Source of the DNA: Escherichia phage ph0011
Reading direction: 5' to 3' (one strand)
Sequence record: OP557969.1
Length of the DNA stretch: 64,000 bases
Made by a program: the position numbers and the translations under genes
The notes under the pieces: generated by a model
Databases searched by the model: none
Told to the model about the DNA's origin: nothing
Seen by the model: the letters and a program-made list of their open reading frames with translations, nothing else
In this document: piece by piece, positions 1-64,000 of the stretch
How the letters are laid out: each line of letters opens with the position of its first letter
Numbering within the stretch: the stretch's first letter is position 1

Positions 1-13
1 AAGGAGCATTACG

Positions 14-625
14 TTGACAAATACAAATACTAATACATACTTTAGATATCTTCGCCTTGGTCTTTCCCTACGTCCTATTCGTGGTAAGTGTGATTCGCTT
101 ACAGATCTTGATTATGCATATGCATTACATCATGAAGGTGTACAGTATGTATTAGGTGATTATGGCGAATTTGAAGAAACAAATGACAGTACTGCTATTA
201 ATGCAGGTGTTGAAAATCTTAACAACATTGCTAATAGTTCTCGTCATGATATTGTGTTACAAATCCAGAACTTTATTGAACAACACACAGGTAAACGTGT
301 TTGGTGCTATGTAGGCACTGATGCACAAATGTCAATTTCCTTCGGGAACGATGAAGGATATGTTGCACAGCTTATTATGGATTTTGAATCTGAAGAGAAG
401 TTTTTAGAATTTAAAGAGAAAATCATCCAGTCACTCGTTGATATGGGTATCCCAGAAGATAAAATGCCAGAAGTTCAAAACATCGATGAATTTGTTTTGA
501 TTCCATCTGATGAAAAGTATGATGCAATGTTTACTGCTCTTAATATTCCCGGAGTTATTGTGGAGTACTTTGATGATGGTGATGATAGTATCTATATCGA
601 CCTAGATGATGATGATGATGAATAA
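14..625 (+). CDS. hypothetical protein with poly-acidic C-terminus (DLDDDDDE); TTG start after AAGGAG
   Basis: ORF track; SD-like aaggag at 1-6; hairpin terminator immediately downstream. Confidence 0.5.
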   Translation: MTNTNTNTYFRYLRLGLSLRPIRGKCDSLTDLDYAYALHHEGVQYVLGDYGEFEETNDSTAINAGVENLNNIANSSRHDIVLQIQNFIEQHTGKRVWCYVGTDAQMSISFGNDEGYVAQLIMDFESEEKFLEFKEKIIQSLVDMGIPEDKMPEVQNIDEFVLIPSDEKYDAMFTALNIPGVIVEYFDDGDDSIYIDLDDDDDE

Positions 626-632
626 TGCAAAC

Positions 633-659
633 AGCCCGACATAAGTTCGGGCTATTTTT
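633..659 (+). terminator. rho-independent terminator
   Basis: stem agcccga/tcgggct (633-639/647-653) followed by TTTTT. Confidence 0.6.
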
Positions 660-671
660 GTAAGGAAAAAT

Positions 672-941
672 ATGAATTACAAAAATATACAATTCACTTA
701 TATGGAATTATTTAAATTACACCATAAAAACAGAAGTTCTAACACAATTATTAAAAATGCGTTTACCCATAAACTATGGACAAATTACCTAGAAGAATTG
801 CGTGAATATTTTGTTGATACTGAAATTTTCATTGGTGGTAAAAAACGAAAAATACTTAGAGTCGATAGTTTTGGTGGTCGATTAGTTCTTTCATATAAAC
901 TTAATAACGATCTATGTTCTGTGAATTTGGTAGATTTATGA
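672..941 (+). CDS. small protein, member 1 of tandem NDIQFTY paralogue family
   Basis: N-terminal MNYKNIQFTY and C-terminal GGRLVLSY..VNLVDL shared with neighbours; stop overlaps next start (ATGA). Confidence 0.55.
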   Translation: MNYKNIQFTYMELFKLHHKNRSSNTIIKNAFTHKLWTNYLEELREYFVDTEIFIGGKKRKILRVDSFGGRLVLSYKLNNDLCSVNLVDL

Positions 942-1198
942 ATTATAAAGATTTCCAATTTACATTCAAATATATTCGTAGTATAGCAGATAAAAATAAT
1001 AGTGTGTTTTTAGAAGACACATGTTCTGAAATGATTAATACTGTTCGTGATAGGATTAAAGAAAAATTCAGTACTGTTATTATTAACGATGAACATGCAG
1101 AATTTTCAGATATAATAATTCGACGAGATGGTAAAGTTGAGGTTCAGTACTACACTGATTTTGGATTTACCAGTGTTACGTTGGAGATATTCCCTTGA
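938..1198 (+). CDS. small protein, member 2 of NDIQFTY paralogue family
   Basis: MNYKDFQFTF N-terminus; start moved to ATG 938 overlapping upstream stop. Confidence 0.55.
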   Translation: MNYKDFQFTFKYIRSIADKNNSVFLEDTCSEMINTVRDRIKEKFSTVIINDEHAEFSDIIIRRDGKVEVQYYTDFGFTSVTLEIFP

Positions 1199-1506
1199 GA
1201 TTAAATTTAAATGATATTCAATTTACATATAAAAATATATACGATTTGTATGATATGTATCTTTTTAGTGGGAAGATTGGTAACCATACTGAATCAAAAG
1301 AATCACCATTTATCCAAAATTACTTTGATTACTTAGATGCAGTTGGTGAATATATAAAAAAGAATTACAGTACTTACACTGATGGAGATGATATGTTTGA
1401 ATATTCAGGTATAAAATCTTATCAAGGAATTATCCATGTTGAGTTTCTTGAAAAAACTGATAGGGAGTTTATAGAGATCAAAGTGATGAAGTTAACGGAC
1501 CTGTAA
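1195..1506 (+). CDS. small protein, member 3 of NDIQFTY paralogue family
   Basis: LNLNDIQFTY motif; TTG start overlapping previous stop. Confidence 0.5.
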   Translation: MRLNLNDIQFTYKNIYDLYDMYLFSGKIGNHTESKESPFIQNYFDYLDAVGEYIKKNYSTYTDGDDMFEYSGIKSYQGIIHVEFLEKTDREFIEIKVMKLTDL

Positions 1507-1516
1507 GGATTGACAT

Positions 1517-1807
1517 ATGATTCTTAATGATATACAATTCACATATAGAGTTTTATACATGGAGTACTCTCATACTGATCCTAAAGACTATCACTATTAT
1601 GAAACCTTTCGAACGATATGGATTGAATTTTTAGATGAATTAAAAGCGTATTACGGTAGTGTTCGTATTGTTCGTGATGGTAGAATTTACACTTGTAAAG
1701 ATGTTGTCAGTCATAGTGGTAAGCTACGATTAGAATTATATACAGAAGGACATGGTTGGATTGGTGTAAATTTACTGGATTTAGATAATGAAACACAACT
1801 TAAATGA
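1517..1807 (+). CDS. small protein, member 4 of NDIQFTY paralogue family
   Basis: MILNDIQFTY motif; C-terminal GVNLLDL like other members. Confidence 0.55.
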   Translation: MILNDIQFTYRVLYMEYSHTDPKDYHYYETFRTIWIEFLDELKAYYGSVRIVRDGRIYTCKDVVSHSGKLRLELYTEGHGWIGVNLLDLDNETQLK

Positions 1808-2066
1808 CATACAAGTGTTCTATAGCTTCGTATATGAATCTTATGCATCAGAAGGTTACTATGAAAGTGTGTATTATTTTTTATGGCAACAATACCGTAC
1901 TATAGTACGAGATTTATATATAGGAAAATATATAACATACTGTGATAGTAGAATGATGTGCACAGATGTTCTTAGTTATCATGGTAGGTTGGTATTCCAG
2001 TTCGAAGACAGTGAAGGTAGTATGTCTTTAAATGTAAGAGATTTAAAAGGAGTGCATTTTGAATAA
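1788..2066 (+). CDS. small protein, member 5 of NDIQFTY paralogue family
   Basis: MKHNLNDIQVFY motif; C-terminal SLNVRDL. Confidence 0.55.
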   Translation: MKHNLNDIQVFYSFVYESYASEGYYESVYYFLWQQYRTIVRDLYIGKYITYCDSRMMCTDVLSYHGRLVFQFEDSEGSMSLNVRDLKGVHFE

Positions 2067-2259
2067 GTGTCCATATTGTAACAGTACTCAATTAGCTCGT
2101 TTCCGTTTAGATTCAGACTGGGCCACTGGTGCTGGTGATTTCTTTCCTATCAATGATGATGCAGAATATACAGAAGAACAGCACAAAGATTTTGATAAAT
2201 CATGGCGACCTGACATTGAGTGCATTTATTGTCTTAATTGTGAGCGTATACATGACTAA
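2059..2259 (+). CDS. small zinc-ribbon protein
   Basis: CPYCNS ... CIYCLNC paired CxxC motifs. Confidence 0.5.
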   Translation: MNKCPYCNSTQLARFRLDSDWATGAGDFFPINDDAEYTEEQHKDFDKSWRPDIECIYCLNCERIHD

Positions 2260-2515
2260 AGCTGAACTGATCGTACAAACACTGCGTTTATTGAGGGATT
2301 TAGATATCCCACGCATGGATGTGAAACTTGAAGATATCTACATTGAATCTCTTAGTGAAGATTACACCGATACCGTAATGATGCTGAATGACGTGCTTTA
2401 TCGTATAGATAGCATCAGTCGTCTTGGAAGTACTTTAAAAGTGAATATGGAAAGAGTTGATAAACTTTATGTACATATATATAGTCTACCTATTTCAATA
2501 TTAAACTATAGATGA
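2252..2515 (+). CDS. hypothetical protein
   Basis: ATG 2252 overlaps upstream stop; ORF track 2129 start is probably an upstream extension. Confidence 0.45.
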   Translation: MTKAELIVQTLRLLRDLDIPRMDVKLEDIYIESLSEDYTDTVMMLNDVLYRIDSISRLGSTLKVNMERVDKLYVHIYSLPISILNYR

Positions 2516-2802
2516 ATATTATATTGATACAAAAAACATATGCGTTATTGATGAAAGAATATACTAATACTTATGATGAAAAGTGCAGTGCAAATCATAA
2601 TATGTATAAATTCATTACCCAAGAGTACAGGGATTATATATATGCTGCGTTAGTGGGTAGATATTTCAGTACTAAAAAACGTAAAGAACTCAAAGTTGTA
2701 GATATTACTTTTTTCTACAACGGGCATATAACAATTCATGGTGTTGAACATAATTCACAAATATATCGTAACTATTCATTCAATGAGGTAACAATTATAT
2801 GA
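2512..2802 (+). CDS. small protein, divergent member of NDIQFTY family
   Basis: N-terminal LIQKTY resembles IQFTY motif; start/stop overlap. Confidence 0.5.
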   Translation: MNIILIQKTYALLMKEYTNTYDEKCSANHNMYKFITQEYRDYIYAALVGRYFSTKKRKELKVVDITFFYNGHITIHGVEHNSQIYRNYSFNEVTII

Positions 2803-2981
2803 GAGTAGTATTTTTTATCTGGAGTCTTTTCTCACTAGCAGTACTGACAGTTTCAGGTGCTTATTCTTTTTTAACAATGAACACATGGTATGTTAATTTA
2901 CTATTCCCAATTGTTGGTGTCGGTTTAGGATTTACTTTACATAGTGTATGTAAGGATTACAATGACAAATACAACAAATGA
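2799..2981 (+). CDS. small membrane protein
   Basis: two hydrophobic segments (FIWSLFSLAVLTV, LLFPIVGVGLGF). Confidence 0.45.
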   Translation: MRVVFFIWSLFSLAVLTVSGAYSFLTMNTWYVNLLFPIVGVGLGFTLHSVCKDYNDKYNK

Positions 2982-3240
2982 AGTTCTTATTGCTGAAACA
3001 ATGAATATGATTTATTTTATTACTACGGCACAGGATTTGTCTTATCCAGTGAAATCGTTACTTAGGTCAATGTATATTGATATTGTAAAAGAATATTATA
3101 AATCTAAACACAGAAGTATTATTAGTGTTTATCGTGATTATGAAAGGATTCGTATTTTATTCTGGAACAAGAACCGAGTTCGTGAGGAATGTGATCTAGT
3201 AGATTTTAAATTAGAGAATCTTTATTGTTACAAAATTTAA
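2962..3240 (+). CDS. hypothetical small protein (possible divergent NDIQFTY-family member)
   Basis: ATG 2962 after aagga; C-terminal CDLVDFKL resembles family C-termini. Confidence 0.45.
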   Translation: MTNTTNEVLIAETMNMIYFITTAQDLSYPVKSLLRSMYIDIVKEYYKSKHRSIISVYRDYERIRILFWNKNRVREECDLVDFKLENLYCYKI

Positions 3241-3296
3241 AAGATGATAAATATTTTACAAAAGAATGTTTTTTTAGAAAAAAAAGGATTTTGTAA

Positions 3297-4781
3297 ATGA
3301 AAGTATGTACGAATTTAAATGTTACTGGTGATATAACGTCTAATGGGATGACGTTAAGCAAGAATCATAATTATGAGAATTTTAGTGACCTACAAGAAAG
3401 ATGTACTAAAATGCTTTTACAATTTGATAAACCTGAAGTATACGATCCTGATATTACTATTACAATAACTACTAAAAATGTAAATTATACATATAAAGGA
3501 CCAATTGATGGTATGTGTGATATAGAAAATCCTTCATTGTATAAAATTTCCATGTATGTATACACTGACAAAGAGTATTTTATAAACGATGTACAATTAT
3601 CAGATGATGGTAGTTTTCATTTTTCTAAAACGAATAATGGCTCAAAACAATTTAGACTAATTAGAATATCTGATAATAAATGGATTGATACATTAGAATA
3701 TGCATTATTGACTAGAAGTTATATAATACCAGAAACTGAAGATTCGCAAGTTAGAAATACAATGAAAGATCGTTGTTACACATATGATCAAGCGGCAGTT
3801 GCTATTGCATTAATGGTACAAAACCACCCAGAGATGGATAGATATGTATATGGTTTGTGTCAATTGGTTGAGGAAAATGGTGGAATAAAATTTTTTGTTA
3901 ATAGGATATCGGCATTTTCCAATAGAGCATACTATAGAATGGGTAATGCTGCATGGGTATTATATGGATTAGCTTTTTACTTATGGAAATTCCCAGATGG
4001 GGTATATGCGAATTTGGCCCGTGAAAAACTTTTGTTAGGGTTAGAATGGGTATCAACTTTTAAAGTAACTACACCCGGTGATAAAAGAGAAGGTTTATAT
4101 ATGGGTGGAAAAGGAAAATTTATCAATAATGGTTCTCAATTTGACCCGAATTACATTGCTAGTTGGTGTGCAATGGAACACAATTTAGATCTTTGGTTTT
4201 TATTTGATCTATGCTCTGTTATTGGAATTCAGAATTATGATACAATAGCAAAGGAATTACATAATAATATAAATGATAAATTGTGGATAGAAAGTGAAGG
4301 ACGTTTTCGTCAAGGTGTACATGAAACAACAGATGATAATGCTGCTGCATTAGATCAATCATCATGGGGTGGTTTGTATTCTTTATATGCAGATGGTAAT
4401 GATACAAAAGCAGTAAAATGTCACAAATATATGGAACGTTTTATGTTTGGTACGTTGGAATGTGAGGGATATACGCCTTATAATAAATTATTTGGTTATC
4501 CAAATGCAGTACAAGGTGTATGGACTGAAGGAACTGCTGGTGTGGCTTTGTTTGAACGTGCATTGGGTAATGACAGAACTGCCGCAAAATTAATTGCTAA
4601 TTTGAAGCCTATATGTGACCCAGTTTATGGATATCGTGACTCATGTGATGACCCAGATTACGATGTTCTTCCAGATTGGCCTTCCTCGTGTAATACAGCA
4701 TGGATTATTCTGGCTATTAACCCACAAGGTTTCTGGAAAGTTGAAGCCCCACTGATGGATATTGGGCTTGTGAAATATTAA
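3297..4781 (+). CDS. hypothetical 494-aa protein; aromatic-rich helical core loosely reminiscent of (alpha/alpha)6 glycosidase-like folds
   Basis: long ORF; segments WVLYGLAFYLW, SWCAMEHNLDLWFLF, GVWTEGTAGVALF; fold assignment is inference only. Confidence 0.6.
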   Translation: MKVCTNLNVTGDITSNGMTLSKNHNYENFSDLQERCTKMLLQFDKPEVYDPDITITITTKNVNYTYKGPIDGMCDIENPSLYKISMYVYTDKEYFINDVQLSDDGSFHFSKTNNGSKQFRLIRISDNKWIDTLEYALLTRSYIIPETEDSQVRNTMKDRCYTYDQAAVAIALMVQNHPEMDRYVYGLCQLVEENGGIKFFVNRISAFSNRAYYRMGNAAWVLYGLAFYLWKFPDGVYANLAREKLLLGLEWVSTFKVTTPGDKREGLYMGGKGKFINNGSQFDPNYIASWCAMEHNLDLWFLFDLCSVIGIQNYDTIAKELHNNINDKLWIESEGRFRQGVHETTDDNAAALDQSSWGGLYSLYADGNDTKAVKCHKYMERFMFGTLECEGYTPYNKLFGYPNAVQGVWTEGTAGVALFERALGNDRTAAKLIANLKPICDPVYGYRDSCDDPDYDVLPDWPSSCNTAWIILAINPQGFWKVEAPLMDIGLVKY

Positions 4782-4793
4782 TTATAATAAAAA

Positions 4794-4826
4794 ATGAACA
4801 TATAAAAATATATGTTCATTTTTTTA
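4794..4826 (+). terminator. rho-independent terminator
   Basis: perfect 11-bp stem atgaacatata/tatatgttcat followed by TTTTTTT. Confidence 0.7.
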
Positions 4827-4845
4827 TGGACATTATTAATATTTG

Positions 4846-4854
4846 TGATATAAT
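4846..4854 (+). promoter_or_regulatory. extended -10 promoter element TGATATAAT
   Basis: exact TGaTATAAT in intergenic gap 30 nt upstream of SD. Confidence 0.45.
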
Positions 4855-4894
4855 ATTGGATAAGGAACAATAACTAACACAAGGAGTGTGGAAA

Positions 4895-5623
4895 GTGCTT
4901 GACCGTATCCGTTTTGCCACAGAGATGGCGAATGAATTAAACATGGCAAATTTTCAAATGTTAACATCAGTGATGGCTGAACATGCATGTGCTTATTCTG
5001 TAAGTGGTGTGCAGTGTGGTCAGGAGAATATGTTAGCAGATGTATATAGCGAAGTTCAAAGTAAACAATACAGTGTAAAGACGTACAAGGATAAGTTCGT
5101 TAGTCTTTATATGAATGAAGACATTTCAGAAGACCGCAAATATACTGATTTTATTATTGAACGAAGAGTATCAGGTGTATCTAATCCTAACGCACCAAGT
5201 GATGAAGTTTTTTCAGAAGTACTGAAAGATATATACGAAAATGAATTGAAAAGTAAGAATCATTACAATGTACGTGAAACTAACACTGTGCTCTTGGGAT
5301 ATGATGAAGACGATCAATATTATTATTTCCGTATGACAGAAGTCCCTTTTGAATACAAATCACCAAGTACTACTGCTGTAAAAGAATTTACCGAGAAAAG
5401 CAAGAACTACAAGAAACATGAAGGCAACCGTTGTAGTATAAATGGTTATAATGAAGATGGTGTTCATATATATGAATGGGTTCATCCTAATTGCCAGACA
5501 TATACCCGTTGCTTGAAGAAACGTTATAATTTAGAAGACAATGAATCCTTCTACTTTAAAGTTAAGAAACAAAGCTATACTCGCCCTGAAGATTCAGAAT
5601 TGATGGGTATGGTATATTTCTAA
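4895..5623 (+). CDS. hypothetical protein
   Basis: ORF track (4886 GTG); second in-frame GTG at 4895 has better spacing to AAGGAG. Confidence 0.55.
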   Translation: MLDRIRFATEMANELNMANFQMLTSVMAEHACAYSVSGVQCGQENMLADVYSEVQSKQYSVKTYKDKFVSLYMNEDISEDRKYTDFIIERRVSGVSNPNAPSDEVFSEVLKDIYENELKSKNHYNVRETNTVLLGYDEDDQYYYFRMTEVPFEYKSPSTTAVKEFTEKSKNYKKHEGNRCSINGYNEDGVHIYEWVHPNCQTYTRCLKKRYNLEDNESFYFKVKKQSYTRPEDSELMGMVYF

Positions 5624-5632
5624 GGAACTGTT

Positions 5633-5914
5633 ATGGATTTTTACCTACACACATGGTCATACGAACAATACATTACATTATATCTTGAGATTATTAATAC
5701 TGATCCCAGATATGGTTGTGATTTTGCTGATATTATAAAAGAGTATGCAGATGAGTTTGAGTTTGTATATCTTGGCTCTGACCTATTCGTGAAGAGTGTA
5801 GGTAAAACCGGACGCATCACTGAGATTGATTATGATACTGTTAGTGTGAATTTCTATGTTGATTTTCCTTGTGATGGCGTTGATGGTGTATATTGTCTAT
5901 ATGAAATAATTTAA
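5633..5914 (+). CDS. hypothetical small protein
   Basis: ORF track; terminator downstream. Confidence 0.5.
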   Translation: MDFYLHTWSYEQYITLYLEIINTDPRYGCDFADIIKEYADEFEFVYLGSDLFVKSVGKTGRITEIDYDTVSVNFYVDFPCDGVDGVYCLYEII

Positions 5915-5921
5915 ATTTTTA

Positions 5922-5946
5922 GGCCAGCGTTTGCTGGTCTTTTTTC
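5922..5946 (+). terminator. rho-independent terminator
   Basis: stem ggccagc/gctggtc followed by TTTTTT. Confidence 0.55.
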
Positions 5947-5958
5947 GCAGGTACAAAG

Positions 5959-6258
5959 ATGATTAGTATAGATTTAATTAACAGTACTATAAAGTTGTTG
6001 GCTGATGTAGTGAGAGAATCCAATGGAACTGTATACCCATCAATGTATAAAATCTTTGAACGATACATCAAGGATTGTAACATATCCTTATATGGACTGG
6101 CGGTTGATATAGACGACCACTATGAAATTAATACTTCATATAAAACAGGAATGTTAATTGGTATTAATATGATGGGATATTTTCCTTATTACTGTATAGG
6201 ATTACCAGATAGTACTATGGTAGATTACCCAGCCAGTACTATTAAATTAAGAGGATAA
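5959..6258 (+). CDS. hypothetical protein
   Basis: ORF track. Confidence 0.5.
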   Translation: MISIDLINSTIKLLADVVRESNGTVYPSMYKIFERYIKDCNISLYGLAVDIDDHYEINTSYKTGMLIGINMMGYFPYYCIGLPDSTMVDYPASTIKLRG

Positions 6259-6265
6259 AACTAAA

Positions 6266-6844
6266 ATGAATGTATTAGAATTAAGTACTAAGCTTATTAG
6301 TATGCGTAATGAGTGGTACGATTGGTTTTATAAAGGCACTGATATGGATTTTTCAAAATATCCATTTATGGAATCAGGATGTGATGCAAACTACCGCTGG
6401 TTGAGCAAAAGTGATTCTGGTTTATTCATTCGAATTGATGATAGTGGTCAAGGAATTTTAAAAGATTTAATTCGAGTTGAAGAACTCGTCCATGACAATT
6501 GGTGTGATAATGATCCATACCTTGGAAATATGATTTATGTAAGTGAAAATGATTGCATATTCGTTATCCAGCGTCATGGTGATTCTATGTTTTATGTAGC
6601 AGACAACAGTACACCTGACGGTGCGGCAGCCAGTGAACTTATGCCTAAGATTGGTATATTGGAATTTGGATTACCTGAGCACTTTCAGATTAGTACTTTA
6701 TACGATATTCCACCACTTGAGTTCTTTGAAGAATTTAAATTATACTACAATGATCTTCAAAAATTGAGTTCTGAACATCGAATTGAAATAATAGTCAAGT
6801 ACATGGATGGGACAAAATTAACCGATACGGGGATAGAATTTTGA
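6266..6844 (+). CDS. hypothetical protein
   Basis: ORF track. Confidence 0.55.
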   Translation: MNVLELSTKLISMRNEWYDWFYKGTDMDFSKYPFMESGCDANYRWLSKSDSGLFIRIDDSGQGILKDLIRVEELVHDNWCDNDPYLGNMIYVSENDCIFVIQRHGDSMFYVADNSTPDGAAASELMPKIGILEFGLPEHFQISTLYDIPPLEFFEEFKLYYNDLQKLSSEHRIEIIVKYMDGTKLTDTGIEF

Positions 6845-7530
6845 TTAAAGATTTAGATAGAATTTTATATGTACTAAGGGGTGTGATTACATTGCATCCA
6901 CAGATTAATCGCATGGAGCGTGTATTTGAATTAAAATCAATAGAAACTCCATATTCACATATATCAAATGTAGTTGGATCATTCAGTACTGAAGACTCTC
7001 CATATGATATTTGTGTATGTGAAGTACAACCAAGTTCGGATATTGGATTTGCTATTTTTGATAAAAATCGAAATCTTATTAGTATGTTTCAGTGCAATAA
7101 TCCTTTTTGGAAAACATGCCTGTATCCAGAGTGGGCTATGCTTGATCCAACAAAGAGTAACATTAAAGTGTACGACTCTAAAAACAAAGAAGTCGTTATT
7201 GATTTGGATGAGTCAATGACTGAGGAAGAACACTTTCAGTTAATGATGTTGCGAGCTATGCCTGAATACAATGCAATGATTAACACTGTGAAATATATTA
7301 ATGATACTATGCAATCATTGCGTACACATGAGTTTTGTCATCCAGTATTGTATGAAAATTTAGATTTAGACTTCAGTACTATTAAATTTAAAGATAATGT
7401 TGTAAATTACATTCAAGAGAATGTTAAATTTGATTTTATTAATACTATGAATAATAATCCAAAAACAAATTTCAGGCATCAGTATAATGAATCGCTCTCT
7501 AATGGACGCGATACCAGTTGGTGGAAATAA
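6841..7530 (+). CDS. hypothetical protein
   Basis: ORF track; start overlaps upstream stop. Confidence 0.55.
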   Translation: MIKDLDRILYVLRGVITLHPQINRMERVFELKSIETPYSHISNVVGSFSTEDSPYDICVCEVQPSSDIGFAIFDKNRNLISMFQCNNPFWKTCLYPEWAMLDPTKSNIKVYDSKNKEVVIDLDESMTEEEHFQLMMLRAMPEYNAMINTVKYINDTMQSLRTHEFCHPVLYENLDLDFSTIKFKDNVVNYIQENVKFDFINTMNNNPKTNFRHQYNESLSNGRDTSWWK

Positions 7531-7531
7531 T

Positions 7532-7795
7532 ATGAATATCCAAGATAGATTACAATTGTTGTGCACACTTGAACAAGCTGCTTATGAACTTGTTAATAAA
7601 ATCTCTGAAGAACTTCCCAAAGGAACTAGAGTTCGTGTTCGTGAAATGGATTATGTAACGGGTGAAATTGAAGAAAAAGTTTTAACAGTGGTTAAAGTAA
7701 CATACTATGAGTCAGAGCTATCAATTCAATGTAAGTCAGATAATGGTTACATTTCCTACTATGGCACTGATATAGAGATGGAGGTAATCAAATGA
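7532..7795 (+). CDS. hypothetical small protein (helix then K-G-x-x-V beta motif family)
   Basis: ATG 7532 directly after upstream stop; GGTGGA upstream. Confidence 0.5.
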   Translation: MNIQDRLQLLCTLEQAAYELVNKISEELPKGTRVRVREMDYVTGEIEEKVLTVVKVTYYESELSIQCKSDNGYISYYGTDIEMEVIK

Positions 7796-8934
7796 CCCTT
7801 TTACAAATATATGAAGATTTGATGCACTTATGTAATACCCGTGAGGCTTTCTTTTATGTAGATCATAAAAGTCCTGCTGGTGGCACATATCGTGTATTCA
7901 GTTATCGACTAGCATCATATACTGATTTCATGCAACCGAATGCATTGGAAACCCGTGGTTCTATGTGGGAAATCGATGACGATGGCAACATGATACGTTG
8001 TGCATCACGTTGTATGAAAAAGTTCTTTAATGCTTACGAAAATCCTGCTACGATGTTCCCTGCTGATACCAAATGTGATGACATTGCAGTAGTGATGCCT
8101 AAGTTGGATGGTTCAATTATCAGTTCTTACCGTGATAATGATGGTATTATTCGTTGTAAATCACATACCTCATTGTATTCTGACCATGCAATTAACAGTA
8201 CTCGACTAATTAACGAGAACCAGAATTTGTATCAGTACATTGATGAAGCTGAACGTTTGGGTTACACGGTTAACATGGAGTACACAAGCCCAGAGTACCG
8301 AATCGTATTGCCATATCAGGTAGAACAACTATTTGTTCTAAACGTCCGTCATCGTGTAAGTGGTGAATTGTTGTGTGGTAAAGCATTACGCGAAAAGTTT
8401 CCTTGTCTTTCACAGTACAGCACCAATATGACAGGTAAAGATATTCATCACACGTTTCCGGTAAGAAATACATTTCGTGAAAGTGTTGAAGAAGTTCATA
8501 AAATGCTTGATATTGAGGGTTTTGTTTGTATTCTAAAAGATGGGACAATGTGTAAAATAAAGACGGATTGGTATAGTTCATTACATCTAACAAAAGACAG
8601 TATCATTATTGATTCACATTTGTTCGAAGCTGTGTTAAATGGTTCAAGTGACGACTTGAAACAATTATTCAGTACTGACGAATATGCTATGCAAAAGATA
8701 TTGAGAATGGAACAATTGGTATTTTCGTGCTATAATTCATTACAAGATGAGGTAGAAAACTTCGTCAATACACACAAGCACTTGGGACGAAAGGAATTCG
8801 CAATGAAGGTTCAGGAGTGTTTGACTAATGAACTAAATCGTCAGGGCTTGGCCTTTGCAATGTATAACAATAAGTATGTTGATTATAAAGAAACTCTTAT
8901 CAAATACATGAAAGTAGTACTAAAGGACTTTTAG
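7792..8934 (+). CDS. rnlA: RNA ligase 1 (T4 RnlA/gp63-like)
   Basis: N-terminus REAFFYVDH..GGTYRVFSYRLASYTDF matches T4 Rnl1 (KFFYSDD..GRTYRIFSYNYASY); similar length (380 aa). Confidence 0.85.
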   Translation: MTLLQIYEDLMHLCNTREAFFYVDHKSPAGGTYRVFSYRLASYTDFMQPNALETRGSMWEIDDDGNMIRCASRCMKKFFNAYENPATMFPADTKCDDIAVVMPKLDGSIISSYRDNDGIIRCKSHTSLYSDHAINSTRLINENQNLYQYIDEAERLGYTVNMEYTSPEYRIVLPYQVEQLFVLNVRHRVSGELLCGKALREKFPCLSQYSTNMTGKDIHHTFPVRNTFRESVEEVHKMLDIEGFVCILKDGTMCKIKTDWYSSLHLTKDSIIIDSHLFEAVLNGSSDDLKQLFSTDEYAMQKILRMEQLVFSCYNSLQDEVENFVNTHKHLGRKEFAMKVQECLTNELNRQGLAFAMYNNKYVDYKETLIKYMKVVLKDF

Positions 8935-8963
8935 TATAATCTATAGCCTAAGCACAAGGAGAA

Positions 8964-9221
8964 GTGATGGCTAAACCTAAGTATAGAAATGACGGTTCCC
9001 TTTCTCCAACAGAGTTCAGGAAGATACAAGAAGAAATCGATACATTACAGCACAAACGCTCTAAGAAAGGTGTGAAGATTAGTAAGAAACGAATCGAGAA
9101 TACTTTCGGTTGTAGTAGTACTGAATATAAAAAGAAAAGGAAACCGAAAGATGTTAGACCGAGAATATATGATATTACTCGTTATACATCAAGACGTGAA
9201 AATAAGTTTGATCCACTATAA
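8964..9221 (+). CDS. small basic protein
   Basis: Lys/Arg-rich ORF. Confidence 0.45.
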   Translation: MMAKPKYRNDGSLSPTEFRKIQEEIDTLQHKRSKKGVKISKKRIENTFGCSSTEYKKKRKPKDVRPRIYDITRYTSRRENKFDPL

Positions 9222-9230
9222 GGAGTTCAT

Positions 9231-9461
9231 ATGAAAGTTGAAGTTCAGCATAGTATTGTTCAAGATATGTCGGTAGTGAAATTTCATTCTCTGAAAGATT
9301 ACTTCAGGTGTATCAAGTTTCTAGAAGAATCTCATTTACAGTGGACTCCATTGAAATACAGTTCATTTAATGATACAGCTAGTATTCGTTGTGATGAATC
9401 TGTACTTGTAAAAATTACAAAACGATTTGGGTTAGGTAAAATTAATGAGCACAGTAAATGA
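9231..9461 (+). CDS. hypothetical small protein
   Basis: ORF track. Confidence 0.45.
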   Translation: MKVEVQHSIVQDMSVVKFHSLKDYFRCIKFLEESHLQWTPLKYSSFNDTASIRCDESVLVKITKRFGLGKINEHSK

Positions 9462-9699
9462 CCTAAAATACTACAACCAAACTGCGGATACCTTTATTAC
9501 CCATTTATATGAAGAATTCAGTCGTATCCGCAATGAATATACTGGTAAATGTATTTTATATAGCTTTTATCATAGTGGTGAAATTGAACTTGCTTACATT
9601 ACTAAAGTGAAGTTTTCAGATGACTATCAATTACTCTTTGAATTAGACAATAGTTTCGTTATTGAAGCTAATTTGATAGTTGATGTACTAGATAAGTGA
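9445..9699 (+). CDS. hypothetical small protein
   Basis: ORF track. Confidence 0.45.
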   Translation: MSTVNDLKYYNQTADTFITHLYEEFSRIRNEYTGKCILYSFYHSGEIELAYITKVKFSDDYQLLFELDNSFVIEANLIVDVLDK

Positions 9700-9705
9700 G
9701 GACAC

Positions 9706-10020
9706 ATGAATAAAGAACTTGCTCAAAAAGGCATTGATCAGTTAAAGTACATTGAAAAGGAACTAATAGAATCAGTTGAATTAATGGTCGAAGATTTCGT
9801 GTTTGATTTTAAGAAAACATTGATTGGATGTAAAGTCAAATGCTGGGACCATACTATCAGGGAATGGTTTAGTACTATAATCCTTGATGTTAAAGTATCG
9901 CGTACTGCTTTTGGTAACTTAGTAAATGGTGAATGCTTTGTATACACTGAATACAATAACGGAACAAGACACCTTTCAAAAGGATGGCACAGACTCGAAG
10001 ATGTAGAATTCATTGAGTAG
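9706..10020 (+). CDS. hypothetical small protein
   Basis: ORF track. Confidence 0.45.
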   Translation: MNKELAQKGIDQLKYIEKELIESVELMVEDFVFDFKKTLIGCKVKCWDHTIREWFSTIILDVKVSRTAFGNLVNGECFVYTEYNNGTRHLSKGWHRLEDVEFIE

Positions 10021-10032
10021 TAAGGAGTAATA

Positions 10033-10965
10033 ATGCCGACTATCACACTAACAGTTGGTTTACCTGGATGTGGTAAAACAACATGGGCAGTACAAGAGAT
10101 TAAAAAAGCCAAATCCAAGACTATCAATATCAACCGTGATGATATTCGTGAATCGATGGCTGGGTCACATGATGCTTACAAATTCAATGATGCTAATGAG
10201 AAGTACGTAACTAATTTACAGTTCAGTGCAGCAAAATTAGCAGCAGAGAATGGTTGGAATATTATTGTATCCGACACAAACCTTAAACCACATTTCCGTG
10301 AACAATGGAAAATGTGGGCTAAAGATAATGGTTATGATTATAAAGAAAAGAACTTCTATGATGATTTTGTACCAAAGGAAGACCGTGGTGCAGATGTTCA
10401 TGAATTCTTTAAGATTAAAGAGTTTGTAAAACTTTGTAAGAAATATAACCTCCAGCGTGAGCGTTCAGTACAAGATAATATCATTGACACAATGGCAGAT
10501 ACGTACTATTATAGTAAGGCATTGCATATTGGTTACTATGGTAATTCTCGTGAAGAAGCGATTATCGTTGATATCGATGGAACTCTTGCTCATAAATGGA
10601 ACCGCAATCCATTTGATGAAAGTACAGTTCTCCAAGATACACCAGACGAAGAAGTTATTTTGTCTGTTATCGCCGAAGCAGTTTTTCATAAACGCAAGAT
10701 TATTGTCATGAGTGGTCGTACTGAAGGGTGTCGTGCTGACACAGAACAGTGGTTGAAGAATTGGGGTGTTCCCTACGATGCATTGTTTATGCGAGGCATT
10801 GATGATAAACGTCCCGATGATGTTGTTAAATTCGACCTGTACATGAAAAATGTGGTTGATCATTACGATGTTAAAAAAGTATATGATGACAGAGCACAAG
10901 TCGTATTCATGTGGCGTAAACTACTTGGATTGAAAGTGATGCAAGTTGCGGAAGGAAATTTTTAG
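10033..10965 (+). CDS. pseT: polynucleotide 5'-kinase/3'-phosphatase (T4 PseT-like)
   Basis: P-loop GLPGCGKTTWA, NINRDD, HAD-type IIVDIDGTLA phosphatase motif; colinear with T4 Pnk. Confidence 0.85.
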   Translation: MPTITLTVGLPGCGKTTWAVQEIKKAKSKTININRDDIRESMAGSHDAYKFNDANEKYVTNLQFSAAKLAAENGWNIIVSDTNLKPHFREQWKMWAKDNGYDYKEKNFYDDFVPKEDRGADVHEFFKIKEFVKLCKKYNLQRERSVQDNIIDTMADTYYYSKALHIGYYGNSREEAIIVDIDGTLAHKWNRNPFDESTVLQDTPDEEVILSVIAEAVFHKRKIIVMSGRTEGCRADTEQWLKNWGVPYDALFMRGIDDKRPDDVVKFDLYMKNVVDHYDVKKVYDDRAQVVFMWRKLLGLKVMQVAEGNF

Positions 10966-10971
10966 TACAAA

Positions 10972-11000
10972 AAGGGATCAGTATATGATCCCTTTTTCTT
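10972..11000 (+). terminator. rho-independent terminator
   Basis: stem agggatca/tgatccct followed by TTTTTCTT. Confidence 0.65.
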
Positions 11001-11191
11001 TTAAGGTACATTATAGTGAATGTAACAACACAAATGTTATTACGAAAAGATTATTTAGAAAATATAGAAAGATTCTATAGAATGTCTTTGTATGAAAATA
11101 AGCATAAAAATTATAATTTTGATAAACTGCTAAATTCCAGTACTGATGATTATTTATTTTCATCAATGTTTTATGTGAGAGGATTATTGTA

Positions 11192-11452
11192 ATGGATAAA
11201 TTTCATACAGATATAACACAGATAGGTAACCTTATCAATAGTCTAATTACTGATTTAGAAGAAAAGTACTTAGGGCGAAATGTATACGTAGAAATGTATG
11301 AAACATATGGTGTTATTGATATGATTTATTATAGTGCATTGAAATATGAAATACGTTTAACTGTATGTTTATATGAAAAAGGTACATTTAAAAGAAGTTC
11401 TGCAATCCGTCAAGTCGGAGTTGACGACATTGAATTATACGAGGAACAATGA
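11192..11452 (+). CDS. hypothetical small protein (helix then K-Y-x-G-x-x-V family)
   Basis: ORF track; EEKYLGRNVYVEMY motif. Confidence 0.5.
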   Translation: MDKFHTDITQIGNLINSLITDLEEKYLGRNVYVEMYETYGVIDMIYYSALKYEIRLTVCLYEKGTFKRSSAIRQVGVDDIELYEEQ

Positions 11453-11703
11453 TGTTTGAGCAGGACTTAGAGCTATTCAAAAGTTATATTGAGTACTTAG
11501 TTACTTTAGAAAAAGAGCTAACTGCAAAGTACAAGGGTGTTCGTGTTCAGTGCTGGTATGACGATTGTGATTATAAACGTGAACTTATTATTGACCGAAT
11601 ATATTTCATCGATGGTGTATTGAATGTACATGGTGTTAATGATTTTGGACATTCATATACTTATTCAAATAATGCAAAATTCAAGAGGATTGACAATGAA
11701 TGA
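11449..11703 (+). CDS. hypothetical small protein (same loose family)
   Basis: TAKYKGVRVQCWY motif; coupled start. Confidence 0.5.
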   Translation: MMFEQDLELFKSYIEYLVTLEKELTAKYKGVRVQCWYDDCDYKRELIIDRIYFIDGVLNVHGVNDFGHSYTYSNNAKFKRIDNE

Positions 11704-11998
11704 GTATTATCAAAATTTATTCAAATACATAAAACTAATAGATGATCTTGCTTTTGATTTTCTTAGTACTGATAAAGTTGATGAGCCTTTATATTATGAT
11801 TGTATTGGTTCACTTTGTTCATATGAAAAAGAAATATTAGAAAACAATTTACCATCAACGCTCTGTATTATCAATGGTTCTAAAGCGGTGGTGGTAGATG
11901 TTAATTTTTATAAATCACTTAATACAATTGTTTACAAGTTTGATAACACTGGGTTTAATCATATAACAGGTAATATTAAATCTGTGAGGTTCTTATGA
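11696..11998 (+). CDS. hypothetical small protein
   Basis: ATG 11696 overlaps upstream stop (ATGAATGA); ORF-track 11624 start is probably an extension. Confidence 0.45.
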   Translation: MNEYYQNLFKYIKLIDDLAFDFLSTDKVDEPLYYDCIGSLCSYEKEILENNLPSTLCIINGSKAVVVDVNFYKSLNTIVYKFDNTGFNHITGNIKSVRFL

Positions 11999-12291
11999 AT
12001 TTAAAACATTTGTTAGAACAGGCTCATTTATTGTATAGCTGTGCTGATGGTTCTGGTAAGGAGTATAGTGAAGTTTATTTAGAACTGTTTAGAACGGAAA
12101 TACACATAATTAGAAGATACTTAATTGATAATAAAACTGAAGTAAAAGTTAGATACCATAATGGTACTTTAAAGAATGGTATAATTATTGGATTGATAGT
12201 TTCACGAATGTCTAGTAATATTAAAGTTGCAATTAGATTAATGACTGATGATGGTGTCTACACCATAGAAGTAAGTGAGATTATATATTAA
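11995..12291 (+). CDS. hypothetical small protein
   Basis: ORF track; coupled start. Confidence 0.5.
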   Translation: MNLKHLLEQAHLLYSCADGSGKEYSEVYLELFRTEIHIIRRYLIDNKTEVKVRYHNGTLKNGIIIGLIVSRMSSNIKVAIRLMTDDGVYTIEVSEIIY

Positions 12292-12597
12292 ATGGATATA
12301 CAAACATTCAATAAACTTAAGTACTACGACAATGGTTTTACTATTATTATTAATGAACTGGATGGGATACCATATGAGTATCATAATGGTGTAATGAAAA
12401 TATTAAAAAGTATTTGTGATGATTTAAAAACTATATTTGAAAATGAATATGTTTACGACTTAGGCATAAACAATAAAAAATTATACATAAAGAAATTCAG
12501 TGGGACGCATTGTGGGCTGATGGTTAATTTGGGTTTATGTGCTGACAATAATTTTGAAGCATGTAGTTTATATCTGGATGAAATGCGAATCTCATGA
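12292..12597 (+). CDS. hypothetical small protein
   Basis: ATG immediately after upstream TAA. Confidence 0.5.
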   Translation: MDIQTFNKLKYYDNGFTIIINELDGIPYEYHNGVMKILKSICDDLKTIFENEYVYDLGINNKKLYIKKFSGTHCGLMVNLGLCADNNFEACSLYLDEMRIS

Positions 12598-12614
12598 GAC
12601 ATATCTTGAATCGG

Positions 12615-12623
12615 TGATATAAT
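12615..12623 (+). promoter_or_regulatory. extended -10 promoter element TGATATAAT
   Basis: exact 9-mer in intergenic gap upstream of 12656 gene. Confidence 0.4.
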
Positions 12624-12655
12624 TTCATTACAACACTGACAATGGAGTAGATGTT

Positions 12656-12985
12656 GTGGATGACGATTTTTTTAAAACGTTGGATAAAACGATAGTTATT
12701 CTATCTAGTTCATTAATGCACATTTTCAGTACTGATAATTCTTATAGTTCACATACATTTGATTTAATATGTAATAACTATGTAAATGGTATATCAGATG
12801 ATTTATGTCCATTTATTGCATATTTACTCGATGATAGTGAAGAATTTAATATATGCAACATTAGTTGTGGATTTGGTGATTGGATTGTGTTAAATGAACG
12901 TGGTGGGATCTGTTTATACACCGAAGATATTGGTAAATTTATATATAAAGGAGTAGAATATGTTAACAATCGCAGCAGTTATTAG
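12656..12985 (+). CDS. hypothetical protein (GTG start)
   Basis: GGAG 8 nt upstream of GTG. Confidence 0.45.
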   Translation: MDDDFFKTLDKTIVILSSSLMHIFSTDNSYSSHTFDLICNNYVNGISDDLCPFIAYLLDDSEEFNICNISCGFGDWIVLNERGGICLYTEDIGKFIYKGVEYVNNRSSY

Positions 12986-13550
12986 TGTACTAGGCGTAGC
13001 CATTACAGGTATGCTTGCTTACAATTACAACCGTAGTGTTATCGGTTATGTACTACTTAGTCTAGTACTAACACCAGTACTAGCCATCGTTACTTTATTA
13101 GTATTAGGTGAACGTAAAATCAACTTCATTATTAATGATAAACGTGATCAAGTTACACCCGAACCCGAAAAAGTTATCAATGAAGAACGAGAAGAGCAAA
13201 AAGTTGAAGTTCAAATGAAAGTGAATGTTCACAACGCACTTGATGAAACTGACCCTAAAGTTAATATTACTGTTGTTCCTAAAGTCAATGAAGTAAAGCC
13301 TAAAACAGCAACAAAAAGTTCTAAATCAAAGAAAAGCACCAAGACCACAAAGAAAGCTCGCAACACAAAAGGTAAGAATAAAAACAAAGTTCAAGATGAA
13401 CCACAACAAGACACACATGATCATACTTCCCATATTATTACAGCAGCTACAACCGCAGCAGTTGTGACACCATATATCTCTTCTGCTGATACTGGTTCAT
13501 ATGATAGCTCTAGCTGTGATTCAAACACTAGTTCTGGAAGCGGTGATTAA
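12960..13550 (+). CDS. membrane-anchored protein with Lys-rich low-complexity region
   Basis: two N-terminal hydrophobic helices; KTATKSSKSKKSTKTTKKARNTKGKNKNK tract. Confidence 0.55.
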   Translation: MLTIAAVISVLGVAITGMLAYNYNRSVIGYVLLSLVLTPVLAIVTLLVLGERKINFIINDKRDQVTPEPEKVINEEREEQKVEVQMKVNVHNALDETDPKVNITVVPKVNEVKPKTATKSSKSKKSTKTTKKARNTKGKNKNKVQDEPQQDTHDHTSHIITAATTAAVVTPYISSADTGSYDSSSCDSNTSSGSGD

Positions 13551-13552
13551 CA

Positions 13553-13885
13553 ATGAAACATCTTGTACAATATAATCAGTACTTGATTTCATTACACAAA
13601 ATGAAAGATGATTTCTTTAGAAGTGCTGAGATTGAACTCGTTGGTAAGATAGTAAAATTTACTGACGAGTATATCAAAAGATACACTGACATAGATGATG
13701 ACCCAGAGTATGAATCATACTACCAGTACATAAATCAATATACTAGAATGCGAATTGTTGGAATTTTAAAATTCGGTATACGATTAGTTGCACATGTGGA
13801 ATTCATCAATTACGAAGCAATTGATGCAGCAGCCTTTGGGGATGAAATTAGTTTAGATCATCTTATACTAGTTGATGAGGAATAA
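13553..13885 (+). CDS. hypothetical protein
   Basis: ORF track. Confidence 0.5.
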   Translation: MKHLVQYNQYLISLHKMKDDFFRSAEIELVGKIVKFTDEYIKRYTDIDDDPEYESYYQYINQYTRMRIVGILKFGIRLVAHVEFINYEAIDAAAFGDEISLDHLILVDEE

Positions 13886-13887
13886 TA

Positions 13888-14103
13888 ATGATTACATTTT
13901 TTGCAATATATGGGTTTGTTGCGTTTTGTTCATTTATATGTAACTTTCTAGTACTAAATTGGAATTGTTTCAAAGATGAAATCATAACTGCAATGAGTCT
14001 GCAATCAGCAGCACTAATGGCTATAATTTGGCCTGTAACTATGGTGTATCTTTTTATCTCAATAATAAAAGATATCACATCCCACTTCAAGAGAAAGAAA
14101 TAA
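13888..14103 (+). CDS. small membrane protein
   Basis: hydrophobic throughout (FFAIYGFVAFCSFICNFLVL). Confidence 0.45.
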   Translation: MITFFAIYGFVAFCSFICNFLVLNWNCFKDEIITAMSLQSAALMAIIWPVTMVYLFISIIKDITSHFKRKK

Positions 14104-14354
14104 TGTTTAACACAGACTATTCACATTTACGATATCTTATGTCTTTGGCTGATGATTTTATTAATGATTTGAAGCCTAAGTATATTGGACAGGAAGTAAG
14201 TTTGATAAACTCTAGGGGTTATGGAAAGTACATTATTACTGATATGTATATTAGCGGTGGAGAATGGCGTTTCAAAGTTAATACGTATCTTAAAGATGGT
14301 TCTTTTGCAGGTACACAAGTTACAAAACACACTAACATTATATGGTTGAAATAA
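14103..14354 (+). CDS. hypothetical small protein (K-Y-I-G-x-x-V family)
   Basis: ATG 14103 overlaps upstream TAA; LKPKYIGQEVSL motif. Confidence 0.5.
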   Translation: MFNTDYSHLRYLMSLADDFINDLKPKYIGQEVSLINSRGYGKYIITDMYISGGEWRFKVNTYLKDGSFAGTQVTKHTNIIWLK

Positions 14355-14356
14355 TA

Positions 14357-15100
14357 ATGAAACATTTCTTAGAAGTTACAGTACCGGATGATAAAGATTT
14401 ATATATTGTTGGTGATTTACATGGTAATGGAAAACTGTGGGACGCGACTAAGAAAGAGTTCGGTGTCACCAACGAAGATTACGTGTTTTCTGTTGGTGAT
14501 GTTATTGACCGTGGTGACCAGAACTCTAAGCTTCTATTTGAATTCCTTTTCGGTGAAAACCGTTTTATGATTACTGGGAACCACGAGATGATGTGTGTTG
14601 ATTCTGAAACTCATCGTGACTGGTATCACTGTTGGGTCCAAAATGGTGGAGATAAGTTCATTGATGAAGTTGGGGTAACAGGCATTCAATTCTTTCGTCA
14701 GTACTTAAATGATCTCCCTATGATTATCCAAATCAATCACCGAGGATTGAAGATTGGGTTAGTTCATGCAGGTGTTCCATTGGAATATACAACATGGGAA
14801 CGTTTCGTTAATGGGACAAAATCACTTAGTGCTGATATAATTGAGAAGTGCTTGTGGGAACGTGATACATTTGACTACTGCAAGAAAAATAACACATATT
14901 ACGCCCCTAGACTTGATGGTATCCATTGCGTATTTAGTGGTCATACCGCAGTATCTGACCCACTCATTTATGGTAATCGTATTTGGATTGATAGTCAGTT
15001 TTTAACAGGTGATTTGACTCTTGCAACTCCACAAAGCGGTGGGATGAGATACTTACGTAAAGAAAAAGATGAGTACTCATTCAATCGTTTCAAAAGGTAA
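14357..15100 (+). CDS. Ser/Thr protein phosphatase-type metallophosphoesterase
   Basis: GDLHG, GDVIDRGD, GNHE calcineurin-like metal-binding motifs. Confidence 0.75.
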   Translation: MKHFLEVTVPDDKDLYIVGDLHGNGKLWDATKKEFGVTNEDYVFSVGDVIDRGDQNSKLLFEFLFGENRFMITGNHEMMCVDSETHRDWYHCWVQNGGDKFIDEVGVTGIQFFRQYLNDLPMIIQINHRGLKIGLVHAGVPLEYTTWERFVNGTKSLSADIIEKCLWERDTFDYCKKNNTYYAPRLDGIHCVFSGHTAVSDPLIYGNRIWIDSQFLTGDLTLATPQSGGMRYLRKEKDEYSFNRFKR

Positions 15101-15105
15101 TAATT

Positions 15106-15366
15106 ATGCATGACGTAATTAAAAAATACTTAAATGATAGATATGTCCTGACAAAATCTATTAATTCTATACTAAAAGACCATGCTAATCAAATACATGA
15201 GATTCTATCCGAGAAACTTATTGGTTGTTCAGTTGAATTTGACTACAAAAAGAATATCGGAGTTATTCGACGTGTAGTTGATGTTTATGAACAAAATGTA
15301 TATGTTGAAATTGTATATGATGGTAAATTATTACAACTAAGTACTGAAGATTTGACATTTTTATAA
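15106..15366 (+). CDS. hypothetical small protein
   Basis: ORF track. Confidence 0.5.
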   Translation: MHDVIKKYLNDRYVLTKSINSILKDHANQIHEILSEKLIGCSVEFDYKKNIGVIRRVVDVYEQNVYVEIVYDGKLLQLSTEDLTFL

Positions 15367-15376
15367 GGAAATAGAA

Positions 15377-15604
15377 ATGAAAGTAATTCAAGTTATGGTA
15401 GAAAAATACCAAACTGAAGATGGTCGCATTTTTGATTCAGCAAAACAAGCTGAACATCATGAACGTATTATTTCTGGTACACGTAAAGTGTGTCCTACAT
15501 GTAATGGAACACAACAAGTACCGTCAGAGGATTACCGCAGCTTTTATGCTTGTCCACAGTGTGACGGTAAAGGTTACGTAGAAAAACAAGAGGTATGGAA
15601 ATGA
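15377..15604 (+). CDS. small zinc-ribbon protein
   Basis: CPTCNG ... CPQCDG. Confidence 0.5.
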   Translation: MKVIQVMVEKYQTEDGRIFDSAKQAEHHERIISGTRKVCPTCNGTQQVPSEDYRSFYACPQCDGKGYVEKQEVWK

Positions 15605-16014
15605 AATTATATTGCTTAACTAATATGTATTGTCAAGGTGTCCAAGCTGGTATTCAAGCATTTCATGCTGGAGTTAAACTAATCAAAGAATATGAAGGTT
15701 CTTCGTTCAGTACTATGATTGATGAATGGTACAATGAGCATGAAACTATTGTAGTACTAAATGCGGGTGGACATGATAAATTAAATTCTTATTATAAAGA
15801 CCTTAACAAACAGGGAACAGTTCCGTTTGCCAAATTCAATGAAGCTGGATTGAATGATGCTATTACATGTATAGCAGTACTGTGTACATCTGAAATGGTT
15901 GAAGATATGTCTATTATGCGTATGAATCTTCCTGCTGGTGATCAGTTAATGCAGGTGAAATATGGATCATTATTTGACACATTAAAAGCAATTAGTACTA
16001 TGAGGACTATTTGA
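15595..16014 (+). CDS. hypothetical protein
   Basis: ORF track. Confidence 0.5.
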   Translation: MEMKLYCLTNMYCQGVQAGIQAFHAGVKLIKEYEGSSFSTMIDEWYNEHETIVVLNAGGHDKLNSYYKDLNKQGTVPFAKFNEAGLNDAITCIAVLCTSEMVEDMSIMRMNLPAGDQLMQVKYGSLFDTLKAISTMRTI

Positions 16015-17213
16015 TGGATTTTCCAGAGAAGTTATTTGTTGCACGTTCCTATATAAACCACAACCAAGTTAATGGTTATATTATCGATGCAACAAAATCA
16101 CACACAAAAGCATTCGAAACAAAGAAAGAAAGAGCTGAGTACTGGGCCAACAAGAACAAACTCCCATCGTTGTATATTGATAATGTACCAACTACAGGTT
16201 TTTGTGTAGTTGATAAATTGACAATTCATGCACGTGAAACATATTTCACTATCCGACATCCTGAAGGATTTGAATTTATGATTAGTTCCAAAAACATGAA
16301 TGATTTGATTATTAATAATGATATAATTAAAGGTGTTTTTGTTGACCCAATGTTTTTCAATAATAACTTAGAGTTGATCAATGGTAAAACAAAAGCATTT
16401 GCTAAGTTGGTTGATAAAGAAAATAAAAAAGAAAAACAAAAAGAAATTGTAGCAGGACTCAAAGTTGGTGATGGCTTCACTTATAACAAAGAAGATTACT
16501 ATTACTGTGGTAAAGTACATGCAATTTGTATAAAGAAAACTAAAGAATTTGCATACCCAGATAAAAGTTCAGTATATCATTTAGTGTTTAATAGTTCTCG
16601 TGGAACTTATGCTTTGAATCAACGTTTGGATAATTACAAACTGGAACCTCGTGCTCTTTTGAATAAGAAGACTACAACAGATGAAGAAATTAAACTTGCT
16701 AATGAATTTTGGCAAAGCTATAGAACAAACAGACATAACCCATTAGGTGAATCTAACATTCCAGTACTGGTACACAATAAATCATTTAAAGCAAAAGACC
16801 TTAAAATTAAATACGAAGAAATAAATGTTGATGATCTTATGAACAATGGACGTTTCAACGAAAACGTACCATTCATGACTAAAGATAATGAACAATCTTA
16901 TCGCGTATTTTTTGGTGTAAGTAATAATACAACACGTAGTTATTACGGGCGTAGTGGAGATTACACTATCCATTACAATGATAAATTTGAACGATTTAGT
17001 GCATATCCAGTTCAAATAGATGATAATGGAATTATGGTAATGGATGTTGATATTAACACACACTCTTCATTCAGTACATGGAATGGTCATCGTTCTCCAT
17101 TCTTTCCACCAAATGAACGCAAAACATCAAGTACTCGTTACTATCAAGATAAGCCGTGTCACGTACAACTAGCAATCAGCAATCCACTTTACATTGGAAA
17201 GTATTATCTATAA
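16011..17213 (+). CDS. hypothetical 400-aa protein
   Basis: long ORF, coupled start; no motif recognised. Confidence 0.6.
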   Translation: MMDFPEKLFVARSYINHNQVNGYIIDATKSHTKAFETKKERAEYWANKNKLPSLYIDNVPTTGFCVVDKLTIHARETYFTIRHPEGFEFMISSKNMNDLIINNDIIKGVFVDPMFFNNNLELINGKTKAFAKLVDKENKKEKQKEIVAGLKVGDGFTYNKEDYYYCGKVHAICIKKTKEFAYPDKSSVYHLVFNSSRGTYALNQRLDNYKLEPRALLNKKTTTDEEIKLANEFWQSYRTNRHNPLGESNIPVLVHNKSFKAKDLKIKYEEINVDDLMNNGRFNENVPFMTKDNEQSYRVFFGVSNNTTRSYYGRSGDYTIHYNDKFERFSAYPVQIDDNGIMVMDVDINTHSSFSTWNGHRSPFFPPNERKTSSTRYYQDKPCHVQLAISNPLYIGKYYL

Positions 17214-17224
17214 AGGAATATACA

Positions 17225-18643
17225 ATGAGCATTTTAGCAATTATTGAAAGCATTAAAAATACTAGTAGTACACTAGGCAAAAAAGCTATCCTTGAACAAA
17301 ATAAAGATAACTTAACTTTACAAAAAGTACTGAAATATACTCTCGACCCTTCAATTGTAAGTGGCTATAAGAAACTCCCTGCCGCTGATGACGTAGATCA
17401 ACATATGACGTTAGATGAAGCAATTGATAAGCTAGAATGCATTTACAAGCGTAGCTTGACAGGAAATGCGGGGCGTGATTTCATTGCTTCAGTACTGGGT
17501 TCAGTATCAGAAGATGATCAGGAAGTTCTCCGTAAAATGCTCACTAAGAACCTTGATTGTGGTATCCAAGAAAAGAACTGCAATGATGTGTTTGGTAAAG
17601 GATTCATCAAAGACGAACCATATATGCGTTGTTCTTTGATTGACAAAAAGACTGCAAAGAACATTAACTTCAAAGACTATGGCTATGCAGTCTCTGAGGT
17701 GAAAATGGATGGTCAGTACTTGAACCACGTTGTCATTAATGGTTCATTAACTTCTACATCCCGTAATGGTAAACTCTACGACTTCCTGGGTTGTCGTGAT
17801 GGTGAGATGGCAGGTCTTGCTCACATCATCCAAAGTAAAGATGAACGTTTTAGTAGTGGTGTAGTCTTTATGGGTGAAGGTGTAGTACTGGATACTGATG
17901 GAGAAACCATTCTCCCGCGTACTACAGGTAATGGTATTATTCAGAAAGCTGGAAAAGATTCAATCACTCAAAGTGAAGCAATGCGTACTGTATTCGTTCT
18001 ATGGGATGTTGTTCCATATGATGCATTCAGTGAAGGTGTATGGAATGTAAAACGTAAAGAACGCCGCGAGATCTTAGTTGGTGCAATCAATGAACTCGGT
18101 AGTGAATTTGTTCGTATGGTTGGGTTCCGTAAAGTTAACAACATCAAAGAAGCATTTGAGTACAACAGTGAACTGATGAACAAAGGTGAAGAAGGTTCAG
18201 TACTGAAATGTGAAGATGGTATCTGGAAATCTCATACTTCTCCTAAGCAGTTGAAAATGAAACTTAAGATGCAATTGGATTTGCGTATTGTTGGTTTCAA
18301 TGAAGGTGAAGGTAAGCGTAAAGGTAGCCTTGGTTCTTTACAACTGGAAAGTGCATGTGGTACACTAAAAGTAAATGTAGGTACAGGTATCCGTGAAAAA
18401 GATGCCGAATGGACGTTTAAAACCATTTGGGAAAGAATGCAAGAACTCATTGGTAAAGTAGTAACCGTGGAGTGCAATGATATAGTACAAGATAAGCGTA
18501 CTGGCGAACCATCACTATTTTTACCTGTGTTTATTGAATTTAGATTTGACAAAAACACTTGCGACGATTATACTCGTATCTTAGAAATTCGTGATAGTGC
18601 AGTTGAAGTGTTTTCAAACAGTATTATTGAAGTTTTAGGTTAA
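17225..18643 (+). CDS. ATP-dependent DNA ligase (T4 gp30-like)
   Basis: N-terminus MSILAIIESIKNTSSTLGKKAILEQNKDN parallels T4 ligase; KMDG adenylation lysine motif; start set at ATG 17225 after AAGGAA (ORF track begins 17156). Confidence 0.85.
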   Translation: MSILAIIESIKNTSSTLGKKAILEQNKDNLTLQKVLKYTLDPSIVSGYKKLPAADDVDQHMTLDEAIDKLECIYKRSLTGNAGRDFIASVLGSVSEDDQEVLRKMLTKNLDCGIQEKNCNDVFGKGFIKDEPYMRCSLIDKKTAKNINFKDYGYAVSEVKMDGQYLNHVVINGSLTSTSRNGKLYDFLGCRDGEMAGLAHIIQSKDERFSSGVVFMGEGVVLDTDGETILPRTTGNGIIQKAGKDSITQSEAMRTVFVLWDVVPYDAFSEGVWNVKRKERREILVGAINELGSEFVRMVGFRKVNNIKEAFEYNSELMNKGEEGSVLKCEDGIWKSHTSPKQLKMKLKMQLDLRIVGFNEGEGKRKGSLGSLQLESACGTLKVNVGTGIREKDAEWTFKTIWERMQELIGKVVTVECNDIVQDKRTGEPSLFLPVFIEFRFDKNTCDDYTRILEIRDSAVEVFSNSIIEVLG

Positions 18644-18662
18644 CCATTTATTGGAGGTAATT

Positions 18663-19454
18663 ATGAAATTTGTCGTAACATCTGATGTACACGGTAGTAC
18701 TGATTACCTCCATAGTGGGGATTACAGCGATACAGTACTGATTATTGCGGGAGACTTCGATGAAGTTAAACGAAGTCGTTATCGTACTGGTATTGAATCA
18801 CTGTGTAAGCAGTTCAAGAATGTAGTTCTGGTTCCAGGAAACCATGAGTATTATGGTTCAAACATTCACAAAACGCATCGAGTACTGTCCGATATGCAAG
18901 ATGAGATTCCAAATTTCATCTTTTTGCAAAACAAATTTGTATGGCTGGATGGTGTACTGCTCGTTGGTAGCACACTATGGACTGACTTTGATAAAGGCAA
19001 TGCACTGGTTAAGTTTGATGCTCAACAAAAGATGAATGATTATAAACACATTCGTCATGGAACAACATCAGAACCGTGGAAACGTAAACTCAAACCTGAT
19101 GATGTTGAGTTCATGCATTATCAGGATAAACAATTTATCAAAAATTCAGTTGATACAGTTCGTCTAATGAATGATAATGATATCAAGGTTGTGGTGGTAA
19201 CACATCATGCACCAAGTTATCAGAGTGTATCTCCGAGATACAAGAATGACTCACTGAATGGATGTTATTGTTCTGATATGGACCAGTACATCGAAGATTT
19301 GGGTGCTGATGTTTGGATTCATGGTCACGTTCATAGTAGCTTTGACTACCACATTGGTAAGACACGTATCATTTGTAATCCACGAGGCTATGAATCGTAC
19401 AGTGGTGCTTGTGAGAATTTTGATTACAATCCAAAATTTGTAGTTGAAATCTAA
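18663..19454 (+). CDS. calcineurin-like metallophosphoesterase
   Basis: SDVHG, AGDFDE, GNHEYY, HGHVHS motifs; ATG 18663 follows GGAGG. Confidence 0.7.
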   Translation: MKFVVTSDVHGSTDYLHSGDYSDTVLIIAGDFDEVKRSRYRTGIESLCKQFKNVVLVPGNHEYYGSNIHKTHRVLSDMQDEIPNFIFLQNKFVWLDGVLLVGSTLWTDFDKGNALVKFDAQQKMNDYKHIRHGTTSEPWKRKLKPDDVEFMHYQDKQFIKNSVDTVRLMNDNDIKVVVVTHHAPSYQSVSPRYKNDSLNGCYCSDMDQYIEDLGADVWIHGHVHSSFDYHIGKTRIICNPRGYESYSGACENFDYNPKFVVEI

Positions 19455-19463
19455 GGTAAGGTT

Positions 19464-19859
19464 ATGATACATACATTTCACATTGATGATAAGATGCTTG
19501 TTATATTGAGTTGCTGTCATATGTTTCAACGATTGGGTATGCGTATGCTATACTCTTGTGACAAAATCCAATACTACAATCCTGATGGTACTGGTACAGT
19601 GATGAAAGATAGATATAACTTCACCCGTGATGTAAAACGAGCAGACGATTTAGATTCATTTGTGGGAAAGGCGTATGTTCTTGTTCATGATGACAGTCGT
19701 GGTGATGTGTTACCATTCAGCACTTTATCAATTAATATGTTCTTTAAATATGAACAATTTTCAAATACACTAAGAATGATTGAGATTGATTTTGATAACA
19801 TTCCTGTTGGTACACGTTATGAATTTCTTTATGCCCTTACCACAATAGGGGTGTACTGA
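19464..19859 (+). CDS. hypothetical protein
   Basis: ORF track. Confidence 0.5.
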   Translation: MIHTFHIDDKMLVILSCCHMFQRLGMRMLYSCDKIQYYNPDGTGTVMKDRYNFTRDVKRADDLDSFVGKAYVLVHDDSRGDVLPFSTLSINMFFKYEQFSNTLRMIEIDFDNIPVGTRYEFLYALTTIGVY

Positions 19860-20242
19860 TGGAAAATGTCGTTGTATATGTATTTGAGATCAATAATGAA
19901 ATCAAGTACGTAATTAATGGTTATAAACATTACACAAGAGCAGACCGAAAGCTGGAAATATATTCAAAAGAAGCAAGAAACTACTGCTTAGGTGATGATT
20001 CAGTTGAGGTTTGGATTGATGGAAATGCAGAGTATTTTGATGCTGACTTCTATGATGATCTTGACAAATCAAATGACTTGTACATTTATGTAGAAAATGA
20101 ACATTATTACACAAATTCTTTGTTTGACATTACCGACAGTACAGTATATGATACTGCTATGGTTAAGTTACTAAAGATTGACCACGATATGTTTAATAAA
20201 CATACAATTTGTGGTTTATTAGATTTTTTCAGAAACTTGTAG
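19859..20242 (+). CDS. hypothetical protein
   Basis: ORF track. Confidence 0.5.
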   Translation: MENVVVYVFEINNEIKYVINGYKHYTRADRKLEIYSKEARNYCLGDDSVEVWIDGNAEYFDADFYDDLDKSNDLYIYVENEHYYTNSLFDITDSTVYDTAMVKLLKIDHDMFNKHTICGLLDFFRNL

Positions 20243-20258
20243 ACAAATACGATCACTG

Positions 20259-20267
20259 TGATATAAT
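20259..20267 (+). promoter_or_regulatory. extended -10 promoter element TGATATAAT
   Basis: exact 9-mer 35 nt upstream of ClpP-like gene. Confidence 0.45.
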
Positions 20268-20301
20268 ACTCACATAAATGAAACAATAGAGGAAAATAAC
20301 A

Positions 20302-20997
20302 ATGGTTGAACAATTCAATTTTGGTGGTTATGCTAATGGTGAAGTAAGTAACATTTCTATTCCATATGTAGTTGAGAAAGTTAATGGTTCAGAACGTACA
20401 TATGATCTAGCATCTCGTATGATGCAAGACCGTATCATTTTCCTTGATACTGACTTCAATGACCAAATGGCACATATCATCAAACAACAATTGGTGTGGT
20501 TAGACTCACAAGGTGATTCCCCTATTACATTCTATATTAGCTCACCGGGCGGTTCAGTACACGCAGGATTGGGTATTGCAGATGTTGCCAAGTCTTGTGT
20601 TTCACCAATTCGTACTGTAGTAATGGGTTATGCAGCTTCAATGGGGTGTTATACTCAATCGGTAATTGGTACTAAAGGTTTTCGTTTAGGTGGTAAGCGT
20701 TCTTACTTTATGTGTCATCAAGTAAGTTCTGGCACACAAGGTTTAATTACCGACCAGAAGATTTCACTTAAACATTCTGATGAATTGAATACACTATTGA
20801 CCAAAGAAATCGCAGAAGCAGTAGGTGTTTCTCATGAACAACTACTGAAAGATGCAGACCGTGATTTGTGGTTGAATGCTGAAGAAGCACTCGAATATGG
20901 TGAAAAAGGATTTATCGATGGTATTATCCTTGGACCACGCAACGAGAAAGGTCAATACCTAGTCAAGCGTCGTGGTGGTGTTGAAGAGTGGGTGTAA
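20302..20997 (+). CDS. ClpP-family serine protease
   Basis: collinear with ClpP: RIIFLDTDFNDQMAHII, ISSPGGSVHAG, GYAASMG (Ser), MCHQ (His), DRDLWLNAEEALEYG (Asp). Confidence 0.8.
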   Translation: MVEQFNFGGYANGEVSNISIPYVVEKVNGSERTYDLASRMMQDRIIFLDTDFNDQMAHIIKQQLVWLDSQGDSPITFYISSPGGSVHAGLGIADVAKSCVSPIRTVVMGYAASMGCYTQSVIGTKGFRLGGKRSYFMCHQVSSGTQGLITDQKISLKHSDELNTLLTKEIAEAVGVSHEQLLKDADRDLWLNAEEALEYGEKGFIDGIILGPRNEKGQYLVKRRGGVEEWV

Positions 20998-21009
20998 AAT
21001 AGTTTTATT

Positions 21010-21036
21010 GATACCCCAAATGGGGTATCATCTTTT
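21010..21036 (+). terminator. possible terminator hairpin
   Basis: stem gatacccc/ggggtatc; weak T-tract. Confidence 0.4.
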
Positions 21037-21045
21037 GGAGATTAT

Positions 21046-21336
21046 ATGAAAGTTCTAGTTCGTAATAATACTGAAGTGGAAAGTGTATTAGATGATTCCG
21101 ATTTTATTAATGTTGCATTCGACCAAATGAGCACAGTAGTGCTTGAATTAAAAAATATAGATGAAGCCGAACGTGTACTGAATGGATTTGCAATTGTGCT
21201 TGAATTAATGAAAGAAGTATTAATTAAAAAGAACATGAATCCAGGTGATGTGGTTAAACATGCAGAAGCTGAGCGTAAAGAACACGGGTCATTCTCTGAT
21301 AAAAAATACATTCAAACTGATGAGGTAAAAGAATAA
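21046..21336 (+). CDS. hypothetical protein
   Basis: ORF track. Confidence 0.5.
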   Translation: MKVLVRNNTEVESVLDDSDFINVAFDQMSTVVLELKNIDEAERVLNGFAIVLELMKEVLIKKNMNPGDVVKHAEAERKEHGSFSDKKYIQTDEVKE

Positions 21337-21337
21337 T

Positions 21338-21784
21338 ATGTCCAATGCACAATATAAAGATGGTTATGACGCATACAAAGCAAAAGTAGTTCTAAGTGCT
21401 GAACAACTAAAAATGCAGCACCCATTGTATCGTCAGGGTTATCGTGCAGCACAAGCAGAATCGATGAAGAAAAATAATGTAACTTTCCCTACGACGTTAT
21501 ATGATATTCCAAAACGCCCACACATTTTTAAAGCAGAATGGACTGATATTATGGCAGCAACTAAACGTCCTCGTTTTGCTAAACTTCACACTGATGAAGG
21601 TCGATGGCTACTAATGGGTATTATGAAAGCAGTTGAGAATCAATCTCACAAAATCGTTCGTTATAAAGATGTTGTGGCTATGGTTGATAAAGCATTTGAT
21701 CTCGTGCTACAATACGGCTATGAAGAAGGCGTATTAACTGTTGCAGATTGTGAACAATATCAGTACACACCTTTTCAAAAATAG
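21338..21784 (+). CDS. hypothetical protein
   Basis: ORF track. Confidence 0.5.
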   Translation: MSNAQYKDGYDAYKAKVVLSAEQLKMQHPLYRQGYRAAQAESMKKNNVTFPTTLYDIPKRPHIFKAEWTDIMAATKRPRFAKLHTDEGRWLLMGIMKAVENQSHKIVRYKDVVAMVDKAFDLVLQYGYEEGVLTVADCEQYQYTPFQK

Positions 21785-21792
21785 TATAACAA

Positions 21793-21824
21793 AAAGGAAT
21801 CCAGATCTGGATTCCTTTTCTTAT
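21793..21824 (+). terminator. rho-independent terminator
   Basis: perfect palindrome ggaatccagatctggattcc followed by TTTT. Confidence 0.65.
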
Positions 21825-21875
21825 TACTGTATACTTAAATGAATATATGAAATTAGTTCTGGTTTAGAGGACATA

Positions 21876-22400
21876 ATGAAATATACACAACTAAACAACA
21901 ATGATACTAATATATGGTTAGGAAATATATCTAAAACACTTGAATTGGTTAAATTCACACTACAAAAATCGGTCGATATTGAAATTAATATTAAGAAAGA
22001 AATATTAAAACATTATCATAAAAATAAATTTTACAAGTTTATTTCTAAATTAATCTATGGGTTATATGATATTGAAGATATTTGTATTGGGTACAGTACT
22101 GGTATTTGTTTCACTACTGATGGTATAATGAATGATTTAAATTTTCGACTAACCCGCGAAGAACAAGATTTTCGTATATTTTGTGATAATATCATGAATG
22201 AAGATAAAATCCAATTTGTGATTGAATTGAGTCAGATATGGTCTGTATATGCAGACAAACCATTCGAAATTAATGAATCAGATATATTAAACTATATTCG
22301 AATAATGAAAATTCATGATTTATGTAAAAACGCATTACTAAGTATTGGAGCCTATGATGAAGCATACGACGTGGTTAAAGATAGCAGAAGTGGTTGCTGA
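21876..22400 (+). CDS. hypothetical protein
   Basis: ORF track; 3' end overlaps cd start. Confidence 0.5.
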   Translation: MKYTQLNNNDTNIWLGNISKTLELVKFTLQKSVDIEINIKKEILKHYHKNKFYKFISKLIYGLYDIEDICIGYSTGICFTTDGIMNDLNFRLTREEQDFRIFCDNIMNEDKIQFVIELSQIWSVYADKPFEINESDILNYIRIMKIHDLCKNALLSIGAYDEAYDVVKDSRSGC

Positions 22401-22836
22401 AGAAAGTAAATGTCTTTCTCAAAAAGTTGGGTGTGTGATTGTTAAAAATAACCGAGTATTGAGTACTGGTTATAATGGTACTCCATCTAAACAACCTAAT
22501 TGTTGTGATGTTAATCAACATTTAGTTAAGAATGGTCGTTTTCAAGACTGGATTAGTGATGAAGCAAAGCATGAACACCATGAGTGGAGTAATATTCATG
22601 AAATACATGCAGAAATGAATGCACTGTTATATAGTTCTCCGACTGAGCGTCAAGGTTCAACACTTTACACAACACTCCAACCGTGTTATACTTGTTCTAA
22701 ATTGATAGCGGGGAGTGGTGTTTCTCGTGTAATTTATCAAAAAAGTTATCCTCGTACTCCACCAGAGGCTATTAAAGTACTGGAAGATGCTGGGATTATT
22801 GTAAATTGCATTTATGATAAGGATCTTGACAAATGA
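22357..22836 (+). CDS. cd: dCMP deaminase (T4 Cd-like)
   Basis: ESKCLSQKVGCVIV, STGYNGTPS, HAEMNAL and PCYTCSK zinc-binding motifs as in T4 Cd; start at ATG 22357 after GGAG. Confidence 0.8.
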   Translation: MKHTTWLKIAEVVAEESKCLSQKVGCVIVKNNRVLSTGYNGTPSKQPNCCDVNQHLVKNGRFQDWISDEAKHEHHEWSNIHEIHAEMNALLYSSPTERQGSTLYTTLQPCYTCSKLIAGSGVSRVIYQKSYPRTPPEAIKVLEDAGIIVNCIYDKDLDK

Positions 22837-23090
22837 CATTATTGGCAATCGCTGGTTTTTTGTTTATATTAGTTTTCTTGTTATTATTGGTAATGTTTGT
22901 TATTGATGATAACGATGGATATTTCAGAAATTATAAAGTACGCTTTTCTGCACAAAATAATAAGTATTATATTGTGAATTGTATTAAACATCGTGAAAAG
23001 AATGTAACAAATAGATTTGGATTTACAATTTATTACAAAGACCGCGTAGAGGCTGATATGATTTGTCAAAAACTTAACACAGTAGAATAA
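22833..23090 (+). CDS. small membrane protein
   Basis: N-terminal hydrophobic helix LLAIAGFLFILVFLLLLVMFVI. Confidence 0.5.
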   Translation: MTLLAIAGFLFILVFLLLLVMFVIDDNDGYFRNYKVRFSAQNNKYYIVNCIKHREKNVTNRFGFTIYYKDRVEADMICQKLNTVE

Positions 23091-23117
23091 AAAAAGGAGC
23101 CATATGGCTCCTTTTTT
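23090..23117. terminator. bidirectional rho-independent terminator
   Basis: palindrome ggagccatatggctcc flanked by A-run and T-run. Confidence 0.65.
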
Positions 23118-23320
23118 ATGTTTTTACGTAAGATGTATAGATCATTATTCAATTTGATTTTGTGAATCATATACATAGAACAAAAACCTCCAACACCTGC
23201 TTTTTCATCTTTTAATTTAATGAAGAAAGTATCATCTCTTAGACTTTCATCTGAATTTTCGATACTATCAATAGAAAAAGGAAGTCTTCCGGTTAATGCA
23301 ATTATGCTACTCTAAGGAAA

Positions 23321-23342
23321 GTGCATGATAATTATCATGCAC
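23321..23342. repeat. 22-bp perfect palindrome just 3' of the minus-strand gene
   Basis: gtgcatgataattatcatgcac. Confidence 0.5.
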
Positions 23343-23356
23343 TATATTATTAAAAA

Positions 23357-26029
23357 TTAAGCACTGATTGTTACAGTTGCAGTATCTTTTTTATTACCAT
23401 CCACTGTAGTCACTGTAATGATTACAGAACCTTCTTCTAGAGCAGTTACTAATCCATCATCACTAATAGATACTTTAGTAGGTTTATCTGCACTATAAGT
23501 TACTGATTTGTTAGTTGCTTTAGCTGGTAGAACTTCTGGAACTAGTTGAACTGTTTTAGTTCCTGATAGTGAAAGTTCAGTAGTTTTAGGTGTTAAACTA
23601 ACACTGGATACTGGAACTGGAATATTAACGATTACTGATGTTTGACCAGTAACATCACTACCATCAGCGGCAGTAGCGATAATATTTGCAGTACCATTAG
23701 TTAGTGCAGTTACGATACCAGTATTAGCATCTACTTTAGCAATTTCTGGAGCACTGGATGACCAAATTACATTTTTATTGGTTGCATCACTTGGGGTAAT
23801 TGCAGCAGCCATTTGTTTAGTTGCATTCAATGTAGTCAAAGTTTGATCTTTAGGAGTTACATCAATTGCAGTTACTGGCACTGGAATATTAACAGTAATA
23901 ACACCTTGACCTGTTTTACCACTTCCATCAGCAGCAGTTGCGATAATGTTTGCAGAACCGTTAGTTAACGCAGTTACAACACCAGTACTAGCATCTACTT
24001 TCGCTACAGCAGGTTTACTGGAAGACCATGTTACAGATTTATTTGTTGCGTTAGTTGGAAGAACTTCAGCAGCCATTGCTTGAGTTGCGTTAACAGCAGT
24101 CAATGTTTTAGTTGCTGGAGTAACATTAATAGATGCGACTGGAACTGGAATTGCTACAGTTACCGCACATTTTGCAGTTTTTGCTCCATCAGCAGTTGTT
24201 ACTGTGATATCAGCAGTGCCATTTGCTACAGCAGTGATTAAACCAGTTGGACTAACAGTTGCCACTCCATCAGCAGAAGTACTATAAGTTACTGCTTTGT
24301 TGGTAGCATTAGGTGGTAGTACAGTTGGTGTTAGTTGTTGAGTATCACCGACTGAAGTTAATTTAGCACTTGTTGGAGATACTGATACACTTGCAACAGG
24401 AACTGGAATGTTAACAGTTACCACGCAAACTTTAGAAAATCCACCATCAGATGTGGTTGCTGTAATATTTGCAGTACCGTTTGCAACAGCAGTGATTAAA
24501 CCAGTTGGACTTACCGTTGCGACACCCTCAGCAGAAGTAGTGTATGAAATATCTTTACGACGAGCGTTATCTGGAATAACAGATGCAGTTAGTTGTTGAG
24601 TAGCACCTACAGAAGTTAGGGTTGCTGTCAACGGAGTCATATTAATTCCAGTTACTGGGATCGTTACATCAATCACTGATTCAGCAGTTTTAGCACCATC
24701 ATCAGTGGTAACAGTAATAGTTGTAGTACCGTTATCAACCGAAGTTACTAGACCAGTATTACTAACTTTTGCTACGTCTGGATATGAAGAAACATATGAA
24801 ACTGCTTTATTGGATGCAGTTGCAGGAGCAACGGTTGTTTCTAATTGTTTAGTATCACCTAATGTTGAGAATGTATAAGTACTAGGAGTCATTGTGACAC
24901 CAGATACTGGTGTTTTCACTGTGATTGTAGTAGTGTCCGTTTTAGCACCATCTTCGGTTGTAGCTGTAATCACCACTGTGCCGTTAGCCACACCAGTTAC
25001 TAGACCAGAAGTAGGGTTAACAGTTGCTATATCAGGTGTTGCTGAAGACCACGTGACGTTTTTATTAGTTGCATCATCAGGAGATATTGTAGCAGTTAAT
25101 TGTTGAGTACTGCCAACGTTAATTGATGCAGTTTTAGGAGAAACAACAACACCACTAACTGGAGTTGTTACAGTAACAGTACATTTTGAAACAAATGAAC
25201 CATCAACTGTAGTTGCAATTACATCAGTACTGCCATCTGCAATACCAGTTACCATACCAGTTGGACTTACAGTTGCGAAGCGTGGTATACTGGATGACCA
25301 AATAACACTTTTATCACTTGCATCATCGGGTGATACGGTAGCTGTTAGTTGATGAGTTTTACCAACACCAAGAGATAGAGTTGAAGGAGAAACAACAACA
25401 CCACTAACTGGAGTTGTTACAGTAAATGCACAAACATCGGTGAAACCACCATCATGAGTAGTAACTGTTACATTTGCATTACCATTAGCACGGGCAATTG
25501 CTAAACCAGTTTGAGCATCAACTTCAACTATTGTTGGAGCAGAGGAACTATAACTTACTGTTGGATCATTTGCATAATCTGGATTAATTGTAGCTGATAG
25601 TTGTTGTGTGCTACCAACTTTAAGTGCTACTACTTTGGGTGAAATAATAACACCATTAACTGGTGTAGTATAATCACGTTTAACCACACGACCATTGTTC
25701 AATTTAATAATACGACCCATATAAAGAGTAGCATATCCCTTACTAATCCCATCATCTACATAAATCATAAATGAATTGTCTTGAACCATATTAATTGCGT
25801 CTACTGGCTTAACAGTATTTGGAATGTCGATACCACGGGTATCATACCAACACATGGAAACTTTGTAATATATATCACCATTATCATTGATGAGATCATA
25901 CACGTTACTGGAACGTTGACGGTTAATATATAAAGTTTCGGTTAATACCTTACCATCGATTTTAGCGACAGAAACTTTAATACCACCAATACCAAATGGC
26001 AATTTACCTTCACTAGATATTGCTTTCAT
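23357..26029 (-). CDS. Ig-like (Big_2-type) repeat protein, probable virion surface/decoration or adhesin protein
   Basis: 890 aa; about ten tandem ~85-aa repeats of pattern VSGVVVSP..VG.TQQLTATV.P..ATNK.V.WSS..P..A.V...GLVT..A.G...ITATT.DG; late-promoter motif upstream. Confidence 0.8.
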   Translation of the reverse strand: MKAISSEGKLPFGIGGIKVSVAKIDGKVLTETLYINRQRSSNVYDLINDNGDIYYKVSMCWYDTRGIDIPNTVKPVDAINMVQDNSFMIYVDDGISKGYATLYMGRIIKLNNGRVVKRDYTTPVNGVIISPKVVALKVGSTQQLSATINPDYANDPTVSYSSSAPTIVEVDAQTGLAIARANGNANVTVTTHDGGFTDVCAFTVTTPVSGVVVSPSTLSLGVGKTHQLTATVSPDDASDKSVIWSSSIPRFATVSPTGMVTGIADGSTDVIATTVDGSFVSKCTVTVTTPVSGVVVSPKTASINVGSTQQLTATISPDDATNKNVTWSSATPDIATVNPTSGLVTGVANGTVVITATTEDGAKTDTTTITVKTPVSGVTMTPSTYTFSTLGDTKQLETTVAPATASNKAVSYVSSYPDVAKVSNTGLVTSVDNGTTTITVTTDDGAKTAESVIDVTIPVTGINMTPLTATLTSVGATQQLTASVIPDNARRKDISYTTSAEGVATVSPTGLITAVANGTANITATTSDGGFSKVCVVTVNIPVPVASVSVSPTSAKLTSVGDTQQLTPTVLPPNATNKAVTYSTSADGVATVSPTGLITAVANGTADITVTTADGAKTAKCAVTVAIPVPVASINVTPATKTLTAVNATQAMAAEVLPTNATNKSVTWSSSKPAVAKVDASTGVVTALTNGSANIIATAADGSGKTGQGVITVNIPVPVTAIDVTPKDQTLTTLNATKQMAAAITPSDATNKNVIWSSSAPEIAKVDANTGIVTALTNGTANIIATAADGSDVTGQTSVIVNIPVPVSSVSLTPKTTELSLSGTKTVQLVPEVLPAKATNKSVTYSADKPTKVSISDDGLVTALEEGSVIITVTTVDGNKKDTATVTISA
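23560..25700 (-). repeat. tandem coding repeats (~255-bp period) within Ig-like gene, including identical 40-nt segments
   Basis: ggagaaacaacaacaccactaactggagttgttacagtaa occurs at ~25139 and ~25390. Confidence 0.6.
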
Positions 26030-26066
26030 ATACTTTCCTTTATAAAATTGTATTGTATTGTTATAT

Positions 26067-26074
26067 TATTTATA
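26067..26074 (-). promoter_or_regulatory. T4-type late promoter motif TATAAATA (minus strand)
   Basis: tatttata on + strand, ~37 nt upstream of minus-strand ATG at 26029. Confidence 0.45.
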
Positions 26075-26329
26075 TTATAACAAAATTATTTTAGTATTAA
26101 AAAGGTGTTCGAATGCTTCTTGAAATCTGGCTTGGACAGGTCAATCTTTGCTTTTAAAATGGAATTGTAAACTGCCTCCTGATATGATATCATAGTTTAA
26201 ATGGTAAATCAATAAACTTAACAAAAAAAACTTGCTACTACAGTCATAATTGTTCAATTTTGTACTTGACATAATTAATCAATTATTGTACTATTGTTAA
26301 TGTTCCTTAACTCAAATCCGAGGTAATCA

Positions 26330-26935
26330 ATGAAACTATTCTTGAAAGAGATTGTACAAACCGTTGTTTTAATCGCTGCATTAAATTTTCCAGCAGCGGC
26401 AGAAGTTTCAAAAAAAGCATCTGTTCTTCTATTAAATGAACAGGTTGTATCAATGGATGGTGAACTAAATGATAATACGGTACAAGAAGTAGAGCAGTTG
26501 TGGAAAGAAAAAAGATTTAAAATTTTAACAATTACATCACCTGGGGGTGATTTTGATGCTGGTATTAAAATGGCAAATTTTGTTAGAGACAATGGTATAA
26601 ATTTAATTGTTTCTAAATATTGCAATTCGGCATGTACTGTGGTATTCTTTAGTGTATCCCCAGAAAAGCGATATATGACAAATCAATCAGTACTGGGATT
26701 GCATAATATTTCAATCAAAAGTAACGTTAAAGATATGGATCATACTTTCGTATCTGTTAGACAACTATCATCATTTACTGAAGAAATGGCAACAAAAGTA
26801 GGATTTTTATTTACACTATATTCAGCTAATGGTATTCCACCTAGCATTCTATATAAAGTTAGTCGTTCACGTGGTGAAGATGTTGTTATCTTAACAAAAA
26901 CAGACCTAATAAATTACGGTTCAGTCAATCCATGA
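26330..26935 (+). CDS. secreted ClpP/crotonase-fold (S49-like) protein
   Basis: N-terminal signal-like segment; TSPGGDFDAG resembles ClpP SPGG motif. Confidence 0.5.
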   Translation: MKLFLKEIVQTVVLIAALNFPAAAEVSKKASVLLLNEQVVSMDGELNDNTVQEVEQLWKEKRFKILTITSPGGDFDAGIKMANFVRDNGINLIVSKYCNSACTVVFFSVSPEKRYMTNQSVLGLHNISIKSNVKDMDHTFVSVRQLSSFTEEMATKVGFLFTLYSANGIPPSILYKVSRSRGEDVVILTKTDLINYGSVNP

Positions 26936-27003
26936 AAATAATTATAATAACAGGATGATTATGTTGTTCTTCCTTTGTTATTAACTATATCGGAAATATA
27001 ACC

Positions 27004-27264
27004 ATGACAAACATCCAGAATTTGACATCTATTATTTTTTATGCTACAGTGGTGATATATGCTATTGTACTTATTTTAACAGTTTTTATATACAAAGATT
27101 ACAAAAAAGGCTTTATTAATAGCACAACAATCAAGTTCAATTCTAAATTTAAAGAAATTATATTTTATGTTTTGACAACATCATATTTGTTGTGTATATT
27201 GTTACTAGGGCCATTGATTTATATTTTATATACAACATTATTTGCAATTGGAGCTATTTTATGA
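27004..27264 (+). CDS. small membrane protein
   Basis: three hydrophobic segments. Confidence 0.5.
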   Translation: MTNIQNLTSIIFYATVVIYAIVLILTVFIYKDYKKGFINSTTIKFNSKFKEIIFYVLTTSYLLCILLLGPLIYILYTTLFAIGAIL

Positions 27265-27857
27265 CATGTATTATTGCACACACTAACGGTGTAACTTCAT
27301 TTATTGCAGGGGACAAGATGGGGAGTGATGGTTTTACGAAATCAATCCAAACAGAGCCGAAAGTGTTTGAGAAAGAATTCGTAAAGATTAGTGGTGATGA
27401 CGGCTTGACTCGTACAAAAGATGTTATGACTTTTGGATTCACTACATCATTTCGTATGGGGCAACTGCTAACTTACAATTTAAATTTACCAGACCAAAAT
27501 TCAAATGAGACGTTTCTACAGTACTTAGTACTGAAAGTTATTCCTATTATTCGCCAAATGTTTAAAGACGAATGGGGTGCACGTGATACATCACAAGATG
27601 TTGGTGGTGGTCAATTTATTATTTTACACAATCATAAGATTTATGAAATTCAGGAAGATTTTTCAGTTCTCCAGTCAAAATCAAGTATTGCATCAGTTGG
27701 TAGTGGTACATATCATGCAATTGCAGCGATGCAAGCATACATTGAACTCGAAAAAGAAACTAACGTACAACTTCATGAACGTATCAAATCTATTTTCAAA
27801 ATTGTCAGTGATAATGTGTCGAGTGTAAGTGAAGAGTTTGATGTATTAAAATATTAA
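27261..27857 (+). CDS. HslV/proteasome beta-like Ntn hydrolase
   Basis: M-T start (Thr1 nucleophile) TCIIAHTNGVTSFIAGD and IASVGSGTYHAIAAMQAY parallel HslV TTIVSVRRNGHVVIAGD and IAIGSGGPYAQAAARAL; ATG 27261 overlaps upstream stop with GGAG upstream. Confidence 0.65.
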   Translation: MTCIIAHTNGVTSFIAGDKMGSDGFTKSIQTEPKVFEKEFVKISGDDGLTRTKDVMTFGFTTSFRMGQLLTYNLNLPDQNSNETFLQYLVLKVIPIIRQMFKDEWGARDTSQDVGGGQFIILHNHKIYEIQEDFSVLQSKSSIASVGSGTYHAIAAMQAYIELEKETNVQLHERIKSIFKIVSDNVSSVSEEFDVLKY

Positions 27858-27872
27858 AATTATAAGAGAGAA

Positions 27873-28067
27873 ATGATGGCATACACAATTTATGAATGGA
27901 TTTTGAGTTTTATTATAGTATTTTTTATGGTTGTAATTTACAATAATGCTAAATGCTTATATAGAGATTTAAAATCCAATGGTTATCATGCAAACAATAA
28001 TTTAATGTATGCCTATCATATTGGAATCATTCTATTATTATCAATATATTTAATTGGCTTTATATAA
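27873..28067 (+). CDS. small membrane protein
   Basis: two hydrophobic helices. Confidence 0.45.
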   Translation: MMAYTIYEWILSFIIVFFMVVIYNNAKCLYRDLKSNGYHANNNLMYAYHIGIILLLSIYLIGFI

Positions 28068-28076
28068 GGATTACGT

Positions 28077-28829
28077 ATGATATCAGAAAAATTCATAAGT
28101 AATGAGGGAAACAAGAGATTACTTATCATCTCAGGAGCAGGTCTTTCCGTTGAAAGTGGTATGGACCCATTTCGTTTCGATGATGGCCTATGGGATACAT
28201 TTAAAATTAATGATGTATGTAATATTGCAAATTTAGATACAAAATATCATATTGTTCATTCGTTTTATAACACGCTGCGTGTTAAACTGGGTCAATGTGA
28301 ACCAAATGCAATGCATTATTTTATAAAATCATTAGAGGAACAATATGGTGATTGTTTCCTTCATATGACTTCAAATATGGATGATCTTTACACCCGTATT
28401 GGCGGTAAAGAACTTAAACTTCATGGTAATTTATGTGAAGTGATAGAAAATTATAGTATTAATGGTGATGATTACAACATTGTTAACTGTGGTTATGAGC
28501 CATATATCCCAAAACATGATATTTTTGCTAAACCAAATGTAGTGATGATTGGTGAGTATCATCGTTATGTAGATGGTGTACGCCTACCAATATATGAAGA
28601 ACGAAATAATGTCTTGAAATCCCTTGATGAAAATGATACAGTTATTGTTATTGGTAGCAGCGATACTGTTCTTGTATGGTCCCGATTGGTAGCATCATTG
28701 CCATGTTATAGTGTCAATGTTAATATTAGAAAGAATGATAATGATTTTTTGTTTAATGAAAAAATTATCAAGCCAGCAACCAAAGCAATACCACAACTAG
28801 AGACTATAATTAAGGAACGTATGAAATGA
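28077..28829 (+). CDS. SIR2-family (sirtuin-like) NAD-dependent enzyme
   Basis: GAGLSVESGMDPFRFDDGLW, TSNMDDLYTR, LHGNL, VIVIGSSDTV match sirtuin motifs (CobB GAGISAESGIRTFR..GLW, TQNIDNLHER, HG, IGTSG); zinc tetra-Cys module not evident. Confidence 0.75.
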   Translation: MISEKFISNEGNKRLLIISGAGLSVESGMDPFRFDDGLWDTFKINDVCNIANLDTKYHIVHSFYNTLRVKLGQCEPNAMHYFIKSLEEQYGDCFLHMTSNMDDLYTRIGGKELKLHGNLCEVIENYSINGDDYNIVNCGYEPYIPKHDIFAKPNVVMIGEYHRYVDGVRLPIYEERNNVLKSLDENDTVIVIGSSDTVLVWSRLVASLPCYSVNVNIRKNDNDFLFNEKIIKPATKAIPQLETIIKERMK

Positions 28830-29377
28830 GTGTTAAAGAAGTTCCCTTTGGTGAATATGGTTCACGTGCAAATTTTGTATTCTGCTATTTCTTTGCAAGA
28901 GGATGTAATCCCTACGAAAACTATGAGTTGAATGATATACCAGAAGTAAATTTAGTATTACTTCAACTACGATGGGATGGCCTTCTGGGTGGATGTGGTG
29001 GTACAGTTGAAAGTACTGATATCTCATTAGAAGATGCGTTGCGTCGTGAAATACAAGAAGAAATGAACTACTATATTTTTGTTTCTCACCTAAAACCACT
29101 TAAAACGTTTGAAATTTACCCAGGTGCAAACAGTCATAGTTTCAGTTATGAAGTAACATATGATGAGTTAAAATACATTCGTGATGGGTATACAACTGCC
29201 AAACATGCAAGTGCCGAAGTTGCTGGTGTAAATTTATGTCACATTTCTCGTTATTCTAAGGGACAAAATCGAGAAGCGGGATATAATAATCTTATGACAC
29301 AGAACTTCATCGGTACAGCAAAACACGAATTAGCGTATCTGGTACAAAAAGAGAACTTACTAATTAGCTATCTATAG
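28826..29377 (+). CDS. divergent Nudix-like protein
   Basis: GGCGGTVE ... RREIQEEMN resembles Nudix box G-x5-E-x7-REUxEExGU with longer spacer; start overlaps SIR2 stop (ATGA). Confidence 0.45.
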   Translation: MSVKEVPFGEYGSRANFVFCYFFARGCNPYENYELNDIPEVNLVLLQLRWDGLLGGCGGTVESTDISLEDALRREIQEEMNYYIFVSHLKPLKTFEIYPGANSHSFSYEVTYDELKYIRDGYTTAKHASAEVAGVNLCHISRYSKGQNREAGYNNLMTQNFIGTAKHELAYLVQKENLLISYL

Positions 29378-29387
29378 GAGTTTAAAA

Positions 29388-29708
29388 ATGTCTTACTCTA
29401 TGTTTTTGGATGACATTCGTGATGCAAAACAATATTACCCTAATCAAGATATGGTAGTATGTCGTGATTTTAACAGTGCGTGTGAATATGTTGTTAAAAA
29501 TGGAATTCCAGCATTTGTATCATTTGACCATGACTTGGGTGATATGAGTGGAGACGAAAAAACTGGATATTCTTTTGCTAAATTTCTTATTGATTATATG
29601 TTTGATAATAATATTAAAGAACCGTTTGAGTACTTTGTGCACAGTAGTAACCCAGTTGGTAAAGTTAACATTGAAACATACTTAAACAATGGATTTAATG
29701 CATTATGA
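29388..29708 (+). CDS. hypothetical protein, possible receiver(REC)-like fold
   Basis: FLDDIRD ... FVSFDHDLGD ... VHSSNP acidic-pocket pattern; weak inference. Confidence 0.45.
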   Translation: MSYSMFLDDIRDAKQYYPNQDMVVCRDFNSACEYVVKNGIPAFVSFDHDLGDMSGDEKTGYSFAKFLIDYMFDNNIKEPFEYFVHSSNPVGKVNIETYLNNGFNAL

Positions 29709-30007
29709 TTCAAACACATATTAAAAGTATCATTTGCACTATACTACTAGGTGTAGGAGTTCTATGGTTCAGTAATTATCACGAGAACACTAAGCGTACA
29801 AATATTCACTATAATACCGCAGAAGTTGTAAGTTTAGGACAATGTAGTGAGTACAAATGTTCGTTTATGTACAAAACCAGTAATGGTGAAGTACGTAATG
29901 GACTATCTAGTGAACCAGTTTCGATTGGTCAAATTGTTTACCAGGAGTGCTGGGAAGAAAAGGTTCGAGGTTCACGATGTTATGTTGAATACGAACCAAA
30001 AATGTAA
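29705..30007 (+). CDS. membrane-anchored small protein
   Basis: N-terminal TM IICTILLGVGVLWF. Confidence 0.5.
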   Translation: MIQTHIKSIICTILLGVGVLWFSNYHENTKRTNIHYNTAEVVSLGQCSEYKCSFMYKTSNGEVRNGLSSEPVSIGQIVYQECWEEKVRGSRCYVEYEPKM

Positions 30008-30070
30008 TAATAACATGAGTCAATAATAATAGCCGAGTACAAGGATGTACTCACAATTCAAGGATGTTTT

Positions 30071-31510
30071 ATGAAAAAATATACAATTGACACAAACGTA
30101 CTACTATCTGATCCAAATGCATCTGTTGCTTTTGATGGTGCTGCAATCATTCTACCATTTACAGTACTGGAAGAATTGGATTCGATTAAGAGTCGCAATG
30201 TTGATGTTTCACGTGATGCTCGTGTTGCGATTCGTAACATTGAAGCAATTATTGCAGAGGCATCACATAATGAGATTAGTTGTACTGGTGTTAATATTGC
30301 TGATGTTCATACCAATATGAGTCCTGAAAGCAAATTGTTTGTTATTACAAACGAAGAAGCTGAAGCACTAATTCGTACTAAGGCAATTGAAGATAAAGTT
30401 CAAACACTTCTCAAAAGTTCTGTACCAGATGATAAAATTATCTTAGTCGCTTTAGCAACTGATTCAGTACTGGTTACCCGTGATATCAATATGCGTATCA
30501 AGGCTCTTAGTTATGGAGTTGAAGTACAGGATTATCGTCATGATGTGGTTATCGGTGATAGCGATCTAATGCACGTAGGTCAACATCATCTCGATATCGA
30601 TTTCTGGGCAGAATTCAGTGGGATTGAAAATGCTGAAATTAAATCTGAAAAAACAGGTCGCCGCCTGTATCATTATATCCCAACACATCTAATCAAAGAT
30701 CTTCTTCCACAAAATCTTTGTATTGGTGACTATCTATATGATAATGCTGATGTGCTCTTTGTTTACGAAGGTCAGTCTGCAATCGAAGAAGATGATGGTA
30801 GTCTAACACCAGAAGATATTTTGGTCTTCCAAGATATTGGTCAATCTGTTGCATTACGTGCTAATGTATGGGATATTAAAGCTAAGAATGTCAAACAAGC
30901 ACTAGCTATTAATAGTATTCTCGATCCCGATGTACATCTAACAGTTCTACTAGGTTCTGCTGGGACAGGAAAAACACTAATTACGATTGCTACTGCACTA
31001 GAGTTAGTTCTGGAAAAACGTAAATACGACCGTATTATCTTCTCTAAAACACAAGATTCACAGTTTGAAGATATCGGATTCTTGCCTGGTTCAGAGGCCG
31101 AGAAAGTGATTCCATTTTGTGGTCCAGCGATTGACGCACTAGAGTACCTACATAAAGATGATGCAAATCCACAAGGTAGCATTGAGGAAATCATGAAACG
31201 TAATGTTATCCAGTTCAAAGCATTGAACTTTATTCGTGGTCGTTCTTTTGCCAATACAATTCTAATTGTGGATGAAGCACAGAACTTAACACCAGCCCAG
31301 CTAAAAACTGTCTTGACAAGAGCCGGAGAAAACTGTAAAGTAATCATACTTGGTAACCTAGCACAGATCGATAACAAGTTTATCAGTCCAGTAAACAGCG
31401 GTCTAACTTATGTAACTGAGAAATTTAAAAATTGGTCTGGTTGTCGTATCATTGAATTGGAAGGTGTTGTTCGTTCACCACTTGCTGAATTTGCTGAAGA
31501 AAATATGTAA
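30071..31510 (+). CDS. phoH: PIN domain-PhoH-like ATPase
   Basis: N-terminal PIN-like (IDTNVLLSDP, LEELD); Walker A VLLGSAGTGKT, Walker B ILIVDEAQN. Confidence 0.8.
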   Translation: MKKYTIDTNVLLSDPNASVAFDGAAIILPFTVLEELDSIKSRNVDVSRDARVAIRNIEAIIAEASHNEISCTGVNIADVHTNMSPESKLFVITNEEAEALIRTKAIEDKVQTLLKSSVPDDKIILVALATDSVLVTRDINMRIKALSYGVEVQDYRHDVVIGDSDLMHVGQHHLDIDFWAEFSGIENAEIKSEKTGRRLYHYIPTHLIKDLLPQNLCIGDYLYDNADVLFVYEGQSAIEEDDGSLTPEDILVFQDIGQSVALRANVWDIKAKNVKQALAINSILDPDVHLTVLLGSAGTGKTLITIATALELVLEKRKYDRIIFSKTQDSQFEDIGFLPGSEAEKVIPFCGPAIDALEYLHKDDANPQGSIEEIMKRNVIQFKALNFIRGRSFANTILIVDEAQNLTPAQLKTVLTRAGENCKVIILGNLAQIDNKFISPVNSGLTYVTEKFKNWSGCRIIELEGVVRSPLAEFAEENM

Positions 31511-31514
31511 TATT

Positions 31515-31537
31515 GTATGGGACAATATGTCCCATAC
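31515..31537 (+). terminator. hairpin (terminator or operator) overlapping promoter
   Basis: gtatgggac/gtcccatac perfect 9-bp stem; no T-tract. Confidence 0.35.
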
Positions 31538-31538
31538 A

Positions 31539-31547
31539 TGATATAAT
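31539..31547 (+). promoter_or_regulatory. extended -10 promoter element TGATATAAT
   Basis: exact 9-mer 33 nt upstream of ATG 31580. Confidence 0.45.
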
Positions 31548-31579
31548 GCTGTTATCATAATACAGAAGGAGATAGTAAA

Positions 31580-31768
31580 ATGGCTAAACAACCTAAGAAA
31601 AAAGAACCAGTAGCTAAAGTTAAAAAAGCAAAAGTTATTACATCCACAGAACAACGTATGTACGAACAACGTAAGAGTGAAACACTTTCTGGTCTACAAG
31701 CTCTTCGCAAACAAGGAGTCCTAACTCGTGCACAATATCGTAAGTTGGTAACACAAAAAGGTTATTGA
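31580..31768 (+). CDS. small basic protein
   Basis: Lys-rich 62 aa; strong SD aaggag. Confidence 0.55.
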   Translation: MAKQPKKKEPVAKVKKAKVITSTEQRMYEQRKSETLSGLQALRKQGVLTRAQYRKLVTQKGY

Positions 31769-31869
31769 TACATTTGAAGTAATATTATGGGGTTCTTAAT
31801 AAATAACCTTATAAGAATAATAATACTTTTTATTAAATTAAAAAGAACTCCATGTGTTATTTCAGTTTT

Positions 31870-31898
31870 TATCCCTGTCGGTTGGCAGGGATTTTTTC
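31870..31898 (+). terminator. rho-independent terminator
   Basis: stem atccctg/cagggat followed by TTTTTT. Confidence 0.6.
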
Positions 31899-31994
31899 TA
31901 TCTATGTATTGACAAAAGGATTAATTTATGAGAACATGTATAAAAGGCCGTATGACATTCCATTAGGTTAGTTTTTAACTTAAAGGAGATATAT

Positions 31995-32552
31995 ATGTTT
32001 TTTGACCAAACATTTACGTTGTACCATGATTCTGGTAAAGTTGAGATTATTGAAAATCTATTACAGTACATTGCAGATCATGATGGTGTTGAACGTTTCC
32101 ATAGTAAGATGAAATTCGATTTAGCTGAATTCAACAAAAAGAATCGTGAAACTTTTTGGAAGAACCGATTCTATTATGAAATGTTTCCAGAAAGGTTTGT
32201 TGGTTATTATCTTTGTACTGAGAAAGGTTTATTAGTATCTCCAGATTTACTTATGGGTGAATACATGGTTCTCTATAATGAGTACTGGAAAAATAAACGT
32301 AACGCTCGTGACATTGAGTGGAGACATAAGCGTTCGTACATGTACAAACACAACCACTCCCGATACAAACGTCCTAAGACTCAACAAGAGCGTCGTATGG
32401 CGTGTGCAGTACTGAAGGACGAGGGGGAACCTGAAATACGTGGAAGACGTAAGATGCGTTCATTACCATCGTATTGGAACGATATCAGAACAAGACATAG
32501 TACCGGATGGAAATACAGTACTAAGCGTAAAAAACAATACAAAGGGGGCTAA
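31995..32552 (+). CDS. hypothetical protein with basic C-terminus
   Basis: ORF track; SD aaggag. Confidence 0.55.
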   Translation: MFFDQTFTLYHDSGKVEIIENLLQYIADHDGVERFHSKMKFDLAEFNKKNRETFWKNRFYYEMFPERFVGYYLCTEKGLLVSPDLLMGEYMVLYNEYWKNKRNARDIEWRHKRSYMYKHNHSRYKRPKTQQERRMACAVLKDEGEPEIRGRRKMRSLPSYWNDIRTRHSTGWKYSTKRKKQYKGG

Positions 32553-32579
32553 TGCTCCCTATTTTATAGGTTAAACGTT

Positions 32580-32909
32580 ATGAGCAAAATTAATGTTGAT
32601 GTAGATATTGGTTATATTGAAATTGAACCGTGTAGTATTGATACAATGATTGACACTCTTAGTAAGTACCGTGCAGAGTACAGGGGGCATATTAGTATTT
32701 CACCAGACGGTGGTTACGGTGGATTCCATGGATACAATGTGATTTGGTCCAGAGAAGAAACAGACGAAGAATATAATACACGAATTGAAGCTGAATCTAA
32801 AAGACGTGAAGAAATTGAACGTCAAGAAATGAAACACTTAATGAACAAGAAATCATTAAGTACCGAAGAGAAATCTAAACTGCTAAAATACATCAAGGAT
32901 TACATGTAA
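32580..32909 (+). CDS. hypothetical protein
   Basis: ORF track. Confidence 0.5.
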   Translation: MSKINVDVDIGYIEIEPCSIDTMIDTLSKYRAEYRGHISISPDGGYGGFHGYNVIWSREETDEEYNTRIEAESKRREEIERQEMKHLMNKKSLSTEEKSKLLKYIKDYM

Positions 32910-33559
32910 TGAAAAATGTAACACAAGAAAAGATTTTATACCTTGCAAAATATAATGGTGGTTTCAATATCATTAGCCGTGAGTACCATGGTAATTTGGC
33001 TAAGTTGATTGACAGTTTGTTAGAATTTGATTTCATTAAATGGGAAACTAATGAACTTTGGTACGAATATGCTGGACAGCAATGGGAAAGTGACTACGAA
33101 CATGCAATTCATACGTATACAATTACTAAAAGTGGTGAAGTATGTTTAGCTATCATGCGTTGTGCATATACTTACAAACATCACAAAGGTGAAGAAAAGC
33201 ATATTCGCAGAAACGAAGAATTACTTCACCTAATGGGTGAAGCTGGTATTACAATGCATGACTTGTTCAATGAACCAAGATGGACTAGAACTCTTACTAA
33301 AGCTGAATATAAATCATTACGATACATTGATGAACAAAGCAACACCCCAGATGAAATTGATGATGTTAGTGATGATGAACTAAGCCTAAAAAATGTATTT
33401 GAAAGTACCAGCACTGAAAGTATTACTGATATTTCAGTACAGATGGCACTAAAAGCAATGGAACTTTTCAAGACACAATATGAAGGACACAGTGCTGAAG
33501 AAGTAGAGCGTGAGTTCATTACACGTGTACAGATTGCATTGTTCCAATCGAAAAAGTAG
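32909..33559 (+). CDS. hypothetical protein
   Basis: ORF track. Confidence 0.5.
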   Translation: MKNVTQEKILYLAKYNGGFNIISREYHGNLAKLIDSLLEFDFIKWETNELWYEYAGQQWESDYEHAIHTYTITKSGEVCLAIMRCAYTYKHHKGEEKHIRRNEELLHLMGEAGITMHDLFNEPRWTRTLTKAEYKSLRYIDEQSNTPDEIDDVSDDELSLKNVFESTSTESITDISVQMALKAMELFKTQYEGHSAEEVEREFITRVQIALFQSKK

Positions 33560-33565
33560 GATGAT

Positions 33566-33652
33566 ATGAAATTTTTACTTGTACTAATCGCAGTTCTTAT
33601 GGTATTATCTTGTTTAGTTAGTAATGGTAAACCATCAATTGAGAACTTATGA
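33566..33652 (+). CDS. possible 28-aa lipoprotein-like peptide
   Basis: MKFLLVLIAVLMVLSC resembles signal peptide of next gene; not in ORF track; weak SD. Confidence 0.25.
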   Translation: MKFLLVLIAVLMVLSCLVSNGKPSIENL

Positions 33653-33667
33653 ATAGGTGATTAAATT

Positions 33668-33901
33668 ATGAAATTTATTTCTATAGCAATTATTTCAGCA
33701 CTCATGATGTTAGTAACAGGATGTGCACCTAAAGTTGATGAGATGGATGCTGAAATCATCCGTCAAGGTTTAACAAAACTAAATCACCAAGGAACACTAT
33801 ACGCATGTCATACTATGCGTCATGGGCAAGATCTTAATCTCATGTGCAGGAAGATTGTGAACCGCAAACGTCTTAATACTGTTCCGAAGGATGCACAATG
33901 A
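33668..33901 (+). CDS. putative lipoprotein
   Basis: signal peptide with lipobox LVTGC. Confidence 0.55.
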   Translation: MKFISIAIISALMMLVTGCAPKVDEMDAEIIRQGLTKLNHQGTLYACHTMRHGQDLNLMCRKIVNRKRLNTVPKDAQ

Positions 33902-34068
33902 AAGAAATAATTGGCTACAAATGTAAAAATTGTGGCAAAGATCAGGGTAAGCATTCAGTACAAGGAATGGCTTGTCCAAATCCAGGGCGTGGTAATTTCA
34001 GAGGATTCAGTACTGAAAAGTCTTATGAACCTGATTATTCAAAACCAGTGATGGGCTATAAGTTATGA
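33898..34068 (+). CDS. small Cys-rich protein (56 aa)
   Basis: CKNC ... C ... coupled ATGA overlaps at both ends; below ORF-track size cutoff. Confidence 0.45.
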   Translation: MKEIIGYKCKNCGKDQGKHSVQGMACPNPGRGNFRGFSTEKSYEPDYSKPVMGYKL

Positions 34069-34427
34069 GTGATTATGTAGCATTTCTTCATCGATATGGT
34101 GAAGCTAAAGAAAAACATATTATTCGTATGCCAGTATATGGTGAAAAAGACTGGTACAAAAGCACTATCAGTGTAGGTGCATTTCGTAACCGTGAATCTG
34201 AATTCTTTCTTGGTAAGCAACATGAACGACCTGTTCTTTGTTCACTGTGGCGTTTAGATGAATGGGATAGTGAAAATTCCAGAACGGCTGAATCAATGAT
34301 GGTAGTTGTTGGTATTGCGAACTATCAGCACCCATATGACATGTTGCCTACATTTGAACATGCTTCTTTGTTTGACTTTTACAAAGCAGTAGGGTATGAT
34401 TATAAAAAGAAGCGTTACATTAAATAA
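34065..34427 (+). CDS. hypothetical protein
   Basis: ORF track. Confidence 0.5.
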   Translation: MSDYVAFLHRYGEAKEKHIIRMPVYGEKDWYKSTISVGAFRNRESEFFLGKQHERPVLCSLWRLDEWDSENSRTAESMMVVVGIANYQHPYDMLPTFEHASLFDFYKAVGYDYKKKRYIK

Positions 34428-34441
34428 CAGCACCTTTTAAA

Positions 34442-35068
34442 TTGGAGAAAATCATGACTACATCTGAAAAGTACTGGTGGATTATGGGCCATCCTAAATT
34501 CATCAACGGAGATATGGTTCCCCCAAGGATTGATATCGAACCACATGATGTGTGTCCAATCACAAACCGCATTGAATCATTTAAAGCTCTGAATACAAAG
34601 ACACAATTTTGGGTAGAATTCATCTCACCTATGTACGTTGAGCAAGATGATGAATGGGTACAAGCACATGATTATGAGTTAGATTGCGGTGGTGATACTT
34701 ATGATGAGGCAATTGATGCACTATACAAAAATGTACTAAACACTTATGGTGATTACACCCAACAAGAAGCAGACGATACGTTTAATAAGATCCATGCAGC
34801 CATTTCTACATCATCAATTTACAATTCTGCAAAAACAGTTTGGGAAGAACGTCACGGGTGGAGTTCATCTGTAATTGATGCAGAAGCCAAAGAAACAATT
34901 CTCGAAGACATAAAAAATATAAAAAGTACAATAGAAGCCTTGCGTGAATTTATAAAGTCTTGTACAATAGAACAACAGAAAGAGGCAAAGATGCATTTGG
35001 AGAGTGAAGAATGTAAACTTTGGGTTCTAGAGAAATCTATTGAAAAGGGTATAGACTTAGACTTATGA
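34442..35068 (+). CDS. hypothetical protein
   Basis: ORF track. Confidence 0.5.
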   Translation: MEKIMTTSEKYWWIMGHPKFINGDMVPPRIDIEPHDVCPITNRIESFKALNTKTQFWVEFISPMYVEQDDEWVQAHDYELDCGGDTYDEAIDALYKNVLNTYGDYTQQEADDTFNKIHAAISTSSIYNSAKTVWEERHGWSSSVIDAEAKETILEDIKNIKSTIEALREFIKSCTIEQQKEAKMHLESEECKLWVLEKSIEKGIDLDL

Positions 35069-35433
35069 ATCGTAAACTTGAGAAACTAATTGAAGAACTA
35101 CGCCGGATGCCACCCATCGAGCAAGTGGGGAGTTACAAACGTTATCGTGTGATTGCTCGTGCACTAGATAAGAAAGGTCGTGTATTGGCAACACGTACTA
35201 ATTCTTACACACATACTCACCCAGTACAGAAAGGTTTTGCAATCCGTGCTGGAAGACCACAAGGTGAGTTTCTTCATGCTGAAATTTCATGTTTATTAGC
35301 TTCACGTGCTGAAGTTCATACTTTGTTGATTGCACGGATAAGTAAAGATGGTATTCCAGTTCCAGCCAAGCCTTGTGAGATTTGTACGTTGGCAATTATG
35401 GAATATGGGGTCAAAGAAATTATTCACACATGA
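35065..35433 (+). CDS. cytidine/deoxycytidylate deaminase-like zinc enzyme
   Basis: HAEISCL and PCEIC zinc-ligand motifs with typical spacing. Confidence 0.6.
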   Translation: MNRKLEKLIEELRRMPPIEQVGSYKRYRVIARALDKKGRVLATRTNSYTHTHPVQKGFAIRAGRPQGEFLHAEISCLLASRAEVHTLLIARISKDGIPVPAKPCEICTLAIMEYGVKEIIHT

Positions 35434-35654
35434 AAAAAATTGAACGCTACAAAAACCATACAGTTGTGACTGAAGATGATATATTTTATTATTATATTTT
35501 CAGACCCACACACTGTTTACAAATAACGACATTTGAGAATGATAATTTCAAAGATGTCAACTTCCATATAACAGATTTAGCTAAATATTCCAGAACTGAA
35601 CACTTTAGTAATCTAGTATTTGTGTACTGTATTCCAAACTCAAATAATAAGTAG
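35430..35654 (+). CDS. hypothetical small protein
   Basis: ATG 35430 overlaps upstream stop. Confidence 0.45.
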   Translation: MKKIERYKNHTVVTEDDIFYYYIFRPTHCLQITTFENDNFKDVNFHITDLAKYSRTEHFSNLVFVYCIPNSNNK

Positions 35655-35663
35655 GAGATCAAA

Positions 35664-36023
35664 ATGGCTAAAACAATTTCTTTAAAAAATGAAAAGGTAG
35701 GACAACGAAAAGATGGTTTCTATGGTTTTTCTTGGACTACATTATTTTTTGGACCTTTCCCTGCATTGTTTCGTGGTGACTTTATTACGTTCATCGGTGC
35801 ATTTGTAATTTACTTCATCCTCAACGCAGTGTCTTTTTGGATTGTGGGTACAATTGCAATGGTCGTGTGGGCGTTTATTTACAATAAGTACTACACGGTG
35901 AATCTCATCAAGAATGGGTATAAATTCAATGGTACACATGAAGAAAATGCTGAAGCTGCAATGGCTTTGCAAATTGATTTGAATAAAAACAACACAGTTG
36001 ATAAAAATAAAGATCCTGAGTAA
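35664..36023 (+). CDS. membrane protein
   Basis: two TM helices. Confidence 0.5.
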   Translation: MAKTISLKNEKVGQRKDGFYGFSWTTLFFGPFPALFRGDFITFIGAFVIYFILNAVSFWIVGTIAMVVWAFIYNKYYTVNLIKNGYKFNGTHEENAEAAMALQIDLNKNNTVDKNKDPE

Positions 36024-36242
36024 ATGGAAAAATATGATATAATTTACGATTATTACGGTAAGGCTTATATGAAGTGTGGACGTTATGTTGAACTCTCTAA
36101 TAGAGAATCAATAGATCCCCACACTCTTATAACAATTCATAACTCGTACTATAAAAAAGTTACAATAGCTAATTTCGCTACCTACGTAAATAATCCGTTA
36201 TTTCCTTACATTATTCAGTACTACTGTCGAGTTATAAAATAA
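36024..36242 (+). CDS. hypothetical small protein
   Basis: ORF track. Confidence 0.45.
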   Translation: MEKYDIIYDYYGKAYMKCGRYVELSNRESIDPHTLITIHNSYYKKVTIANFATYVNNPLFPYIIQYYCRVIK

Positions 36243-36253
36243 GGTAAAAAGAC

Positions 36254-36664
36254 ATGTTAGCCGATGATTTTATGTCTCTAAGTACCAAAATATTTGATAT
36301 ATTAGGGGATGAAATAGATTTTCATCTAAATGATACAACTATACCATTCGAAGATGGTGGTTATTTTTTCGCAATTGGTTATAAGTACAATGTTGATTTT
36401 TCAATTCCGGTTCCTGATGGAAGTGATTATGCAGAATCAACATATTTTGAATTTCAGTTCAGTGGGCATACTGAGCGTTTACTAACATATAGACGTAAAG
36501 GAAATTTCAGTAGGCCAGAGATCATATTAATGGATTTTGAAAAACGCATAGAACTTGCAAAGAATAATCCATTTATTAGTACTTACGCGTTAAACCAACT
36601 TATTGAACTATTTGATGGCTATCCAGACAGAATACGAGGGTCGTTACGTATAAATGCAGAATGA
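36254..36664 (+). CDS. hypothetical protein
   Basis: ORF track. Confidence 0.5.
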   Translation: MLADDFMSLSTKIFDILGDEIDFHLNDTTIPFEDGGYFFAIGYKYNVDFSIPVPDGSDYAESTYFEFQFSGHTERLLTYRRKGNFSRPEIILMDFEKRIELAKNNPFISTYALNQLIELFDGYPDRIRGSLRINAE

Positions 36665-36839
36665 AATCTTTAAAAAAGAATACGATGGTGAAAGCCTTTA
36701 TGATATTCAGAGAGATGTTCATGAAGCCTTTGATTCAAAATTTAACCCATTAGCTGAACAAATCCCACAAGATGAATTTGGTTTTCAGGAAGGCACTTTC
36801 ACAGTGACTATTACATGGAGTCCAGATGAGACTAGCTAA
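36654..36839 (+). CDS. hypothetical small protein
   Basis: ORF track. Confidence 0.4.
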   Translation: MQNEIFKKEYDGESLYDIQRDVHEAFDSKFNPLAEQIPQDEFGFQEGTFTVTITWSPDETS

Positions 36840-36942
36840 ACTTGTCATAGGGTGTAGTGCAATTGCTGCATATATGATTTTTTCACCTCCAACCAATGTA
36901 TTACTGCTAATTTGGGCGGTTGTTATATTAGCAGTACTTTAA
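36826..36942 (+). CDS. possible 38-aa hydrophobic peptide
   Basis: MRLAKLVIGCSAIAAYMIFSPPTNVLLLIWAVVILAVL; GGAG 5 nt upstream; terminator follows; not in ORF track. Confidence 0.35.
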   Translation: MRLAKLVIGCSAIAAYMIFSPPTNVLLLIWAVVILAVL

Positions 36943-36943
36943 A

Positions 36944-36973
36944 GCACCCCATAGTGGGTGTTTTTCTTTTTTT
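36944..36973 (+). terminator. rho-independent terminator
   Basis: stem caccc/gggtg followed by 13-nt T-rich run. Confidence 0.6.
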
Positions 36974-37106
36974 GTACAAATAAAAAGCAATGTCTCAATT
37001 CCTTGATATAGGTCAAGAGAAATAACCAGCTATTACGCTATAATGCTTTCTGTTGTTGTTAAATAACTTCACCCCCAGATGATTTCAAAAATACAAGGAG
37101 TGTACT

Positions 37107-38912
37107 GTGCAATTGAATAAATTATACACGGACGTAACGAATTTTCTAAACCAGAGTAATACTGATCTTACAAATGAAAACGCAAATAAAGATGCCAAAT
37201 GTGTAAATACACACAGAGATTTACTTGCTGGTATCTTATCTAAACATTATTCACAAGATGTTATTCCAAAGGATCTAATGCAGTGGCACAATGATGGATA
37301 TGGTCACATTCATGATTTGGACTACTATATTAGTCCATTAACAAACTGTTGTTTGGTTAATTATCCAGATATGCTTAAACATGGGTTTACTATCGGGTGT
37401 GCTAAAATCGAAGAACCAAAGAGTTTTAGTGTAGCATGTACGGTGCTAACACAGATTGTACAAGCTGTTGCAAGTTCCCAATATGGTGGTCAATCGTTGG
37501 CTCACATTGATGTCGGATTGGAACCTTATGTACAAAAGTCTTGGGAAAAGTTATTAGAAAAACAAAAGAAATATAATCTAAGCGATGATTTTATTGAAGA
37601 AGAATTACGAAAAGAAGTATATGATGGGTGTCAAACATTACTATATCAGACCAATTCAATGATTAGCACTAATGGACAAGCTGCATTCATTTCTCTTAGT
37701 TTAGGACTTAATACTTCCAAATTTGGAAAATTAATCACTGAACAGTACTTGAAAGTTCACGAGAATGGTTTAGGTAAAGATAAGATTACACCAGTGTTTC
37801 CTAAAGTTATTTTCTTTCTACAAGATGGTATTAACATGAATGTCAATGATAGTAATTATGATCTTAAACAGTTAGCTATGCGTTGTGCATCAAAAAGAAT
37901 CTATCCAGATTTTGTTTCAGTACCATTAAATCATAAAGTGACGGGAAGTAGTAGCACTGCGGTAACACCGATGGGCTGTCGTTCATTCTTAGGAAAATGG
38001 GAAGATTCAAATGGAAATGAACAATACAACGGTCGCTTCAATTTAGGTGTAGTTTCTATCAATTTACCACTAATTGCTCTTGAAAGTGCCTCAGATGGAG
38101 AGTTTTTTGATAAAATAGACGAGCATATGAATATTGCATATCGTGCTCAGATGAACCGCGTAGAGCGTTTAAAAGGTACAAAAGCGAAACAGAATCCAAT
38201 TTTGTTTATGGAAGGTGCATTAACACGTTTAAGTGCAGAAGAAACTATTGACAAGCTATTTTACAATGGTTATGCTAGTATTAGTATTGGTTATGTTGGA
38301 CTTGTTGAATGTTCGGAAATCCTCACTGGTTCTATCAGTAAGGAGTTTTGTATGTCAGTACTGAATTATATGAAAGTAAAATGCGATGAGTTCAAAAAAG
38401 AAAGTAATATTGCTTTTAGTCTATATGGAACTCCAGCAGAGTCGCTTTGTTATAAATTTGCACGTTGCATTGAAGCAAAATATCCTTCAGTTCTCAAACG
38501 AGATTTCATTACAAATTCATTCCATCAACCAGTATGGGTTGAAAGTTCCGCTTTTGAAAAGTGGGATTATGAGGAAAACTTTGCGTATCTAAGCAATGGT
38601 GGGAATATTAGCTATGTTGAAACACCAAACCTGGCTAATAATATACAAGCACTTGAAACATTGATCAATTATGCATATGATAAAATTCCATATTTTGGAA
38701 TTAATCAGAAAGTAGATAAGTGTTTTGAATGTAATTTTGAGGGAGAATTTAGTGTAGATAAAAATGGTTTTCATTGCCCTGTATGTAATAACAGAAATGA
38801 GCGAACAATGTCTGTTATACGTAGGGTATCTGGATATCTTAGTGCACCAAATAGTCGCCCGTTTAATAAAGGTAAACAAGCTGAAGTAATTCAGCGTATA
38901 CAGCATATGTAA
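37107..38912 (+). CDS. nrdD: anaerobic ribonucleoside-triphosphate reductase, class III
   Basis: collinear with T4 NrdD ([23 protein letters not shown] zinc site, C-terminal glycyl-radical RRVSGYL); GTG start after AAGGAG; uninterrupted ORF. Confidence 0.9.
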
Positions 38913-38923
38913 GGAGATATATT

Positions 38924-39286
38924 ATGTCAATTCAAGGTAAACAAGTAATGTCAGGTGAGCACATCGGAACCATCATGCTGGTGGATAATGATATTGCACG
39001 TATTATTGTATCTAAAACATTTTCAGAAAATGATGAAGTACTTTTGAGTACTTTTGACGGCGAAGAACTTCGTGACGTTCAGGTTAAACATGAACCTGGT
39101 ATTGAAGGTGGTCAGCATTTGAATGTAAATGTTCTATCTAAAGAACAACTCATTGATGCACAAAATAACCCTGAAAAGTATCCACAGCTTACTATTCGTG
39201 TTAGTGGTTATGCAGTACGTTTCAATTCACTAACAAAAGAACAACAAGATGATGTAATTTCTCGTACATTCACAAAAGAACTATGA
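38924..39286 (+). CDS. autonomous glycyl-radical cofactor (GrcA/YfiD-like; T4 Y06I-like)
   Basis: [10 protein letters not shown]...[34 protein letters not shown] nearly matches the GrcA / pyruvate formate-lyase C-terminal glycyl-radical domain. Confidence 0.85.
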
Positions 39287-39612
39287 TGGATTTAAAACCA
39301 ATTGTAGTGAACAAATACAAAGAACCGTATGATGTGTACATTGGTCGTGGGTCTAAATGGGGTAACCCATTTACCCATATCAATGATAAACAGACAAAAG
39401 CCGAATTCATTGTTGCTACAAGGGAAGAATCAATTGAAAAATTCCGAGAATACATTATTGACCGTATTTCTAATGGCGAAATTAAAATTGATGATTTACT
39501 TGAATTAGCAGGTAAACGTCTTGGATGTTTCTGCAAACCAAAATCATGTCACGGCGATGTTCTTGTTGAAATAGTGAGTGCAATATTAGATGAATTACCA
39601 GACGATAATTAA
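39283..39612 (+). CDS. hypothetical protein with C-terminal [11 protein letters not shown] motif
   Basis: ORF track; Cys/His cluster. Confidence 0.5.
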
Positions 39613-40069
39613 AGATGACCTTATTAATGGTGAGGGGGTGAGGTGCTCCCTTTTTGTTAGTGGGTGTAGCCATTGTTGTGCCAAATGCTTCAACGAAAAG
39701 GCATGGGATTATAGAAGTGGCCAAGAGTTCAGTACTGAAACAATTGATATAATTTTAGCTGAACTCAGTAAACCGTACATTAGTGGGTTATCACTACTTG
39801 GTGGAGATCCACTAATGAAAAAGAACATCGAAACAATTTTAGAACTATGTAAAATTGTAAAAGATACTTATCCAAATAAAACTATTTGGTGCTGGAGTGG
39901 GTATACTTTAGAAGAGATTATGGATAATCATGCATCTCCAATACTGGAGTACATAGATGTATTGGTTGATGGTAAATTCATAGAAGCAGAAAAGAATTTA
40001 GAATTACCATTTAGAGGCTCTAATAATCAACGTATTCTTCGCAAAGGCGTAGATTATGCATTATCTTGA
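39590..40069 (+). CDS. nrdG: anaerobic ribonucleotide reductase activating protein (radical SAM)
   Basis: collinear with T4 NrdG (MNY start, Cys cluster GCSHCCAKC, LLGGDPL, RGSNNQRI). Confidence 0.85.
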   Translation: MNYQTIIKDDLINGEGVRCSLFVSGCSHCCAKCFNEKAWDYRSGQEFSTETIDIILAELSKPYISGLSLLGGDPLMKKNIETILELCKIVKDTYPNKTIWCWSGYTLEEIMDNHASPILEYIDVLVDGKFIEAEKNLELPFRGSNNQRILRKGVDYALS

Positions 40070-40098
40070 TATTACAGAAATGTGGAAATATATGAAGA

Positions 40099-40121
40099 AG
40101 CACCCTTTGGGTGCTTTTTTT
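40099..40121 (+). terminator. rho-independent terminator
   Basis: stem agcaccc/gggtgct followed by TTTTTTT. Confidence 0.7.
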
Positions 40122-40128
40122 ATAATAT

Positions 40129-40136
40129 TATAAATA
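40129..40136 (+). promoter_or_regulatory. T4-type late promoter motif TATAAATA
   Basis: exact octamer 31 nt upstream of ATG 40168. Confidence 0.5.
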
Positions 40137-40167
40137 CACTATGAATATCTAGATAGAAGGGATATAT

Positions 40168-42867
40168 ATGGCAAATAAAATATATGGTGGTATTGATGTT
40201 ACACACAATGTCACAGTAAAAGGTAAGAGAAGTGCTCAGAGCATCAATGATGACGTATTTGATGAAAACGGCAATCTCACAATAGATGCATATACACAAA
40301 ATGATATGTTAGAAATGGTTGGTATGTTACCAATTTCTCGTTATGGTACACAAAACTATCTACCTGCTGGGGTTAATGGTACAACAGTTGGTTCTTCAGA
40401 AAATATTAATTCCAGAAATACAAAATTATTTTTGGAAGATGATAACACTTTAGTAATGTTACGTCCAGGTACTAATGGTAGTACTCAAGGTGTTTATTAT
40501 AGTTATATGACCCAAGCAGTAGGTACAACAAATACAAGTCGTATGGTTAATACTACTCGTGCATATAAACCCAATTACTTTGGTGCAGCATACGCAGTTT
40601 ATTTGTACCCAAGTAGTAATGATATTACTTGCGGTTTAGTGAGAATGGAGAATACCGATGGTACATATGTTGATAAAGTTTTTGTGTCAGATAATAATGG
40701 TACATTGAATGATGCAATGCACACTGGTATTATTCTATCAGATCATACAGCAGTACAACCTTTTGGTGCAATACAATTTGTTATTCGTGCAGAAGATGGT
40801 GCATTATATTTTTTTAGTTTAGACACACCAAATAATACTCTTAAAATATCCGTTACTAAAGTTACTTTTAGTCCAAGTAATAACCCAGGTGGTGGTACTT
40901 ATAGTATTACTAGAATTACTGGTTGGACTACAAGAACTTTTTATAATGCAATGATAGCTGATGAGAACATTGTTCCTACGATGAAAATAAATTCAACAAA
41001 TACCAATGATACTCCATACGTTTTAATTCCAAGCGGTATTATTGGGTTTGGTGTTTATATGACAGATCCAGATTTATATGTTGCACAGAGATCAGGTACA
41101 TCTACATTCAAATTTAGATTATGTGGTGATATGTGGATGAGTAATGGTAGATATGACATACGACCACAACATAGTTTTAGTATGACTTTTGATGTTGCAA
41201 CGAAGCAATGTGCACTCGATAATATGACAACGACTACACCAGTTGCTGTTTATGACAATGGTTCTAGCATGAATGCAACTGGACCTTGCTTGACAACTGA
41301 CCCATTTTATCTTCATGCAGGTGCACGTAATATTTTCAGTAATTATTGCTATATTCCATCAACAGGGGATGCGTTTTGTTCATTTTCACCAAACCTAGCA
41401 GAACCATTGAATTTATCATATGCAAAATACCCACCAAAATCTTTATTTGATTTGATGGATGTTAGAAGTGTGTCAGCAACTAATTTTATTAATGGTGTAG
41501 TAACACCAAGATTTGGTTCAGCAGTTGGGTCATACCAAGTAGGTGTAGAGTTATTACCAAATAACAGTACTAAACAATATTCAAGACGTTCTGGTGATGG
41601 TCGTTTTTTTCCATCCTATGCTGTTCATAAATCTACACCAAACTTTACATTCAAGTCGTTGAATTATGGTACAGTACCTGGTTATGAACCAACACCTGAC
41701 AGAAATTTCATAACCACACCAGAATCACGCATTTTTATAAGTTCAATATCTGGTTCAAACGTCACTACTAATGGTGGTGTTTTGGTTGCTGACATTAGAA
41801 CATCAACACCAATTAGTTTTGATTATAAAGGTAATGTACTGAATAATGGTACAATCAGTATGTCTCAAGATATAATGAATGCTATTAGGAATTCAGAATT
41901 TGCTAAAGTTGCTGGTTCTTGGGATATATCCCCAGCATCAGTAAAAACATTATCAGTTTTCGTTCCACAACAAACTGATATTCCTGTTTTCGCGGTTCTT
42001 GCTGCAACAACTAATTCCAGAGGACTATATATTCGTATGATTGAATTAGGTGTTAATACAAGAACAGGAGATATTACAACGTGGGCATTTAAACGTTTAG
42101 TACATGAAAGTGTTCAAGCTCTGGATTACAAAACTGATGCCGGATATTATCTTGATAGTGGAAGTATTGGTATTACTATATATGATGCTGGTTCTTTTTA
42201 CTTCATTGGTGGTGGTATTCCAGGTTTCTTTCCTACAGTTGGTAATACAGCTTCACCTTTTTTTCGTGCTACTGTAGATAAAGCAAGTAAGCAATTTAAT
42301 AATTTCCATATAGCTGGTAATCGACCTATCTATGCATTAGACGGTCAACCATTTGCTTTACCTGGTATTGGATTTGGTATTCTTCAAAGTATAGATCTTC
42401 AAAACAAAACTATTTTTAGAAAGTATGGAACTACATTAGAAGATTATAATGCATGGACTGATAAAGGAGATCCATTCATTTGCGTTGTTTCACAAGACGT
42501 TGCTCAAGGTTTTATTATATACTTCACTGAAGAGACACCAGTACTGATATCAGGTAAGCACTATACATTACCAATATCAAATATTGATTTAACAAAAGTG
42601 AAAGCAAATCCTGCGAATACTACATTTTATGTGTATATTAAATTAGTGCAGGGTATTGCAAAGTATCATATATCAACAACTGAATTAGCTGAAACTCAGT
42701 CAATATTCTGGATTGGTACAGTGAAAACTAATGATTTACAAATAACCGAAATTAATATCGTTAAACGTTCTCGTTTAGATCTGTTTGGTGCATCCTATGA
42801 CGCTGCCGGAAGTTCATTCCCAGTTAGTTCTGGTTTCCCTTCAGGTTCTGGTAATGTGAATTGGTAA
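40168..42867 (+). CDS. large paralogue A (899 aa), probable late/virion protein of unknown function
   Basis: shares ~110-aa N-terminal and ~120-aa C-terminal regions with 43479-46220; late promoter upstream. Confidence 0.75.
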   Translation: MANKIYGGIDVTHNVTVKGKRSAQSINDDVFDENGNLTIDAYTQNDMLEMVGMLPISRYGTQNYLPAGVNGTTVGSSENINSRNTKLFLEDDNTLVMLRPGTNGSTQGVYYSYMTQAVGTTNTSRMVNTTRAYKPNYFGAAYAVYLYPSSNDITCGLVRMENTDGTYVDKVFVSDNNGTLNDAMHTGIILSDHTAVQPFGAIQFVIRAEDGALYFFSLDTPNNTLKISVTKVTFSPSNNPGGGTYSITRITGWTTRTFYNAMIADENIVPTMKINSTNTNDTPYVLIPSGIIGFGVYMTDPDLYVAQRSGTSTFKFRLCGDMWMSNGRYDIRPQHSFSMTFDVATKQCALDNMTTTTPVAVYDNGSSMNATGPCLTTDPFYLHAGARNIFSNYCYIPSTGDAFCSFSPNLAEPLNLSYAKYPPKSLFDLMDVRSVSATNFINGVVTPRFGSAVGSYQVGVELLPNNSTKQYSRRSGDGRFFPSYAVHKSTPNFTFKSLNYGTVPGYEPTPDRNFITTPESRIFISSISGSNVTTNGGVLVADIRTSTPISFDYKGNVLNNGTISMSQDIMNAIRNSEFAKVAGSWDISPASVKTLSVFVPQQTDIPVFAVLAATTNSRGLYIRMIELGVNTRTGDITTWAFKRLVHESVQALDYKTDAGYYLDSGSIGITIYDAGSFYFIGGGIPGFFPTVGNTASPFFRATVDKASKQFNNFHIAGNRPIYALDGQPFALPGIGFGILQSIDLQNKTIFRKYGTTLEDYNAWTDKGDPFICVVSQDVAQGFIIYFTEETPVLISGKHYTLPISNIDLTKVKANPANTTFYVYIKLVQGIAKYHISTTELAETQSIFWIGTVKTNDLQITEINIVKRSRLDLFGASYDAAGSSFPVSSGFPSGSGNVNW

Positions 42868-42877
42868 TGGAGAGAAT

Positions 42878-43468
42878 ATGTCTTATAAATTTAGAGCAGA
42901 TGTGGAAGCTTATGCTTCCGTTAAATCACAAGGAAAAAATACTGGGACCACGATAACTGTTCGTTCTGGTAATGTGTATCAAGCTGATGCAAATGGGAAT
43001 ATTGATATACCAGTCATGAGTACAGATGATGTGAATTACATTACCAGTTCGTTTCCGTTATCACAATTTGGACCACTTTACAGTGATGAACCATTAGGTA
43101 TTACTTCTGCGGGTTTCAATTTAACTTTCAGCAAAGAATTACCGTTATTCATGGCGGGAGCGGCGTATACCCTCCCAGCAAAAACAATAACAGATCCTGG
43201 TGTTTCTGGTACTAATATTGAAACACATTATGTATATGTTATATTAGATGTTGGGGTAGCTGACTACCTCATTTCTAAAACTCAACGACCTGAAAGTAGT
43301 GTTAATATGTACATCGGAAAACTAACAGTTTTCCCAGATGGCATTACAGGGGTCAGTATAAATAAAGTGTCAAGATTTGACAACTTCAGAGTAAGTTCTA
43401 CAAAAATTGGTTCAGCTATCCCTATCAGTTCTGGTTCACCAGATGTGAATGGTATGATAGAATGGTAA
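42878..43468 (+). CDS. short paralogue (196 aa) carrying the shared C-terminal domain
   Basis: C-terminal VSRFDNFRV..SSGSPDVNGMIEW aligns with C-termini of both large paralogues. Confidence 0.65.
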   Translation: MSYKFRADVEAYASVKSQGKNTGTTITVRSGNVYQADANGNIDIPVMSTDDVNYITSSFPLSQFGPLYSDEPLGITSAGFNLTFSKELPLFMAGAAYTLPAKTITDPGVSGTNIETHYVYVILDVGVADYLISKTQRPESSVNMYIGKLTVFPDGITGVSINKVSRFDNFRVSSTKIGSAIPISSGSPDVNGMIEW

Positions 43469-43478
43469 AGGAATATAT

Positions 43479-46220
43479 ATGGCTTCTAGACGAATTATAG
43501 GAAACGCAGATATACTAGGGAATTTAAAAATTAATGGAAAGTATGCATTACGTTCCCTTAATGGTGTTCCTGCTGACTCTGCTGGTAAAATCACTTATCA
43601 ATATTATGACAAAGCGGAAGTAAATCAGATATTTGATATGCTTCCAGTTTCAAGGGTAGGTGATCAAGATTACCTACCAATGAGTATTAACGGTACTTTT
43701 GAAGGTGCTTCTTCCTTTTCATTTGCAAAAATAATGCAACCTTGTATCATTGAAAATGATGGAACTGGTGTAATTTTACGTGCAGGTACAAATGGAAGTT
43801 CTTATGGTTACTATTATACTTATATTAAAAATATAAGAGATATAGAAACACTAACTCAAGATAATATAATTACAACCAATACGATGTATAGACCGTCTGT
43901 GCTACCAAGTACTGATTACATTTATGAATTTTATGGGTCAAATGCATATGAATTACTATTTTGGGAATCAACTGATAGAACATCATATTACCTTACATTA
44001 ACAAATGAAACATTGAATGAATCAGCACACAAGCATTGCAGAATTCCAAAAACAGCAATAACAAATAAACCAATATATGCACACATCGTAAATGATTCAG
44101 TTTATATATGGTGTATGGATTCAAGTGTATTTAGTAGTGTTCGCGGGTGTGCATTTATTATATACACAGTACCTTTAACTGCATTTAATACTGGTTCAGT
44201 TTCTACCGTAACACAGATTGGTGGTTATTCAGGAAGAACTATAAGAGATGCAACATATACTGCATCTAATAATATTCGCGTTTATGATAGCTATTCTATT
44301 TTAGGTTCAGGTGGTGATGCACTAATAGTATATGATAATGGTATTTCCAGAATAGATTATTGGGAAAATAACGTATTTAATACCCAAGCAGTTCTTAGCC
44401 CAGATGGTACAAAAATAAGAGTTGCGATCTATCCAGGATTCCGTGTTTTCACTGAAACAAAAACATCTAGTGTATATGCACTTGGTATTAGCTTTACATA
44501 TGATATCAGTACTAAAACAATGACACTTGACGGTTCTGAACGTGGTCCAATCAGAGTATCAGCTAATACATCAACTGGTAGTATAACAGTAAGAAACCCG
44601 TTTTCAATCAATATGGAAAACTTTACAGGGTTTTATGACGGTGCACTTGGCAACTATGGTTCAATCTGTCAAACTTCTGATGGTTTTGTTTTCACCACCA
44701 AAGCAAGATGGACATCCACACCAACATATGCAGTACAAACATACAAAGTTTCTGGTACACCTTATGATAGTTGGGTCGCTAAAACACGTACTGCTAGTAA
44801 TTTAAAACGTGTCGAAGTAATGCCAGTTTATGGTTCCCCTGTCGGTGAAAACTTAATAGGTGTTCGTTTCGTAGATAAACGTAAGATACTTGTTGCATGT
44901 TCTGGCACTGCTGATGGAATTTCTTATGGTTATGATAGTACAGTTTTTACTGAAATAGGTGAGAATCCGACTTATGTTTATAAAAACTTGGAACAAAATA
45001 CCACAATGAATGGTTTTGCACCATCAAGTAATAGACACTATTTAAGTACTGATTACAAATATGCAGGTATGATAACATTGGTTGATGCAAATGGAAATGT
45101 CAGCACTTATGGTTCTTCGTTAATAGAAGACATCGATAAACCAGCGTATGGAAAATTCGACCCAGTTACAATGGACTTCGACAGTAATAGATATGAAATT
45201 TCAGGAACAACATTATCAAGTATAGGTGATAATGCAATCGCTAAAGCTGGATTGTCTGGAATAACTGATCATAAAACTGTTTTTTATTATGTACCTGATA
45301 CTACATATTCTAAATCGATTGCAGTCACTTCTGCATTAAACGGTACTACCAATGTGTGTTATATTATTTTTTCCGAAATATCATGTAGTGCAGTTGGTAC
45401 AAGTGGTACTATAATTTTACGTGATATTAATGTTGATACAGCAAGATATACATCAATGACGAATACATTCCAAATTTCACCAAATGAAATGGTCAAACGT
45501 TGGGCTGGTATGACGGTTTCTAAGTTTAGTGGTTTTAACTACTTAGGTGTGAACATTTTATATGGCATTGATACCCCAGGTTGGACTCGTTATCCTAACA
45601 TGATTGCTAAAGTGAAAAATGGTATTATTTCAAGTCAACGATATATGGAAACAACTTATATTTCAAACGCACAATTTGATATAGGTACAATTCCAGGGAT
45701 TGGGTTTGGATATTACCAAATGAACAAAAACGATTATCAAACTAAATCAGTTTTTGCTGTATGTGGTACTACTGAAGCAGATATGGATAAACTAATATCT
45801 GGTAATGAAACGATATCACAGTACTTAGTTATTGCTTCACAGGACGTGGCACAAGGGTTTCATGTATACTTTTCACAAGAAGTACCAGTTTTCTTGGGTG
45901 GAAAGTTTGCAAAGATACCACCGACTATGATAGACTTATCTACTATAAGTACTACACCAGAGAATTCAACATTCTACATATATGCGGTGATGGATAGAGA
46001 TACATCCACAGCATCGTATCAGATATCACTACATCAATTATCAGAAACTATGACATCAACATACATTGGTAAGATAGTAACTAATAATAATGGTATTGCA
46101 TCAATCGAGTCTGAAAAAGTTTCCAGATTCTTGCTATACCGTCCAAGTACCTACAATCGTGGTTCTGCGATCCCAGCAAGTTCTGGTGTTCCGTCAGGAA
46201 CAGGTACACGTTGGAATTAA
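43479..46220 (+). CDS. large paralogue B (913 aa), probable late/virion protein
   Basis: N-terminal MLPVSRVGDQDYLP and C-terminal QDVAQGFHVYFSQEVPV shared with paralogue A. Confidence 0.75.
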   Translation: MASRRIIGNADILGNLKINGKYALRSLNGVPADSAGKITYQYYDKAEVNQIFDMLPVSRVGDQDYLPMSINGTFEGASSFSFAKIMQPCIIENDGTGVILRAGTNGSSYGYYYTYIKNIRDIETLTQDNIITTNTMYRPSVLPSTDYIYEFYGSNAYELLFWESTDRTSYYLTLTNETLNESAHKHCRIPKTAITNKPIYAHIVNDSVYIWCMDSSVFSSVRGCAFIIYTVPLTAFNTGSVSTVTQIGGYSGRTIRDATYTASNNIRVYDSYSILGSGGDALIVYDNGISRIDYWENNVFNTQAVLSPDGTKIRVAIYPGFRVFTETKTSSVYALGISFTYDISTKTMTLDGSERGPIRVSANTSTGSITVRNPFSINMENFTGFYDGALGNYGSICQTSDGFVFTTKARWTSTPTYAVQTYKVSGTPYDSWVAKTRTASNLKRVEVMPVYGSPVGENLIGVRFVDKRKILVACSGTADGISYGYDSTVFTEIGENPTYVYKNLEQNTTMNGFAPSSNRHYLSTDYKYAGMITLVDANGNVSTYGSSLIEDIDKPAYGKFDPVTMDFDSNRYEISGTTLSSIGDNAIAKAGLSGITDHKTVFYYVPDTTYSKSIAVTSALNGTTNVCYIIFSEISCSAVGTSGTIILRDINVDTARYTSMTNTFQISPNEMVKRWAGMTVSKFSGFNYLGVNILYGIDTPGWTRYPNMIAKVKNGIISSQRYMETTYISNAQFDIGTIPGIGFGYYQMNKNDYQTKSVFAVCGTTEADMDKLISGNETISQYLVIASQDVAQGFHVYFSQEVPVFLGGKFAKIPPTMIDLSTISTTPENSTFYIYAVMDRDTSTASYQISLHQLSETMTSTYIGKIVTNNNGIASIESEKVSRFLLYRPSTYNRGSAIPASSGVPSGTGTRWN

Positions 46221-46226
46221 TTTTAA

Positions 46227-46254
46227 AGCTCGTCTATTGACGGGCTTTTCTTTT
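46227..46254 (+). terminator. rho-independent terminator
   Basis: stem agctcgtc/gacgggct (one G-U) followed by TTTTCTTTT. Confidence 0.55.
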
Positions 46255-46288
46255 GTGTGTATAATACAAAGAAATATAGGAGGAAATT

Positions 46289-46855
46289 ATGGTCAAATCA
46301 TTACTACCACCACCAAAACGACATAAAATTAAAGAAATGAAAGAACAACGTACATTAAAGATGTACAACAATTTAGTTAATTTACTTTGCAAAAGTCCAT
46401 CACTCAAAGAAATATTCACCACAGATGATGATCGTAATGCACTTATTGAGATGAAGTATATGCTCAGTAAAATGTCCTTTTACAAATTTGTCAAAGAATA
46501 CTCAACTGAACCATTCAGTCCTCGTTGGCGAGTCAAACCAAGAGAGTATTTTTTCGGTGGTTCATATACTGATATCATTCAAGATACGGTGATAGGCGTA
46601 GAGTTCGAGATTGATTATGAGCCTAATGGTGTGGAAAACTGGCAGATTGACAAACATTTACCAAGTGAAGATGAAATTTATGTTTATGCAAGAAAACAGT
46701 CAACTTTCAGTTCAAAAATTGCTCTTAATAATTTAGATTCATTTATTATTTTCTATACATTTGTCGGTGTAGATAAAATGGCAACTAAACTCAATGAATT
46801 ATCATTGCAACAAAAACAGATTAATGCATACAAAGACATTACAGATTTATACTAA
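46289..46855 (+). CDS. member 1 of tandem ~170-190-aa paralogue trio
   Basis: shared pattern LKEIFTTDDDRNALIEMKYMLSK with next two genes. Confidence 0.6.
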   Translation: MVKSLLPPPKRHKIKEMKEQRTLKMYNNLVNLLCKSPSLKEIFTTDDDRNALIEMKYMLSKMSFYKFVKEYSTEPFSPRWRVKPREYFFGGSYTDIIQDTVIGVEFEIDYEPNGVENWQIDKHLPSEDEIYVYARKQSTFSSKIALNNLDSFIIFYTFVGVDKMATKLNELSLQQKQINAYKDITDLY

Positions 46856-46861
46856 TGAGGA

Positions 46862-47383
46862 TTGGATATGTTTTTTGGACAGTTTAAAAAACCTGACAGT
46901 ACTTTAATTTGGCATGAAATCATCTTTAAAATTATATCTAAAAGCTACTCACTAAAAGATATTATCAAAACAGATCATGATCGACGTGTTCTGTTAGAAG
47001 CAAAATATAAATTGAGCAAACACCCGTTACTTTCTTTAATCATTGATTACGTTAATGATTATGAATCCAGTCGTTGGAAGTGGGAAGACGGAGGTTTATT
47101 TCGTGGAAAAACATTCTACGGTGCAGAACGATATGTATTCAGTGATACAGCAAATGGTGTTAAGTTTGCTATTAGAAACTTTAACTCCAAAGAAAATGAT
47201 TATCTTGAAAGTGGAGTTAAGGTGTATATAGATAATAATAACAATGTACTTACATATGACGAATCACTAATTATGTTACAAATAATGCGTGGAGTTGAAA
47301 GTGTAAGACACAATCTTACTAAGTTGAAAATCCAGCAAAATGATATACATAATAGACAGAAAATTAAGGGTTTATATAAATGA
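46862..47383 (+). CDS. member 2 of tandem paralogue trio
   Basis: LKDIIKTDHDRRVLLEAKYKLSK. Confidence 0.6.
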   Translation: MDMFFGQFKKPDSTLIWHEIIFKIISKSYSLKDIIKTDHDRRVLLEAKYKLSKHPLLSLIIDYVNDYESSRWKWEDGGLFRGKTFYGAERYVFSDTANGVKFAIRNFNSKENDYLESGVKVYIDNNNNVLTYDESLIMLQIMRGVESVRHNLTKLKIQQNDIHNRQKIKGLYK

Positions 47384-47889
47384 TTTCATTTTTCAAAAAG
47401 AAAGAAAAAGTTGATGAAACTGGATTAGAATCGTTTCTATGGACTCTTATCATTAAAAAAAGTCCATTAATGAAAGAATATGCTATCAATGATGCTAATA
47501 GAAAAACTATCATTGAATACAAATACGAATTATCAAAATGTGATCCAATAGTTTATCACTTTGCGAAGTACTGTTCTAAAAATTTATCGGATATCACGAT
47601 TGAACACGAGTCAGTACCAATGAGTTTTCCTTATGGTGATTGGGTAAATACTTTTGATATTTTCGATGGGTCTAATGGATTCCGTTTCTTTTACTCGTCA
47701 AATAAAGCAAATGTTCGTATTAAAACTGAGATAGGTTGGGCACAGCATAGCACAAATAAAGAAGATTATAATTTACTAGCTGACGTATACCGAAGTGTGA
47801 AGAATTCAAAGGATATTGATGAAAGAATTAAAAAGCAAAATCGTATTTCTTTATCACTTGAAACATACAAGTCAAAGTATGGTGGTTAA
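47380..47889 (+). CDS. member 3 of tandem paralogue trio
   Basis: MKEYAINDANRKTIIEYKYELSK. Confidence 0.6.
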   Translation: MISFFKKKEKVDETGLESFLWTLIIKKSPLMKEYAINDANRKTIIEYKYELSKCDPIVYHFAKYCSKNLSDITIEHESVPMSFPYGDWVNTFDIFDGSNGFRFFYSSNKANVRIKTEIGWAQHSTNKEDYNLLADVYRSVKNSKDIDERIKKQNRISLSLETYKSKYGG

Positions 47890-47891
47890 CT

Positions 47892-48293
47892 ATGACTACA
47901 GTTGATGATATCTATAGTACTATACGCAATATGAGCACAGATAGAAAAGTATTTGGTGATAAAGAAAAATCTAAGTGTTATGGTATTGATTCTTTTGATA
48001 TAATTTCGTATGAGTACAATACGAATGGAAATAGTTCACTGAATATTGTCTGCCCTCGTGACCCAGAAAATAATTTTATGTATGTTGAAATTAATAATGA
48101 TGGAATGTTTTTTACAAAAGTTTTTAAAGGTGGAATTAATTACGAAACAATTGAATGTATGAATGAAGAAACTTTCTTTCAAGAAGATACAATTATCAAT
48201 TTAGGTTTTAGTTTTGATGATTATAAAACATTAGAACATGACTTTAATCGTTATTATAACGGTTTCTTAAAGGAGTTAACAATTTATCTATGA
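47892..48293 (+). CDS. hypothetical protein
   Basis: ORF track. Confidence 0.5.
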   Translation: MTTVDDIYSTIRNMSTDRKVFGDKEKSKCYGIDSFDIISYEYNTNGNSSLNIVCPRDPENNFMYVEINNDGMFFTKVFKGGINYETIECMNEETFFQEDTIINLGFSFDDYKTLEHDFNRYYNGFLKELTIYL

Positions 48294-49522
48294 ATAACCA
48301 ATATGTTGAACAAACAATAGTGAAACACTTGGCTGGGTCACAAGCCTACGGAACCAGTACACCTGAAAGTGATACTGATTATCGTGGTATTTTTCTTGCT
48401 AATAAAGAATTTATTCTTACGCCATTCTATAAGGTTAAAGAAGTAGCTGATAAAAATGAAGAAGATACCAAATTCTATGAGTTAAATCAGTATTTAAAAT
48501 TATACACTGATGCTAACCCTAATATTCTGGAATCACTATGGGTTGAACCAGAACACATTGTAGAAAGTACTGAGATTTATGACTATCTTCGTTCATTTAA
48601 CCAAAAACTTCTTAGTTCCAAGATTGCATTTTCATACACTGGATATGCATATAATCAAATTAAACGTATGACAAATCACCACGGTTGGATGGATAAAGAG
48701 CGTATTGCTGAAAAACGTTTAAATGAGATTTTAGAAGAACACCCAGTCGATGAGGTTCTTGTGTGGATGTATGATTCATTCCCACAATATCTTGTTGACC
48801 GTTTAGATACATCCAAATTACATCCATTTAATGCTAAAAAGATTGATTTTGAAAAATACATGCGTGATACGTCATTGCAGTTAGTTTCGAAAAATCCATT
48901 AAAGCAATATCATTTTGTAAGATTAGTGCATAACTACACTACTGATAAAATTCTAGATCGTGATTTCAATTTATTGAATTTTAACAATGGGTATGAACTA
49001 ATTCATTACGGAGAAAACATTTTTGCGATTATTAAAAATCCAAATGAAAGTACAATCAACGGTGATGGTTCATTGCGACATTTTTCAAAAGAGCGTAGTA
49101 CTGAAGAGTTGAAAACCAAACCAGAACTAATTGTCAAATTTAACGAAAAAGAATATCAGGAAAATAGTGAGAATAGAAAAAGTTATCATAAATGGAAAGA
49201 AAATCGTAATGCCAAACGTGCTATTTTAGAATCACTACACGGCTATGATTGCAAAAGTGCAATGCATACCATTAGACTATTGAATAGTGCAGAAGATGCA
49301 TTACAAAGTGGGATTATTCAAGTTAAACGCCCAGATGCACAGATGTTGATGGATATTCGTAATGGTAAATGGAAGTATGAAGAAGTTTTAGAATATTTCG
49401 ATGATAAAGTAAAATATATCCGTGATGTTCTATATAAGAAATCAGAACTTCCAAAAAAACCAGATATTAAATTAGCATCGAAAATTATCATTGATATCCG
49501 AGAGATGCAATGGTATAAGTAA
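48290..49522 (+). CDS. nucleotidyltransferase-fold protein (Pol-beta-like NTase superfamily)
   Basis: N-terminal GSQAYGTSTPESDTDYRGIF matches the G[GS]x(9-13)Dh[DE] NTase signature. Confidence 0.6.
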   Translation: MNNQYVEQTIVKHLAGSQAYGTSTPESDTDYRGIFLANKEFILTPFYKVKEVADKNEEDTKFYELNQYLKLYTDANPNILESLWVEPEHIVESTEIYDYLRSFNQKLLSSKIAFSYTGYAYNQIKRMTNHHGWMDKERIAEKRLNEILEEHPVDEVLVWMYDSFPQYLVDRLDTSKLHPFNAKKIDFEKYMRDTSLQLVSKNPLKQYHFVRLVHNYTTDKILDRDFNLLNFNNGYELIHYGENIFAIIKNPNESTINGDGSLRHFSKERSTEELKTKPELIVKFNEKEYQENSENRKSYHKWKENRNAKRAILESLHGYDCKSAMHTIRLLNSAEDALQSGIIQVKRPDAQMLMDIRNGKWKYEEVLEYFDDKVKYIRDVLYKKSELPKKPDIKLASKIIIDIREMQWYK

Positions 49523-49616
49523 TATATGGGTGTAATAGTTATAAAAAATTCCATTACACACCAAATCACTTCAGTGATTTATATCTTGACATTGAAAAAA
49601 ATAATTATGTATAGTT

Positions 49617-49647
49617 AGAGAACTTCATATGGAGTTCTCTTTTTTTA
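49617..49647 (+). terminator. rho-independent terminator
   Basis: 8-bp stem agagaact/agttctct followed by TTTTTTT. Confidence 0.65.
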
Positions 49648-49660
49648 TAAGGGTGATTAA

Positions 49661-50062
49661 ATGTTAAATGAACGTATTAAAAATGCACTATATGTATTGA
49701 ACCAAGAAGTTAATTCTATTAATAAAAGTACTGAGCGATATAAAGTATTACATGAAATTAGACAAGAATTGGAATCTATTAATAAGGGAAAATGGGTTCT
49801 TGAACGCGAACGAACTATTGTTGAAAAAGCAATTGCAAAATTCATCTCTGAACGTTATGGTAAAATTTCAGAGGAAGATGTACTAATGAACTTACATCTT
49901 TCACAAACGGAAGTGATGGAGAAATTTCATTTTGATTCATTAGACTGGTTGGAAATGATCATGGAATTGGAAGAAGAATTCAATGTAGAAGTAGATTTAT
50001 ATTATGAAAAACAAGAAACCAAACTATATGAACTAGCAGAACATATTAAACTAATGATGTAA
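49661..50062 (+). CDS. protein with acyl-carrier-protein-like C-terminal domain
   Basis: FDSLDWLEMIMELEEEFNVEV resembles ACP helix-II motif (DSLDTVELVMALEEEF) including the conserved Ser. Confidence 0.5.
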   Translation: MLNERIKNALYVLNQEVNSINKSTERYKVLHEIRQELESINKGKWVLERERTIVEKAIAKFISERYGKISEEDVLMNLHLSQTEVMEKFHFDSLDWLEMIMELEEEFNVEVDLYYEKQETKLYELAEHIKLMM

Positions 50063-50115
50063 ACATATACCATTATATACTCTAAATAATATCATCAACT
50101 ACAGGAGATGATATT

Positions 50116-50490
50116 ATGAGTGTACTAGAAATTATTGTTTCAAAAATTTTAATTCCATATTGGAAGCCGATTTCTTTTGCGTTATTACTCGGTGGTGCGG
50201 CATTATCAGGTTGGAAAGCTAATACTTATTATACTGGTTATCAGCAAAGTATCGAGCAACAAATAGCCAAACAGGTTGATGTCGCACTTGATAAAATGCA
50301 ACAGGAAAATGCAAAAAATTACATTGAAACAAAAAAAATCATGGAAGATAATGCTAAAGTTATTGAAACGAAAGTTCCTTATATAGTAGAACGCAAAGTT
50401 TATAAGAATGTGTGTTTAGATGAAGATGGCGTGAAAATTCTAAATGATCTAAAACAAAATTCACAAGCAATGAGGAATAAGTTAAAATGA
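50116..50490 (+). CDS. i-spanin-like protein (N-terminal TM plus periplasmic coiled coil)
   Basis: TM segment ISFALLLGGAALSGW; overlaps downstream lipoprotein gene. Confidence 0.55.
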   Translation: MSVLEIIVSKILIPYWKPISFALLLGGAALSGWKANTYYTGYQQSIEQQIAKQVDVALDKMQQENAKNYIETKKIMEDNAKVIETKVPYIVERKVYKNVCLDEDGVKILNDLKQNSQAMRNKLK

Positions 50491-50795
50491 AAAAAATATT
50501 AGTCCCAATGATTTCTTTTTTAATTATAAGTGGTTGTGCTGAACAAGCAAAACTACAATCACCTGCACCTATTAAACAAGAAATTCTATTAGAAAGATGT
50601 GATGATGATACACCTCTGCCACAAAAAATCATGATTGACAATAATGGTTTTAAAGGTTATGATGGTGCAGAAATTCTTAAAGTACTTACTCGTTGGGATG
50701 CAATCTATAATGAGTGTGCTTTAAAACATGATGCCTTGATTAAAACTATTCGCGATTTACAAGGCAAAGATATTAAAATTAATATCAAGGAATAA
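50487..50795 (+). CDS. o-spanin-like outer-membrane lipoprotein
   Basis: signal peptide with lipobox IISGC; start overlaps i-spanin stop (ATGA). Confidence 0.55.
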   Translation: MKKILVPMISFLIISGCAEQAKLQSPAPIKQEILLERCDDDTPLPQKIMIDNNGFKGYDGAEILKVLTRWDAIYNECALKHDALIKTIRDLQGKDIKINIKE

Positions 50796-50796
50796 A

Positions 50797-51414
50797 ATGA
50801 ACAAATATCATGTTTACTATAAGACTAATTTATCACTACTGGAAAAATTAAACCATAAAAGTACTAAGATTAAACACTACACATTAAATGGAATTACTTT
50901 TAAGTATTTTCCACAAAAAGTTCTTACATTTATTAAGAATCCAAAATGCATAGCATGTGGTATTGAAGCAACAGAAGTACGTATTGAACGTACATTTAGT
51001 TCTGACCCAATTTTCGGTAAACCACATTTAAATCTATATGCAGTATGTGGTCTTTATGAAGTTTTAATGACAGTTGACCATAATAATCTAGCATCAAAAG
51101 GTGGTCCAGATTTAGAGTCGAACTTTAATACTATGTGCTCCAGATGCAATCAACTACGTTCAAATAAAACTGAATCAGTTGATGAGTTTCTTGTGAAAGT
51201 TAAAGGTCGTAATCTTCTACAAGAACATATGAATAATTTCTTTAATGTGCAAAATGGACAAAAGAAAAATAGTATTGATAAATCAAAACTACTAGAAGAA
51301 CGTAGATTACAACAAGAATTATGGGAAACTGATCATTTATGGCATGTTCGAGAATTTGGTCGCCATATGAAAGCGTTAAAAAAAGAACAAAAGAAATTGA
51401 ACAATCACAATTAA
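50797..51414 (+). CDS. HNH endonuclease (free-standing, possible homing endonuclease)
   Basis: TVDHNNLASKGG ... N ... CSRCNQLRSN matches HNH motif. Confidence 0.65.
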   Translation: MNKYHVYYKTNLSLLEKLNHKSTKIKHYTLNGITFKYFPQKVLTFIKNPKCIACGIEATEVRIERTFSSDPIFGKPHLNLYAVCGLYEVLMTVDHNNLASKGGPDLESNFNTMCSRCNQLRSNKTESVDEFLVKVKGRNLLQEHMNNFFNVQNGQKKNSIDKSKLLEERRLQQELWETDHLWHVREFGRHMKALKKEQKKLNNHN

Positions 51415-51424
51415 TATGCTATGA

Positions 51425-51456
51425 TAGGGACTTGAGAAATCGAGTCCCTATTTTTT
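51425..51456 (+). terminator. rho-independent terminator
   Basis: 9-bp stem tagggactt/gagtcccta followed by TTTTTT. Confidence 0.65.
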
Positions 51457-51467
51457 GGAGAAAATAA

Positions 51468-51824
51468 ATGAAATCGAAAATCTTTTTACCACAATTAATG
51501 TGGCATCTGGCAGAGTTAGATGAAGATGATGAATACACTGACTATGGTACATGGGATGACAGTACTGAAACTTTCAAACCAGATATGAAATACAAAATCA
51601 TTTGCAACGAAAGTAAAGGGCACAGAAGGTGGACTGAAGAATTTGATCTCGTATTTCTTGACATGAGTACAAACAAGTTTTATCATTGTACATATGAACG
51701 AGGTTTAACAGAAGACAGACCAGTACAACCATTCAGTAATGAAACTGATGGTGTTAAGTGCAATGAAGTTTCTGTTATAAGAGAAGAAATTATCACTTAT
51801 CGAACTTTGTGGAAATATTTGTAA
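51468..51824 (+). CDS. hypothetical protein
   Basis: ORF track. Confidence 0.5.
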   Translation: MKSKIFLPQLMWHLAELDEDDEYTDYGTWDDSTETFKPDMKYKIICNESKGHRRWTEEFDLVFLDMSTNKFYHCTYERGLTEDRPVQPFSNETDGVKCNEVSVIREEIITYRTLWKYL

Positions 51825-51825
51825 A

Positions 51826-52224
51826 ATGCTTAAAGAATTAGATTTTTCAAACTTAGAAATTATCAGTGCTGTTAAAAACATCTCCGACATGGGAGATGAG
51901 AAATCAGTGCTTGTTACTATTACTTTTGTAAAAGAAGAAGATAGTTATAGTCATTTGACTGGTATTGAAGAACTAATTCATAAAACCAATCTTGAAAATA
52001 ATGGTAAACTCATCAAACTTCAGGCATCCTATATCCAAAAAACATCAAATTTTATAGACATAAATAATATAGTCAAGGTGGTATATAATCATCCTGACCA
52101 CAAATATAGGAATACATCAAGAAATGAAAATATTGCGAAAGATACTAACATCATAGAAGATGTTGACTTTATCAATACTATTTTTGATCGTTGCTCTATT
52201 GATTTGAAAAAAGTATACATGTAA
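51826..52224 (+). CDS. hypothetical protein
   Basis: ORF track. Confidence 0.5.
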   Translation: MLKELDFSNLEIISAVKNISDMGDEKSVLVTITFVKEEDSYSHLTGIEELIHKTNLENNGKLIKLQASYIQKTSNFIDINNIVKVVYNHPDHKYRNTSRNENIAKDTNIIEDVDFINTIFDRCSIDLKKVYM

Positions 52225-52244
52225 TGGGACAATAATTGAACCTG

Positions 52245-52253
52245 TGATATAAT
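52245..52253 (+). promoter_or_regulatory. extended -10 promoter element TGATATAAT
   Basis: exact 9-mer at the start of the non-coding island. Confidence 0.45.
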
Positions 52254-52546
52254 GTATATTGTAAAATGACAACGGACATTGTAAAAAATGGACACTGAAA
52301 ACCTAATTCACTTGAAAATGTAAAGGATAGATGAGCTTTACCGTTGTAGCGAACAGCAGAAGAAACCCGTTAGAGTACTGGCATTCAAACAAACACGATG
52401 TAAGACCACGAATCACGGCGACACGGCTGTATAAAGAACTCCGATAAGCATACAGAGAGTTCCTAGATAGATGTATAAGGTTCGCACCTTACCAGATTTG
52501 CTAAGGGAGTTTAAGAATGGCGAACGCAATTTTTACAAGAAAGTTG

Positions 52547-52563
52547 CGTCCAAAATTTGAGAA
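52547..52563 (+). repeat. 17-nt direct repeat copy 1 (cgtccaaaatttgagaa)
   Basis: identical to 52700-52716; extended repeat agaaag..cgtccaaaatttgagaa. Confidence 0.6.
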
Positions 52564-52699
52564 CAAGTACTACTTTGATCGAATAGAGTTAGTACTGAGT
52601 GCTGTTGATGAAAAGACCAGCGACCGTTGCATATGACTGCGATAGAGAGAAACCGAGCAACCCGCTTTCGCTCTCTAAATCTTTGGTACGAGAAAGATC

Positions 52700-52716
52700 C
52701 GTCCAAAATTTGAGAA
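52700..52716 (+). repeat. 17-nt direct repeat copy 2 (cgtccaaaatttgagaa)
   Basis: identical to 52547-52563. Confidence 0.6.
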
Positions 52717-52754
52717 ATTCGCAATTCGATAATATCCGATGCCATCAGCGTCAA

Positions 52755-52780
52755 GAAGAGACTTAATTGTCTCTTTTTTA
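52755..52780 (+). terminator. rho-independent terminator
   Basis: stem gagac/gtctc (loop ttaatt) followed by TTTTTT. Confidence 0.6.
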
Positions 52781-52784
52781 TTAC

Positions 52785-52809
52785 TTTCATTCCCCTGTGG
52801 GGGATGAAA
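52785..52809 (+). other. 11-bp-stem hairpin
   Basis: tttcattcccc tgt ggggatgaaa; no T-tract. Confidence 0.5.
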
Positions 52810-52873
52810 TAGTCCTCAACAAATCCCGTCAAGTTATTAAAATACATTATCATTATTCAGAAGTAACAAGTTT

Positions 52874-52919
52874 ACGAAGTAAACGAAGTGACTTCTTGGG
52901 TTGCGAGAGAACGAAGTGA
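52874..52919 (+). promoter_or_regulatory. three direct repeats of ACGAAGT(A/G)A upstream of 52920 gene
   Basis: copies at 52874, 52883 and 52911; third copy sits where an SD would be. Confidence 0.35.
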
Positions 52920-53348
52920 ATGAGTAACACAACGAAAATATATAATAAATCTGAATTAACACAATTGTTATTCAAAGAATATTTTGAGTTTCAGATAAAA
53001 GACGAACATCAATTACCACAACAATACTTGAAAAGAATTAAAGATACGTCAGTAATTACTAAAGAAACTAATTTTTATAATAGTATTTTGGATTTCGTTA
53101 AATCAGTTCATACGACAAGACCTATTGTAGTTTTGTTTTTTGATAAATCTATCCCTTTAGTAGTTCCCGAAAATGTATTTTTTATCTCAGAAACTGATTT
53201 AAATAACCAAAGTACTATAAGTAGATTAAGAAATTGCTTACTTGTAGTATGTGATTCTTATTTGTATAATAACAGAATACTATGGGATAGAAGCAAACGC
53301 AATGCAATTTCGGAAATGAACCCTGAACTTACATTTATTATTAACTAA
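52920..53348 (+). CDS. hypothetical protein
   Basis: ORF track; no canonical SD. Confidence 0.5.
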   Translation: MSNTTKIYNKSELTQLLFKEYFEFQIKDEHQLPQQYLKRIKDTSVITKETNFYNSILDFVKSVHTTRPIVVLFFDKSIPLVVPENVFFISETDLNNQSTISRLRNCLLVVCDSYLYNNRILWDRSKRNAISEMNPELTFIIN

Positions 53349-53354
53349 ATACCA

Positions 53355-53362
53355 TATAAATA
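53355..53362 (+). promoter_or_regulatory. T4-type late promoter motif TATAAATA
   Basis: exact octamer 18 nt upstream of ATG 53381. Confidence 0.45.
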
Positions 53363-53380
53363 ACTCTAAGGAGAGATTTT

Positions 53381-53821
53381 ATGGAAAATATTGAAAATTT
53401 GAGACATGTTATGGATTTTATCATTGATACTGAAGAAGATAGTGCTTATGATGAAATCCTACTAACTTTTATTGAAAATAGTTTGTTTTTAAGTTCTGCT
53501 GCACATAACTGGCATTTACAAAGCCGATTCTATACTAAGCATCTTCAACTGGATGAACTATACAAAGAGTTACCTGAGTATGTTGATGCATTTGTAGAGG
53601 GTATTATGAACACACGCGGTGCATTACAGGTAGGAACTGGTAACAGTTATCGTTTTACCCCTATCGAAGATTGTGTACCAATTCTTGAAGAATATGCGAG
53701 TCAATGTAAAGCCATTCATGCTATGCTTGAGGAAGCTGAAGACTATGGCAGTACTAACACATTAGAAGATATTATTAGTTTTGTAGACGGTGTGCTTTAC
53801 AAACTTAAAGTTTTACAATAA
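53381..53821 (+). CDS. hypothetical protein, possible ferritin/Dps-like four-helix protein
   Basis: AAHNWHLQSRFYTKHLQLDELY loosely resembles the Dps HWN..G..F...HE..D signature; weak inference. Confidence 0.5.
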   Translation: MENIENLRHVMDFIIDTEEDSAYDEILLTFIENSLFLSSAAHNWHLQSRFYTKHLQLDELYKELPEYVDAFVEGIMNTRGALQVGTGNSYRFTPIEDCVPILEEYASQCKAIHAMLEEAEDYGSTNTLEDIISFVDGVLYKLKVLQ

Positions 53822-53827
53822 AATATA

Positions 53828-53858
53828 TGGAGAGTCATTATGACTCTCCATTTCTTTT
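53828..53858 (+). terminator. rho-independent terminator
   Basis: perfect 10-bp stem tggagagtca/tgactctcca followed by TTTCTTTT. Confidence 0.65.
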
Positions 53859-53869
53859 GGAGGATATAT

Positions 53870-54223
53870 ATGAGTGATTACCGAGTAACATCTGGACTAA
53901 TGGCCCGACTTATTGAAGCAGTTCCTAAAGAGGATTATGAAGCTATTTCAGATCGTCTTTTTGACGCAGATTCTAAACTCCATATTACATATGATGGTAC
54001 ATTAATTTACAGTACTGATATTGATATTCCTAGCTATGAATTTGAGATTTCTTTTGGTAGCAAACTAAGTACTGAAGAATTCGCTCGAAAATGTGAGCGT
54101 GAAGGGCTGTGTATTGATATCAGTTCAGTTCAGCCATACACGTCACTGTGGTATGATGGTGCTGATAGTCCAATGTCTACTACAACTTTACAGGATTTTC
54201 TAAATGCAAATAAAAAAGATTAA
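53870..54223 (+). CDS. hypothetical protein
   Basis: ATG 53870 after GGAGG; ORF-track start 53840 lies inside the terminator hairpin. Confidence 0.5.
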   Translation: MSDYRVTSGLMARLIEAVPKEDYEAISDRLFDADSKLHITYDGTLIYSTDIDIPSYEFEISFGSKLSTEEFARKCEREGLCIDISSVQPYTSLWYDGADSPMSTTTLQDFLNANKKD

Positions 54224-54596
54224 ATTCCACCAGCATTGTTCTATACATGAATGTGATGATTGTGGTATGAACATGAGTGACATTTATACAGTTTCCTGTA
54301 AAGGATTCAAATTCACACACGGTGAACCTGCTTATTGTTATGGGACAGAAGAAGGTGATATCGAAGTAGTACTGAAAGAATTGTTCCAGTACTTGCAAAG
54401 TGCTGGTTATGATGTTACAATGCCCACATATTACGAAGATGATTATGACTCACATGTAGAAGAAAATACATATTATAATCAATTTGTTCATGGTAATGGA
54501 TTTATCACATACCTTCATGAGAATGGTATTGAGGTAAAAACTAAGTACACAAGTGATGATTACGAAAGTGATGACTCTATGGAGATTGAAGATTGA
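54204..54596 (+). CDS. hypothetical acidic protein
   Basis: ORF track. Confidence 0.45.
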   Translation: MQIKKIKFHQHCSIHECDDCGMNMSDIYTVSCKGFKFTHGEPAYCYGTEEGDIEVVLKELFQYLQSAGYDVTMPTYYEDDYDSHVEENTYYNQFVHGNGFITYLHENGIEVKTKYTSDDYESDDSMEIED

Positions 54597-55177
54597 AAGC
54601 AAAAGACCTAGCAGCACTGTTGATGCAGAATCCTGAAATGGAAGTTTATCATGAGCATATGCATATTGATGATATGTATGAAGCGTACTATTCACCAGAA
54701 AATGTATCTGGTATTGAAATCACACCAAGTGGTGTATTCATCAGTACTGAACGTATTGATTACAATTCCCAGCAAGAAATCAAAACTCCACATAAAAAAC
54801 CTCGCATTGGTGCTATTGAACTTGTATTTCAACAGGATCGTCTGGTTGAGTACAACGAAGACGATGGTTCTACTCGAACTGATGTTGAGAATGTTGTTTT
54901 TCGTTTTTATAATGCATATGAAGACCCAACAACAGGTGAAGATTTCTTCCGTGAACTATTAAATGATGGGGAAGTTTATGGTGAAGATGGAACTGTGTTT
55001 GTATTGGACCCTAATTATGATCCAGATCACAACACATGGCAATTCTATACACCACAAGATGTAATGGAGGTTAAAGTACTTACTGACATTGACGATATGT
55101 GGAATCCAGTATATACTTCGATGACATTTGACGAAGCAAAGAAATACTTCGTTTCTAAACTAAACATTAAACAATAG
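54593..55177 (+). CDS. hypothetical protein (TTG start)
   Basis: GGAG 8 nt upstream of TTG. Confidence 0.5.
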   Translation: MKAKDLAALLMQNPEMEVYHEHMHIDDMYEAYYSPENVSGIEITPSGVFISTERIDYNSQQEIKTPHKKPRIGAIELVFQQDRLVEYNEDDGSTRTDVENVVFRFYNAYEDPTTGEDFFRELLNDGEVYGEDGTVFVLDPNYDPDHNTWQFYTPQDVMEVKVLTDIDDMWNPVYTSMTFDEAKKYFVSKLNIKQ

Positions 55178-55191
55178 GGATTCTCGAATTT

Positions 55192-55473
55192 ATGAAAATT
55201 GTTGCAAGTGCATGGATGAAACAATCAGATGGTACAAGTGCTTTTGAAGAGTATGGTTTTGTTGAAAGTGTAGAAGAATTAAATCGTTTCAAAAGTGAAA
55301 ATGATGATGATGTATTTGATATTGTATTCACCTATCACCATATTCCAAATGATACCGATTATGAACATTATTATTACAATCCTGACCTATTGGAAATTCT
55401 AGTGTGCGACAATCAACATGAAATTGATGAAAACACTGCTCTACTAATGTTGAGCACTGTGTCTCCGGTATAA
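55192..55473 (+). CDS. hypothetical protein
   Basis: ORF track. Confidence 0.5.
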   Translation: MKIVASAWMKQSDGTSAFEEYGFVESVEELNRFKSENDDDVFDIVFTYHHIPNDTDYEHYYYNPDLLEILVCDNQHEIDENTALLMLSTVSPV

Positions 55474-55481
55474 GGAGTTAT

Positions 55482-55961
55482 ATGTATAACCTTACAATTA
55501 TCCGCGAACCAAATGAATATGATGGTGATACGACATATGGTGAAGTTTTGGTATTTCAAAGTGCTGAACAAAGTGAAATTGAACGTGAATTAAAAGATTA
55601 TTTACGTGAACATTTATATCTATACCGTACTGATGCAAATTGTCATTATGGTGATATAATGTTTATTGTAACACACAATGGTGTAGTAATTGAATATGTG
55701 AATATGACAAATGCTATGGATTTTCTTAATTACACTGATACTTCTACACCATTGGATAATTATTTCAGTACTGTTTTTGATGAATTACGTAAGAACGTTT
55801 CTAGAAATGATAGATTCTGCACTAATGTTGGATTATTAGAATCAAATACAAGAAAGAATCTTTCTAAAAAGTATGATGAAGAACGTAAGAAAAATTTGGA
55901 AATTAAACATTTGCATGAGTTAATGAAGAAATATCCCAACGAGGTCAAATATGGCTCTTAG
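55482..55961 (+). CDS. hypothetical protein
   Basis: ORF track. Confidence 0.5.
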   Translation: MYNLTIIREPNEYDGDTTYGEVLVFQSAEQSEIERELKDYLREHLYLYRTDANCHYGDIMFIVTHNGVVIEYVNMTNAMDFLNYTDTSTPLDNYFSTVFDELRKNVSRNDRFCTNVGLLESNTRKNLSKKYDEERKKNLEIKHLHELMKKYPNEVKYGS

Positions 55962-56289
55962 AGGACAAACTCAATATAAGTGTATTGAAGAAATAAGAAA
56001 GAAAGACGGAACACTTTTTGACAGGAAATTAAAACAAGAATATAAAGACCTAAGAGATGTTATACGAAATGAAAGTTTCGGTGGGAAGCGTAGACAGAAG
56101 ATTTATGAATTTCTGAAGAATGGTTTAGAAATTCAAGTCAATGGACTTCATTGTGTACAAACTAAAAACGATCCAGATATTTTACGTCTTTTAAAAGAGG
56201 GTAAAATAGAAATGTTCAATACCCCAATTTCATCCTATGGTAATAGATTAAAATGTAAGCACACATACTTAAGGATTAAAAATGGGTAA
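55951..56289 (+). CDS. hypothetical protein
   Basis: ORF track. Confidence 0.5.
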   Translation: MALRGQTQYKCIEEIRKKDGTLFDRKLKQEYKDLRDVIRNESFGGKRRQKIYEFLKNGLEIQVNGLHCVQTKNDPDILRLLKEGKIEMFNTPISSYGNRLKCKHTYLRIKNG

Positions 56290-56866
56290 ATTAGTATATT
56301 ACTATGGTAGTATGTCTAGTGGTAAAAGTACTCATCTTTTGCAAAAAGCATATAACCATAAGAAAAATGGAATGAAGGTAATTTACTTAACCAGTGCACT
56401 TGATGATCGTTATGGAACTGGAAAGATTACTTCAAGGATTGGCATCGAAGCTGAGGCTGAAGTAATTCCAAAAAATGACATTAGTGTTCTTCTTAAAGTT
56501 AAAGAAACTCTCAATAATGATGTTGACATTAACAGTATCTATGTTGATGAATGTCAATTTTTAAACAGGGAACAGATTGACCATTTAGCTGATATCGCAG
56601 ATAATTATGGTGTTGATGTTTCTTGTTATGGAATCCGAACAGATTTTGAATCCAACCTATTTGAAGGTTCACAAAGACTGTTTGAAATAGCTGATGACAT
56701 ACACGAACTTAAGAACGTGTGTGAGAATAAGAAGTGTGGTAAAGAAGCTACCATGAATGCTCGTATAGTTGAAAGTACGGAGAAAGTGTTTATTGGTGGT
56801 GACGAATCATATAAAAGCCTATGCAGAAAATGTTACAAAGACTATATGAGGAATAAAAATGGTTGA
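56282..56866 (+). CDS. tk: thymidine kinase
   Basis: P-loop GSMSSGKST, VDECQF, GIRTDFESNLFEGS, C-terminal zinc Cys pairs; collinear with T4 Tk. Confidence 0.85.
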   Translation: MGKLVYYYGSMSSGKSTHLLQKAYNHKKNGMKVIYLTSALDDRYGTGKITSRIGIEAEAEVIPKNDISVLLKVKETLNNDVDINSIYVDECQFLNREQIDHLADIADNYGVDVSCYGIRTDFESNLFEGSQRLFEIADDIHELKNVCENKKCGKEATMNARIVESTEKVFIGGDESYKSLCRKCYKDYMRNKNG

Positions 56867-57080
56867 TACATTATTGAAACGCGTTTTGAATAACGTACTA
56901 TATGGATTAAAAAAAGCAACAAATCTTATTTTTAGTTCAGTAGAAATGATTATTACAGTGCTGGTATTTTCACTTGTGCTACATTTTGTACCATTCTGGT
57001 TAGTTTTCATTGCACTCATTATTACACTTGGTGTACATGTTTATAATGTTTACTTAGAATTAATGAAAGATGGTGATTAA
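56859..57080 (+). CDS. small membrane protein
   Basis: two TM helices. Confidence 0.5.
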   Translation: MVDTLLKRVLNNVLYGLKKATNLIFSSVEMIITVLVFSLVLHFVPFWLVFIALIITLGVHVYNVYLELMKDGD

Positions 57081-57088
57081 ATTTAGTT

Positions 57089-57115
57089 AGACCTCACTAT
57101 GTGGGGTCTTTTTTT
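57089..57115 (+). terminator. rho-independent terminator
   Basis: stem agacctcac/gtggggtct followed by TTTTTTT. Confidence 0.6.
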
Positions 57116-57127
57116 AAGGTAAATGAT

Positions 57128-57571
57128 ATGCATATTGAGGTAGAGACATTCAAACGTTTTATCGACATTTGTCGTCATACGAGTCTTGTATATTTGGGTC
57201 CAGGTGCAAACTTCAGAACATTATCTTCAATTTTAGGATATACTGAGCCATCATGTATATATTATGATGGTAATATGATTCATCTCACTGATGGTGATTT
57301 TAATGTTCAGTACATTTCCCAATGTGATATGTATGTGTTTAATACACCAGAATATAATATTATTATTGAAGAACGTACTAAAGATAATTACCCAACCAAA
57401 TATGTAAGTTGGGATAGAACAGACTGTGTATATGCTACTGGACCAGTACAGAAACCTATGAATTATCCTACTATTCATTTGAATTTTATCCATGATGAAA
57501 TAAAAGATTACTGTAACAGTATTTCTGATTCAGAAACAAAATACTTTCCTATTATATTTTTTAAGGTTTGA
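57128..57571 (+). CDS. hypothetical protein
   Basis: ATG 57128; ORF-track GTG 57101 lies inside the terminator. Confidence 0.5.
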   Translation: MHIEVETFKRFIDICRHTSLVYLGPGANFRTLSSILGYTEPSCIYYDGNMIHLTDGDFNVQYISQCDMYVFNTPEYNIIIEERTKDNYPTKYVSWDRTDCVYATGPVQKPMNYPTIHLNFIHDEIKDYCNSISDSETKYFPIIFFKV

Positions 57572-57963
57572 TTATGAGATGGCGTAAACGACACGTAAAA
57601 AGATTTGATAAAATAATCAAAAAGTATTTCTCGCACAAGATAGATCCAATGGTCCTTCAGATAAGGAATAGTATCTTTGACCGACGTTACCCACAGTGTT
57701 TAGAATCATTAGGTCGTAAGCGTTCCAAGAATGAATATCAGGTATATCGTTATGATTTATCAGAATTCTTTTTGAATACTCGTGTATCTGTTCCAATCCG
57801 AGTGTACTCAAGGGTAAAACGAAGTAGAATTCAAGATATCACGTATGGTTATCTTATGCTTGAAATTAGCGAACTCAATGAAAAAATGGGTAGAAATTTC
57901 AGTACTTTATGCCTAGAAAACCATGATACGATCAAAAGAATAATAGAAGAGATGGGAAAGTAG
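57568..57963 (+). CDS. hypothetical basic protein
   Basis: ORF track. Confidence 0.5.
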   Translation: MIMRWRKRHVKRFDKIIKKYFSHKIDPMVLQIRNSIFDRRYPQCLESLGRKRSKNEYQVYRYDLSEFFLNTRVSVPIRVYSRVKRSRIQDITYGYLMLEISELNEKMGRNFSTLCLENHDTIKRIIEEMGK

Positions 57964-57992
57964 GATTTTTAGTGCTATAATTGGAGATGTGT

Positions 57993-58337
57993 ATGAAATA
58001 TATTGATAAAGGTACAGTTGAGACGCAGTACTGGAATATTCATATGGCTGGTGATATCCAAACAGCAAGGGAGTACACAAGAAAATTTGCATTCAATCAT
58101 GGTTTTTGTGTACAATTGACCCCATGTGAATACATCTATACTGGTGGTCTTGAAAGTGGAATATGTGCTCGTATTATTCAGTACCCACGCTTCCCAAAAG
58201 AAGAAGTATATCTCAACAGAGATGTATTAAACTATGCTAAGGGTTTAGCTGAAGAGATGTGTCAAAAGAGTTTTACTATTGAGCGAAACAATGATACAAT
58301 CTATTATGAAAGCGATGAACCTTTACACAAGAAATAA
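57993..58337 (+). CDS. hypothetical protein
   Basis: ATG 57993 after GGAG. Confidence 0.5.
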   Translation: MKYIDKGTVETQYWNIHMAGDIQTAREYTRKFAFNHGFCVQLTPCEYIYTGGLESGICARIIQYPRFPKEEVYLNRDVLNYAKGLAEEMCQKSFTIERNNDTIYYESDEPLHKK

Positions 58338-58348
58338 AAGGAAAATAT

Positions 58349-58480
58349 ATGAATGGACTAAAGAAGTTTGGTAAAGATTTTCTAAAATGTATACGTTATA
58401 CATATGATGCAAATCCAGAAATGACTGCTATTGTAGGTGTGTTTATTGCACTCGTTGTATTAAGTTTTATTATGGTGTAA
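58349..58480 (+). CDS. small membrane protein (43 aa)
   Basis: SD aagga 7 nt upstream; C-terminal TM IVGVFIALVVLSFIMV; below ORF-track cutoff. Confidence 0.4.
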   Translation: MNGLKKFGKDFLKCIRYTYDANPEMTAIVGVFIALVVLSFIMV

Positions 58481-58484
58481 AAAT

Positions 58485-64000: not shown

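Follow-up and report, generated by a model that had tools for sequence, protein, structure and literature searches.

Clusters of small, fast-evolving accessory genes that serve host takeover or counter-defence are found in T4-like and other lytic phages. Tandem arrays of more than 30 genes have been reported in 121Q and phage G, in both of which genome expansion has been proposed to proceed by tandem duplication (PMC5646251). The majority of jumbo-phage genes lack annotation, phAPEC6 being an example in which 83% of the proteins have no known function (PMC7247149). Here we describe an array of seven small paralogues from an Asteriusvirus genome (121Q/PBECO4-like E. coli jumbo phage). The window, that is, the whole stretch of DNA that was analysed, is 64 kb long and ORFs are named by their start coordinate in it. 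Seven family members and one Zn-ribbon gene make up the block 672-2802 (Table 1). The six ORFs from which the initial annotation proposed the array (672, 938, 1195, 1517, 1788 and 2512) and ORF 2962, its possible further copy, all lie on the + strand at the coordinates it had given, and the stop/start overlaps were found as ATGA at 938, 2512 and 2799, as TTGA at 1195 and as stretches of 20 nt at 1788 and 2962. The start at 938 is backed by both the motif alignment and the 121Q annotation. The genes are not strictly consecutive as had been described, since the Zn-ribbon gene and ORF 2252-2515 separate 1788 from 2512.

Table 1. Location of the array members, their neighbours and other features of the window discussed in the text.
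Feature	Coordinates	Strand	Description
Left flank of variable slot	14..625	+	203 aa, poly-Asp tail, phrog_15575
Intrinsic-terminator-like hairpin	633..653	+	AGCCCGA...TCGGGCT then T run, 18 nt upstream of member 1
Family member 1	672..941	+	89 aa, MNYKNIQFTY..., pI 9.5
Family member 2	938..1198	+	86 aa, MNYKDFQFTF..., start overlaps stop of member 1 (ATGA)
Family member 3	1195..1506	+	103 aa, TTG start overlapping stop of member 2
Family member 4	1517..1807	+	96 aa, MILNDIQFTY..., copy chosen for AlphaFold2 model
Family member 5	1788..2066	+	92 aa, MKHNLNDIQVFY..., 20-nt overlap with member 4
Zn-ribbon protein	2059..2259	+	66 aa, CxxC...CxxC, non-member, always inside array
Family member 6	2252..2515	+	87 aa, MTKAELIV...
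Family member 7	2512..2802	+	96 aa, MNIILIQKTY..., pI 8.9
Small hydrophobic (membrane-like) protein	2799..2981	+	60 aa, GRAVY +0.70, translationally coupled within block
Non-assigned ORF	2962..3240	+	92 aa, same secondary-structure order as family
Right flank of variable slot	4886..5623	+	245 aa, phrog_16105
Candidate distant relative	5633..5914	+	93 aa, acidic

The paralogues share only 17-30% pairwise identity and some pairs score weakly in single BLASTP comparisons, as would be expected if there were no real family and the shared motifs had arisen by chance from the composition of an AT-rich genome. Translated in six frames, the whole 64 kb contains 8 instances of a loose form of the N-terminal NDIQFTY motif, [IFLV]Q[FVKL][TF][YF] (codon-shuffled windows average 4.3 over the same length), and 6 of the 8 occurrences lie at the same place, 5-7 codons into ORFs 672, 938, 1195, 1517, 1788 and 2512. 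When searched against a database of 837 local ORFs, every member finds other members as its best non-self matches, for instance ORF 1517 from ORF 672 (phmmer 2e-5) and from ORF 1788 (7e-6). The family HMM itself scores ORF 672 at 1e-31. The alignment and HMM building that the initial annotation had proposed as a check gave significant homology: the iterative HMM search, run with reversed and shuffled decoys, converged on 69 sequences with zero decoys, and ORF 2512 was recruited in it at E<1e-3. Profiles of orthologues were also compared by hhalign, in which the orthologue group of 672/1517/1788 (the 672-group) matched 1195 at 1e-11, 938 at 1.5e-8 and ORF 2512 at 7.8e-6 over 79 columns. The 938 and 1195 profiles matched each other at 2e-7, and values among the five core ORFs (672, 938, 1195, 1517 and 1788) ranged from 1e-11 to 2e-6. 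Reciprocal best hits, decoy-controlled HMMs and profile-profile E-values of 1e-11 to 8e-6 thus make the six ORFs true paralogues. Compositional chance is refuted by the same HMM and hhalign results, because decoys of identical composition were never recruited and reversed decoys in hhalign gave E-values of at least 0.19. Together with the constant codon offset of the motif and a confidently predicted common fold (see below), this leaves the chance reading a negligible probability.

ORF 2252-2515 is an additional member that was absent from the original list. Its N-terminal motif is lost, but it has kept helix 2, the strands and the S-x-x-G turn; hhalign places it with the full family at 5.7e-5 over 43 columns (its own reversed decoy, 0.72), and an HMM iteration seeded by it recovers 61 family members and 0 decoys. 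ORF 2962, put forward as a possible seventh copy, is not supported by sequence, as its hhalign E-value is 0.063 and decoys come first in a search with its own profile. Predicted architecture supports it only loosely: AlphaFold2 models it (pLDDT 81) with two helices and three strands, in the same order as in the family; a Foldseek search with this model returned no family match, and the family model reached the 121Q orthologue of ORF 2962 at only TM 0.40 (E 0.047). A faint link exists from ORF 2962 to RaK2 ORF453 (1.1e-3). For ORF 2799-2981, which has orthologues in 9 of the 10 relatives compared, profile comparison showed no similarity to the family.

No family in Pfam or NCBIfam reaches its curated cut-off for any member, and none of them has a significant match in PADLOC or in a sequence-profile search of the PDB. 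Sub-threshold matches were rejected as noise, among them PF25742 (Phage_Gene33) for ORF 2512 (E 0.007, 17.1 bits against 27, with weak matches in 3 of 37 members) and frataxin (E 0.23). An exhaustive HMM search of 1.84 billion (1.84e9) representative proteins returned only 19 hits, of which about 17 clusters at 50% identity are real family hits, all of ~90 aa and with no domain fusions seen. The two long proteins P0045 and P0046 (adhesin-like repeat protein) were set aside, as their 5-10 short matches to the beta-hairpin region are repeat-inflated chance. All clusters with a traced source are Asteriusvirus-like, Klebsiella phage RaK2 has faint relatives of the family, and an IMG/VR search for related loci with a 10-sequence alignment found only 121Q itself. 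The same proteins are held in PHROGs 21004, 32291, 35943, 28826 and weakly 33961, which the window members match at 1e-24 to 1e-45 (ORF 672 to phrog_32291 at 5.5e-28, with a further match to phrog_21004 at 6.5e-7, ORF 1195 to phrog_21004 at 1.9e-36, ORF 938 to phrog_35943). These PHROGs also cross-match each other. They are kept there as separate families without function, whereas here they form one family that includes ORF 2252-2515 and has a fold model. The family is not described in the publications that we searched.

Structure prediction, also suggested in the initial annotation, was done for ORF 1517. The AlphaFold2 model (pLDDT 92.1, pTM 0.79) has helices at 3-19 and 25-46 followed by strands at 50-95, giving a predicted fold in which a helical hairpin packs onto a small SH3/Tudor-like beta-barrel. 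Judging from the alignment, the remaining copies would share this fold, with ORF 1195 carrying a ~10-aa insertion in the inter-helix loop, and Foldseek aligned the ORF 1517 model with a 96-aa slurp01 protein of the ORF 2512 type at TM 0.79. None of the solved structures matches the whole fold; the matches that were found cover half of the model only, with modest scores, and SH3-like barrels and helical hairpins are generic. The copies are cytoplasmic, soluble proteins of ~90 aa each. The hydrophobic core, the helix-start motif and one turn glycine are conserved in the family and no polar catalytic residue is; the charge varies from acidic to basic and indels sit in loops. Therefore these are probable non-enzymatic binding modules.

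For the evolutionary comparison ten Asteriusvirus relatives were used. Checking related phages, as had been advised, revealed that copy number and alleles differ between close phages. Family orthologues are 55-60% identical at the protein level in most relatives (range 29-94%) as against ~73-98% for the flanking genes, and dN/dS is 0.2-0.7 as against 0.02-0.16 in the flanks. The array thus evolves much faster than its neighbours, but the diversifying selection suggested in the initial annotation is not supported: purifying selection is still detectable across the family, and gene-wide dN/dS, which stays below 1 everywhere, gives no support for positive selection. Nor is the recent expansion that had been supposed supported. 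The only repeat left at the DNA level is the 5′ motif region, and in most of the ten relatives the majority of copies are matched by an orthologue at the corresponding position, with A4 and JNE01/Turkey5 carrying different copy types. Given this synteny and the low identity among paralogues, the duplications, as judged from sequence comparison, are old, much of the genus having diversified after them.

The array nevertheless differs from phage to phage. Upstream of the Zn-ribbon gene there are 3 copies in JNE01/Turkey5, 5 in the window, 121Q and A4, and 1 in a metagenomic lineage that has at least 3 firm copies downstream (up to 5 at weaker E-values). ORF 1517 is 94% identical to its counterpart in WPEC5 and 42-62% to those in the nine other relatives. 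In none of the ten relatives is the orthologue more than 59% identical to the ORF 1788 allele, yet a core of ~80 nt (1858-1935) is near-identical in 3 of 4 aligned relatives (121Q, A4 and UE-S1). A chimeric copy exists in Salmonella phage SD-6_S16, and in some genomes copies are lost, truncated or fused. This variation in copy number and position, together with chimeric and mosaic alleles, reveals a family whose evolution proceeds through birth-and-death and allele exchange.

Array and Zn-ribbon gene occupy a variable slot between two genes that are conserved in the RaK2-like clade. On the left, ORF 14 has homologues in the same position in Asteriusvirus, in RaK2/K64-1 (60% identity), in Salmonella phage 7t3 (45%) and in GAP32, CBB and Serratia phage BF (~29%), with dN/dS of 0.02-0.11 in 9 of 10 comparisons. 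On the right, ORF 4886 is 85-97% identical in all relatives, and genes of ~243 aa, matched by size and position, bound the slot at the syntenic position in RaK2, 7t3 and GAP32. In 7t3 and GAP32 the slot is without the family altogether. Most Asteriusvirus relatives have a Zn-ribbon protein of 98% identity (JNE01/Turkey5, 86%); its dN/dS is 0.02 in most comparisons, and in RaK2 it lies between distant relatives of the family. The Lar restriction-alleviation Zn-ribbon likewise has ~60 aa and two CxxC pairs; an assignment to PF14354 (Lar_restr_allev) was rejected, the score being 12.4 bits (E 0.19) where the cut-off is 28.6. Neighbouring genes include a Dam methylase and a cytidyltransferase upstream, and RnlA and a polynucleotide kinase downstream. 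From these neighbours the array may be placed in an early region, as the initial annotation had supposed.

We also looked for regulatory signals. The stem of the hairpin upstream of member 1 is kept, with a variable loop, in 8 of 8 aligned lineages, which include the divergent A4, JNE01 and a metagenomic contig. Sigma-70-like promoters were not enriched: the scan gave 29 hits where 38 were expected. Rfam and tRNA scans of the window returned nothing, and therefore there is no sign of an RNA element in the conserved 5′ DNA motif. Synonymous differences inside this motif (ATA/ATT, TTC/TTT) point instead to constraint at the protein level.

To rationalize these results, we consider that the proteins are most likely accessory host-interaction factors acting as non-enzymatic binding modules, each copy of which would display a different surface to a different target. 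The orthologues in phAPEC6 (gp384c and gp386c-389c) are absent from its 62-protein virion proteome (Table 1 of PMC7247149), although small proteins can escape mass spectrometry. This non-virion status and the accessory, fast-turnover genetics make host macromolecules the likeliest targets, so that the copies would most likely act in takeover or counter-defence rather than on structural partners of the phage. The explanation as a whole, i.e. seven orphan paralogues in a birth-and-death slot that would serve as binding modules against host targets, is held with moderate confidence. Against it stands the conserved terminator-like hairpin directly upstream, which leaves no room for a promoter; information on transcript timing for Asteriusvirus was not found in the literature searched.

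Genes under weak constraint that serve the phage itself could likewise show rapid evolution and turnover of copies. The copies could then be small adaptors or chaperones, or regulators acting in replication, nucleotide metabolism or gene expression, perhaps working with the Zn-ribbon protein, which is always co-located, RaK2 included. Such a role gains from the position of the array amid DNA/RNA-metabolism genes and from the purifying selection, but internal partners usually co-evolve slowly, and here an orthologue difference of ~40% stands beside the far better conserved flanks, copy number and allele type vary freely, and 7t3 and GAP32 do without the family. We therefore regard this reading as unlikely. 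That the copies are largely dispensable duplicates with little specific function, tolerated or even favoured as extra DNA by headful packaging, would agree with the tandem duplication proposed for 121Q and phage G (PMC5646251) and with the loss, truncation or fusion of some copies. Neutral copies of such age should have decayed, however, and what is seen are intact reading frames, dN/dS of 0.1-0.7, below 1, in comparisons whose dS extends from below 0.1 to saturation, synonymous differences within the conserved motif and synteny of most copies in most relatives examined, which makes this reading very improbable. A more specific proposal, drawn by analogy, is that the paralogues would retune the host RNA polymerase during infection, with the Tudor-like barrel docking on the beta-subunit lobe as do the C-terminal domain of UvrD/PcrA and the RNAP-interaction domains (RID) of Mfd and CarD. 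No Pfam or PDB sequence match links these domains to the family, and we find the proposal highly doubtful.

The array may also be the core of a larger, hyper-diverged superfamily of host-machinery binders (hairpin plus SH3/Tudor-like barrel, ~90-110 aa) that would occupy this region of the genome in RaK2-like phages, although we consider this distinctly unlikely. Its candidates may include ORFs 2962, 5633, 11995, 12656, 13553, 14028 and 15106 of the window and ORF453, 455 and 456 of RaK2. The profile of ORF 5633 reaches family members at 1.8e-4 to 1.6e-3, before any decoy, and matches a bridging metagenomic protein (L016_4200-4511) at 4.8e-6; this protein itself scores 1.2e-4 with the family HMM. 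The family was not reached by HMM iterations started from ORFs 2962, 11995, 14028 and 15106. If the superfamily were real, it would provide these phages with a varied set of proteins for docking on host machinery, e.g. on the RNAP beta lobe like the Tudor domains of UvrD, Mfd and CarD.

The array alone reveals no new mechanism. What is gained is that four to five PHROGs are merged into one defined family with a fold model, exact gene boundaries and corrected membership, and that screens for host takeover and counter-defence in therapeutic jumbo phages of E. coli gain a compact, testable candidate set. Like the accessory clusters of T4-like phages, the locus consists of small soluble proteins in tight operon-like packing, its content varies among close relatives and it adjoins rnlA/pseT-type genes; those clusters usually mix unrelated genes, whereas the present array is one paralogous family whose targets are only putative. 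The arrays of PMC5646251 are likewise tandem paralogues in the same phage group and were read as duplication, but the present array has 7 copies of 17-30% identity and ongoing allele exchange. As tandem arrays are common in large phages, the one in Asteriusvirus is no surprise and stands as a well-defined candidate for studies of host interaction.

The small (~90 aa) "NDIQFTY" proteins encoded at 672-2802, named here by ORF start, form a real family of seven that is old and diverging fast; a fold model has been defined for it, it is confined to one phage group, and it occupies an accessory slot. The ORFs named in the initial annotation are present as described, with ATGA stop/start overlaps at 938, 2512 and 2799, a TTG start within a TTGA overlap at ORF 1195, gene overlaps of 20 nt (at 1788 and 2962) and of 8 nt (at 2059 and 2252), and a 10-nt spacer carrying an AAGGA ribosome-binding site before ORF 1517. 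The shared N-terminal motif was also recovered; six-frame translation of the window yields 8 occurrences of its loose form, against a mean of 4.3 across the entire 64 kb in codon-shuffled sequence, and 6 of the 8 lie at codons 5-7 of ORFs 672, 938, 1195, 1517, 1788 and 2512. Paralogues share 17-30% pairwise identity, and for some pairs a single BLASTP comparison gives a weak E-value. On searching 837 local ORFs, the top non-self matches of each member were other members, and PHROG models match across different members. Using orthologues from ten related phages, the 672, 1517 and 1788 types fuse under single-linkage at E<1e-10, and hhalign of orthologue profiles gave 1e-11 for this 672-group against 1195, 1.5e-8 against 938 and 7.8e-6 (79 columns) against 2512, with 2e-7 for 938 against 1195. 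Reversed and shuffled decoys were added to double the database for an iterative HMM search, which converged on 69 sequences with 0 decoys included (best decoy E 0.04). Therefore motif sharing by chance or composition, raised initially as the alternative and checked here by alignment and HMM, is excluded by the reciprocal top matches, profile E-values and decoy-free convergence, i.e. by consistent single-sequence signal and strong profile scores, and the paralogy stands.

While ORFs 672, 938, 1195, 1517, 1788 and 2512 keep their place in the list of members, one member had been missed and one candidate fails sequence tests. On profile evidence the seventh member is ORF 2252-2515, between the Zn-ribbon gene (2059-2259) and ORF 2512, which was overlooked because its N-terminal motif is lost. 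Against the profile of the whole family it scores 5.7e-5, the match covering helix 2 and the first strands (reversed decoy 0.72), and HMM iteration from it alone gathers 61 family members and no decoys. The candidate, ORF 2962-3240, gave 0.063 by hhalign, and decoys come first with its profile. Its AlphaFold model (pLDDT 81) has the element order of the family, two helices then strands; Foldseek shows no link to the family, its own model retrieving only the 121Q orthologue of ORF 2962, to which the ORF 1517 model aligns with no more than TM 0.40 and E 0.047. A faint match to RaK2 ORF453 (1.1e-3) leaves these failed tests as they stand. ORF 5633-5914 is possibly a distant relative; a bridging metagenomic protein matches it at 4.8e-6 and the family HMM at 1.2e-4, and its profile matches the family directly at 1.8e-4 to 1.6e-3, before all decoys. 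It may be noted that a dozen ORFs further downstream (Table) have a similar layout, in which helices at the N-terminus precede (Y/L)xGxxV and strands. Several of them match the family weakly (hhalign E 1e-3 to 4e-2; reversed decoys all at least 0.19, Zn-ribbon and membrane controls at least 0.26). Taken together this excess over decoys suggests an architecture in common, homology being unproven by it, and HMM iterations seeded from these ORFs never reached the family. They may be a sign of a wider superfamily.

The duplications are old, since at the DNA level a repeat can now be made out only in the 5′ motif region, and in most of the relatives examined the majority of copies have an orthologue at the corresponding position; the recent expansion proposed initially is thus set aside. 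Copy turnover is ongoing despite this age. Upstream of the Zn ribbon there are three copies in JNE01 and Turkey5, five of differing types in A4, and one in a divergent metagenomic lineage that has at least three firm downstream copies (up to five at weaker E-values). Chimeric or truncated members were found in Salmonella phage SD-6_S16 (protein P0031) and SD-1_S14 (locus L005, 5825-5983); in P0031 the N-terminus is of the 938 type and the C-terminus of the 1195 type, which would fit unequal recombination of adjacent paralogues. DNA identity to relatives shifts abruptly from gene to gene, being against 121Q 92% in the left flank (14-625), 67, 84, 76, 74 and 73% in members 1-5, 96% in the Zn ribbon, 47% in ORF 2252 and 68% in ORF 2512. 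In member 5 (ORF 1788-2066) a ~80-nt core (1858-1935) is near-identical to 121Q, A4 and UE-S1, its own flanks being at 52-70%, and may reflect either mosaic recombination within the gene or constraint at the DNA/RNA level. A palindrome, CGTACTATAGTACG, is present at 1896-1909 within this core. Orthologue protein identity is mostly 55-60% for the members and roughly 73-98% for the flanking genes. Gene-wide dN/dS is 0.2-0.7 for members and 0.02-0.16 for flanks and Zn ribbon, and as it is <1 in every comparison, the earlier suggestion of diversifying selection is not borne out. The Zn ribbon is the best-conserved gene of the block (98% identity in most Asteriusvirus relatives, 86% in JNE01 and Turkey5), with dN/dS of 0.02 in most comparisons in sharp contrast to its fast-evolving neighbours, and is readily recognised in RaK2. 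Its resemblance to Lar is no more than sub-threshold.

Megablast places the window in Asteriusvirus (121Q/PBECO4-like jumbo myophages of E. coli and Salmonella, genomes ~350 kb), with 35 matching records, the closest being phage WPEC5 (92% identity across 72% of the first 6.5 kb). All genes of the array region are on the + strand. Its 121Q counterpart is genes 421-434, every one annotated hypothetical, with Dam methylase and cytidyltransferase upstream and RNA ligase RnlA and polynucleotide kinase downstream. The ligase, kinase and phosphatase genes give the neighbourhood a counter-defence and nucleic-acid-metabolism flavour; the ligase and kinase are a T4-like tRNA-repair pair. The left-flank gene is kept throughout RaK2-like genera (29-99% identity) and its protein has a poly-Asp/Glu C-terminal tail (DDDDDDE); its only PADLOC match, a weak one to Cas8c (E 0.003), is probably spurious.

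A word-indexed search found 35 relatives of the family among 5.8 billion proteins, and an exhaustive HMMER scan 19 matches at E<=1e-3 among 1.84 billion cluster representatives. All real HMMER matches are single-domain (52-103 aa), so no domain fusions point to function. Significant tblastn matches of ORF 1517 in 50,697 phage records are confined to Asteriusvirus. The slot itself, variable in content and bounded by the 14-625 homologue and the syntenic counterpart of 4886-5623, is present in RaK2, Salmonella phage 7t3 and GAP32. In RaK2 it holds the same Zn ribbon with small ORFs on either side whose matches to the family HMM are weak (2e-5, 2.3e-5 and 2e-3; hhalign up to 4.9e-5). In 7t3 and GAP32 the slot is filled instead by a ~205-aa protein with an H-D motif and a membrane protein. 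This "HDxxED" motif we read by eye as HD-hydrolase-like, and neither the protein nor the accompanying small membrane protein occupies the slot in any Asteriusvirus locus inspected.

The match between the fibre-like ORF after the array and its PHROGs is limited to their C-terminal ~480 residues. None of the 10 Asteriusvirus relatives fetched has this ORF at the same position, where EC.P1 carries another one (307 aa). Among phages it has a single close match, at 56% identity, to a tail protein from an Stx2k prophage. It thus resembles a fibre domain, receptor-binding or enzymatic, that was gained horizontally, lacks an N-terminal anchor and was inserted among non-structural genes. The inverted repeat before it might mark an insertion boundary or act as a hairpin signal.

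Table. Coordinates of features in and around the array and in related slots
Feature	Coordinates	Strand	Remarks
Terminator-like hairpin	633-653		18 nt upstream of first start codon
AT-rich inverted repeat (TTTACAAAAGAATGTTTTTT / AAAAAAAAGGATTTTGTAAA)	3255-3297		Exactly between ORF 2962 end and fibre-like ORF start
Fibre-like ORF, 494 aa	3297-4781	+	"tail fiber" PHROGs, phrog_13714, E 6e-184
A dozen further 85-110-aa ORFs	7487, 9445, 9706, 11192, 11449, ~11700-11998, 11995, 12292, 12656, 13553, ~14100-14354, 15106		Window 7487-15366
RnlA-type RNA ligase, polynucleotide kinase/phosphatase, Ser/Thr phosphatase	7792-8934, 10033-10965 and 14342-15100		Downstream of array
Conserved slot protein, 203-214 aa	RaK2 ORF457 (L019 7052-7669), 7t3 (L020 5621-6232), GAP32 (L021 5839-6483)		"HDxxED" motif; coordinates of each fetched locus

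The AlphaFold2 model of ORF 1517 (37-sequence alignment; pLDDT 92.1, pTM 0.79) has helices at 3-19 and 25-46 and then a beta part (residues 50-95), which we read as a helical hairpin packed against a predicted SH3/Tudor-like barrel; no full-length solved counterpart of this fold was found. Conservation across 55 non-redundant members is seen at an invariant beta-turn glycine (G68), at T9, Y10, Q7 and S65 and at core hydrophobic residues, but at no acidic, His or Cys position. The pI ranges from 4.7 up to 9.5, and indels lie in the inter-helix loop and one beta-hairpin loop. Such conservation, pI spread and loop indels are typical of a scaffold whose surfaces have diversified, and not of an enzyme. 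We infer that the members are non-enzymatic binding modules, whose targets would most probably be of the host. Docking on RNAP is an improbable role, the sole basis for it being a fold resemblance over half of the model. Phage-internal roles are possible, and the members may also be near-dispensable duplicates. The phAPEC6 orthologues are not in the published virion proteome. The hairpin before the first member is kept in all lineages aligned, with variable loops, a second terminator-like site is located after ORF 5633, and no promoter enrichment was seen. By analogy with T4, delayed-early, read-through expression would be our guess.

Tandem gene arrays are known in jumbo phages, 121Q included (PMC5646251). 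The present array is the same familiar kind of feature and adds another example to these rather than a new kind.

Follow-up and report, generated by a model that had tools for sequence, protein, structure and literature searches.

A lone opposite-strand gene of a jumbo coliphage encodes a probable surface fibre of nine Big_2 Ig-like units behind a conserved N-terminal domain

What is the role of a large Ig-like protein gene that stands alone on the strand opposite to its neighbours, and how did its repeats arise? The window, that is, the whole stretch of 64,000 nucleotides analysed here (Escherichia phage ph0011, OP557969.1), is DNA of a RaK2/121Q-like jumbo coliphage closest to UE-S1 and A4. 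The hosts from which the closest relatives were obtained are uropathogenic and Crohn's-associated strains of E. coli. An earlier note made from the sequence had called the Ig gene the only convincing minus-strand gene. It is the sole large one, but the small minus-strand ORF 52533-52853 corresponds to UES1_463 in the UE-S1 annotation. The Ig gene is adjoined by a dCMP deaminase gene, and this arrangement is conserved throughout the phage group, the same synteny being seen in RaK2, 121Q, GAP32, BF, CBB, Yen9-04, EJP2 and Munch. The 890-residue ORF is intact, and its product has a mass of 90.3 kDa and a pI of 5.0. The gene and its upstream signals are as follows.

23357..26029, minus strand: coding sequence of 890 amino acids with an ATG start, N-terminal anchor domain and nine Big_2 units
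26033..26040, minus strand: Shine-Dalgarno sequence AAGGAAAG
26067..26074, minus strand: TATAAATA, T4-type late-promoter-like motif, 45 nt before the ATG

T4-type late promoters carry the motif at -10, with the transcript start some 6-8 nt further on. The earlier note had pointed to a late-promoter motif upstream of the gene, and this claim was borne out. The exact TATAAATA octamer is located at -45 from the ATG, and its position is kept in seven orthologue upstream regions from several genera; ATAAATA is found at -41 to -45 in UE-S1, A4, GAP32, BF, CBB and Yen9-04 g094c. The window contains fewer copies of the octamer than expected (4 against 12.8 +/- 3.4). It also matches the motif that has been reported before structural genes in CBB and tied to a gp55-like sigma factor, for which a gene was reported in that phage (PMC5259590). 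Judging from these signals, the Ig gene would be late-expressed.

The neighbours of the Ig gene are nucleotide-metabolism and protease genes, and no structural module is present there. This location outside the structural module would suit a non-virion protein, an intracellular or cell-surface factor such as an infected-cell adhesin or a superinfection-exclusion factor; bacterial surface adhesins often carry Ig-like arrays, and intimin/invasin matches were obtained. We consider such a role very unlikely, since inspection of the N-terminal sequence, MKAISSEGKLPFGIGG..., shows neither a hydrophobic signal nor a transmembrane segment, the late-promoter motif is common to structural genes, and mass spectrometry has detected two orthologues in purified virions. 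These are phAPEC6 gp347, a 14.1-kDa protein consisting of the anchor only (8 unique peptides, 75.2% coverage; PMC7247149), and CBB_112, which has the anchor and one Ig unit (4 peptides, 24.3% coverage; PMC5259590). The main text of the RaK2 paper contains no statement of direct detection of gp496 by mass spectrometry, and the UE-S1 and fEgEco12 papers do not mention the gene. A virion location of the window protein is plausible by homology.

The earlier note had counted about ten Big_2-type repeats after a distinct N-terminal domain. The order and the type of the domains were correct, but the number of units is nine. The Pfam Big_2 profile (PF02368) matched nine stretches with 442.5 bits against a cut-off of 22.8 (E 9e-136), and the best stretch spans profile positions 1-79 of 79. 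Sequence matches of the units to solved Big_2-containing chains were also found. In the AlphaFold model, Ig1 (residues 122-205) is predicted to be all-beta, with nine short strands and no helix (pLDDT 81-98, described as above 90). Short Pro-rich linkers such as TPVSGV and IPVPV lie between the units, which are listed below with their counterparts in the two nearest relatives.

25415..25666, minus strand: Ig1, residues 122-205, orthologue of UE-S1 unit 1 (96% nucleotide identity)
25166..25414, minus strand: Ig2, residues 206-288, not in UE-S1 or A4, with the 41-nt exact repeat at both edges
24914..25165, minus strand: Ig3, residues 289-372, UE-S1 unit 2 (94% nucleotide identity)
24662..24913, minus strand: Ig4, residues 373-456, UE-S1 unit 3 (99% nucleotide identity)
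24410..24661, minus strand: Ig5, residues 457-540, UE-S1 unit 4 (97% nucleotide identity)
24152..24409, minus strand: Ig6, residues 541-626, not in UE-S1; A4 unit 6 (86% nucleotide identity)
23888..24151, minus strand: Ig7, residues 627-714, UE-S1 unit 5 (95%) and A4 unit 5 (94%)
23624..23887, minus strand: Ig8, residues 715-802, without orthologue in UE-S1 and A4; nearest paralogue Ig7 (74% nucleotide identity)
23360..23623, minus strand: Ig9, residues 803-890, UE-S1 unit 6 (95%) and A4 unit 7 (93%)

The number of Big_2 units varies among orthologues: there is none in 121Q and phAPEC6, one in RaK2 and CBB, and two in GAP32 and BF, while UE-S1 has six, A4 seven and the window nine. The potential copy-number variation that the earlier note had suggested therefore exists between close relatives. 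Compared with UE-S1, the window has exactly three in-frame extra segments of 249, 258 and 264 nt, each of which is one whole unit. The 249-nt indel is bounded by a 41-nt exact repeat, and the 258- and 264-nt indels by shorter junction identities. In A4, the orthologue of Ig6 follows that of Ig7, an order reversed relative to the window, and dS between the window and A4 forms a mosaic across the units, ranging from 0.11 to 1.34. In-register recombination at similar unit junctions would gain, lose or swap whole Ig units over evolutionary time. The two copies of the exact repeat are located as follows.

25385..25425, minus strand: 41-nt exact direct repeat, copy 1, at the Ig1/Ig2 junction, encoding TVTTPVSGVVVSP
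25136..25176, minus strand: 41-nt exact direct repeat, copy 2, at the Ig2/Ig3 junction, 249 nt from copy 1

The earlier note had read identical 40-nt stretches as a sign of recent intragenic duplication. The exact 41-nt repeat is real: when the in-register match pattern was shuffled 200,000 times, no run of this length arose, and the longest was 34. However, the exact stretches number just two, one of 41 nt and one of 26 nt, and "near-identical internal DNA repeats" was an overstatement because unit-to-unit nucleotide identity is 51-74%. Tandem repeat analysis at the DNA level agrees with this: Tandem Repeats Finder returned a single weak 264-nt array with 75% match. The dS values of paralogous units are 0.72-0.97, against 0.03-0.18 for orthologous units of the window and UE-S1, and the divergence of Ig2 and Ig8, which have no orthologues there, from their nearest paralogues equals that of the old units. 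Recent tandem duplication was rejected on these values. All domain pairs have dN/dS of 0.00-0.49, and the Ig protein is under purifying selection.

The same data bear on a recent and active tandem expansion, by which the copy number would vary within the phage population as in a contingency locus. The 41-nt and 26-nt exact repeats lie in register, relatives differ in unit number, and two short-read contigs of close relatives stop within the 41-nt repeat. Nevertheless, k-mer assembly is expected to break at such a repeat, and the breaks are no demonstration of heterogeneity. Ig2 is the only unit whose precise deletion has a good substrate. Together with the identity and dS of the units and the single weak array, this makes an active expansion improbable to a high degree, and the evolutionary exchange of whole units described above is preferred.

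On its 3' side the gene is followed by the remains of a paralogue and by a hairpin.

23123..23310, minus strand: decayed remnant of a stand-alone anchor-domain paralogue, without start codon and with an internal deletion
23090..23117, no strand assigned: bidirectional intrinsic terminator hairpin AAAAAAGGAGCCATATGGCTCCTTTTTT with A6/T6 flanks

Since the hairpin has both an A-run and a T-run, termination is possible both ways. It does lie 3' of the gene, which had been described as flanked by a bidirectional terminator, but about 240 nt past the stop codon and with the remnant in between. The decayed paralogue is intact in phage A4 as A4_463. The hairpin is the conserved left boundary of a variable cassette, likewise in 121Q and EJP2.

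We next consider the domain that precedes the Ig units.

25667..26029, minus strand: N-terminal anchor domain, residues 1-121, family phrog_33171/phrog_10468

The earlier note had described a unique N-terminal domain of about 125 residues. It is a distinct domain of about 121 residues and has no match in Pfam, but it is not unique: the phrog_33171 HMM matched residues 1-115 with an E-value of 1.5e-16 and phrog_10468 matched with 4.9e-8, and both PHROGs are labelled "virion structural protein". An alignment of 12 family members has eight invariant columns. Searched alone against a word-indexed protein database, the anchor recovered two near-identical fragments only, while the profile of the 12 anchors reached 22 members; a search of IMG/VR with the single anchor sequence gave no related locus. 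Among 99 cluster representatives drawn from 1.84 billion proteins, the anchor is N-terminal in nearly all, covering residues 1 to about 123, and total lengths range from 76 to 1859 residues. The payloads behind it are one to eight Big_2 domains, Invasin_D3/Big_1, HYDIN-like Ig domains, or none. By sequence, the anchor is the constant module of the family and the payload varies.

The anchor is basic (pI 8.9), whereas the Ig array is acidic (pI 4.7). It is predicted to be all-beta with one short helix, and the AlphaFold model of the anchor with Ig1 has a pLDDT of 86.5. Structure prediction of this domain, which the earlier note had named as a check, gave it no known relative: the predicted fold had no significant match in PDB, neither to solved Hoc nor to any other solved virion protein. 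A PDB sequence search with the anchor returned spurious repeat matches to engineered OspA and nothing else.

Several relatives are annotated as tail proteins. The label "major tail protein", which would make the product a tail tube or sheath component, stands on CBB_112, the RaK2 RefSeq record, GAP32 and several PHROGs. However, the matches to T5 pb6 (5ngj/7qg9) and to 8hqz are limited to the C-terminal Ig domain of those chains, at about residues 367-464, no tube or sheath-like protein came up when the anchor fold was searched, and the sheath and tube of relatives are other identified proteins, e.g. phAPEC6 gp277. A tail-tube identity is effectively refuted by these domain-level matches and has almost no probability left; the label is an artefact of Big_2 similarity.

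We also regard as unlikely a tail or side fibre that serves as the primary receptor-binding protein and sets the host range. Some PHROG matches (phrog_14417 and phrog_12846) are labelled "tail fiber", and the authors of the RaK2 study proposed that gp496 may act in phage-host interaction; in addition, 121Q, phAPEC6 and CBB bear long tail and capsid hairs without known genes. Every tail-labelled match is nevertheless confined to the Ig units, and outside these units Pfam, NCBIfam and PHROGs found no trimerisation, beta-helix, coiled-coil, collagen-like, receptor-binding tip or chaperone domain. The orthologues of the hairy phages are too short for hairs of about 119 nm, as Ig units are lacking in those of 121Q and phAPEC6 and that of CBB has a single one, so the identification of the CBB and phAPEC6 tail hairs with this protein was rejected. 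That the payload varies from 0 to 9 units among phages which are otherwise alike speaks for an accessory role.

Taken together, we consider it likely that the gene encodes a late-expressed, non-essential surface fibre, Hoc-like in function, in which the anchor holds the protein to the virion, a flexible Ig string points outward, and unit-wise recombination sets the length. The basic domain of about 121 residues would fix the protein to the particle, and the acidic string of nine Big_2 units would project as a flexible fibre. T4 Hoc measures about 45 Å per domain, and by this analogy the fibre length would be roughly 35-45 nm. Such a fibre may make weak multivalent contacts with bacterial or mucus glycans, or may keep particles dispersed; glycan binding is suggested here only by other phage Ig-like proteins. 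For Big_2 domains on phage virion proteins, a role in weak adhesion through carbohydrates has been proposed (Fraser et al. 2006, cited after PMC5259590).

As the attachment site, the capsid seems somewhat more likely than the tail. Decoration densities without an assigned gene have been described at hexon centres and in a second layer on the capsids of 121Q (PMC5646251) and phAPEC6 (PMC7247149). The phAPEC6 tail also bears decoration proteins without an assigned gene, which counts against a firm capsid siting (PMC7247149). In phiKp24, a Klebsiella jumbo myophage that may be related to RaK2, which its paper mentions, the capsid was modelled with the major capsid protein as its sole component, and no decoration protein was seen (PMC9700779). 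Tentatively, and with less confidence than in the surface fibre itself, the N-terminal family may be the decoration protein of RaK2/121Q-type capsids, i.e. either the "fibre-anchoring" density at hexon centres or the density of the second layer, and may form a Hoc-independent display platform with an unseen fold of two small beta-barrels and a recombination-tuned payload. If so, the T=28 head of this phage would bear fibres about 40 nm long by the hundreds, and the payload in the terminator-bounded cassette would range from no Ig domain to nine or more, or consist of other Ig-like arrays. The gene is thus a candidate for the never-assigned capsid decoration densities of 121Q and phAPEC6.

Ig-like surface fibres influence phage adhesion to bacterial envelopes and mucus, which is relevant to gut ecology and phage therapy. 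At this locus one conserved anchor carries between 0 and 9 domains, depending on the phage, and this natural series can be used to relate fibre length to adsorption or retention. The anchor itself could be useful as a handle for display on jumbo phages.

The nearest counterparts are the orthologues UES1_422, A4_464, RaK2 gp496, GAP32 gp111, CBB_112, 121Q gp471 and phAPEC6 gp347, which belong to the same anchor family with 27-98% amino acid identity and share genomic position and strand arrangement with the window and, in most cases, the position of the promoter motif. The window allele differs from them in that its number of Big_2 units is the highest in the set examined (nine, versus 0-7 in the named phages and up to eight in the metagenomic P0024), and its Ig2 and Ig8 have no orthologue in UE-S1 and A4. 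The comparison with Hoc capsid decoration, made in the earlier note, holds as an analogy. T4 Hoc is likewise a dispensable, acidic virion surface fibre with one small binding domain and a string of Ig-like domains, and its binding domain is reused in relatives with other Ig numbers or payloads (PMC10385173). However, the anchor of Hoc is C-terminal, whereas here it is N-terminal and the C-terminus is a Big_2 unit; Hoc has three Ig-like domains and the window protein nine Big_2 units; and no Hoc family match was found in Pfam, PHROGs or NCBIfam. Hoc binds at the centre of hexamers of the major capsid protein. The window protein is not a Hoc homologue. The "Hoc-like" protein of Klebsiella phage PMBT63 is a true T4-type Hoc and lies outside the anchor family. 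The T5 capsid decoration protein pb10 has a single Ig-like domain, and it matched the anchor neither in sequence nor in fold. PDB entries 9KMH and 9KZJ are Big_2 decoration proteins. Unlike general phage Ig-like displays, which are appendages of a tube or capsid protein, the Ig array here makes up most of a dedicated protein. In its architecture, the protein is a rather ordinary new member of an established class of phage decoration proteins, and the current understanding of such proteins stands.

The minus-strand gene at 23357..26029 is real and intact: it is one unbroken ORF of 890 codons with an ATG start, and AAGGAAAG lies 5' of the ATG at 26040-26033. About ten Ig-like repeats had been proposed in the earlier note; they are indeed of the Big_2 type, but Pfam counts nine (442.5 bits, E 9e-136). 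With unit borders set at the recurring linkers TPV(S/N)GV and IPV(T/P)(G/V), the 90.3-kDa product is laid out as follows.

Domains of the 890-aa protein (all encoded on the minus strand; linker-based borders)
aa 1-121: anchor, the N-terminal domain
aa 122-205: Ig1
aa 206-288: Ig2
aa 289-372: Ig3
aa 373-456: Ig4
aa 457-540: Ig5
aa 541-626: Ig6
aa 627-714: Ig7
aa 715-802: Ig8
aa 803-890: Ig9

The Ig array is acidic (pI 4.7) and rich in Thr, Val, Ala and Ser. The anchor (first 121 residues) is basic (pI 8.9), and no hydrophobic segment was found at the N-terminus of the protein. AlphaFold2, run with a 23-sequence alignment, confidently predicted the anchor alone (pLDDT 86.8, pTM 0.80) and the anchor with Ig1 (pLDDT 86.5); the predicted anchor fold is all-beta with one short helix.

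The N-terminal domain had been taken as unique. On the contrary, it is the part conserved across genera, with 27-36% amino acid identity and 8 invariant columns, and two PHROGs labelled 'virion structural protein' match it, phrog_33171 and phrog_10468. It is the C-terminal part that varies among the orthologues.

Orthologues and their Big_2 units
121Q gp471 and phAPEC6 gp347: 125 aa, 0 units
EJP2_118: 139 aa, no unit, judged from its length (too short for one)
RaK2 gp496, CBB_112 and Munch_133: 212-224 aa, 1 unit
GAP32 gp111 and BF_0105: 301-303 aa, 2 units
UE-S1 UES1_422: 633 aa, 6 units
A4_464: 722 aa, 7 units
Window gene: 890 aa, 9 units

When 1.84 billion representative proteins were searched with a profile, 99 anchor-family clusters came up, with total lengths of 76-1859 aa, and in nearly all of them the anchor is N-terminal (residues 1 to ~123). 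The long members sampled carry 4-8 Big_2 units, Invasin_D3/Big_1 units or HYDIN-like Ig domains, and the window gene has more Big_2 units than any other family member found so far. A metagenomic protein of 820 aa (P0024) joins a GAP32-type anchor to 7-8 Big_2 units, so the array expanded independently in another lineage. Two of its units share a long near-identical peptide stretch (…VASVNSTGLVTALTNGTSVITATTVDGS…), and its expansion is apparently more recent. Yersinia phage fHe-Yen9-04 has two anchor-family genes in tandem (2495-4479); the payload of one of them, g095c (345 aa), had no Pfam match, which indicates that the anchor carries non-Big_2 cargo too.

Escherichia phage UE-S1 (358 kb) matches the region at 91% identity and phage A4 (355 kb) at 86%; both are classified under Asteriusvirus. 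Other parts of the window are ~93% identical to 121Q, phAPEC6 and >20 further Asteriusvirus genomes. These matches place the source of the window among the RaK2/121Q-like jumbo myophages that infect E. coli. Throughout this group, a lone opposite-strand anchor gene adjoins the dCMP deaminase gene. As for its being the only convincing minus-strand gene, this lone position was borne out, but a small second minus-strand ORF sits between plus-strand genes at 52533-52853; counted from its first start, it is 106 aa long. It corresponds to UES1_463 (85 aa) in the UE-S1 annotation, lies in a region ~93% identical in >20 Asteriusvirus genomes, and had no PHROG match.

Features around the 890-aa gene
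23090-23117: bidirectional terminator hairpin AAAAAAGGAGCCATATGGCTCCTTTTTT, symmetric A and T runs
23123-23310, minus strand: decayed A4_463-type anchor paralogue, 75% amino acid identity over residues 74-122
26074-26067, minus strand: late-promoter-like motif TATAAATA, exact octamer 5' of the 890-aa gene

The flanks align to 121Q at 82-88% identity, the left one as far as the terminator (23117) and the right one from 26528 on, whereas no DNA alignment to 121Q was obtained across 23118-26527. This stretch comprises the whole minus-strand cassette together with ~200 nt at the start of the neighbouring ClpP-like gene. The left edge coincides exactly with the conserved terminator, and on these alignments the locus behaves as a cassette. 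In A4 it holds two extra minus-strand anchor-only copies: A4_463, of 124 aa, is annotated as a putative structural protein, and A4_466 is truncated to 65 aa. The remnant at 23123-23310 lacks a start codon and has lost ~60 codons internally; the UE-S1 copy decayed differently, with frameshifts.

As judged from sequence, unit number differs between relatives through whole-unit recombination. The copy-number variation that had been foreseen is found between UE-S1, A4 and the window (6, 7 and 9 units). The window gene is 95-97% identical to that of UE-S1 outside three gaps of 249, 258 and 264 nt, all in frame and each exactly one unit (Ig2, Ig6 and Ig8). The Ig2 gap begins at base 1 of one copy of a 41-nt repeat and is followed by the other copy; recombination of the two would yield exactly the UE-S1 arrangement. 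The second gap (Ig6) is flanked by ATTCCAGTTCC-type junction identity and the third (Ig8) by GTTAATATTCCAGT. The Ig6 orthologue in A4 is 86% identical and sits after the Ig7 orthologue, not before it as in the window; this shows that the UE-S1 lineage lost the unit and that the order has changed.

Recent intragenic duplication, the origin first suggested, is contradicted by the dS values: paralogous units differ by 0.72-0.97 and window/UE-S1 orthologous units by 0.03-0.18. By this measure the units are old, and neither Ig2 nor Ig8, the window-specific ones, is a fresh copy of a neighbouring unit. 'Near-identical' was likewise an overstatement, as the nine units are 51-74% identical in pairwise global DNA alignment. 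The proposed tandem repeat analysis, run with Tandem Repeats Finder, reported a single weak 264-nt array (75% match). Identical stretches of some 40 nt are real in one case, not several: the longest exact repeats within the gene are 41 nt (25425/25176) and 26 nt (24511/24253), and all others are ≤16 nt. The 41-nt run is far above chance expectation; none of 200,000 shuffles matched it (longest run 34; units 62% identical in register). Beside so diverged a unit, it most plausibly marks the site of a junction-mediated insertion or conversion that happened recently. Two short-read Logan contigs from close relatives, ERR11566739 (L012, 28 kb, 95% identical) and ERR10686700 (L013, 911 nt, 87%), both end within this repeat, at window positions 25391 and 25408, so it breaks k-mer assemblies. 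L012 also has a frameshift in its anchor domain, possibly a genuine lesion and possibly an artefact of assembly. In the comparison of the window with A4, dS forms a mosaic (0.11 in Ig7 and Ig9, 0.25 in the anchor, 0.68-1.34 in Ig1-Ig5) that points to exchange between diverged alleles. No comparison gives a dN/dS above 0.49; purifying selection thus acts on every unit, and the gene is functional.

The late-promoter motif noticed before the gene holds up: TATAAATA is exact, and the orthologues of UE-S1, A4, GAP32, BF, CBB and Yen9-04 (g094c) have ATAAATA 41-45 nt upstream of their ATG. TATAAATA is under-represented, with 4 copies in 64 kb against 12.8 ± 3.4 expected from dinucleotide-preserving shuffles; all four point in the same direction as the local genes, and three lie 19-38 nt upstream of start codons, counted from the motif's last base. 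This would be expected if a functional signal were avoided elsewhere. In CBB the motif precedes structural genes and was likened to the T4 late promoter, and a gp55-like sigma factor was reported (PMC5259590). Given this precedent and the conserved position, late transcription of the 890-aa gene is likely. The bidirectional terminator said to flank the gene is present, and its symmetric runs predict use from both directions, but it lies ~240 nt beyond the stop codon. Elsewhere, an exact TATAAATA at 40129-40136 stands 32 nt before the first of two paralogous plus-strand genes of ~900 aa (40168-42867 and 43479-46220; phrog_3573, no known function), and another (43357-43364) lies within a 196-aa phrog_3573-family fragment between them (42878-43468, plus strand). 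The phrog_3573 genes at 40168-46220 may be late or virion genes.

The orthologue gp347, which consists of the anchor alone and shares 38% identity with that of the window, was identified in purified phAPEC6 virions by 8 unique peptides (75.2% coverage; PMC7247149 Table 1), and CBB_112 was found in virions with 4 peptides and 24.3% coverage (PMC5259590 Table 4). Because the anchor alone is a virion component in phAPEC6, we infer that the anchor is the part that binds the particle. The 890-aa gene product is probably a late-expressed virion surface fibre. The T=28 capsids of 121Q and phAPEC6 bear two decoration densities without an assigned gene: one at each hexon centre, 'fibre-anchoring' and dimeric in shape, and another that forms a second layer in a 1:1 ratio to the capsid protein (PMC5646251; PMC7247149). 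The phAPEC6 tail also bears decorations without an assigned gene, and the phiKp24 capsid model was built without decoration proteins. If the anchor were the missing capsid decoration protein of RaK2/121Q-like jumbo phages, the interest of this gene would be somewhat greater.

Two other identities were rejected. The database label 'major tail protein' goes back to the Big_2 units, which resemble the Ig domains appended to siphophage tube proteins, and the long hair of CBB and phAPEC6 does not fit orthologues that have one or no Ig unit there. The proposed likeness to Hoc stands as a functional analogy but not as kinship: membership of the T4 Hoc or T5 pb10 family fails on both anchor position and homology. 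The polarity of T5 pb10 is like that of the 890-aa protein. By analogy, the closest in function would be T4 Hoc, an acidic and dispensable fibre in which Ig-like domains are joined to a small binding domain, one that its relatives reuse with other payloads (PMC10385173).

Follow-up and report, generated by a model that had tools for sequence, protein, structure and literature searches.

Three protease-fold genes in an Asteriusvirus jumbo coliphage: a ClpP homologue with a predicted phage ClpA partner, a probably exported ClpP-fold protein and an HslV-like peptidase

Overview

The stretch of 64,000 nucleotides of Escherichia phage ph0011 analysed here (record OP557969.1; the window) carries three protease-type genes, ORFs A, B and C (Table 1), which are probably three separate non-structural proteolysis genes and not one system: the core of a phage ClpAP protease (ORF A), a periplasmic enzyme (ORF B) and a stand-alone peptidase (ORF C). 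The product of ORF B is predicted to be exported and so could not share a compartment with those of ORFs A and C. The source of the window is an Asteriusvirus, one of the 121Q/PBECO4-like jumbo coliphages, with UE-S1 as the closest record at 90% DNA identity.

An earlier note on this DNA, made from the letters alone, had proposed the three genes, and all three ORFs are present where it placed them, together with the motifs that it named. It had called for structure prediction, profile searches and a check of the catalytic residues; AlphaFold2, Foldseek and Pfam recovered the ClpP and HslV folds, and the residues are in place in the alignments of all three ORFs. Its view that three compartmentalised-protease homologues in one phage segment are unusual did not survive. 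The trio is kept throughout Asteriusvirus and is already known, having been annotated in 121Q in 2014, where GenBank labels gp464 and gp473 'protease (ClpP-like)' and gp475 'protease (ClpYQ-like)'. HslV/proteasome homologues are common in phages, with 36 BFVD structures matching at E <= 1e-3, and such homologues (AAH, CPH and PPH) have been catalogued (Fuchs, Alva, Lupas 2021, PMC8665760). The word 'cluster' is loose for the trio: the clpP gene is 5.3 kb further upstream, with a promoter-like/terminator-like unit to itself, and ORF B, if exported as predicted, would not be in the compartment of A and C.

Table 1. Features of the three protease-type genes and their surroundings (positions in the window)
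Feature	Position	Strand	Basis
Sigma-70-like promoter match, TAGACA-16-TG-TATAAT, upstream of ORF A	20240..20267	+	consensus match only
ORF A, phage ClpP homologue, 231 aa	20302..20997	+	Pfam, BLASTP, PDB search
ORF A triad codons	Ser113 20638-20640; His139 20716-20718; Asp188 20863-20865	+	alignment to E. coli ClpP
Terminator-like hairpin directly 3' of ORF A	21009..21030	+	terminator scan
ORF B, predicted exported ClpP-fold Ser-His hydrolase, 201 aa	26330..26935	+	Pfam, PHROG, AlphaFold2, Foldseek
ORF B predicted Sec signal peptide, residues 1-24, MKLFLKEIVQTVVLIAALNFPAAA followed by E	26330..26401	+	hydropathy
ORF B invariant residues	SPGG residues 70-73; Cys98 26621-26623; Ser100 26627-26629; Cys102 26633-26635; His125 26702-26704	+	
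Small membrane protein, 86 aa, two hydrophobic spans, = 121Q gp474	27004..27264	+	ORF list, hydropathy
ORF C, HslV-like N-terminal-threonine (Ntn) peptidase, 198 aa	27261..27857	+	PHROG, profile, AlphaFold2, Foldseek
ORF C residues	Thr2 27264-27266; Asp18 27312-27314; Lys34 27360-27362; Gly59 27435-27437; GSG147-149 27699-27707	+	
Small membrane protein, 64 aa, two hydrophobic spans, 3' of ORF C; UE-S1 UES1_426	27873..28067	+	hydropathy

ORF A and a candidate ClpA partner

The earlier identification of ORF A as a ClpP with Ser, His and Asp in place was borne out. It matches Pfam CLP_protease (PF00574) with an E value of 1.6e-41 (142.6 bits, cut-off 20.2) and E. coli ClpP by BLASTP with 4e-39 at 36% identity across 191 aa, and a PDB search returned 109 ClpP sequences with a best E of 3.7e-36. 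In the BLASTP alignment Ser113, His139 and Asp188 fall on Ser111, His136 and Asp185 of E. coli ClpP (precursor numbering) and the N-terminal segment IPYVVEKVNGSERTYD is aligned to VPMVIEQTSRGERSFD. The sequence varies over the N-terminal ~15-19 residues, possibly a propeptide. Orthologues are 94-99% identical within Asteriusvirus and 45-76% identical across the RaK2-like phages. The scores under the NCBIfam ClpP models lie below the cut-offs (156 against 249 bits for NF001368, 152 against 308.6 for TIGR00493), and by sequence ORF A is a divergent ClpP paralogue and not a canonical orthologue. Two of eight residues that we take to line the docking pocket of E. coli ClpP are changed, Tyr60 to Thr and Phe82 to Ser, and thus the pocket appears altered.

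The neighbours of ORF A are genes for a DNA ligase, a phosphoesterase and a dCMP deaminase, with no head genes among them. Terminator-like sites in the scanned region number 9 against 3.8 expected; promoter-like sites show no excess (46 against 49 in the shuffled expectation), so the operon structure is only suggestive. Searches of the literature for characterised phage-encoded ClpP found no examples, and the patchy spread of phage ClpP has been taken as host-directed (Iyer et al. 2021, PMC7824862).

The earlier note saw no HslU or ClpX ATPase in the window, and tblastn with E. coli ClpA, ClpX, HslU and Lon indeed detected no AAA+ unfoldase there, the best E being 4. The search that it proposed beyond the window for a cognate ATPase was fruitful, since all relatives carry a ClpA homologue: a gene of 763 aa occurs in every sequenced Asteriusvirus and RaK2-like relative, about 84-86 kb from clpP. 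This position falls outside the window, and hence we infer the ClpA gene of ph0011 itself only from relatives at 85-96% identity; with the gene order of UE-S1 it would lie about 43 kb past the right end of the window. Once the whole genome of the relatives is considered, the puzzle of the missing ATPase is gone for ClpP. The suggestion of host unfoldases or ATPase-independent roles is therefore not supported for ClpP, and a phage-encoded partner is missing for the HslV-like protein only.

The ClpA homologue is gp581 in 121Q, with a UE-S1 copy that is 95.8% identical. It shares 43% identity with E. coli ClpA across 732 aa and is full-length (Clp_N, D1, D2, D2-small; Pfam domains Clp_N, AAA, AAA_lid_9, AAA_2 and ClpB_D2-small) with both Walker A motifs, and its docking loop reads SIGM (tripeptide IGM) against SIGL in E. 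coli ClpA. By tblastn it is the single ClpA-like gene in the whole relative genome (E 9.6e-141), in which ClpX, HslU, Lon and ClpS were not found, the weak ClpX, HslU and Lon matches all lying on the ClpA gene itself. Across all phages, tblastn searches for unfoldases and adaptors are ambiguous because contigs of host DNA are filed as phage records. The ClpA-like proteins and the ClpP orthologues cover the same clade, namely the RaK2-like phages of Escherichia, Klebsiella, Salmonella and Erwinia, and ClpA has been described as highly conserved in most Rak2-like phages (PMC6102473).

From this co-inheritance and the conserved docking elements we infer a partnership between ORF A and the phage ClpA. 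ORF A would supply the proteolytic core for a ClpAP machine of the phage's own, in which ClpA, the predicted partner, would unfold chosen substrates and pass them into the ClpP chamber via its IGM loops; selected host or phage proteins may thereby be degraded during infection with no dependence on host ClpA or ClpX. The likeness to E. coli ClpAP extends over the whole length of ORF A, including the Ser-His-Asp triad, SPGG and the N-terminal axial-loop sequence, and to the domain order, both Walker A motifs and the IG(L/M) docking tripeptide of the relatives' ClpA. It is limited by the identities of 36% (ClpP) and 43% (ClpA), by the lack of a ClpS adaptor in the relative genome and by the ~84 kb that separate the phage clpP and ClpA genes.

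ORF B, a probably exported ClpP-fold protein

The signal-like N-terminus and ClpP-like SPGG segment pointed out for ORF B were both found. A hydrophobic segment (hydropathy maximum 2.6) is followed by PAAA, with an AxA motif, and then E, which fits a Sec signal; such a segment is present in 128 of 150 family representatives, and in the AlphaFold2 model (pLDDT 93.4) the N-terminal helix is detached and leads into a low-confidence linker. The SPGG lies within a TSPGGD segment. ORF B matches Pfam CLP_protease at 5.5e-05 (23.6 bits, cut-off 20.2) and phrog_26024 'protease' at 3.4e-83, and Foldseek aligned its model to ClpP at 2.8e-9 with TM 0.65-0.74 and rmsd 2.4-3.2 A. A single-sequence search of the PDB gave scorpion toxins, which were rejected as chance matches driven by the YCNSxCT motif.

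The family of ORF B is large, with about 2,000 clusters at 50% identity (E <= 1e-3). S70, G72, G73, C98, S100, C102 and H125 are invariant in 33 diverse relatives, and CxSxC occurs in 146 and SxGG in 149 of the 150 representatives. A profile alignment matches Ser100 to the nucleophile of ClpP and His125 to its histidine; the equivalent of the ClpP Asp is not conserved across the family. No name for this SxGG...CxSxC...H family was found in Pfam, NCBIfam or the literature, its PHROG being phrog_26024, and a literature search on COG3904 gave no useful paper.

It is proposed that ORF B is exported through Sec into the periplasm, where a Ser100-His125 dyad, flanked by the invariant Cys98 and Cys102, would make it a serine hydrolase of the ClpP fold that needs no ATP. 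Outside the cytoplasm it would have to act without ATP, and most likely it cuts envelope or periplasmic proteins or peptides. In this it would resemble NfeD/STOPP and SppA (S49), ClpP-fold peptidases of the membrane or periplasm, and there is a weak match to Pfam NfeD1b_N (PF25145; 0.0035, 17.4 bits) that lies below the cut-off of 40. SppA and NfeD use a Ser-Lys dyad. Unlike them, ORF B has a ClpP-type His, the family-specific CxSxC and a small single domain of 201 aa.

ORF C, an HslV-like threonine peptidase

ORF C was read in the earlier note as a proteasome-beta-type, HslV-like peptidase; the fold, Thr1, IAGD and GSG stood, and orthology with HslV did not. The protein begins MTC, IAGD occupies residues 15-18 and GSG residues 147-149, and since 116 of 120 homologues also begin MTC the true start is the ATG at 27261 and not the upstream GTG at 27192. 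Removal of Met would turn Thr2 into Thr1 and place Thr1, Asp17 and Lys33 at HslV numbering. Invariant in the family are M1, C3, D18, K34, G59, S63-F64-R65 and G147, and T2 is conserved in at least 90%.

ORF C matches phrog_1040 'peptidase HslV family' at 1.3e-21, and its family profile matches HslV in the PDB at 1.4e-7 to 2.2e-7, with a gap-free alignment to E. coli HslV that pairs the Thr with Thr1, D18 with D18 and K34 with K34. In Foldseek the AlphaFold2 model (pLDDT 93.5, four helices) matched HslV at 3.6e-10; BPH was matched with a TM as high as 0.74, and 20S beta subunits gave E values of 1e-7 to 1e-6. Pairwise BLASTP against E. coli HslV was not significant (E 1.1 to 15, identity about 22%) and single-sequence phmmer against the PDB gave no match; significant HslV matches came only from the family profile and structure prediction. 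The HslV equivalog models TIGR03692 and NF003964 score 17.8 and 17.5 bits against cut-offs of 137 and 157.75, and on sequence ORF C is an HslV-like proteasome homologue and not an HslV orthologue.

HslV (ClpQ), the best PDB match by both profile and fold, shares with ORF C the Ntn proteasome-beta fold, the Met followed by the nucleophile Thr, and equivalents of Asp17, Lys33 and GSG. ORF C differs from it in an invariant Cys at position 2, in TTSFRMGQLL, which replaces the HslV sequence, and in a lineage-specific beta-hairpin insertion of 16-20 residues (residues ~37-57); no HslU was found in the window or in the whole relative genome. With the Group I homologues BPH, AAH, CPH and PPH (PMC8665760) ORF C has in common a compact HslV/BPH-like subunit, occurrence in Caudovirales and the lack of a known ATPase partner. 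An assignment to PPH was rejected, as PPH has ~140 residues and lacks helix H2, whereas ORF C is 198 residues long with four helices. None of eight phage contexts of the family contained an AAA+ unfoldase near the ORF C homologue.

ORF C is thus pictured as a cytoplasmic proteasome-type peptidase in which Thr1 would become free, as it does in HslV, through the action of the host's methionine aminopeptidase; Asp17, Lys33 and the oxyanion Gly are in place. By analogy with BPH and Anbu it most likely acts without a dedicated phage ATPase; activation by host HslU is possible.

Gene neighbourhood of ORFs B and C

The stop of the 86-aa membrane-protein gene, for which no family was found in Pfam or PHROG, overlaps the start of ORF C (ATGA), which suggests that the two are translationally coupled. 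ORF C is flanked by small membrane proteins and heads a Sir2/Nudix/cREC counter-defence block. A conserved pair of ORFs B and C outside Asteriusvirus was considered and rejected. On one distant phage contig (L006) an HslV-like gene is directly preceded by a ClpP-fold gene, but the ClpP-fold protein has no signal peptide and no BLAST similarity to ORF B, and was missed by the ORF B family HMM. None of the seven other contexts of the ORF C family contained an ORF B-like gene, and a further candidate for such a pairing, a neighbour on L024, was rejected as unrelated to ORF C.

Alternative readings

The idea of the earlier note was essentially that ORF C takes over host HslU, so that a hybrid protease of HslU and the phage HslV forms and ATP-dependent degradation is redirected in infection. 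HslV is indeed the nearest relative of ORF C by sequence profile and fold, the catalytic residues sit at HslV numbering, E. coli has HslU while the relative phage genome has none of its own, and HslV genes without HslU have been noted in another jumbo-phage paper (PMC7823757). Against these points, ORF C reaches just 17.8 of the 137 bits of the equivalog cut-off and ~22% non-significant pairwise identity to E. coli HslV, and its hairpin insertion separates the strand of Lys33 from the oxyanion Gly59. The position of HslV Lys28, which is presumably a contact for the HslU C-terminus, is Ile in the ORF C family by profile alignment. The family also has members in metagenomic phages, from groundwater and elsewhere, and in a genome assembly of Myxococcota, and we regard the takeover of HslU as unlikely. 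It is very improbable that ORF A is a protease of head maturation or of another morphogenetic step, with the ClpA homologue an assembly chaperone for giant virion proteins. RefSeq labels 121Q gp464 a head maturation protease, the best PHROG match of ORF A is phrog_94 'head maturation protease' (3.4e-44), and the 121Q ClpA gene lies within the tail/baseplate module, adjoining the gene for a ~3300-aa virion protein, which could mean a role in assembly; mass spectrometry of CBB virions also detected the ClpP orthologue by one peptide (4.5% coverage), a weak hint of virion association (PMC5259590). However, the 121Q head module runs portal, gp600 (virion structural protein), gp21-like protease, scaffold, major capsid protein, and this gp21-like protease matches Pfam Peptidase_S77 at 9.9e-21. 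The gp21-like protease, and no Clp or HslV-like protein, is listed in the phAPEC6 virion proteome (PMC7247149). ORF A scores 52.3 bits on the ClpP-related head-maturation model NF045542 (cut-off 120) and about three times higher, 152-156, on the cellular ClpP models; it is set among DNA-metabolism genes and is not tagged structural in 121Q. The RefSeq label is probably wrong. Head maturation would fall to the separate T4 gp21-like S77 protease, which is alike with ORF A only as a phage-encoded serine protease, the fold and gene being unrelated, so none of ORFs A-C needs to be the capsid maturation protease. The earlier concern that ORF A might prove to be the prohead protease with an unrelated fold is answered by its ClpP fold and the separate S77 enzyme.

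A further reading makes ORF B, ORF C or both non-proteolytic, either pseudo-enzymes or Ntn/Ser hydrolases whose substrates are not proteins; they might, for example, serve with the NAD/nucleotide counter-defence genes nearby. The ClpP-fold/crotonase superfamily also contains enzymes that are not proteases. Directly 3' of ORF C lie a Sir2 gene, a Nudt16-like Nudix gene and a cREC_REC gene, its homologues in relatives adjoin Sir2, Acb1 and NAMPT, and it has a weak, non-significant match to connectase, a ligase. This reading has the lowest probability of those considered, as the full proteasome-type catalytic set is invariant in ORF C and the ClpP Ser and His in ORF B, and the top structural matches of both are proteases. 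The adjacency to Sir2 is seen in the closest relatives only and hence may be inherited gene order, and PADLOC defence models gave no matches for ORFs A-C, Sir2 or the neighbours in the Myxococcota operon. A more novel proposal, chiefly on ORF B and given little credence here, is that the phage sends ORF B into the host periplasm to cut a specific envelope target, such as a receptor or a defence/exclusion factor; if true, this would make it the first of a class of ClpP-like effectors that act in the periplasm and without ATP. Separately, and to a lesser degree, ORF C may be a stand-alone phage proteasome homologue removing host defence proteins.

Implications

Giant phages bring their own genes for protein quality control and degradation, here a predicted complete pair of ClpA and ClpP together with two protease-fold enzymes that are orphans. 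The viral takeover of the ubiquitin-proteasome system would have a counterpart among bacterial viruses if the phage ClpAP degrades particular host proteins, for instance regulators or defence factors. With a loop that reads IGM and an altered pocket, this ClpAP would then also be a tractable model for the evolution of ClpP docking specificity.

Phage lineage and gene content

A megablast search with window positions 20000-28000 matched 42 phage records, with Escherichia phage UE-S1 the closest (90% identity, 89% covered), followed by A4, 121Q, PBECO4 and phAPEC6. Because all of these are RaK2-like jumbo phages of enterobacteria, with UE-S1 best, the source of the window is assigned on sequence matches to Asteriusvirus, with a genome of ~350 kb. 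The presence of three protease-fold ORFs, claimed in the earlier note, was confirmed and their fold assignments and catalytic residues proved right in profiles, alignments and AlphaFold2 models. The trio is neither unusual, as had been thought, nor new, being already annotated in 121Q.

Features of the protease region and ClpA homologues of relatives (window positions unless a locus is named; L022, stretch of 121Q; L016, stretch of OR844650.1)
Feature	Position	Length	Remarks	121Q counterpart and label
CXXCXGXG zinc-finger protein	15377-15604	75 aa		'DnaJ-like chaperone'
PTH2-type peptidyl-tRNA hydrolase	15595-16014		2.5e-6; adjoins zinc-finger gene	
ORF A	20302-20997	231 aa	ClpP homologue	gp464, 'protease (ClpP-like)'; RefSeq, 'head maturation protease'
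Ig-like protein	23357-26029, - strand	890 aa	nine Big_2 domains, Pfam 9.3e-136	gp471, 'structural protein; Ig domain'
ORF B	26330-26935	201 aa	ClpP fold, predicted export	gp473, 'protease (ClpP-like)'
Hydrophobic protein	27004-27264	86 aa	two predicted membrane spans; flanks ORF C, overlaps its start codon	gp474, hypothetical
ORF C	27261-27857	198 aa	HslV-like	gp475, 'protease (ClpYQ-like)' / 'peptidase HslV family'
Hydrophobic protein	27873-28067	64 aa	two predicted membrane spans; flanks ORF C	
Sir2, Nudt16-like Nudix, cREC_REC genes	28077-29708		directly 3' of ORF C	
ClpA homologue, 121Q	L022:15258-17546, opposite strand		alone, in tail/baseplate module	gp581, 'ClpA-like'
ClpA homologue, OR844650.1	L016:11203-13494			

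The ClpP homologue and head maturation

ORF A matched Pfam CLP_protease (1.6e-41) and was 36% identical to E. coli ClpP across 191 residues, its Ser113, His139 and Asp188 pairing with the catalytic triad and its N-terminal segment IPYVVEKVNGSERTYD with the axial-loop sequence VPMVIEQTSRGERSFD. It matched 109 solved ClpP sequences (best 3.7e-36), and scored 152-156 bits with the NCBIfam ClpP models, under their strict cut-offs, and 52 bits against a cut-off of 120 with the ClpP-related head-maturation model. ORF A is a paralogue of ClpP that has diverged, rather than a prohead protease of the ClpP type. Its orthologues span the entire RaK2-like clade, at 94-99% identity in Asteriusvirus, 66-76% in phages of Klebsiella, Pectobacterium, Erwinia, Yersinia and Salmonella and 45% in a Xanthomonas phage.

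The 121Q head module runs portal (gp20-like), gp600, capsid maturation protease (gp21-like), scaffold (gp22-like) and major capsid protein (gp23-like), and gp601 matched Peptidase_S77 (9.9e-21, Pfam). ClpP as the prohead protease was rejected given this separate gp21-like S77 enzyme, and the refuting case set out in the earlier note, that ORF A would prove to be the prohead protease with an unrelated fold, falls too, since it is a ClpP homologue and relatives carry the S77 protease. The phAPEC6 virion proteome includes the gp21-like protease and lists no Clp or HslV-like protein (PMC7247149); a weak counter-signal is the single peptide by which virion mass spectrometry of phage CBB listed its ClpP orthologue (PMC5259590). 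The 'head maturation protease' label is found on the ClpP orthologue of 121Q (L001:3045-3740 in a 121Q stretch; RefSeq NC_025447.1) and in several newer records, and apparently derives from phrog_94; on gp464 it is probably wrong because of the separate capsid protease.

The ATPase

No Clp, HslU or Lon-like gene was found within the 64-kb window. The complete genome of a relative, OR844650.1, was put together from loci L013-L020 and searched with E. coli ClpA, ClpX, HslU, Lon and ClpS; there was one ClpA match (9.6e-141), the ClpX, HslU and Lon queries gave weak matches to that gene only, and ClpS gave none. The ClpA homologue, of 763 aa, shares 43% of 732 aligned residues with E. coli ClpA, retains both Walker A motifs and the Pfam domains Clp_N, AAA, AAA_lid_9, AAA_2 and ClpB_D2-small, and has KRSIGMSGSD in the ClpP-docking loop versus RKSIGLIHQD in E. 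coli. It is carried by all Asteriusvirus records (95.8% in UE-S1) and by RaK2-like Klebsiella phages (73-76%), a phage distribution the same as that of ClpP, and ClpA was noted as highly conserved in most Rak2-like phages in the Atu_ph07 paper (PMC6102473). In 121Q it lies ~84 kb from clpP and on the other strand. A gene for a ~3300-aa virion protein adjoins the phage ClpA homologue, far from clpP.

The lineage thus encodes a ClpP together with a ClpA. Lack of an ATPase remains true of the window and of the HslV-like gene but not of ClpP, so the proposed reliance of ClpP on host unfoldases finds no support.

A predicted exported ClpP-fold protein

ORF B matched phrog_26024 'protease' (3.4e-83) and, barely over threshold, CLP_protease (5.5e-5); the group has no family name in Pfam or NCBIfam. 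Only 11 close relatives came up in the word-indexed search. Searching 1.84 billion representatives with a profile gave 2,026 matches at E <= 1e-3, of which 44 reached E <= 1e-10. S70, G72, G73, C98, S100, C102 and H125 were invariant in 33 diverse members, among which the ClpP Asp position was not conserved; in the profile alignment Ser100 and His125 pair with the ClpP nucleophile and histidine. Among the top 150 representatives CxSxC was present in 146, SxGG in 149 and an N-terminal hydrophobic segment in 128, and in ORF B the N-terminus MKLFLKEIVQTVVLIAALNFPAAA|E resembles a Sec signal peptide. The AlphaFold2 model (pLDDT 93.4) matched ClpP subunits at 2.8e-9 (rmsd 2.4-3.2 A).

The HslV-like peptidase

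ORF C matched phrog_1040 'peptidase HslV family' (1.3e-21) and fell far below curated HslV cut-offs. A total of 324 homologues were found. In the family M1, C3, D18, K34, G59, S63-F64-R65, Q68, G117, G147 and V189 are invariant and T2 is at least 90% conserved, and an MTC start was seen in 116 of 120 homologues. The family profile found HslV first (1.4e-7), then 20S beta subunits and the bacterial homologue BPH, and aligned gap-free with the HslV Thr, Asp and Lys; the model (pLDDT 93.5) matched HslV at 3.6e-10 and BPH with TM <=0.74, and at E <= 1e-3 the fold was also seen in 36 BFVD viral structures. A catalogue by Fuchs, Alva and Lupas (PMC8665760) covers the proteasome homologues carried by phages (PPH, AAH, CPH); assignment of ORF C to PPH was rejected for its excess length and helices.

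Eight phage contexts of the family held no AAA+ unfoldase, their genes including DNA ligase, Metallophos, dCMP deaminase, PhoH, Sir2, Nudix, NAMPT and Acb1. On an unrelated large-phage contig (L006:7258-7977; 8001-8558) a PhoH gene and a cytoplasmic ClpP-fold gene (NfeD1b_N 9.2e-6, CLP_protease 3.5e-4), which belongs to another subfamily than ORF B does, directly precede the HslV-like gene. A cellular MTC member closes an apparent five-gene operon in Myxococcota assembly GCA_039027095.1 (L007:4070-8555), downstream of a ParA-like ATPase and proteins of 281, 352 and 416 aa, these three without Pfam or PADLOC match.

Gene neighbourhood

A promoter-like site lies on one side of ORF A and a terminator-like hairpin on the other. 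The genes from ORF B through the 86-aa protein, ORF C, the 64-aa protein and Sir2 to Nudix are not interrupted by any terminator-like site, and the 86-aa ORF overlaps the start of ORF C by 4 bases (ATGA). As promoter-like sites were not enriched over shuffles, this layout is only suggestive. Neither hydrophobic protein had a known family in Pfam or PHROG. The Sir2 (PF02146, 1.1e-19), Nudt16-like Nudix (2e-18) and cREC_REC 'cyclic-phosphate processing receiver' (1.5e-22) genes look like an NAD/nucleotide counter-defence block; in relatives the HslV-like gene still adjoins Sir2, with Acb1, NAMPT or NADAR genes added nearby.

The Ig-like gene has a tandem period of 264 bp, and its orthologues encode 125 aa in 121Q and 633 aa in UE-S1; the repeat array therefore grows and shrinks strongly among close relatives. 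The protein could serve as a decoration of the virion or as a 'hair' protein. The zinc-finger protein lacks a J domain and scores under Pfam thresholds.

Predicted functions

We infer that the phage makes a ClpAP machine, exports a ClpP-fold hydrolase and has an HslV-like threonine peptidase that works alone, and ORFs A-C probably serve non-structural host-takeover or auxiliary functions.

Follow-up and report, generated by a model that had tools for sequence, protein, structure and literature searches.

Jumbo phages are known to carry gene neighborhoods that combine a sirtuin with 2H, Nudix, cREC, and PIN domains. These were described by Iyer, Burroughs, Anantharaman, and Aravind (Iyer et al. 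2022, Viruses 14:1977, PMC9503650), who in section 3.7.3 of that paper predicted, on contextual grounds, an NAD-dependent RNA repair in which the sirtuin replaces Tpt1/KptA. The definition of the cREC (cyclic-phosphate-processing receiver) domain goes back to Iyer et al. 2021 (PMC7824862). In the passages of both papers that deal with it (PMC7824862; PMC9503650) its cyclic-phosphate phosphoesterase activity is a prediction. Biochemical or genetic data on any phage sirtuin, on cREC, or on the Nudix protein considered below were not found in the literature.

The window analyzed here, a stretch of 64,000 nucleotides from Escherichia phage ph0011 (OP557969.1), contains the type 1 neighborhood of Iyer et al. 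(2022): the genes for the sirtuin, Nudix, cREC, and PIN endoRNase are contiguous at 28077-31510 and orthologous to those of Serratia phage BF, and the linked 2H phosphoesterase of that type was not found in the window. Since the genes, the way they are linked, and the two principal hypotheses about them were published (computationally, 2021-2022), the window adds no new system. The initial annotation, which took the module to be undescribed, was mistaken in this respect, and GenBank records also annotate Sir2 and nudix hydrolase. What we add is that, in relatives, the 2H gene adjoining a NadV/NMNAT pair encodes an Acb1-family protein, and that the lineage of the window has lost the NadV, NMNAT, and Acb1 genes yet retains the cassette, which probably handles NAD-derived ADP-ribose products.

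The genome is of the 121Q/PBECO4-like jumbo phage type (Asteriusvirus) and not, as first thought, that of a T4-like phage. Three tightly packed ORFs encode the SIR2, Nudix, and receiver-fold proteins in that order (table 1), with the same boundaries as in the initial annotation. The SIR2 stop overlaps the Nudix start in an ATGA at 28826-28829, an overlap that was correctly noticed at the outset and is ordinary phage gene packing; in relatives the ATGA is not kept, and the two genes overlap by 1 nt, lie a short distance apart, or have an ORF inserted between them. The GC content of the cassette (31-35%) is the same as that of its surroundings and so gives no sign of recent acquisition. A promoter and terminator scan of 26000-32200 was uninformative: it returned 39 promoter-like sites where 35 would be expected, and within the cassette it detected no clear terminator. 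ARAGORN detected no tRNA genes in the window, and there is thus no local tRNA cluster to connect with tRNA repair. No minus-strand ORF beneath the cassette is longer than 88 aa. The two-TM ORF preceding SIR2 has no family match, is kept only in one 121Q-type locus (86%; L010), and is missing from other lineages; its membership of the cassette is doubtful.

Table 1. Position and family assignment of the genes discussed
Feature	Coordinates	Strand	Length (aa)	Family match or remark
T4 Rnl1-type RNA ligase	7792..8934	+		PF09511 E=2e-15, PF20819 E=5e-17
Polynucleotide kinase-phosphatase (PNKP)	10033..10965	+		PF25109 HAD_PNKP E=7e-43, AAA_33 E=5e-14
Two-TM ORF	27873..28067	+	64	9 nt upstream of SIR2
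Zinc-less class III-like sirtuin (SIR2)	28077..28829	+	250	PF02146, phrog_2162, AF2/Foldseek
NUDT16/X29-family Nudix hydrolase	28826..29377	+	183	PF22327, phrog_9999, human NUDT16
cREC (cyclic-phosphate-processing receiver) domain protein	29388..29708	+	106	PF20274
Small Cys-containing membrane protein	29705..30007	+	100	phrog_14661 E=1e-41
PIN-PhoH (PhoH2-type) predicted RNA nuclease/helicase	30071..31510	+	479	PF13638, PF02562

The first protein of the cassette has a CobB-like (class III) sirtuin fold without a zinc site. It matches PF02146 (E=1e-19, 71.5 bits against a curated cut-off of 24) and phrog_2162 (E=2e-77), and NCBIfam returned CobB-type matches below threshold only. The motifs initially pointed out (GAGLSVESG, DPFR..GLW, TSNMDDLYTR, and HG) are all present, and G20, G22, and S27 of GAGxS, together with N100, D102, and H116, are invariant among 30 clade members. 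The nearest solved relative by sequence is Escherichia coli CobB (E=4e-22), and the best Foldseek matches of the AF2 model (pLDDT 92) are CobB, Af-Sir2, and SIRT5 (TM 0.76-0.85). The zinc tetra-cysteine is indeed missing, as had been remarked: the six Cys are scattered without a CxxC pair, and C119 and C138 in the small-domain region vary even among close homologs, so that the zinc module of CobB/SIRT5-type deacylases is not present. A Vibrio-phage Sir2 likewise lacks it (PMC5107563). According to the sequence alignment, on which these two comparisons are based, the VYP peptide-staple motif is missing from the clade (CobB V219-Y220-P221 corresponds to V198-L199-V200, position 200 being variable within the clade) and the Phe position of FGE is occupied by I, F, L, or T. 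The lack of a zinc module and of VYP, with the variable FGE Phe, is consistent with an acceptor other than a peptide. Two further invariant residues, Y64 and R68, lie beside the class III anion-binding YxxR position.

A defense-type SIR2 identity, an association made at the outset, was rejected because of the fold neighbors and because partner domains are missing. The sirtuin is similar to CobB/SIRT5 deacylases, defense SIR2 structures are not among the best 50 fold matches of its model, and SLOG, HerA, TIR, and pAgo neighbors were not found near the gene. PADLOC defense models gave no significant match for SIR2, Nudix, or cREC.

The second protein belongs to the NUDT16/X29 family of Nudix hydrolases. 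It matches PF22327 Nudt16-like (E=2e-18, 67.3 bits with the cut-off at 27), phrog_9999 (E=2e-86), and the general PF00293 NUDIX model (E=2e-6, above the curated cut-off); the profile of its family matches X29 at 1e-28 versus 2.5e-10 for the next Nudix family, and residues 38-179 match human NUDT16 (E=3e-12). The two Pfam matches support the initial guess of a Nudix fold from GGCGGTVE...RREIQEEMN, but the accompanying reading of an aberrant box was rejected, as every column of the box can be aligned with human NUDT16, and its “expanded spacer” is the norm of the NUDT16/X29 family. The glutamates of REUxEE are intact: across 50 homologs E75, E78, and E79, like E131, do not vary, and conservation of R74 is at least 90%. 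The parts of the NUDT16 literature dealing with caps report removal of NAD caps from RNA, and FAD and m7G caps as further substrates (PMC7337524; PMC13145063).

The REC-like nature of the third protein, first read from FLDD..FDHDLG, was likewise borne out: it is a cREC protein (PF20274 cREC_REC, E=1.5e-22, above the curated cut-off), and its structure model and fold search reveal a receiver (CheY-like) fold. Profiles, structure models, and fold searches agree on a SIR2, a Nudix, and a receiver fold, as the initial annotation had proposed. The acidic pocket of the cREC protein (D8, D9, D47, and D49, with DD after strand 1 and D after strand 3) is invariant, and no histidine kinase is encoded in any inspected cREC/SIR2 neighborhood. 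The cREC stop overlaps (ATGA) the start of the small membrane protein, which has no Pfam match, and the PIN-PhoH protein that follows matches PF13638 PIN_4 (E=3e-20) and PF02562 PhoH (E=3e-47), as well as the NCBIfam model RNA 5'-3' helicase PhoH2 (E=9e-49, under the model's cut-off). Outside the cassette, the Rnl1 and PNKP of the window are possible functional partners, and by analogy with Mydo-type clusters (see below) Rnl1 may be linked to the cassette.

The order SIR2, Nudix, cREC, membrane protein, PIN-PhoH is found in 19/19 RaK2-like giant-phage loci, always with the membrane protein between cREC and PhoH and with PIN-PhoH directly downstream, and it holds while the identity of SIR2 drops to 41% and that of Nudix to 46%. 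This co-occurrence of SIR2 and Nudix in every locus, together with the fusion of Nudix and cREC in some relatives, upholds the early idea of a linked NAD/ADP-ribose module. The two proteins form one polypeptide in BF, XbC2, and the metagenomic P0164, suggesting consecutive steps on one substrate. The gene order persisted through the removal of upstream genes in Asteriusvirus and the insertion of an ORF in Munch-type phages, although, with all 19 loci coming from one phage group, it could partly reflect shared ancestry.

Upstream of the cassette, 18 of the 19 loci encode NadV and NMNAT, a pair (NARP2) shown to overcome NAD-depleting defense systems (bioRxiv 10.1101/2024.02.11.579819), and an NMNAT-Nudix fusion, NadV, and an Acb1-family 2H protein are contiguous with the cassette in 16-18/19. 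The “2H” gene, present in 16/19 related loci, belongs to the Acb1 (anti-CBASS) family (PF23474, E=3.6e-15, above cut-off); section 3.7.3 of Iyer et al. (2022) does not mention this match for the prototype gene of BF. An Acb1-family gene adjoining NadV/NMNAT in relatives provides a counter-defense context and lends some support to the takeover or counter-defense reading of the initial annotation. In the 64-kb window, there is no homolog of the 2H/Acb1-like gene of BF, and tblastn with the BF NadV and NMNAT-Nudix gave no match, NARP2 thus being absent there. Close NadV matches include no Asteriusvirus and at most 20 Escherichia records in 1009; NadV is apparently missing from Asteriusvirus genomes altogether. 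Retention of the cassette after the loss of NadV, NMNAT, and Acb1 from its neighborhood indicates that it does not depend on them.

Members of the SIR2 clade are found in ∼1,000 sequenced phages, among them T5-like, V5-like, KVP40-like, and giant RaK2-like phages. Proteus phage Mydo, which belongs to an unrelated phage subfamily, yet has SIR2 and cREC linked, encodes in one run an Rnl1-type ligase, cREC, a kinase-only PNK-like protein, and SIR2. This cluster functionally mirrors yeast Trl1 (ligase/kinase/CPD) plus Tpt1. In T5, SIR2 lies three genes from a protein with a HAD “Swiss-army-knife RNA repair” domain; in a SIR2-less locus (L027), the cREC gene overlaps that of an Rnl2-type ligase, beside an Rnl1 ligase and a kinase; and in Aeromonas phage 65 cREC is encoded near a tRNA nucleotidyltransferase. 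End-healing in Mydo and L027 could be the work of a metallophosphoesterase instead of cREC. Nothing informative was found near SIR2 in Vibrio phage phi-pp2 or near three further cREC homologs (L025, L029, and L030). From the independent contexts of the SIR2 clade and cREC, RNA-end repair gains more support than takeover or counter-defense.

The best-supported mechanism, which we hold tentatively, is that the cassette constitutes an NAD-consuming RNA-end repair/processing module. The domain identities, intact catalytic residues, strict linkage, and Nudix-cREC fusions are directly seen, and we infer every substrate and reaction step as follows. The sirtuin would use NAD+ to ADP-ribosylate a phosphate, in all likelihood a 2'-phosphate, at an RNA end that has been damaged or ligated. 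It would act as a fold-unrelated analog of Tpt1/KptA and give off nicotinamide together with an ADP-ribose cyclic phosphate as by-product. The cREC, as a receiver-fold phosphoesterase, and the NUDT16-type Nudix would dismantle this by-product or RNA-linked ADP-ribose, cREC opening the cyclic phosphate and Nudix cleaving the pyrophosphate to yield AMP, while PIN-PhoH would handle the RNA. Sirtuin chemistry begins with attack on C1'' and continues with attack by the 2''-OH, a sequence similar to the two-step reaction of Tpt1. In favor of this model are the linkage, the fusions, the contexts in Mydo, T5, L027, and Aeromonas phage 65, the Rnl1 and PNKP of the window, the reported removal of NAD caps by NUDT16, and the sirtuin features that agree with a non-peptide acceptor, with Y64 and R68. 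Several points count against it. The T4-type Pnkp/Rnl1 pathway, which the window encodes, leaves no 2'-phosphate, which makes the need for a Tpt1-like step questionable, and PIN nucleases are metal-dependent, so cyclic-phosphate ends are not expected from them. The membership of the relatives' 2H protein in the Acb1 anti-CBASS family weakens 2H as a link to RNA repair, the window contains no 2H cyclic phosphodiesterase, and the nearest solved relatives of the sirtuin are protein deacylases.

That last point, with the sequence and structural proximity to CobB, Af-Sir2, and SIRT5 (TM ∼0.8) and the full set of catalytic residues, would suit a CobB-like deacylase used in host takeover, which would strip proteins of the host or the phage of acetyl or other acyl groups. 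The resulting O-acyl-ADP-ribose would then be destroyed by the Nudix, perhaps together with cREC, and in relatives NadV, found upstream with NMNAT in nearly all loci, would recycle inhibitory nicotinamide. Nudix enzymes hydrolyzing O-acetyl-ADP-ribose are known. Activation of host Acs by a zinc-less phage Sir2/CobB has been proposed in a study that measured a high level of its transcript 20 min post infection (Skliros et al. 2016, PMC5107563). We nevertheless regard this explanation as unlikely: neither the zinc module nor the peptide-binding VYP is found in the clade, E. coli already has CobB, the cassette is kept without NadV in the Asteriusvirus lineage, and no explanation is offered for cREC and its fusions with Nudix, for the linkage to PIN-PhoH, or for the recurrence of RNA-ligase/kinase contexts in this SIR2 clade.

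Contiguity with NMNAT-Nudix, NadV, and Acb1-family 2H in most loci, and the known action of NARP2, suggest in turn a counter-defense unit operating instead of, or besides, RNA repair, together with NAD+ rebuilding by NadV/NMNAT and with Acb1. Nudix and cREC would break down immune signals or toxins derived from ADP-ribose (candidates being gcADPR isomers, His-ADPR, and ADP-ribose cyclic phosphates) or reverse ADP-ribosylation, and the zinc-less sirtuin would modify a host immune component. In their sections on these domains, Iyer et al. (2021, 2022) argue that phage Nudix and cREC proteins mainly counter soluble ADP-ribose derivatives. An NAD-consuming sirtuin would, however, be an odd ally against NAD depletion, the three proteins have no significant PADLOC match, the lineage of the window kept the cassette without neighboring NadV, NMNAT, and Acb1, and adjacency in a single phage group may be inherited gene order. 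No published experiment supporting this function was found in the literature, and we consider it improbable. Very unlikely is the absence of any joint mechanism, with neighbors held together by inherited order and the Nudix alone engaged in decapping/de-NADding or (d)IDP/ITP house-cleaning: the linkage could be ancestry in that 70/70 phage records with this Nudix fall in one giant-phage group, NUDT16 acts on NAD, FAD, and m7G caps in the reports cited above, a Ham1(ITPase)-Nudt16-like fusion exists (P0232), and four-nucleotide overlaps are routine in phages, but Nudix-cREC fusions and SIR2-cREC linkage in the unrelated Mydo are hard to ascribe to ancestry, and the order outlasted both the Asteriusvirus upstream losses and the Munch-type ORF insertion.

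If the sirtuin removes RNA 2'-phosphates, it is a fold-independent reinvention of Tpt1 that extends sirtuin chemistry to nucleic acids, and it may be the first non-ART enzyme with this activity; if the cassette is directed against defense, it brings further enzymes into the NAD-centered arms race. The value of the window is a clean, unfused, minimal cassette without NadV, NMNAT, or Acb1 nearby that is usable for experiments.

Among known systems, the defense SIR2 NADases (Thoeris ThsA, DSR1/2, and SIR2-HerA) share with the phage protein the SIR2 superfamily and an NAD+ consumption that for the phage protein is predicted, but the phage SIR2 has no SLOG, HerA, or other partner and no PADLOC match, and its gene sits in a lytic phage. 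NARP2 and Acb1 are immediate upstream neighbors in most relatives rather than components, and are absent from the window. Class III sirtuins (CobB and SIRT5) have in common with it GAGxS, the N/D pair, the catalytic His, and a Tyr/Arg near the YxxR anion site, with a spacing of Y-x3-R in the phage protein versus Y-x2-R; they possess the zinc Cys and VYP that it lacks, and its FGE Phe is variable. The phage Nudix resembles NUDT16/X29 (U8 snoRNA decapping and de-NADding) in its full-length alignment, identical form of the Nudix box, and all glutamates, differing in its ∼30% identity and in a phage context and cREC fusions not seen in the eukaryotic enzymes. The pathway of Tpt1/KptA with Cpd1 (2H) and Poa1 (Macro) is similar in the proposed NAD-dependent removal of RNA 2'-phosphate and breakdown of ADP-ribose 1'',2''-cyclic phosphate, and the ligase, cREC, kinase, and SIR2 of Mydo match the activity list of Trl1 and Tpt1. 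No protein is homologous between the two, however, the sirtuin having a Rossmann fold in place of ART (no Pfam match to an ART-fold KptA/Tpt1 domain was found in the cassette) and cREC and Nudix standing in place of 2H and Macro. The closest system is the prototype in Serratia phage BF (AQW88637.1): the window differs in having separate Nudix and cREC genes and no 2H, NadV, or NMNAT in 64 kb, but SIR2 (44% identity), Nudix (46%), cREC (61%), and PIN-PhoH (67%) are all shared, the membrane protein is present too, and the gene order is identical.

The initial annotation described a SIR2-family gene overlapping a Nudix-like gene and followed by a REC-like protein. ORF calling reproduced all three boundaries exactly, together with the ATGA shared by the SIR2 TGA and the Nudix ATG, and the domain guesses hold, with the Pfam assignments of SIR2, Nudix, cREC and PIN-PhoH all exceeding curated cut-offs. 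PHROGs matches (Sir2, phrog_2162; nudix hydrolase, phrog_9999; phrog_1479, unknown function) agree with Pfam, and PADLOC returned no significant defence-model match for the sirtuin, Nudix or cREC. A second ATGA overlap joins the 100-aa ORF to the end of cREC, and 63 nt separate it from the 479-aa ORF. The longest minus-strand ORF beneath the region is at most 88 aa, and the cassette GC content (31-35%) is that of its surroundings.

Features of the window and of compared loci (prefix L); products and coordinates of the five repair-set genes are paired in the order in which the source lists them
Feature	Position	Strand	Evidence or remark
Rnl1-type RNA ligase	7792-8934		T4-style nucleic-acid repair set, upstream of cassette
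PNKP	10033-10965		same set
PTH2-like peptidyl-tRNA hydrolase	15595-16014		same set
ATP-dependent DNA ligase	17156-18643		same set
Calcineurin-like phosphoesterase	18651-19454		same set
dCMP deaminase-like gene	22345-22836
890-aa ORF	23357-26029	-	~nine Big_2 Ig-like repeats; PF02368 E=9e-136
ClpP-like gene (protease-like)	26330-26935		PF00574 E=5.5e-5; phrog_26024; directly upstream of cassette
HslV-like gene (protease-like)	27258-27857		phrog_1040 E=9e-22; directly upstream of cassette
SIR2, 250 aa	28077-28829	+	ORF call; PF02146 E=1e-19
Nudix, 183 aa	28826-29377	+	Nudt16-like (PF22327) E=2e-18; NUDIX (PF00293) E=2e-6
cREC, 106 aa	29388-29708	+	cREC_REC (PF20274) E=1.5e-22
Membrane protein, 100 aa	29705-30007	+	N-terminal TM helix; four Cys in C-terminal part
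PIN-PhoH, 479 aa	30071-31510	+	PIN_4 E=3e-20; PhoH E=3e-47
2H/Acb1 gene, 148 aa	L002:3507-3953 (Serratia phage BF); L004:3407-3853; L005:3499-3945		13 more loci
Inserted ORF, 122 aa	L004:4620-4988 (Salmonella phage Munch)		likewise L012, L013, L014, L024
cREC gene overlapping stop of Rnl2-type ligase gene	L027:3994-5417		44.6-kb metagenomic phage contig

The phage had been taken for T4-like, an assignment that fails: the cassette region shares 88-91% identity with Escherichia phages UE-S1, 121Q and PBECO4, which are Asteriusvirus jumbo phages and whose records already carry "Sir2-like protein" and "nudix hydrolase" annotations. By tblastn of 50,697 phage records, the sirtuin clade occurs in 987 (T5-like, V5-like, KVP40-like, giant and other phages), the NUDT16-like Nudix in 70 (RaK2/121Q/CBB/BF/GAP32/Munch-type giants only) and cREC in 140 (these giants, and also Aeromonas, Acinetobacter, Cellulophaga and other phages). 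The 890-aa ORF marks a great expansion of the repeat array in ph0011: the corresponding position in 121Q holds nothing but an Ig-domain structural protein of 126 aa and an ORF of 43 aa. 121Q also has a second annotated dCMP deaminase, equivalent to ~35 kb (about 35065-35433 in the window); nrdD/nrdG (anaerobic ribonucleotide reductase) lie downstream, and in T5 SIR2 likewise adjoins nrdD and PhoH.

Among solved relatives, E. coli CobB is closest to the sirtuin (E=4e-22); archaeal Sir2 and SIRT5 rank next. Its AlphaFold model (pLDDT 92) superposes on CobB with TM 0.76-0.85, and the top 50 fold matches include no defence-type SIR2. Across a 30-member clade alignment G20, G22, S27, N100, D102 and H116 are invariant, so NAD chemistry is probably intact. 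No Cys is conserved in that alignment; the sirtuin therefore lacks a zinc site, in line with the initial remark that no zinc tetra-cysteine module was obvious and as reported earlier for Sir2/CobB of Vibrio phages (PMC5107563). Y64 and R68, adjoining the class III YxxR anion-binding position, are invariant. The FGE Phe of the CobB/SIRT5 type varies across the clade, and V198-L199-V200 stands where CobB has its VYP motif. That the cassette serves CobB-like deacylation, with disposal of the by-product, is unlikely.

The Nudix fold stands, but the divergent box originally suggested does not: the GGCGGTVESTDISLEDALRREIQEEMN segment aligns column for column with NUDT16, which rules out an aberrant Nudix. 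A profile of the family matches X29/NUDT16 at 1e-28 to 1e-26 versus 2.5e-10 for the next Nudix family, and 50 homologs all keep E75, E78, E79 and E131. An exhaustive search of 1.84 billion proteins yields only 214 representative clusters. The domain also occurs fused to, among others, cREC, Ham1 and an HD domain, and the Ham1/ITPase and HD fusions (metagenomic proteins P0232, P0248) hint that part of the family serves nucleotide-pool cleaning rather than ADP-ribose metabolism.

Co-occurrence in other phages was borne out, the five-gene order, from SIR2 through Nudix, cREC and the membrane protein to PIN-PhoH, being kept in all 19 loci scored (4 GenBank, 15 IMG/VR; ~13 distinct phages); Nudix and cREC form a single polypeptide in BF and XbC2. 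The 100-aa protein, with no Pfam family, lies between cREC and PhoH throughout. Munch-type phages share the upstream HslV-like gene and carry between SIR2 and the Nudix a 122-aa ORF, with no family match, that breaks the SIR2-Nudix overlap of the window. Upstream lie NadV (18/19 loci), an NMNAT-Nudix fusion (every locus with long enough flank) and a 148-aa 2H protein (16/19) matching Pfam Acb1, an anti-CBASS family, above cut-off (PF23474, E=3.6e-15); existing records call the last, whose gene sits just before SIR2, 'RNA ligase' or 'structural protein'. Together these form a run of counter-defence genes in most relatives. All three are absent from the 121Q-type lineage, window included, and no Asteriusvirus is among the close NadV matches; the cassette thus persists without them. 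A counter-defence role of the cassette itself, as first proposed, is unlikely, to about the same degree as CobB-like deacylation.

Tentatively, comparative analysis points to RNA repair as the leading candidate role, at somewhat under even odds, in which the sirtuin-Nudix-cREC cassette would serve RNA-end repair. Independent gene contexts of the SIR2 clade and cREC favour this reading. A single run in Proteus phage Mydo comprises genes for an Rnl1-type ligase, cREC, a kinase-only PNK-like protein and SIR2; in T5 a HAD "Swiss-army-knife RNA repair" protein is encoded near SIR2; and Aeromonas phage 65 has a tRNA nucleotidyltransferase near cREC. In L027 the genes after cREC encode an Rnl1 ligase, a kinase-only PNK-like protein and a metallophosphoesterase, which makes an RNA-repair cluster with neither sirtuin nor Nudix. 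Rnl1, PNKP and the PTH2-like protein lie 12-20 kb upstream of the cassette in the window. Against RNA repair, the T4-type pathway leaves no 2'-phosphate, the 2H gene now looks like Acb1, and the metallophosphoesterase, not cREC, could be the end-healing enzyme in Mydo and L027. That the cassette genes have no joint mechanism is quite improbable.

The module is not undescribed. cREC was defined by Iyer et al. 2021 (PMC7824862), and Iyer et al. 2022 (PMC9503650) predict the system, with the sirtuin acting like KptA in NAD-dependent RNA repair and the 148-aa 2H gene as an RNA-repair component; their main text mentions neither 121Q nor PBECO4. Our literature search turned up no experiments on cREC or phage sirtuins. 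The cassette is real, yet already known as a predicted system, to which we make modest additions: the placing of the Nudix in the NUDT16 family, support for the receiver fold that confirms it, and the context of Acb1 and NARP2 (the NadV + NMNAT NAD+ reconstitution pair) in relatives with its loss in Asteriusvirus.
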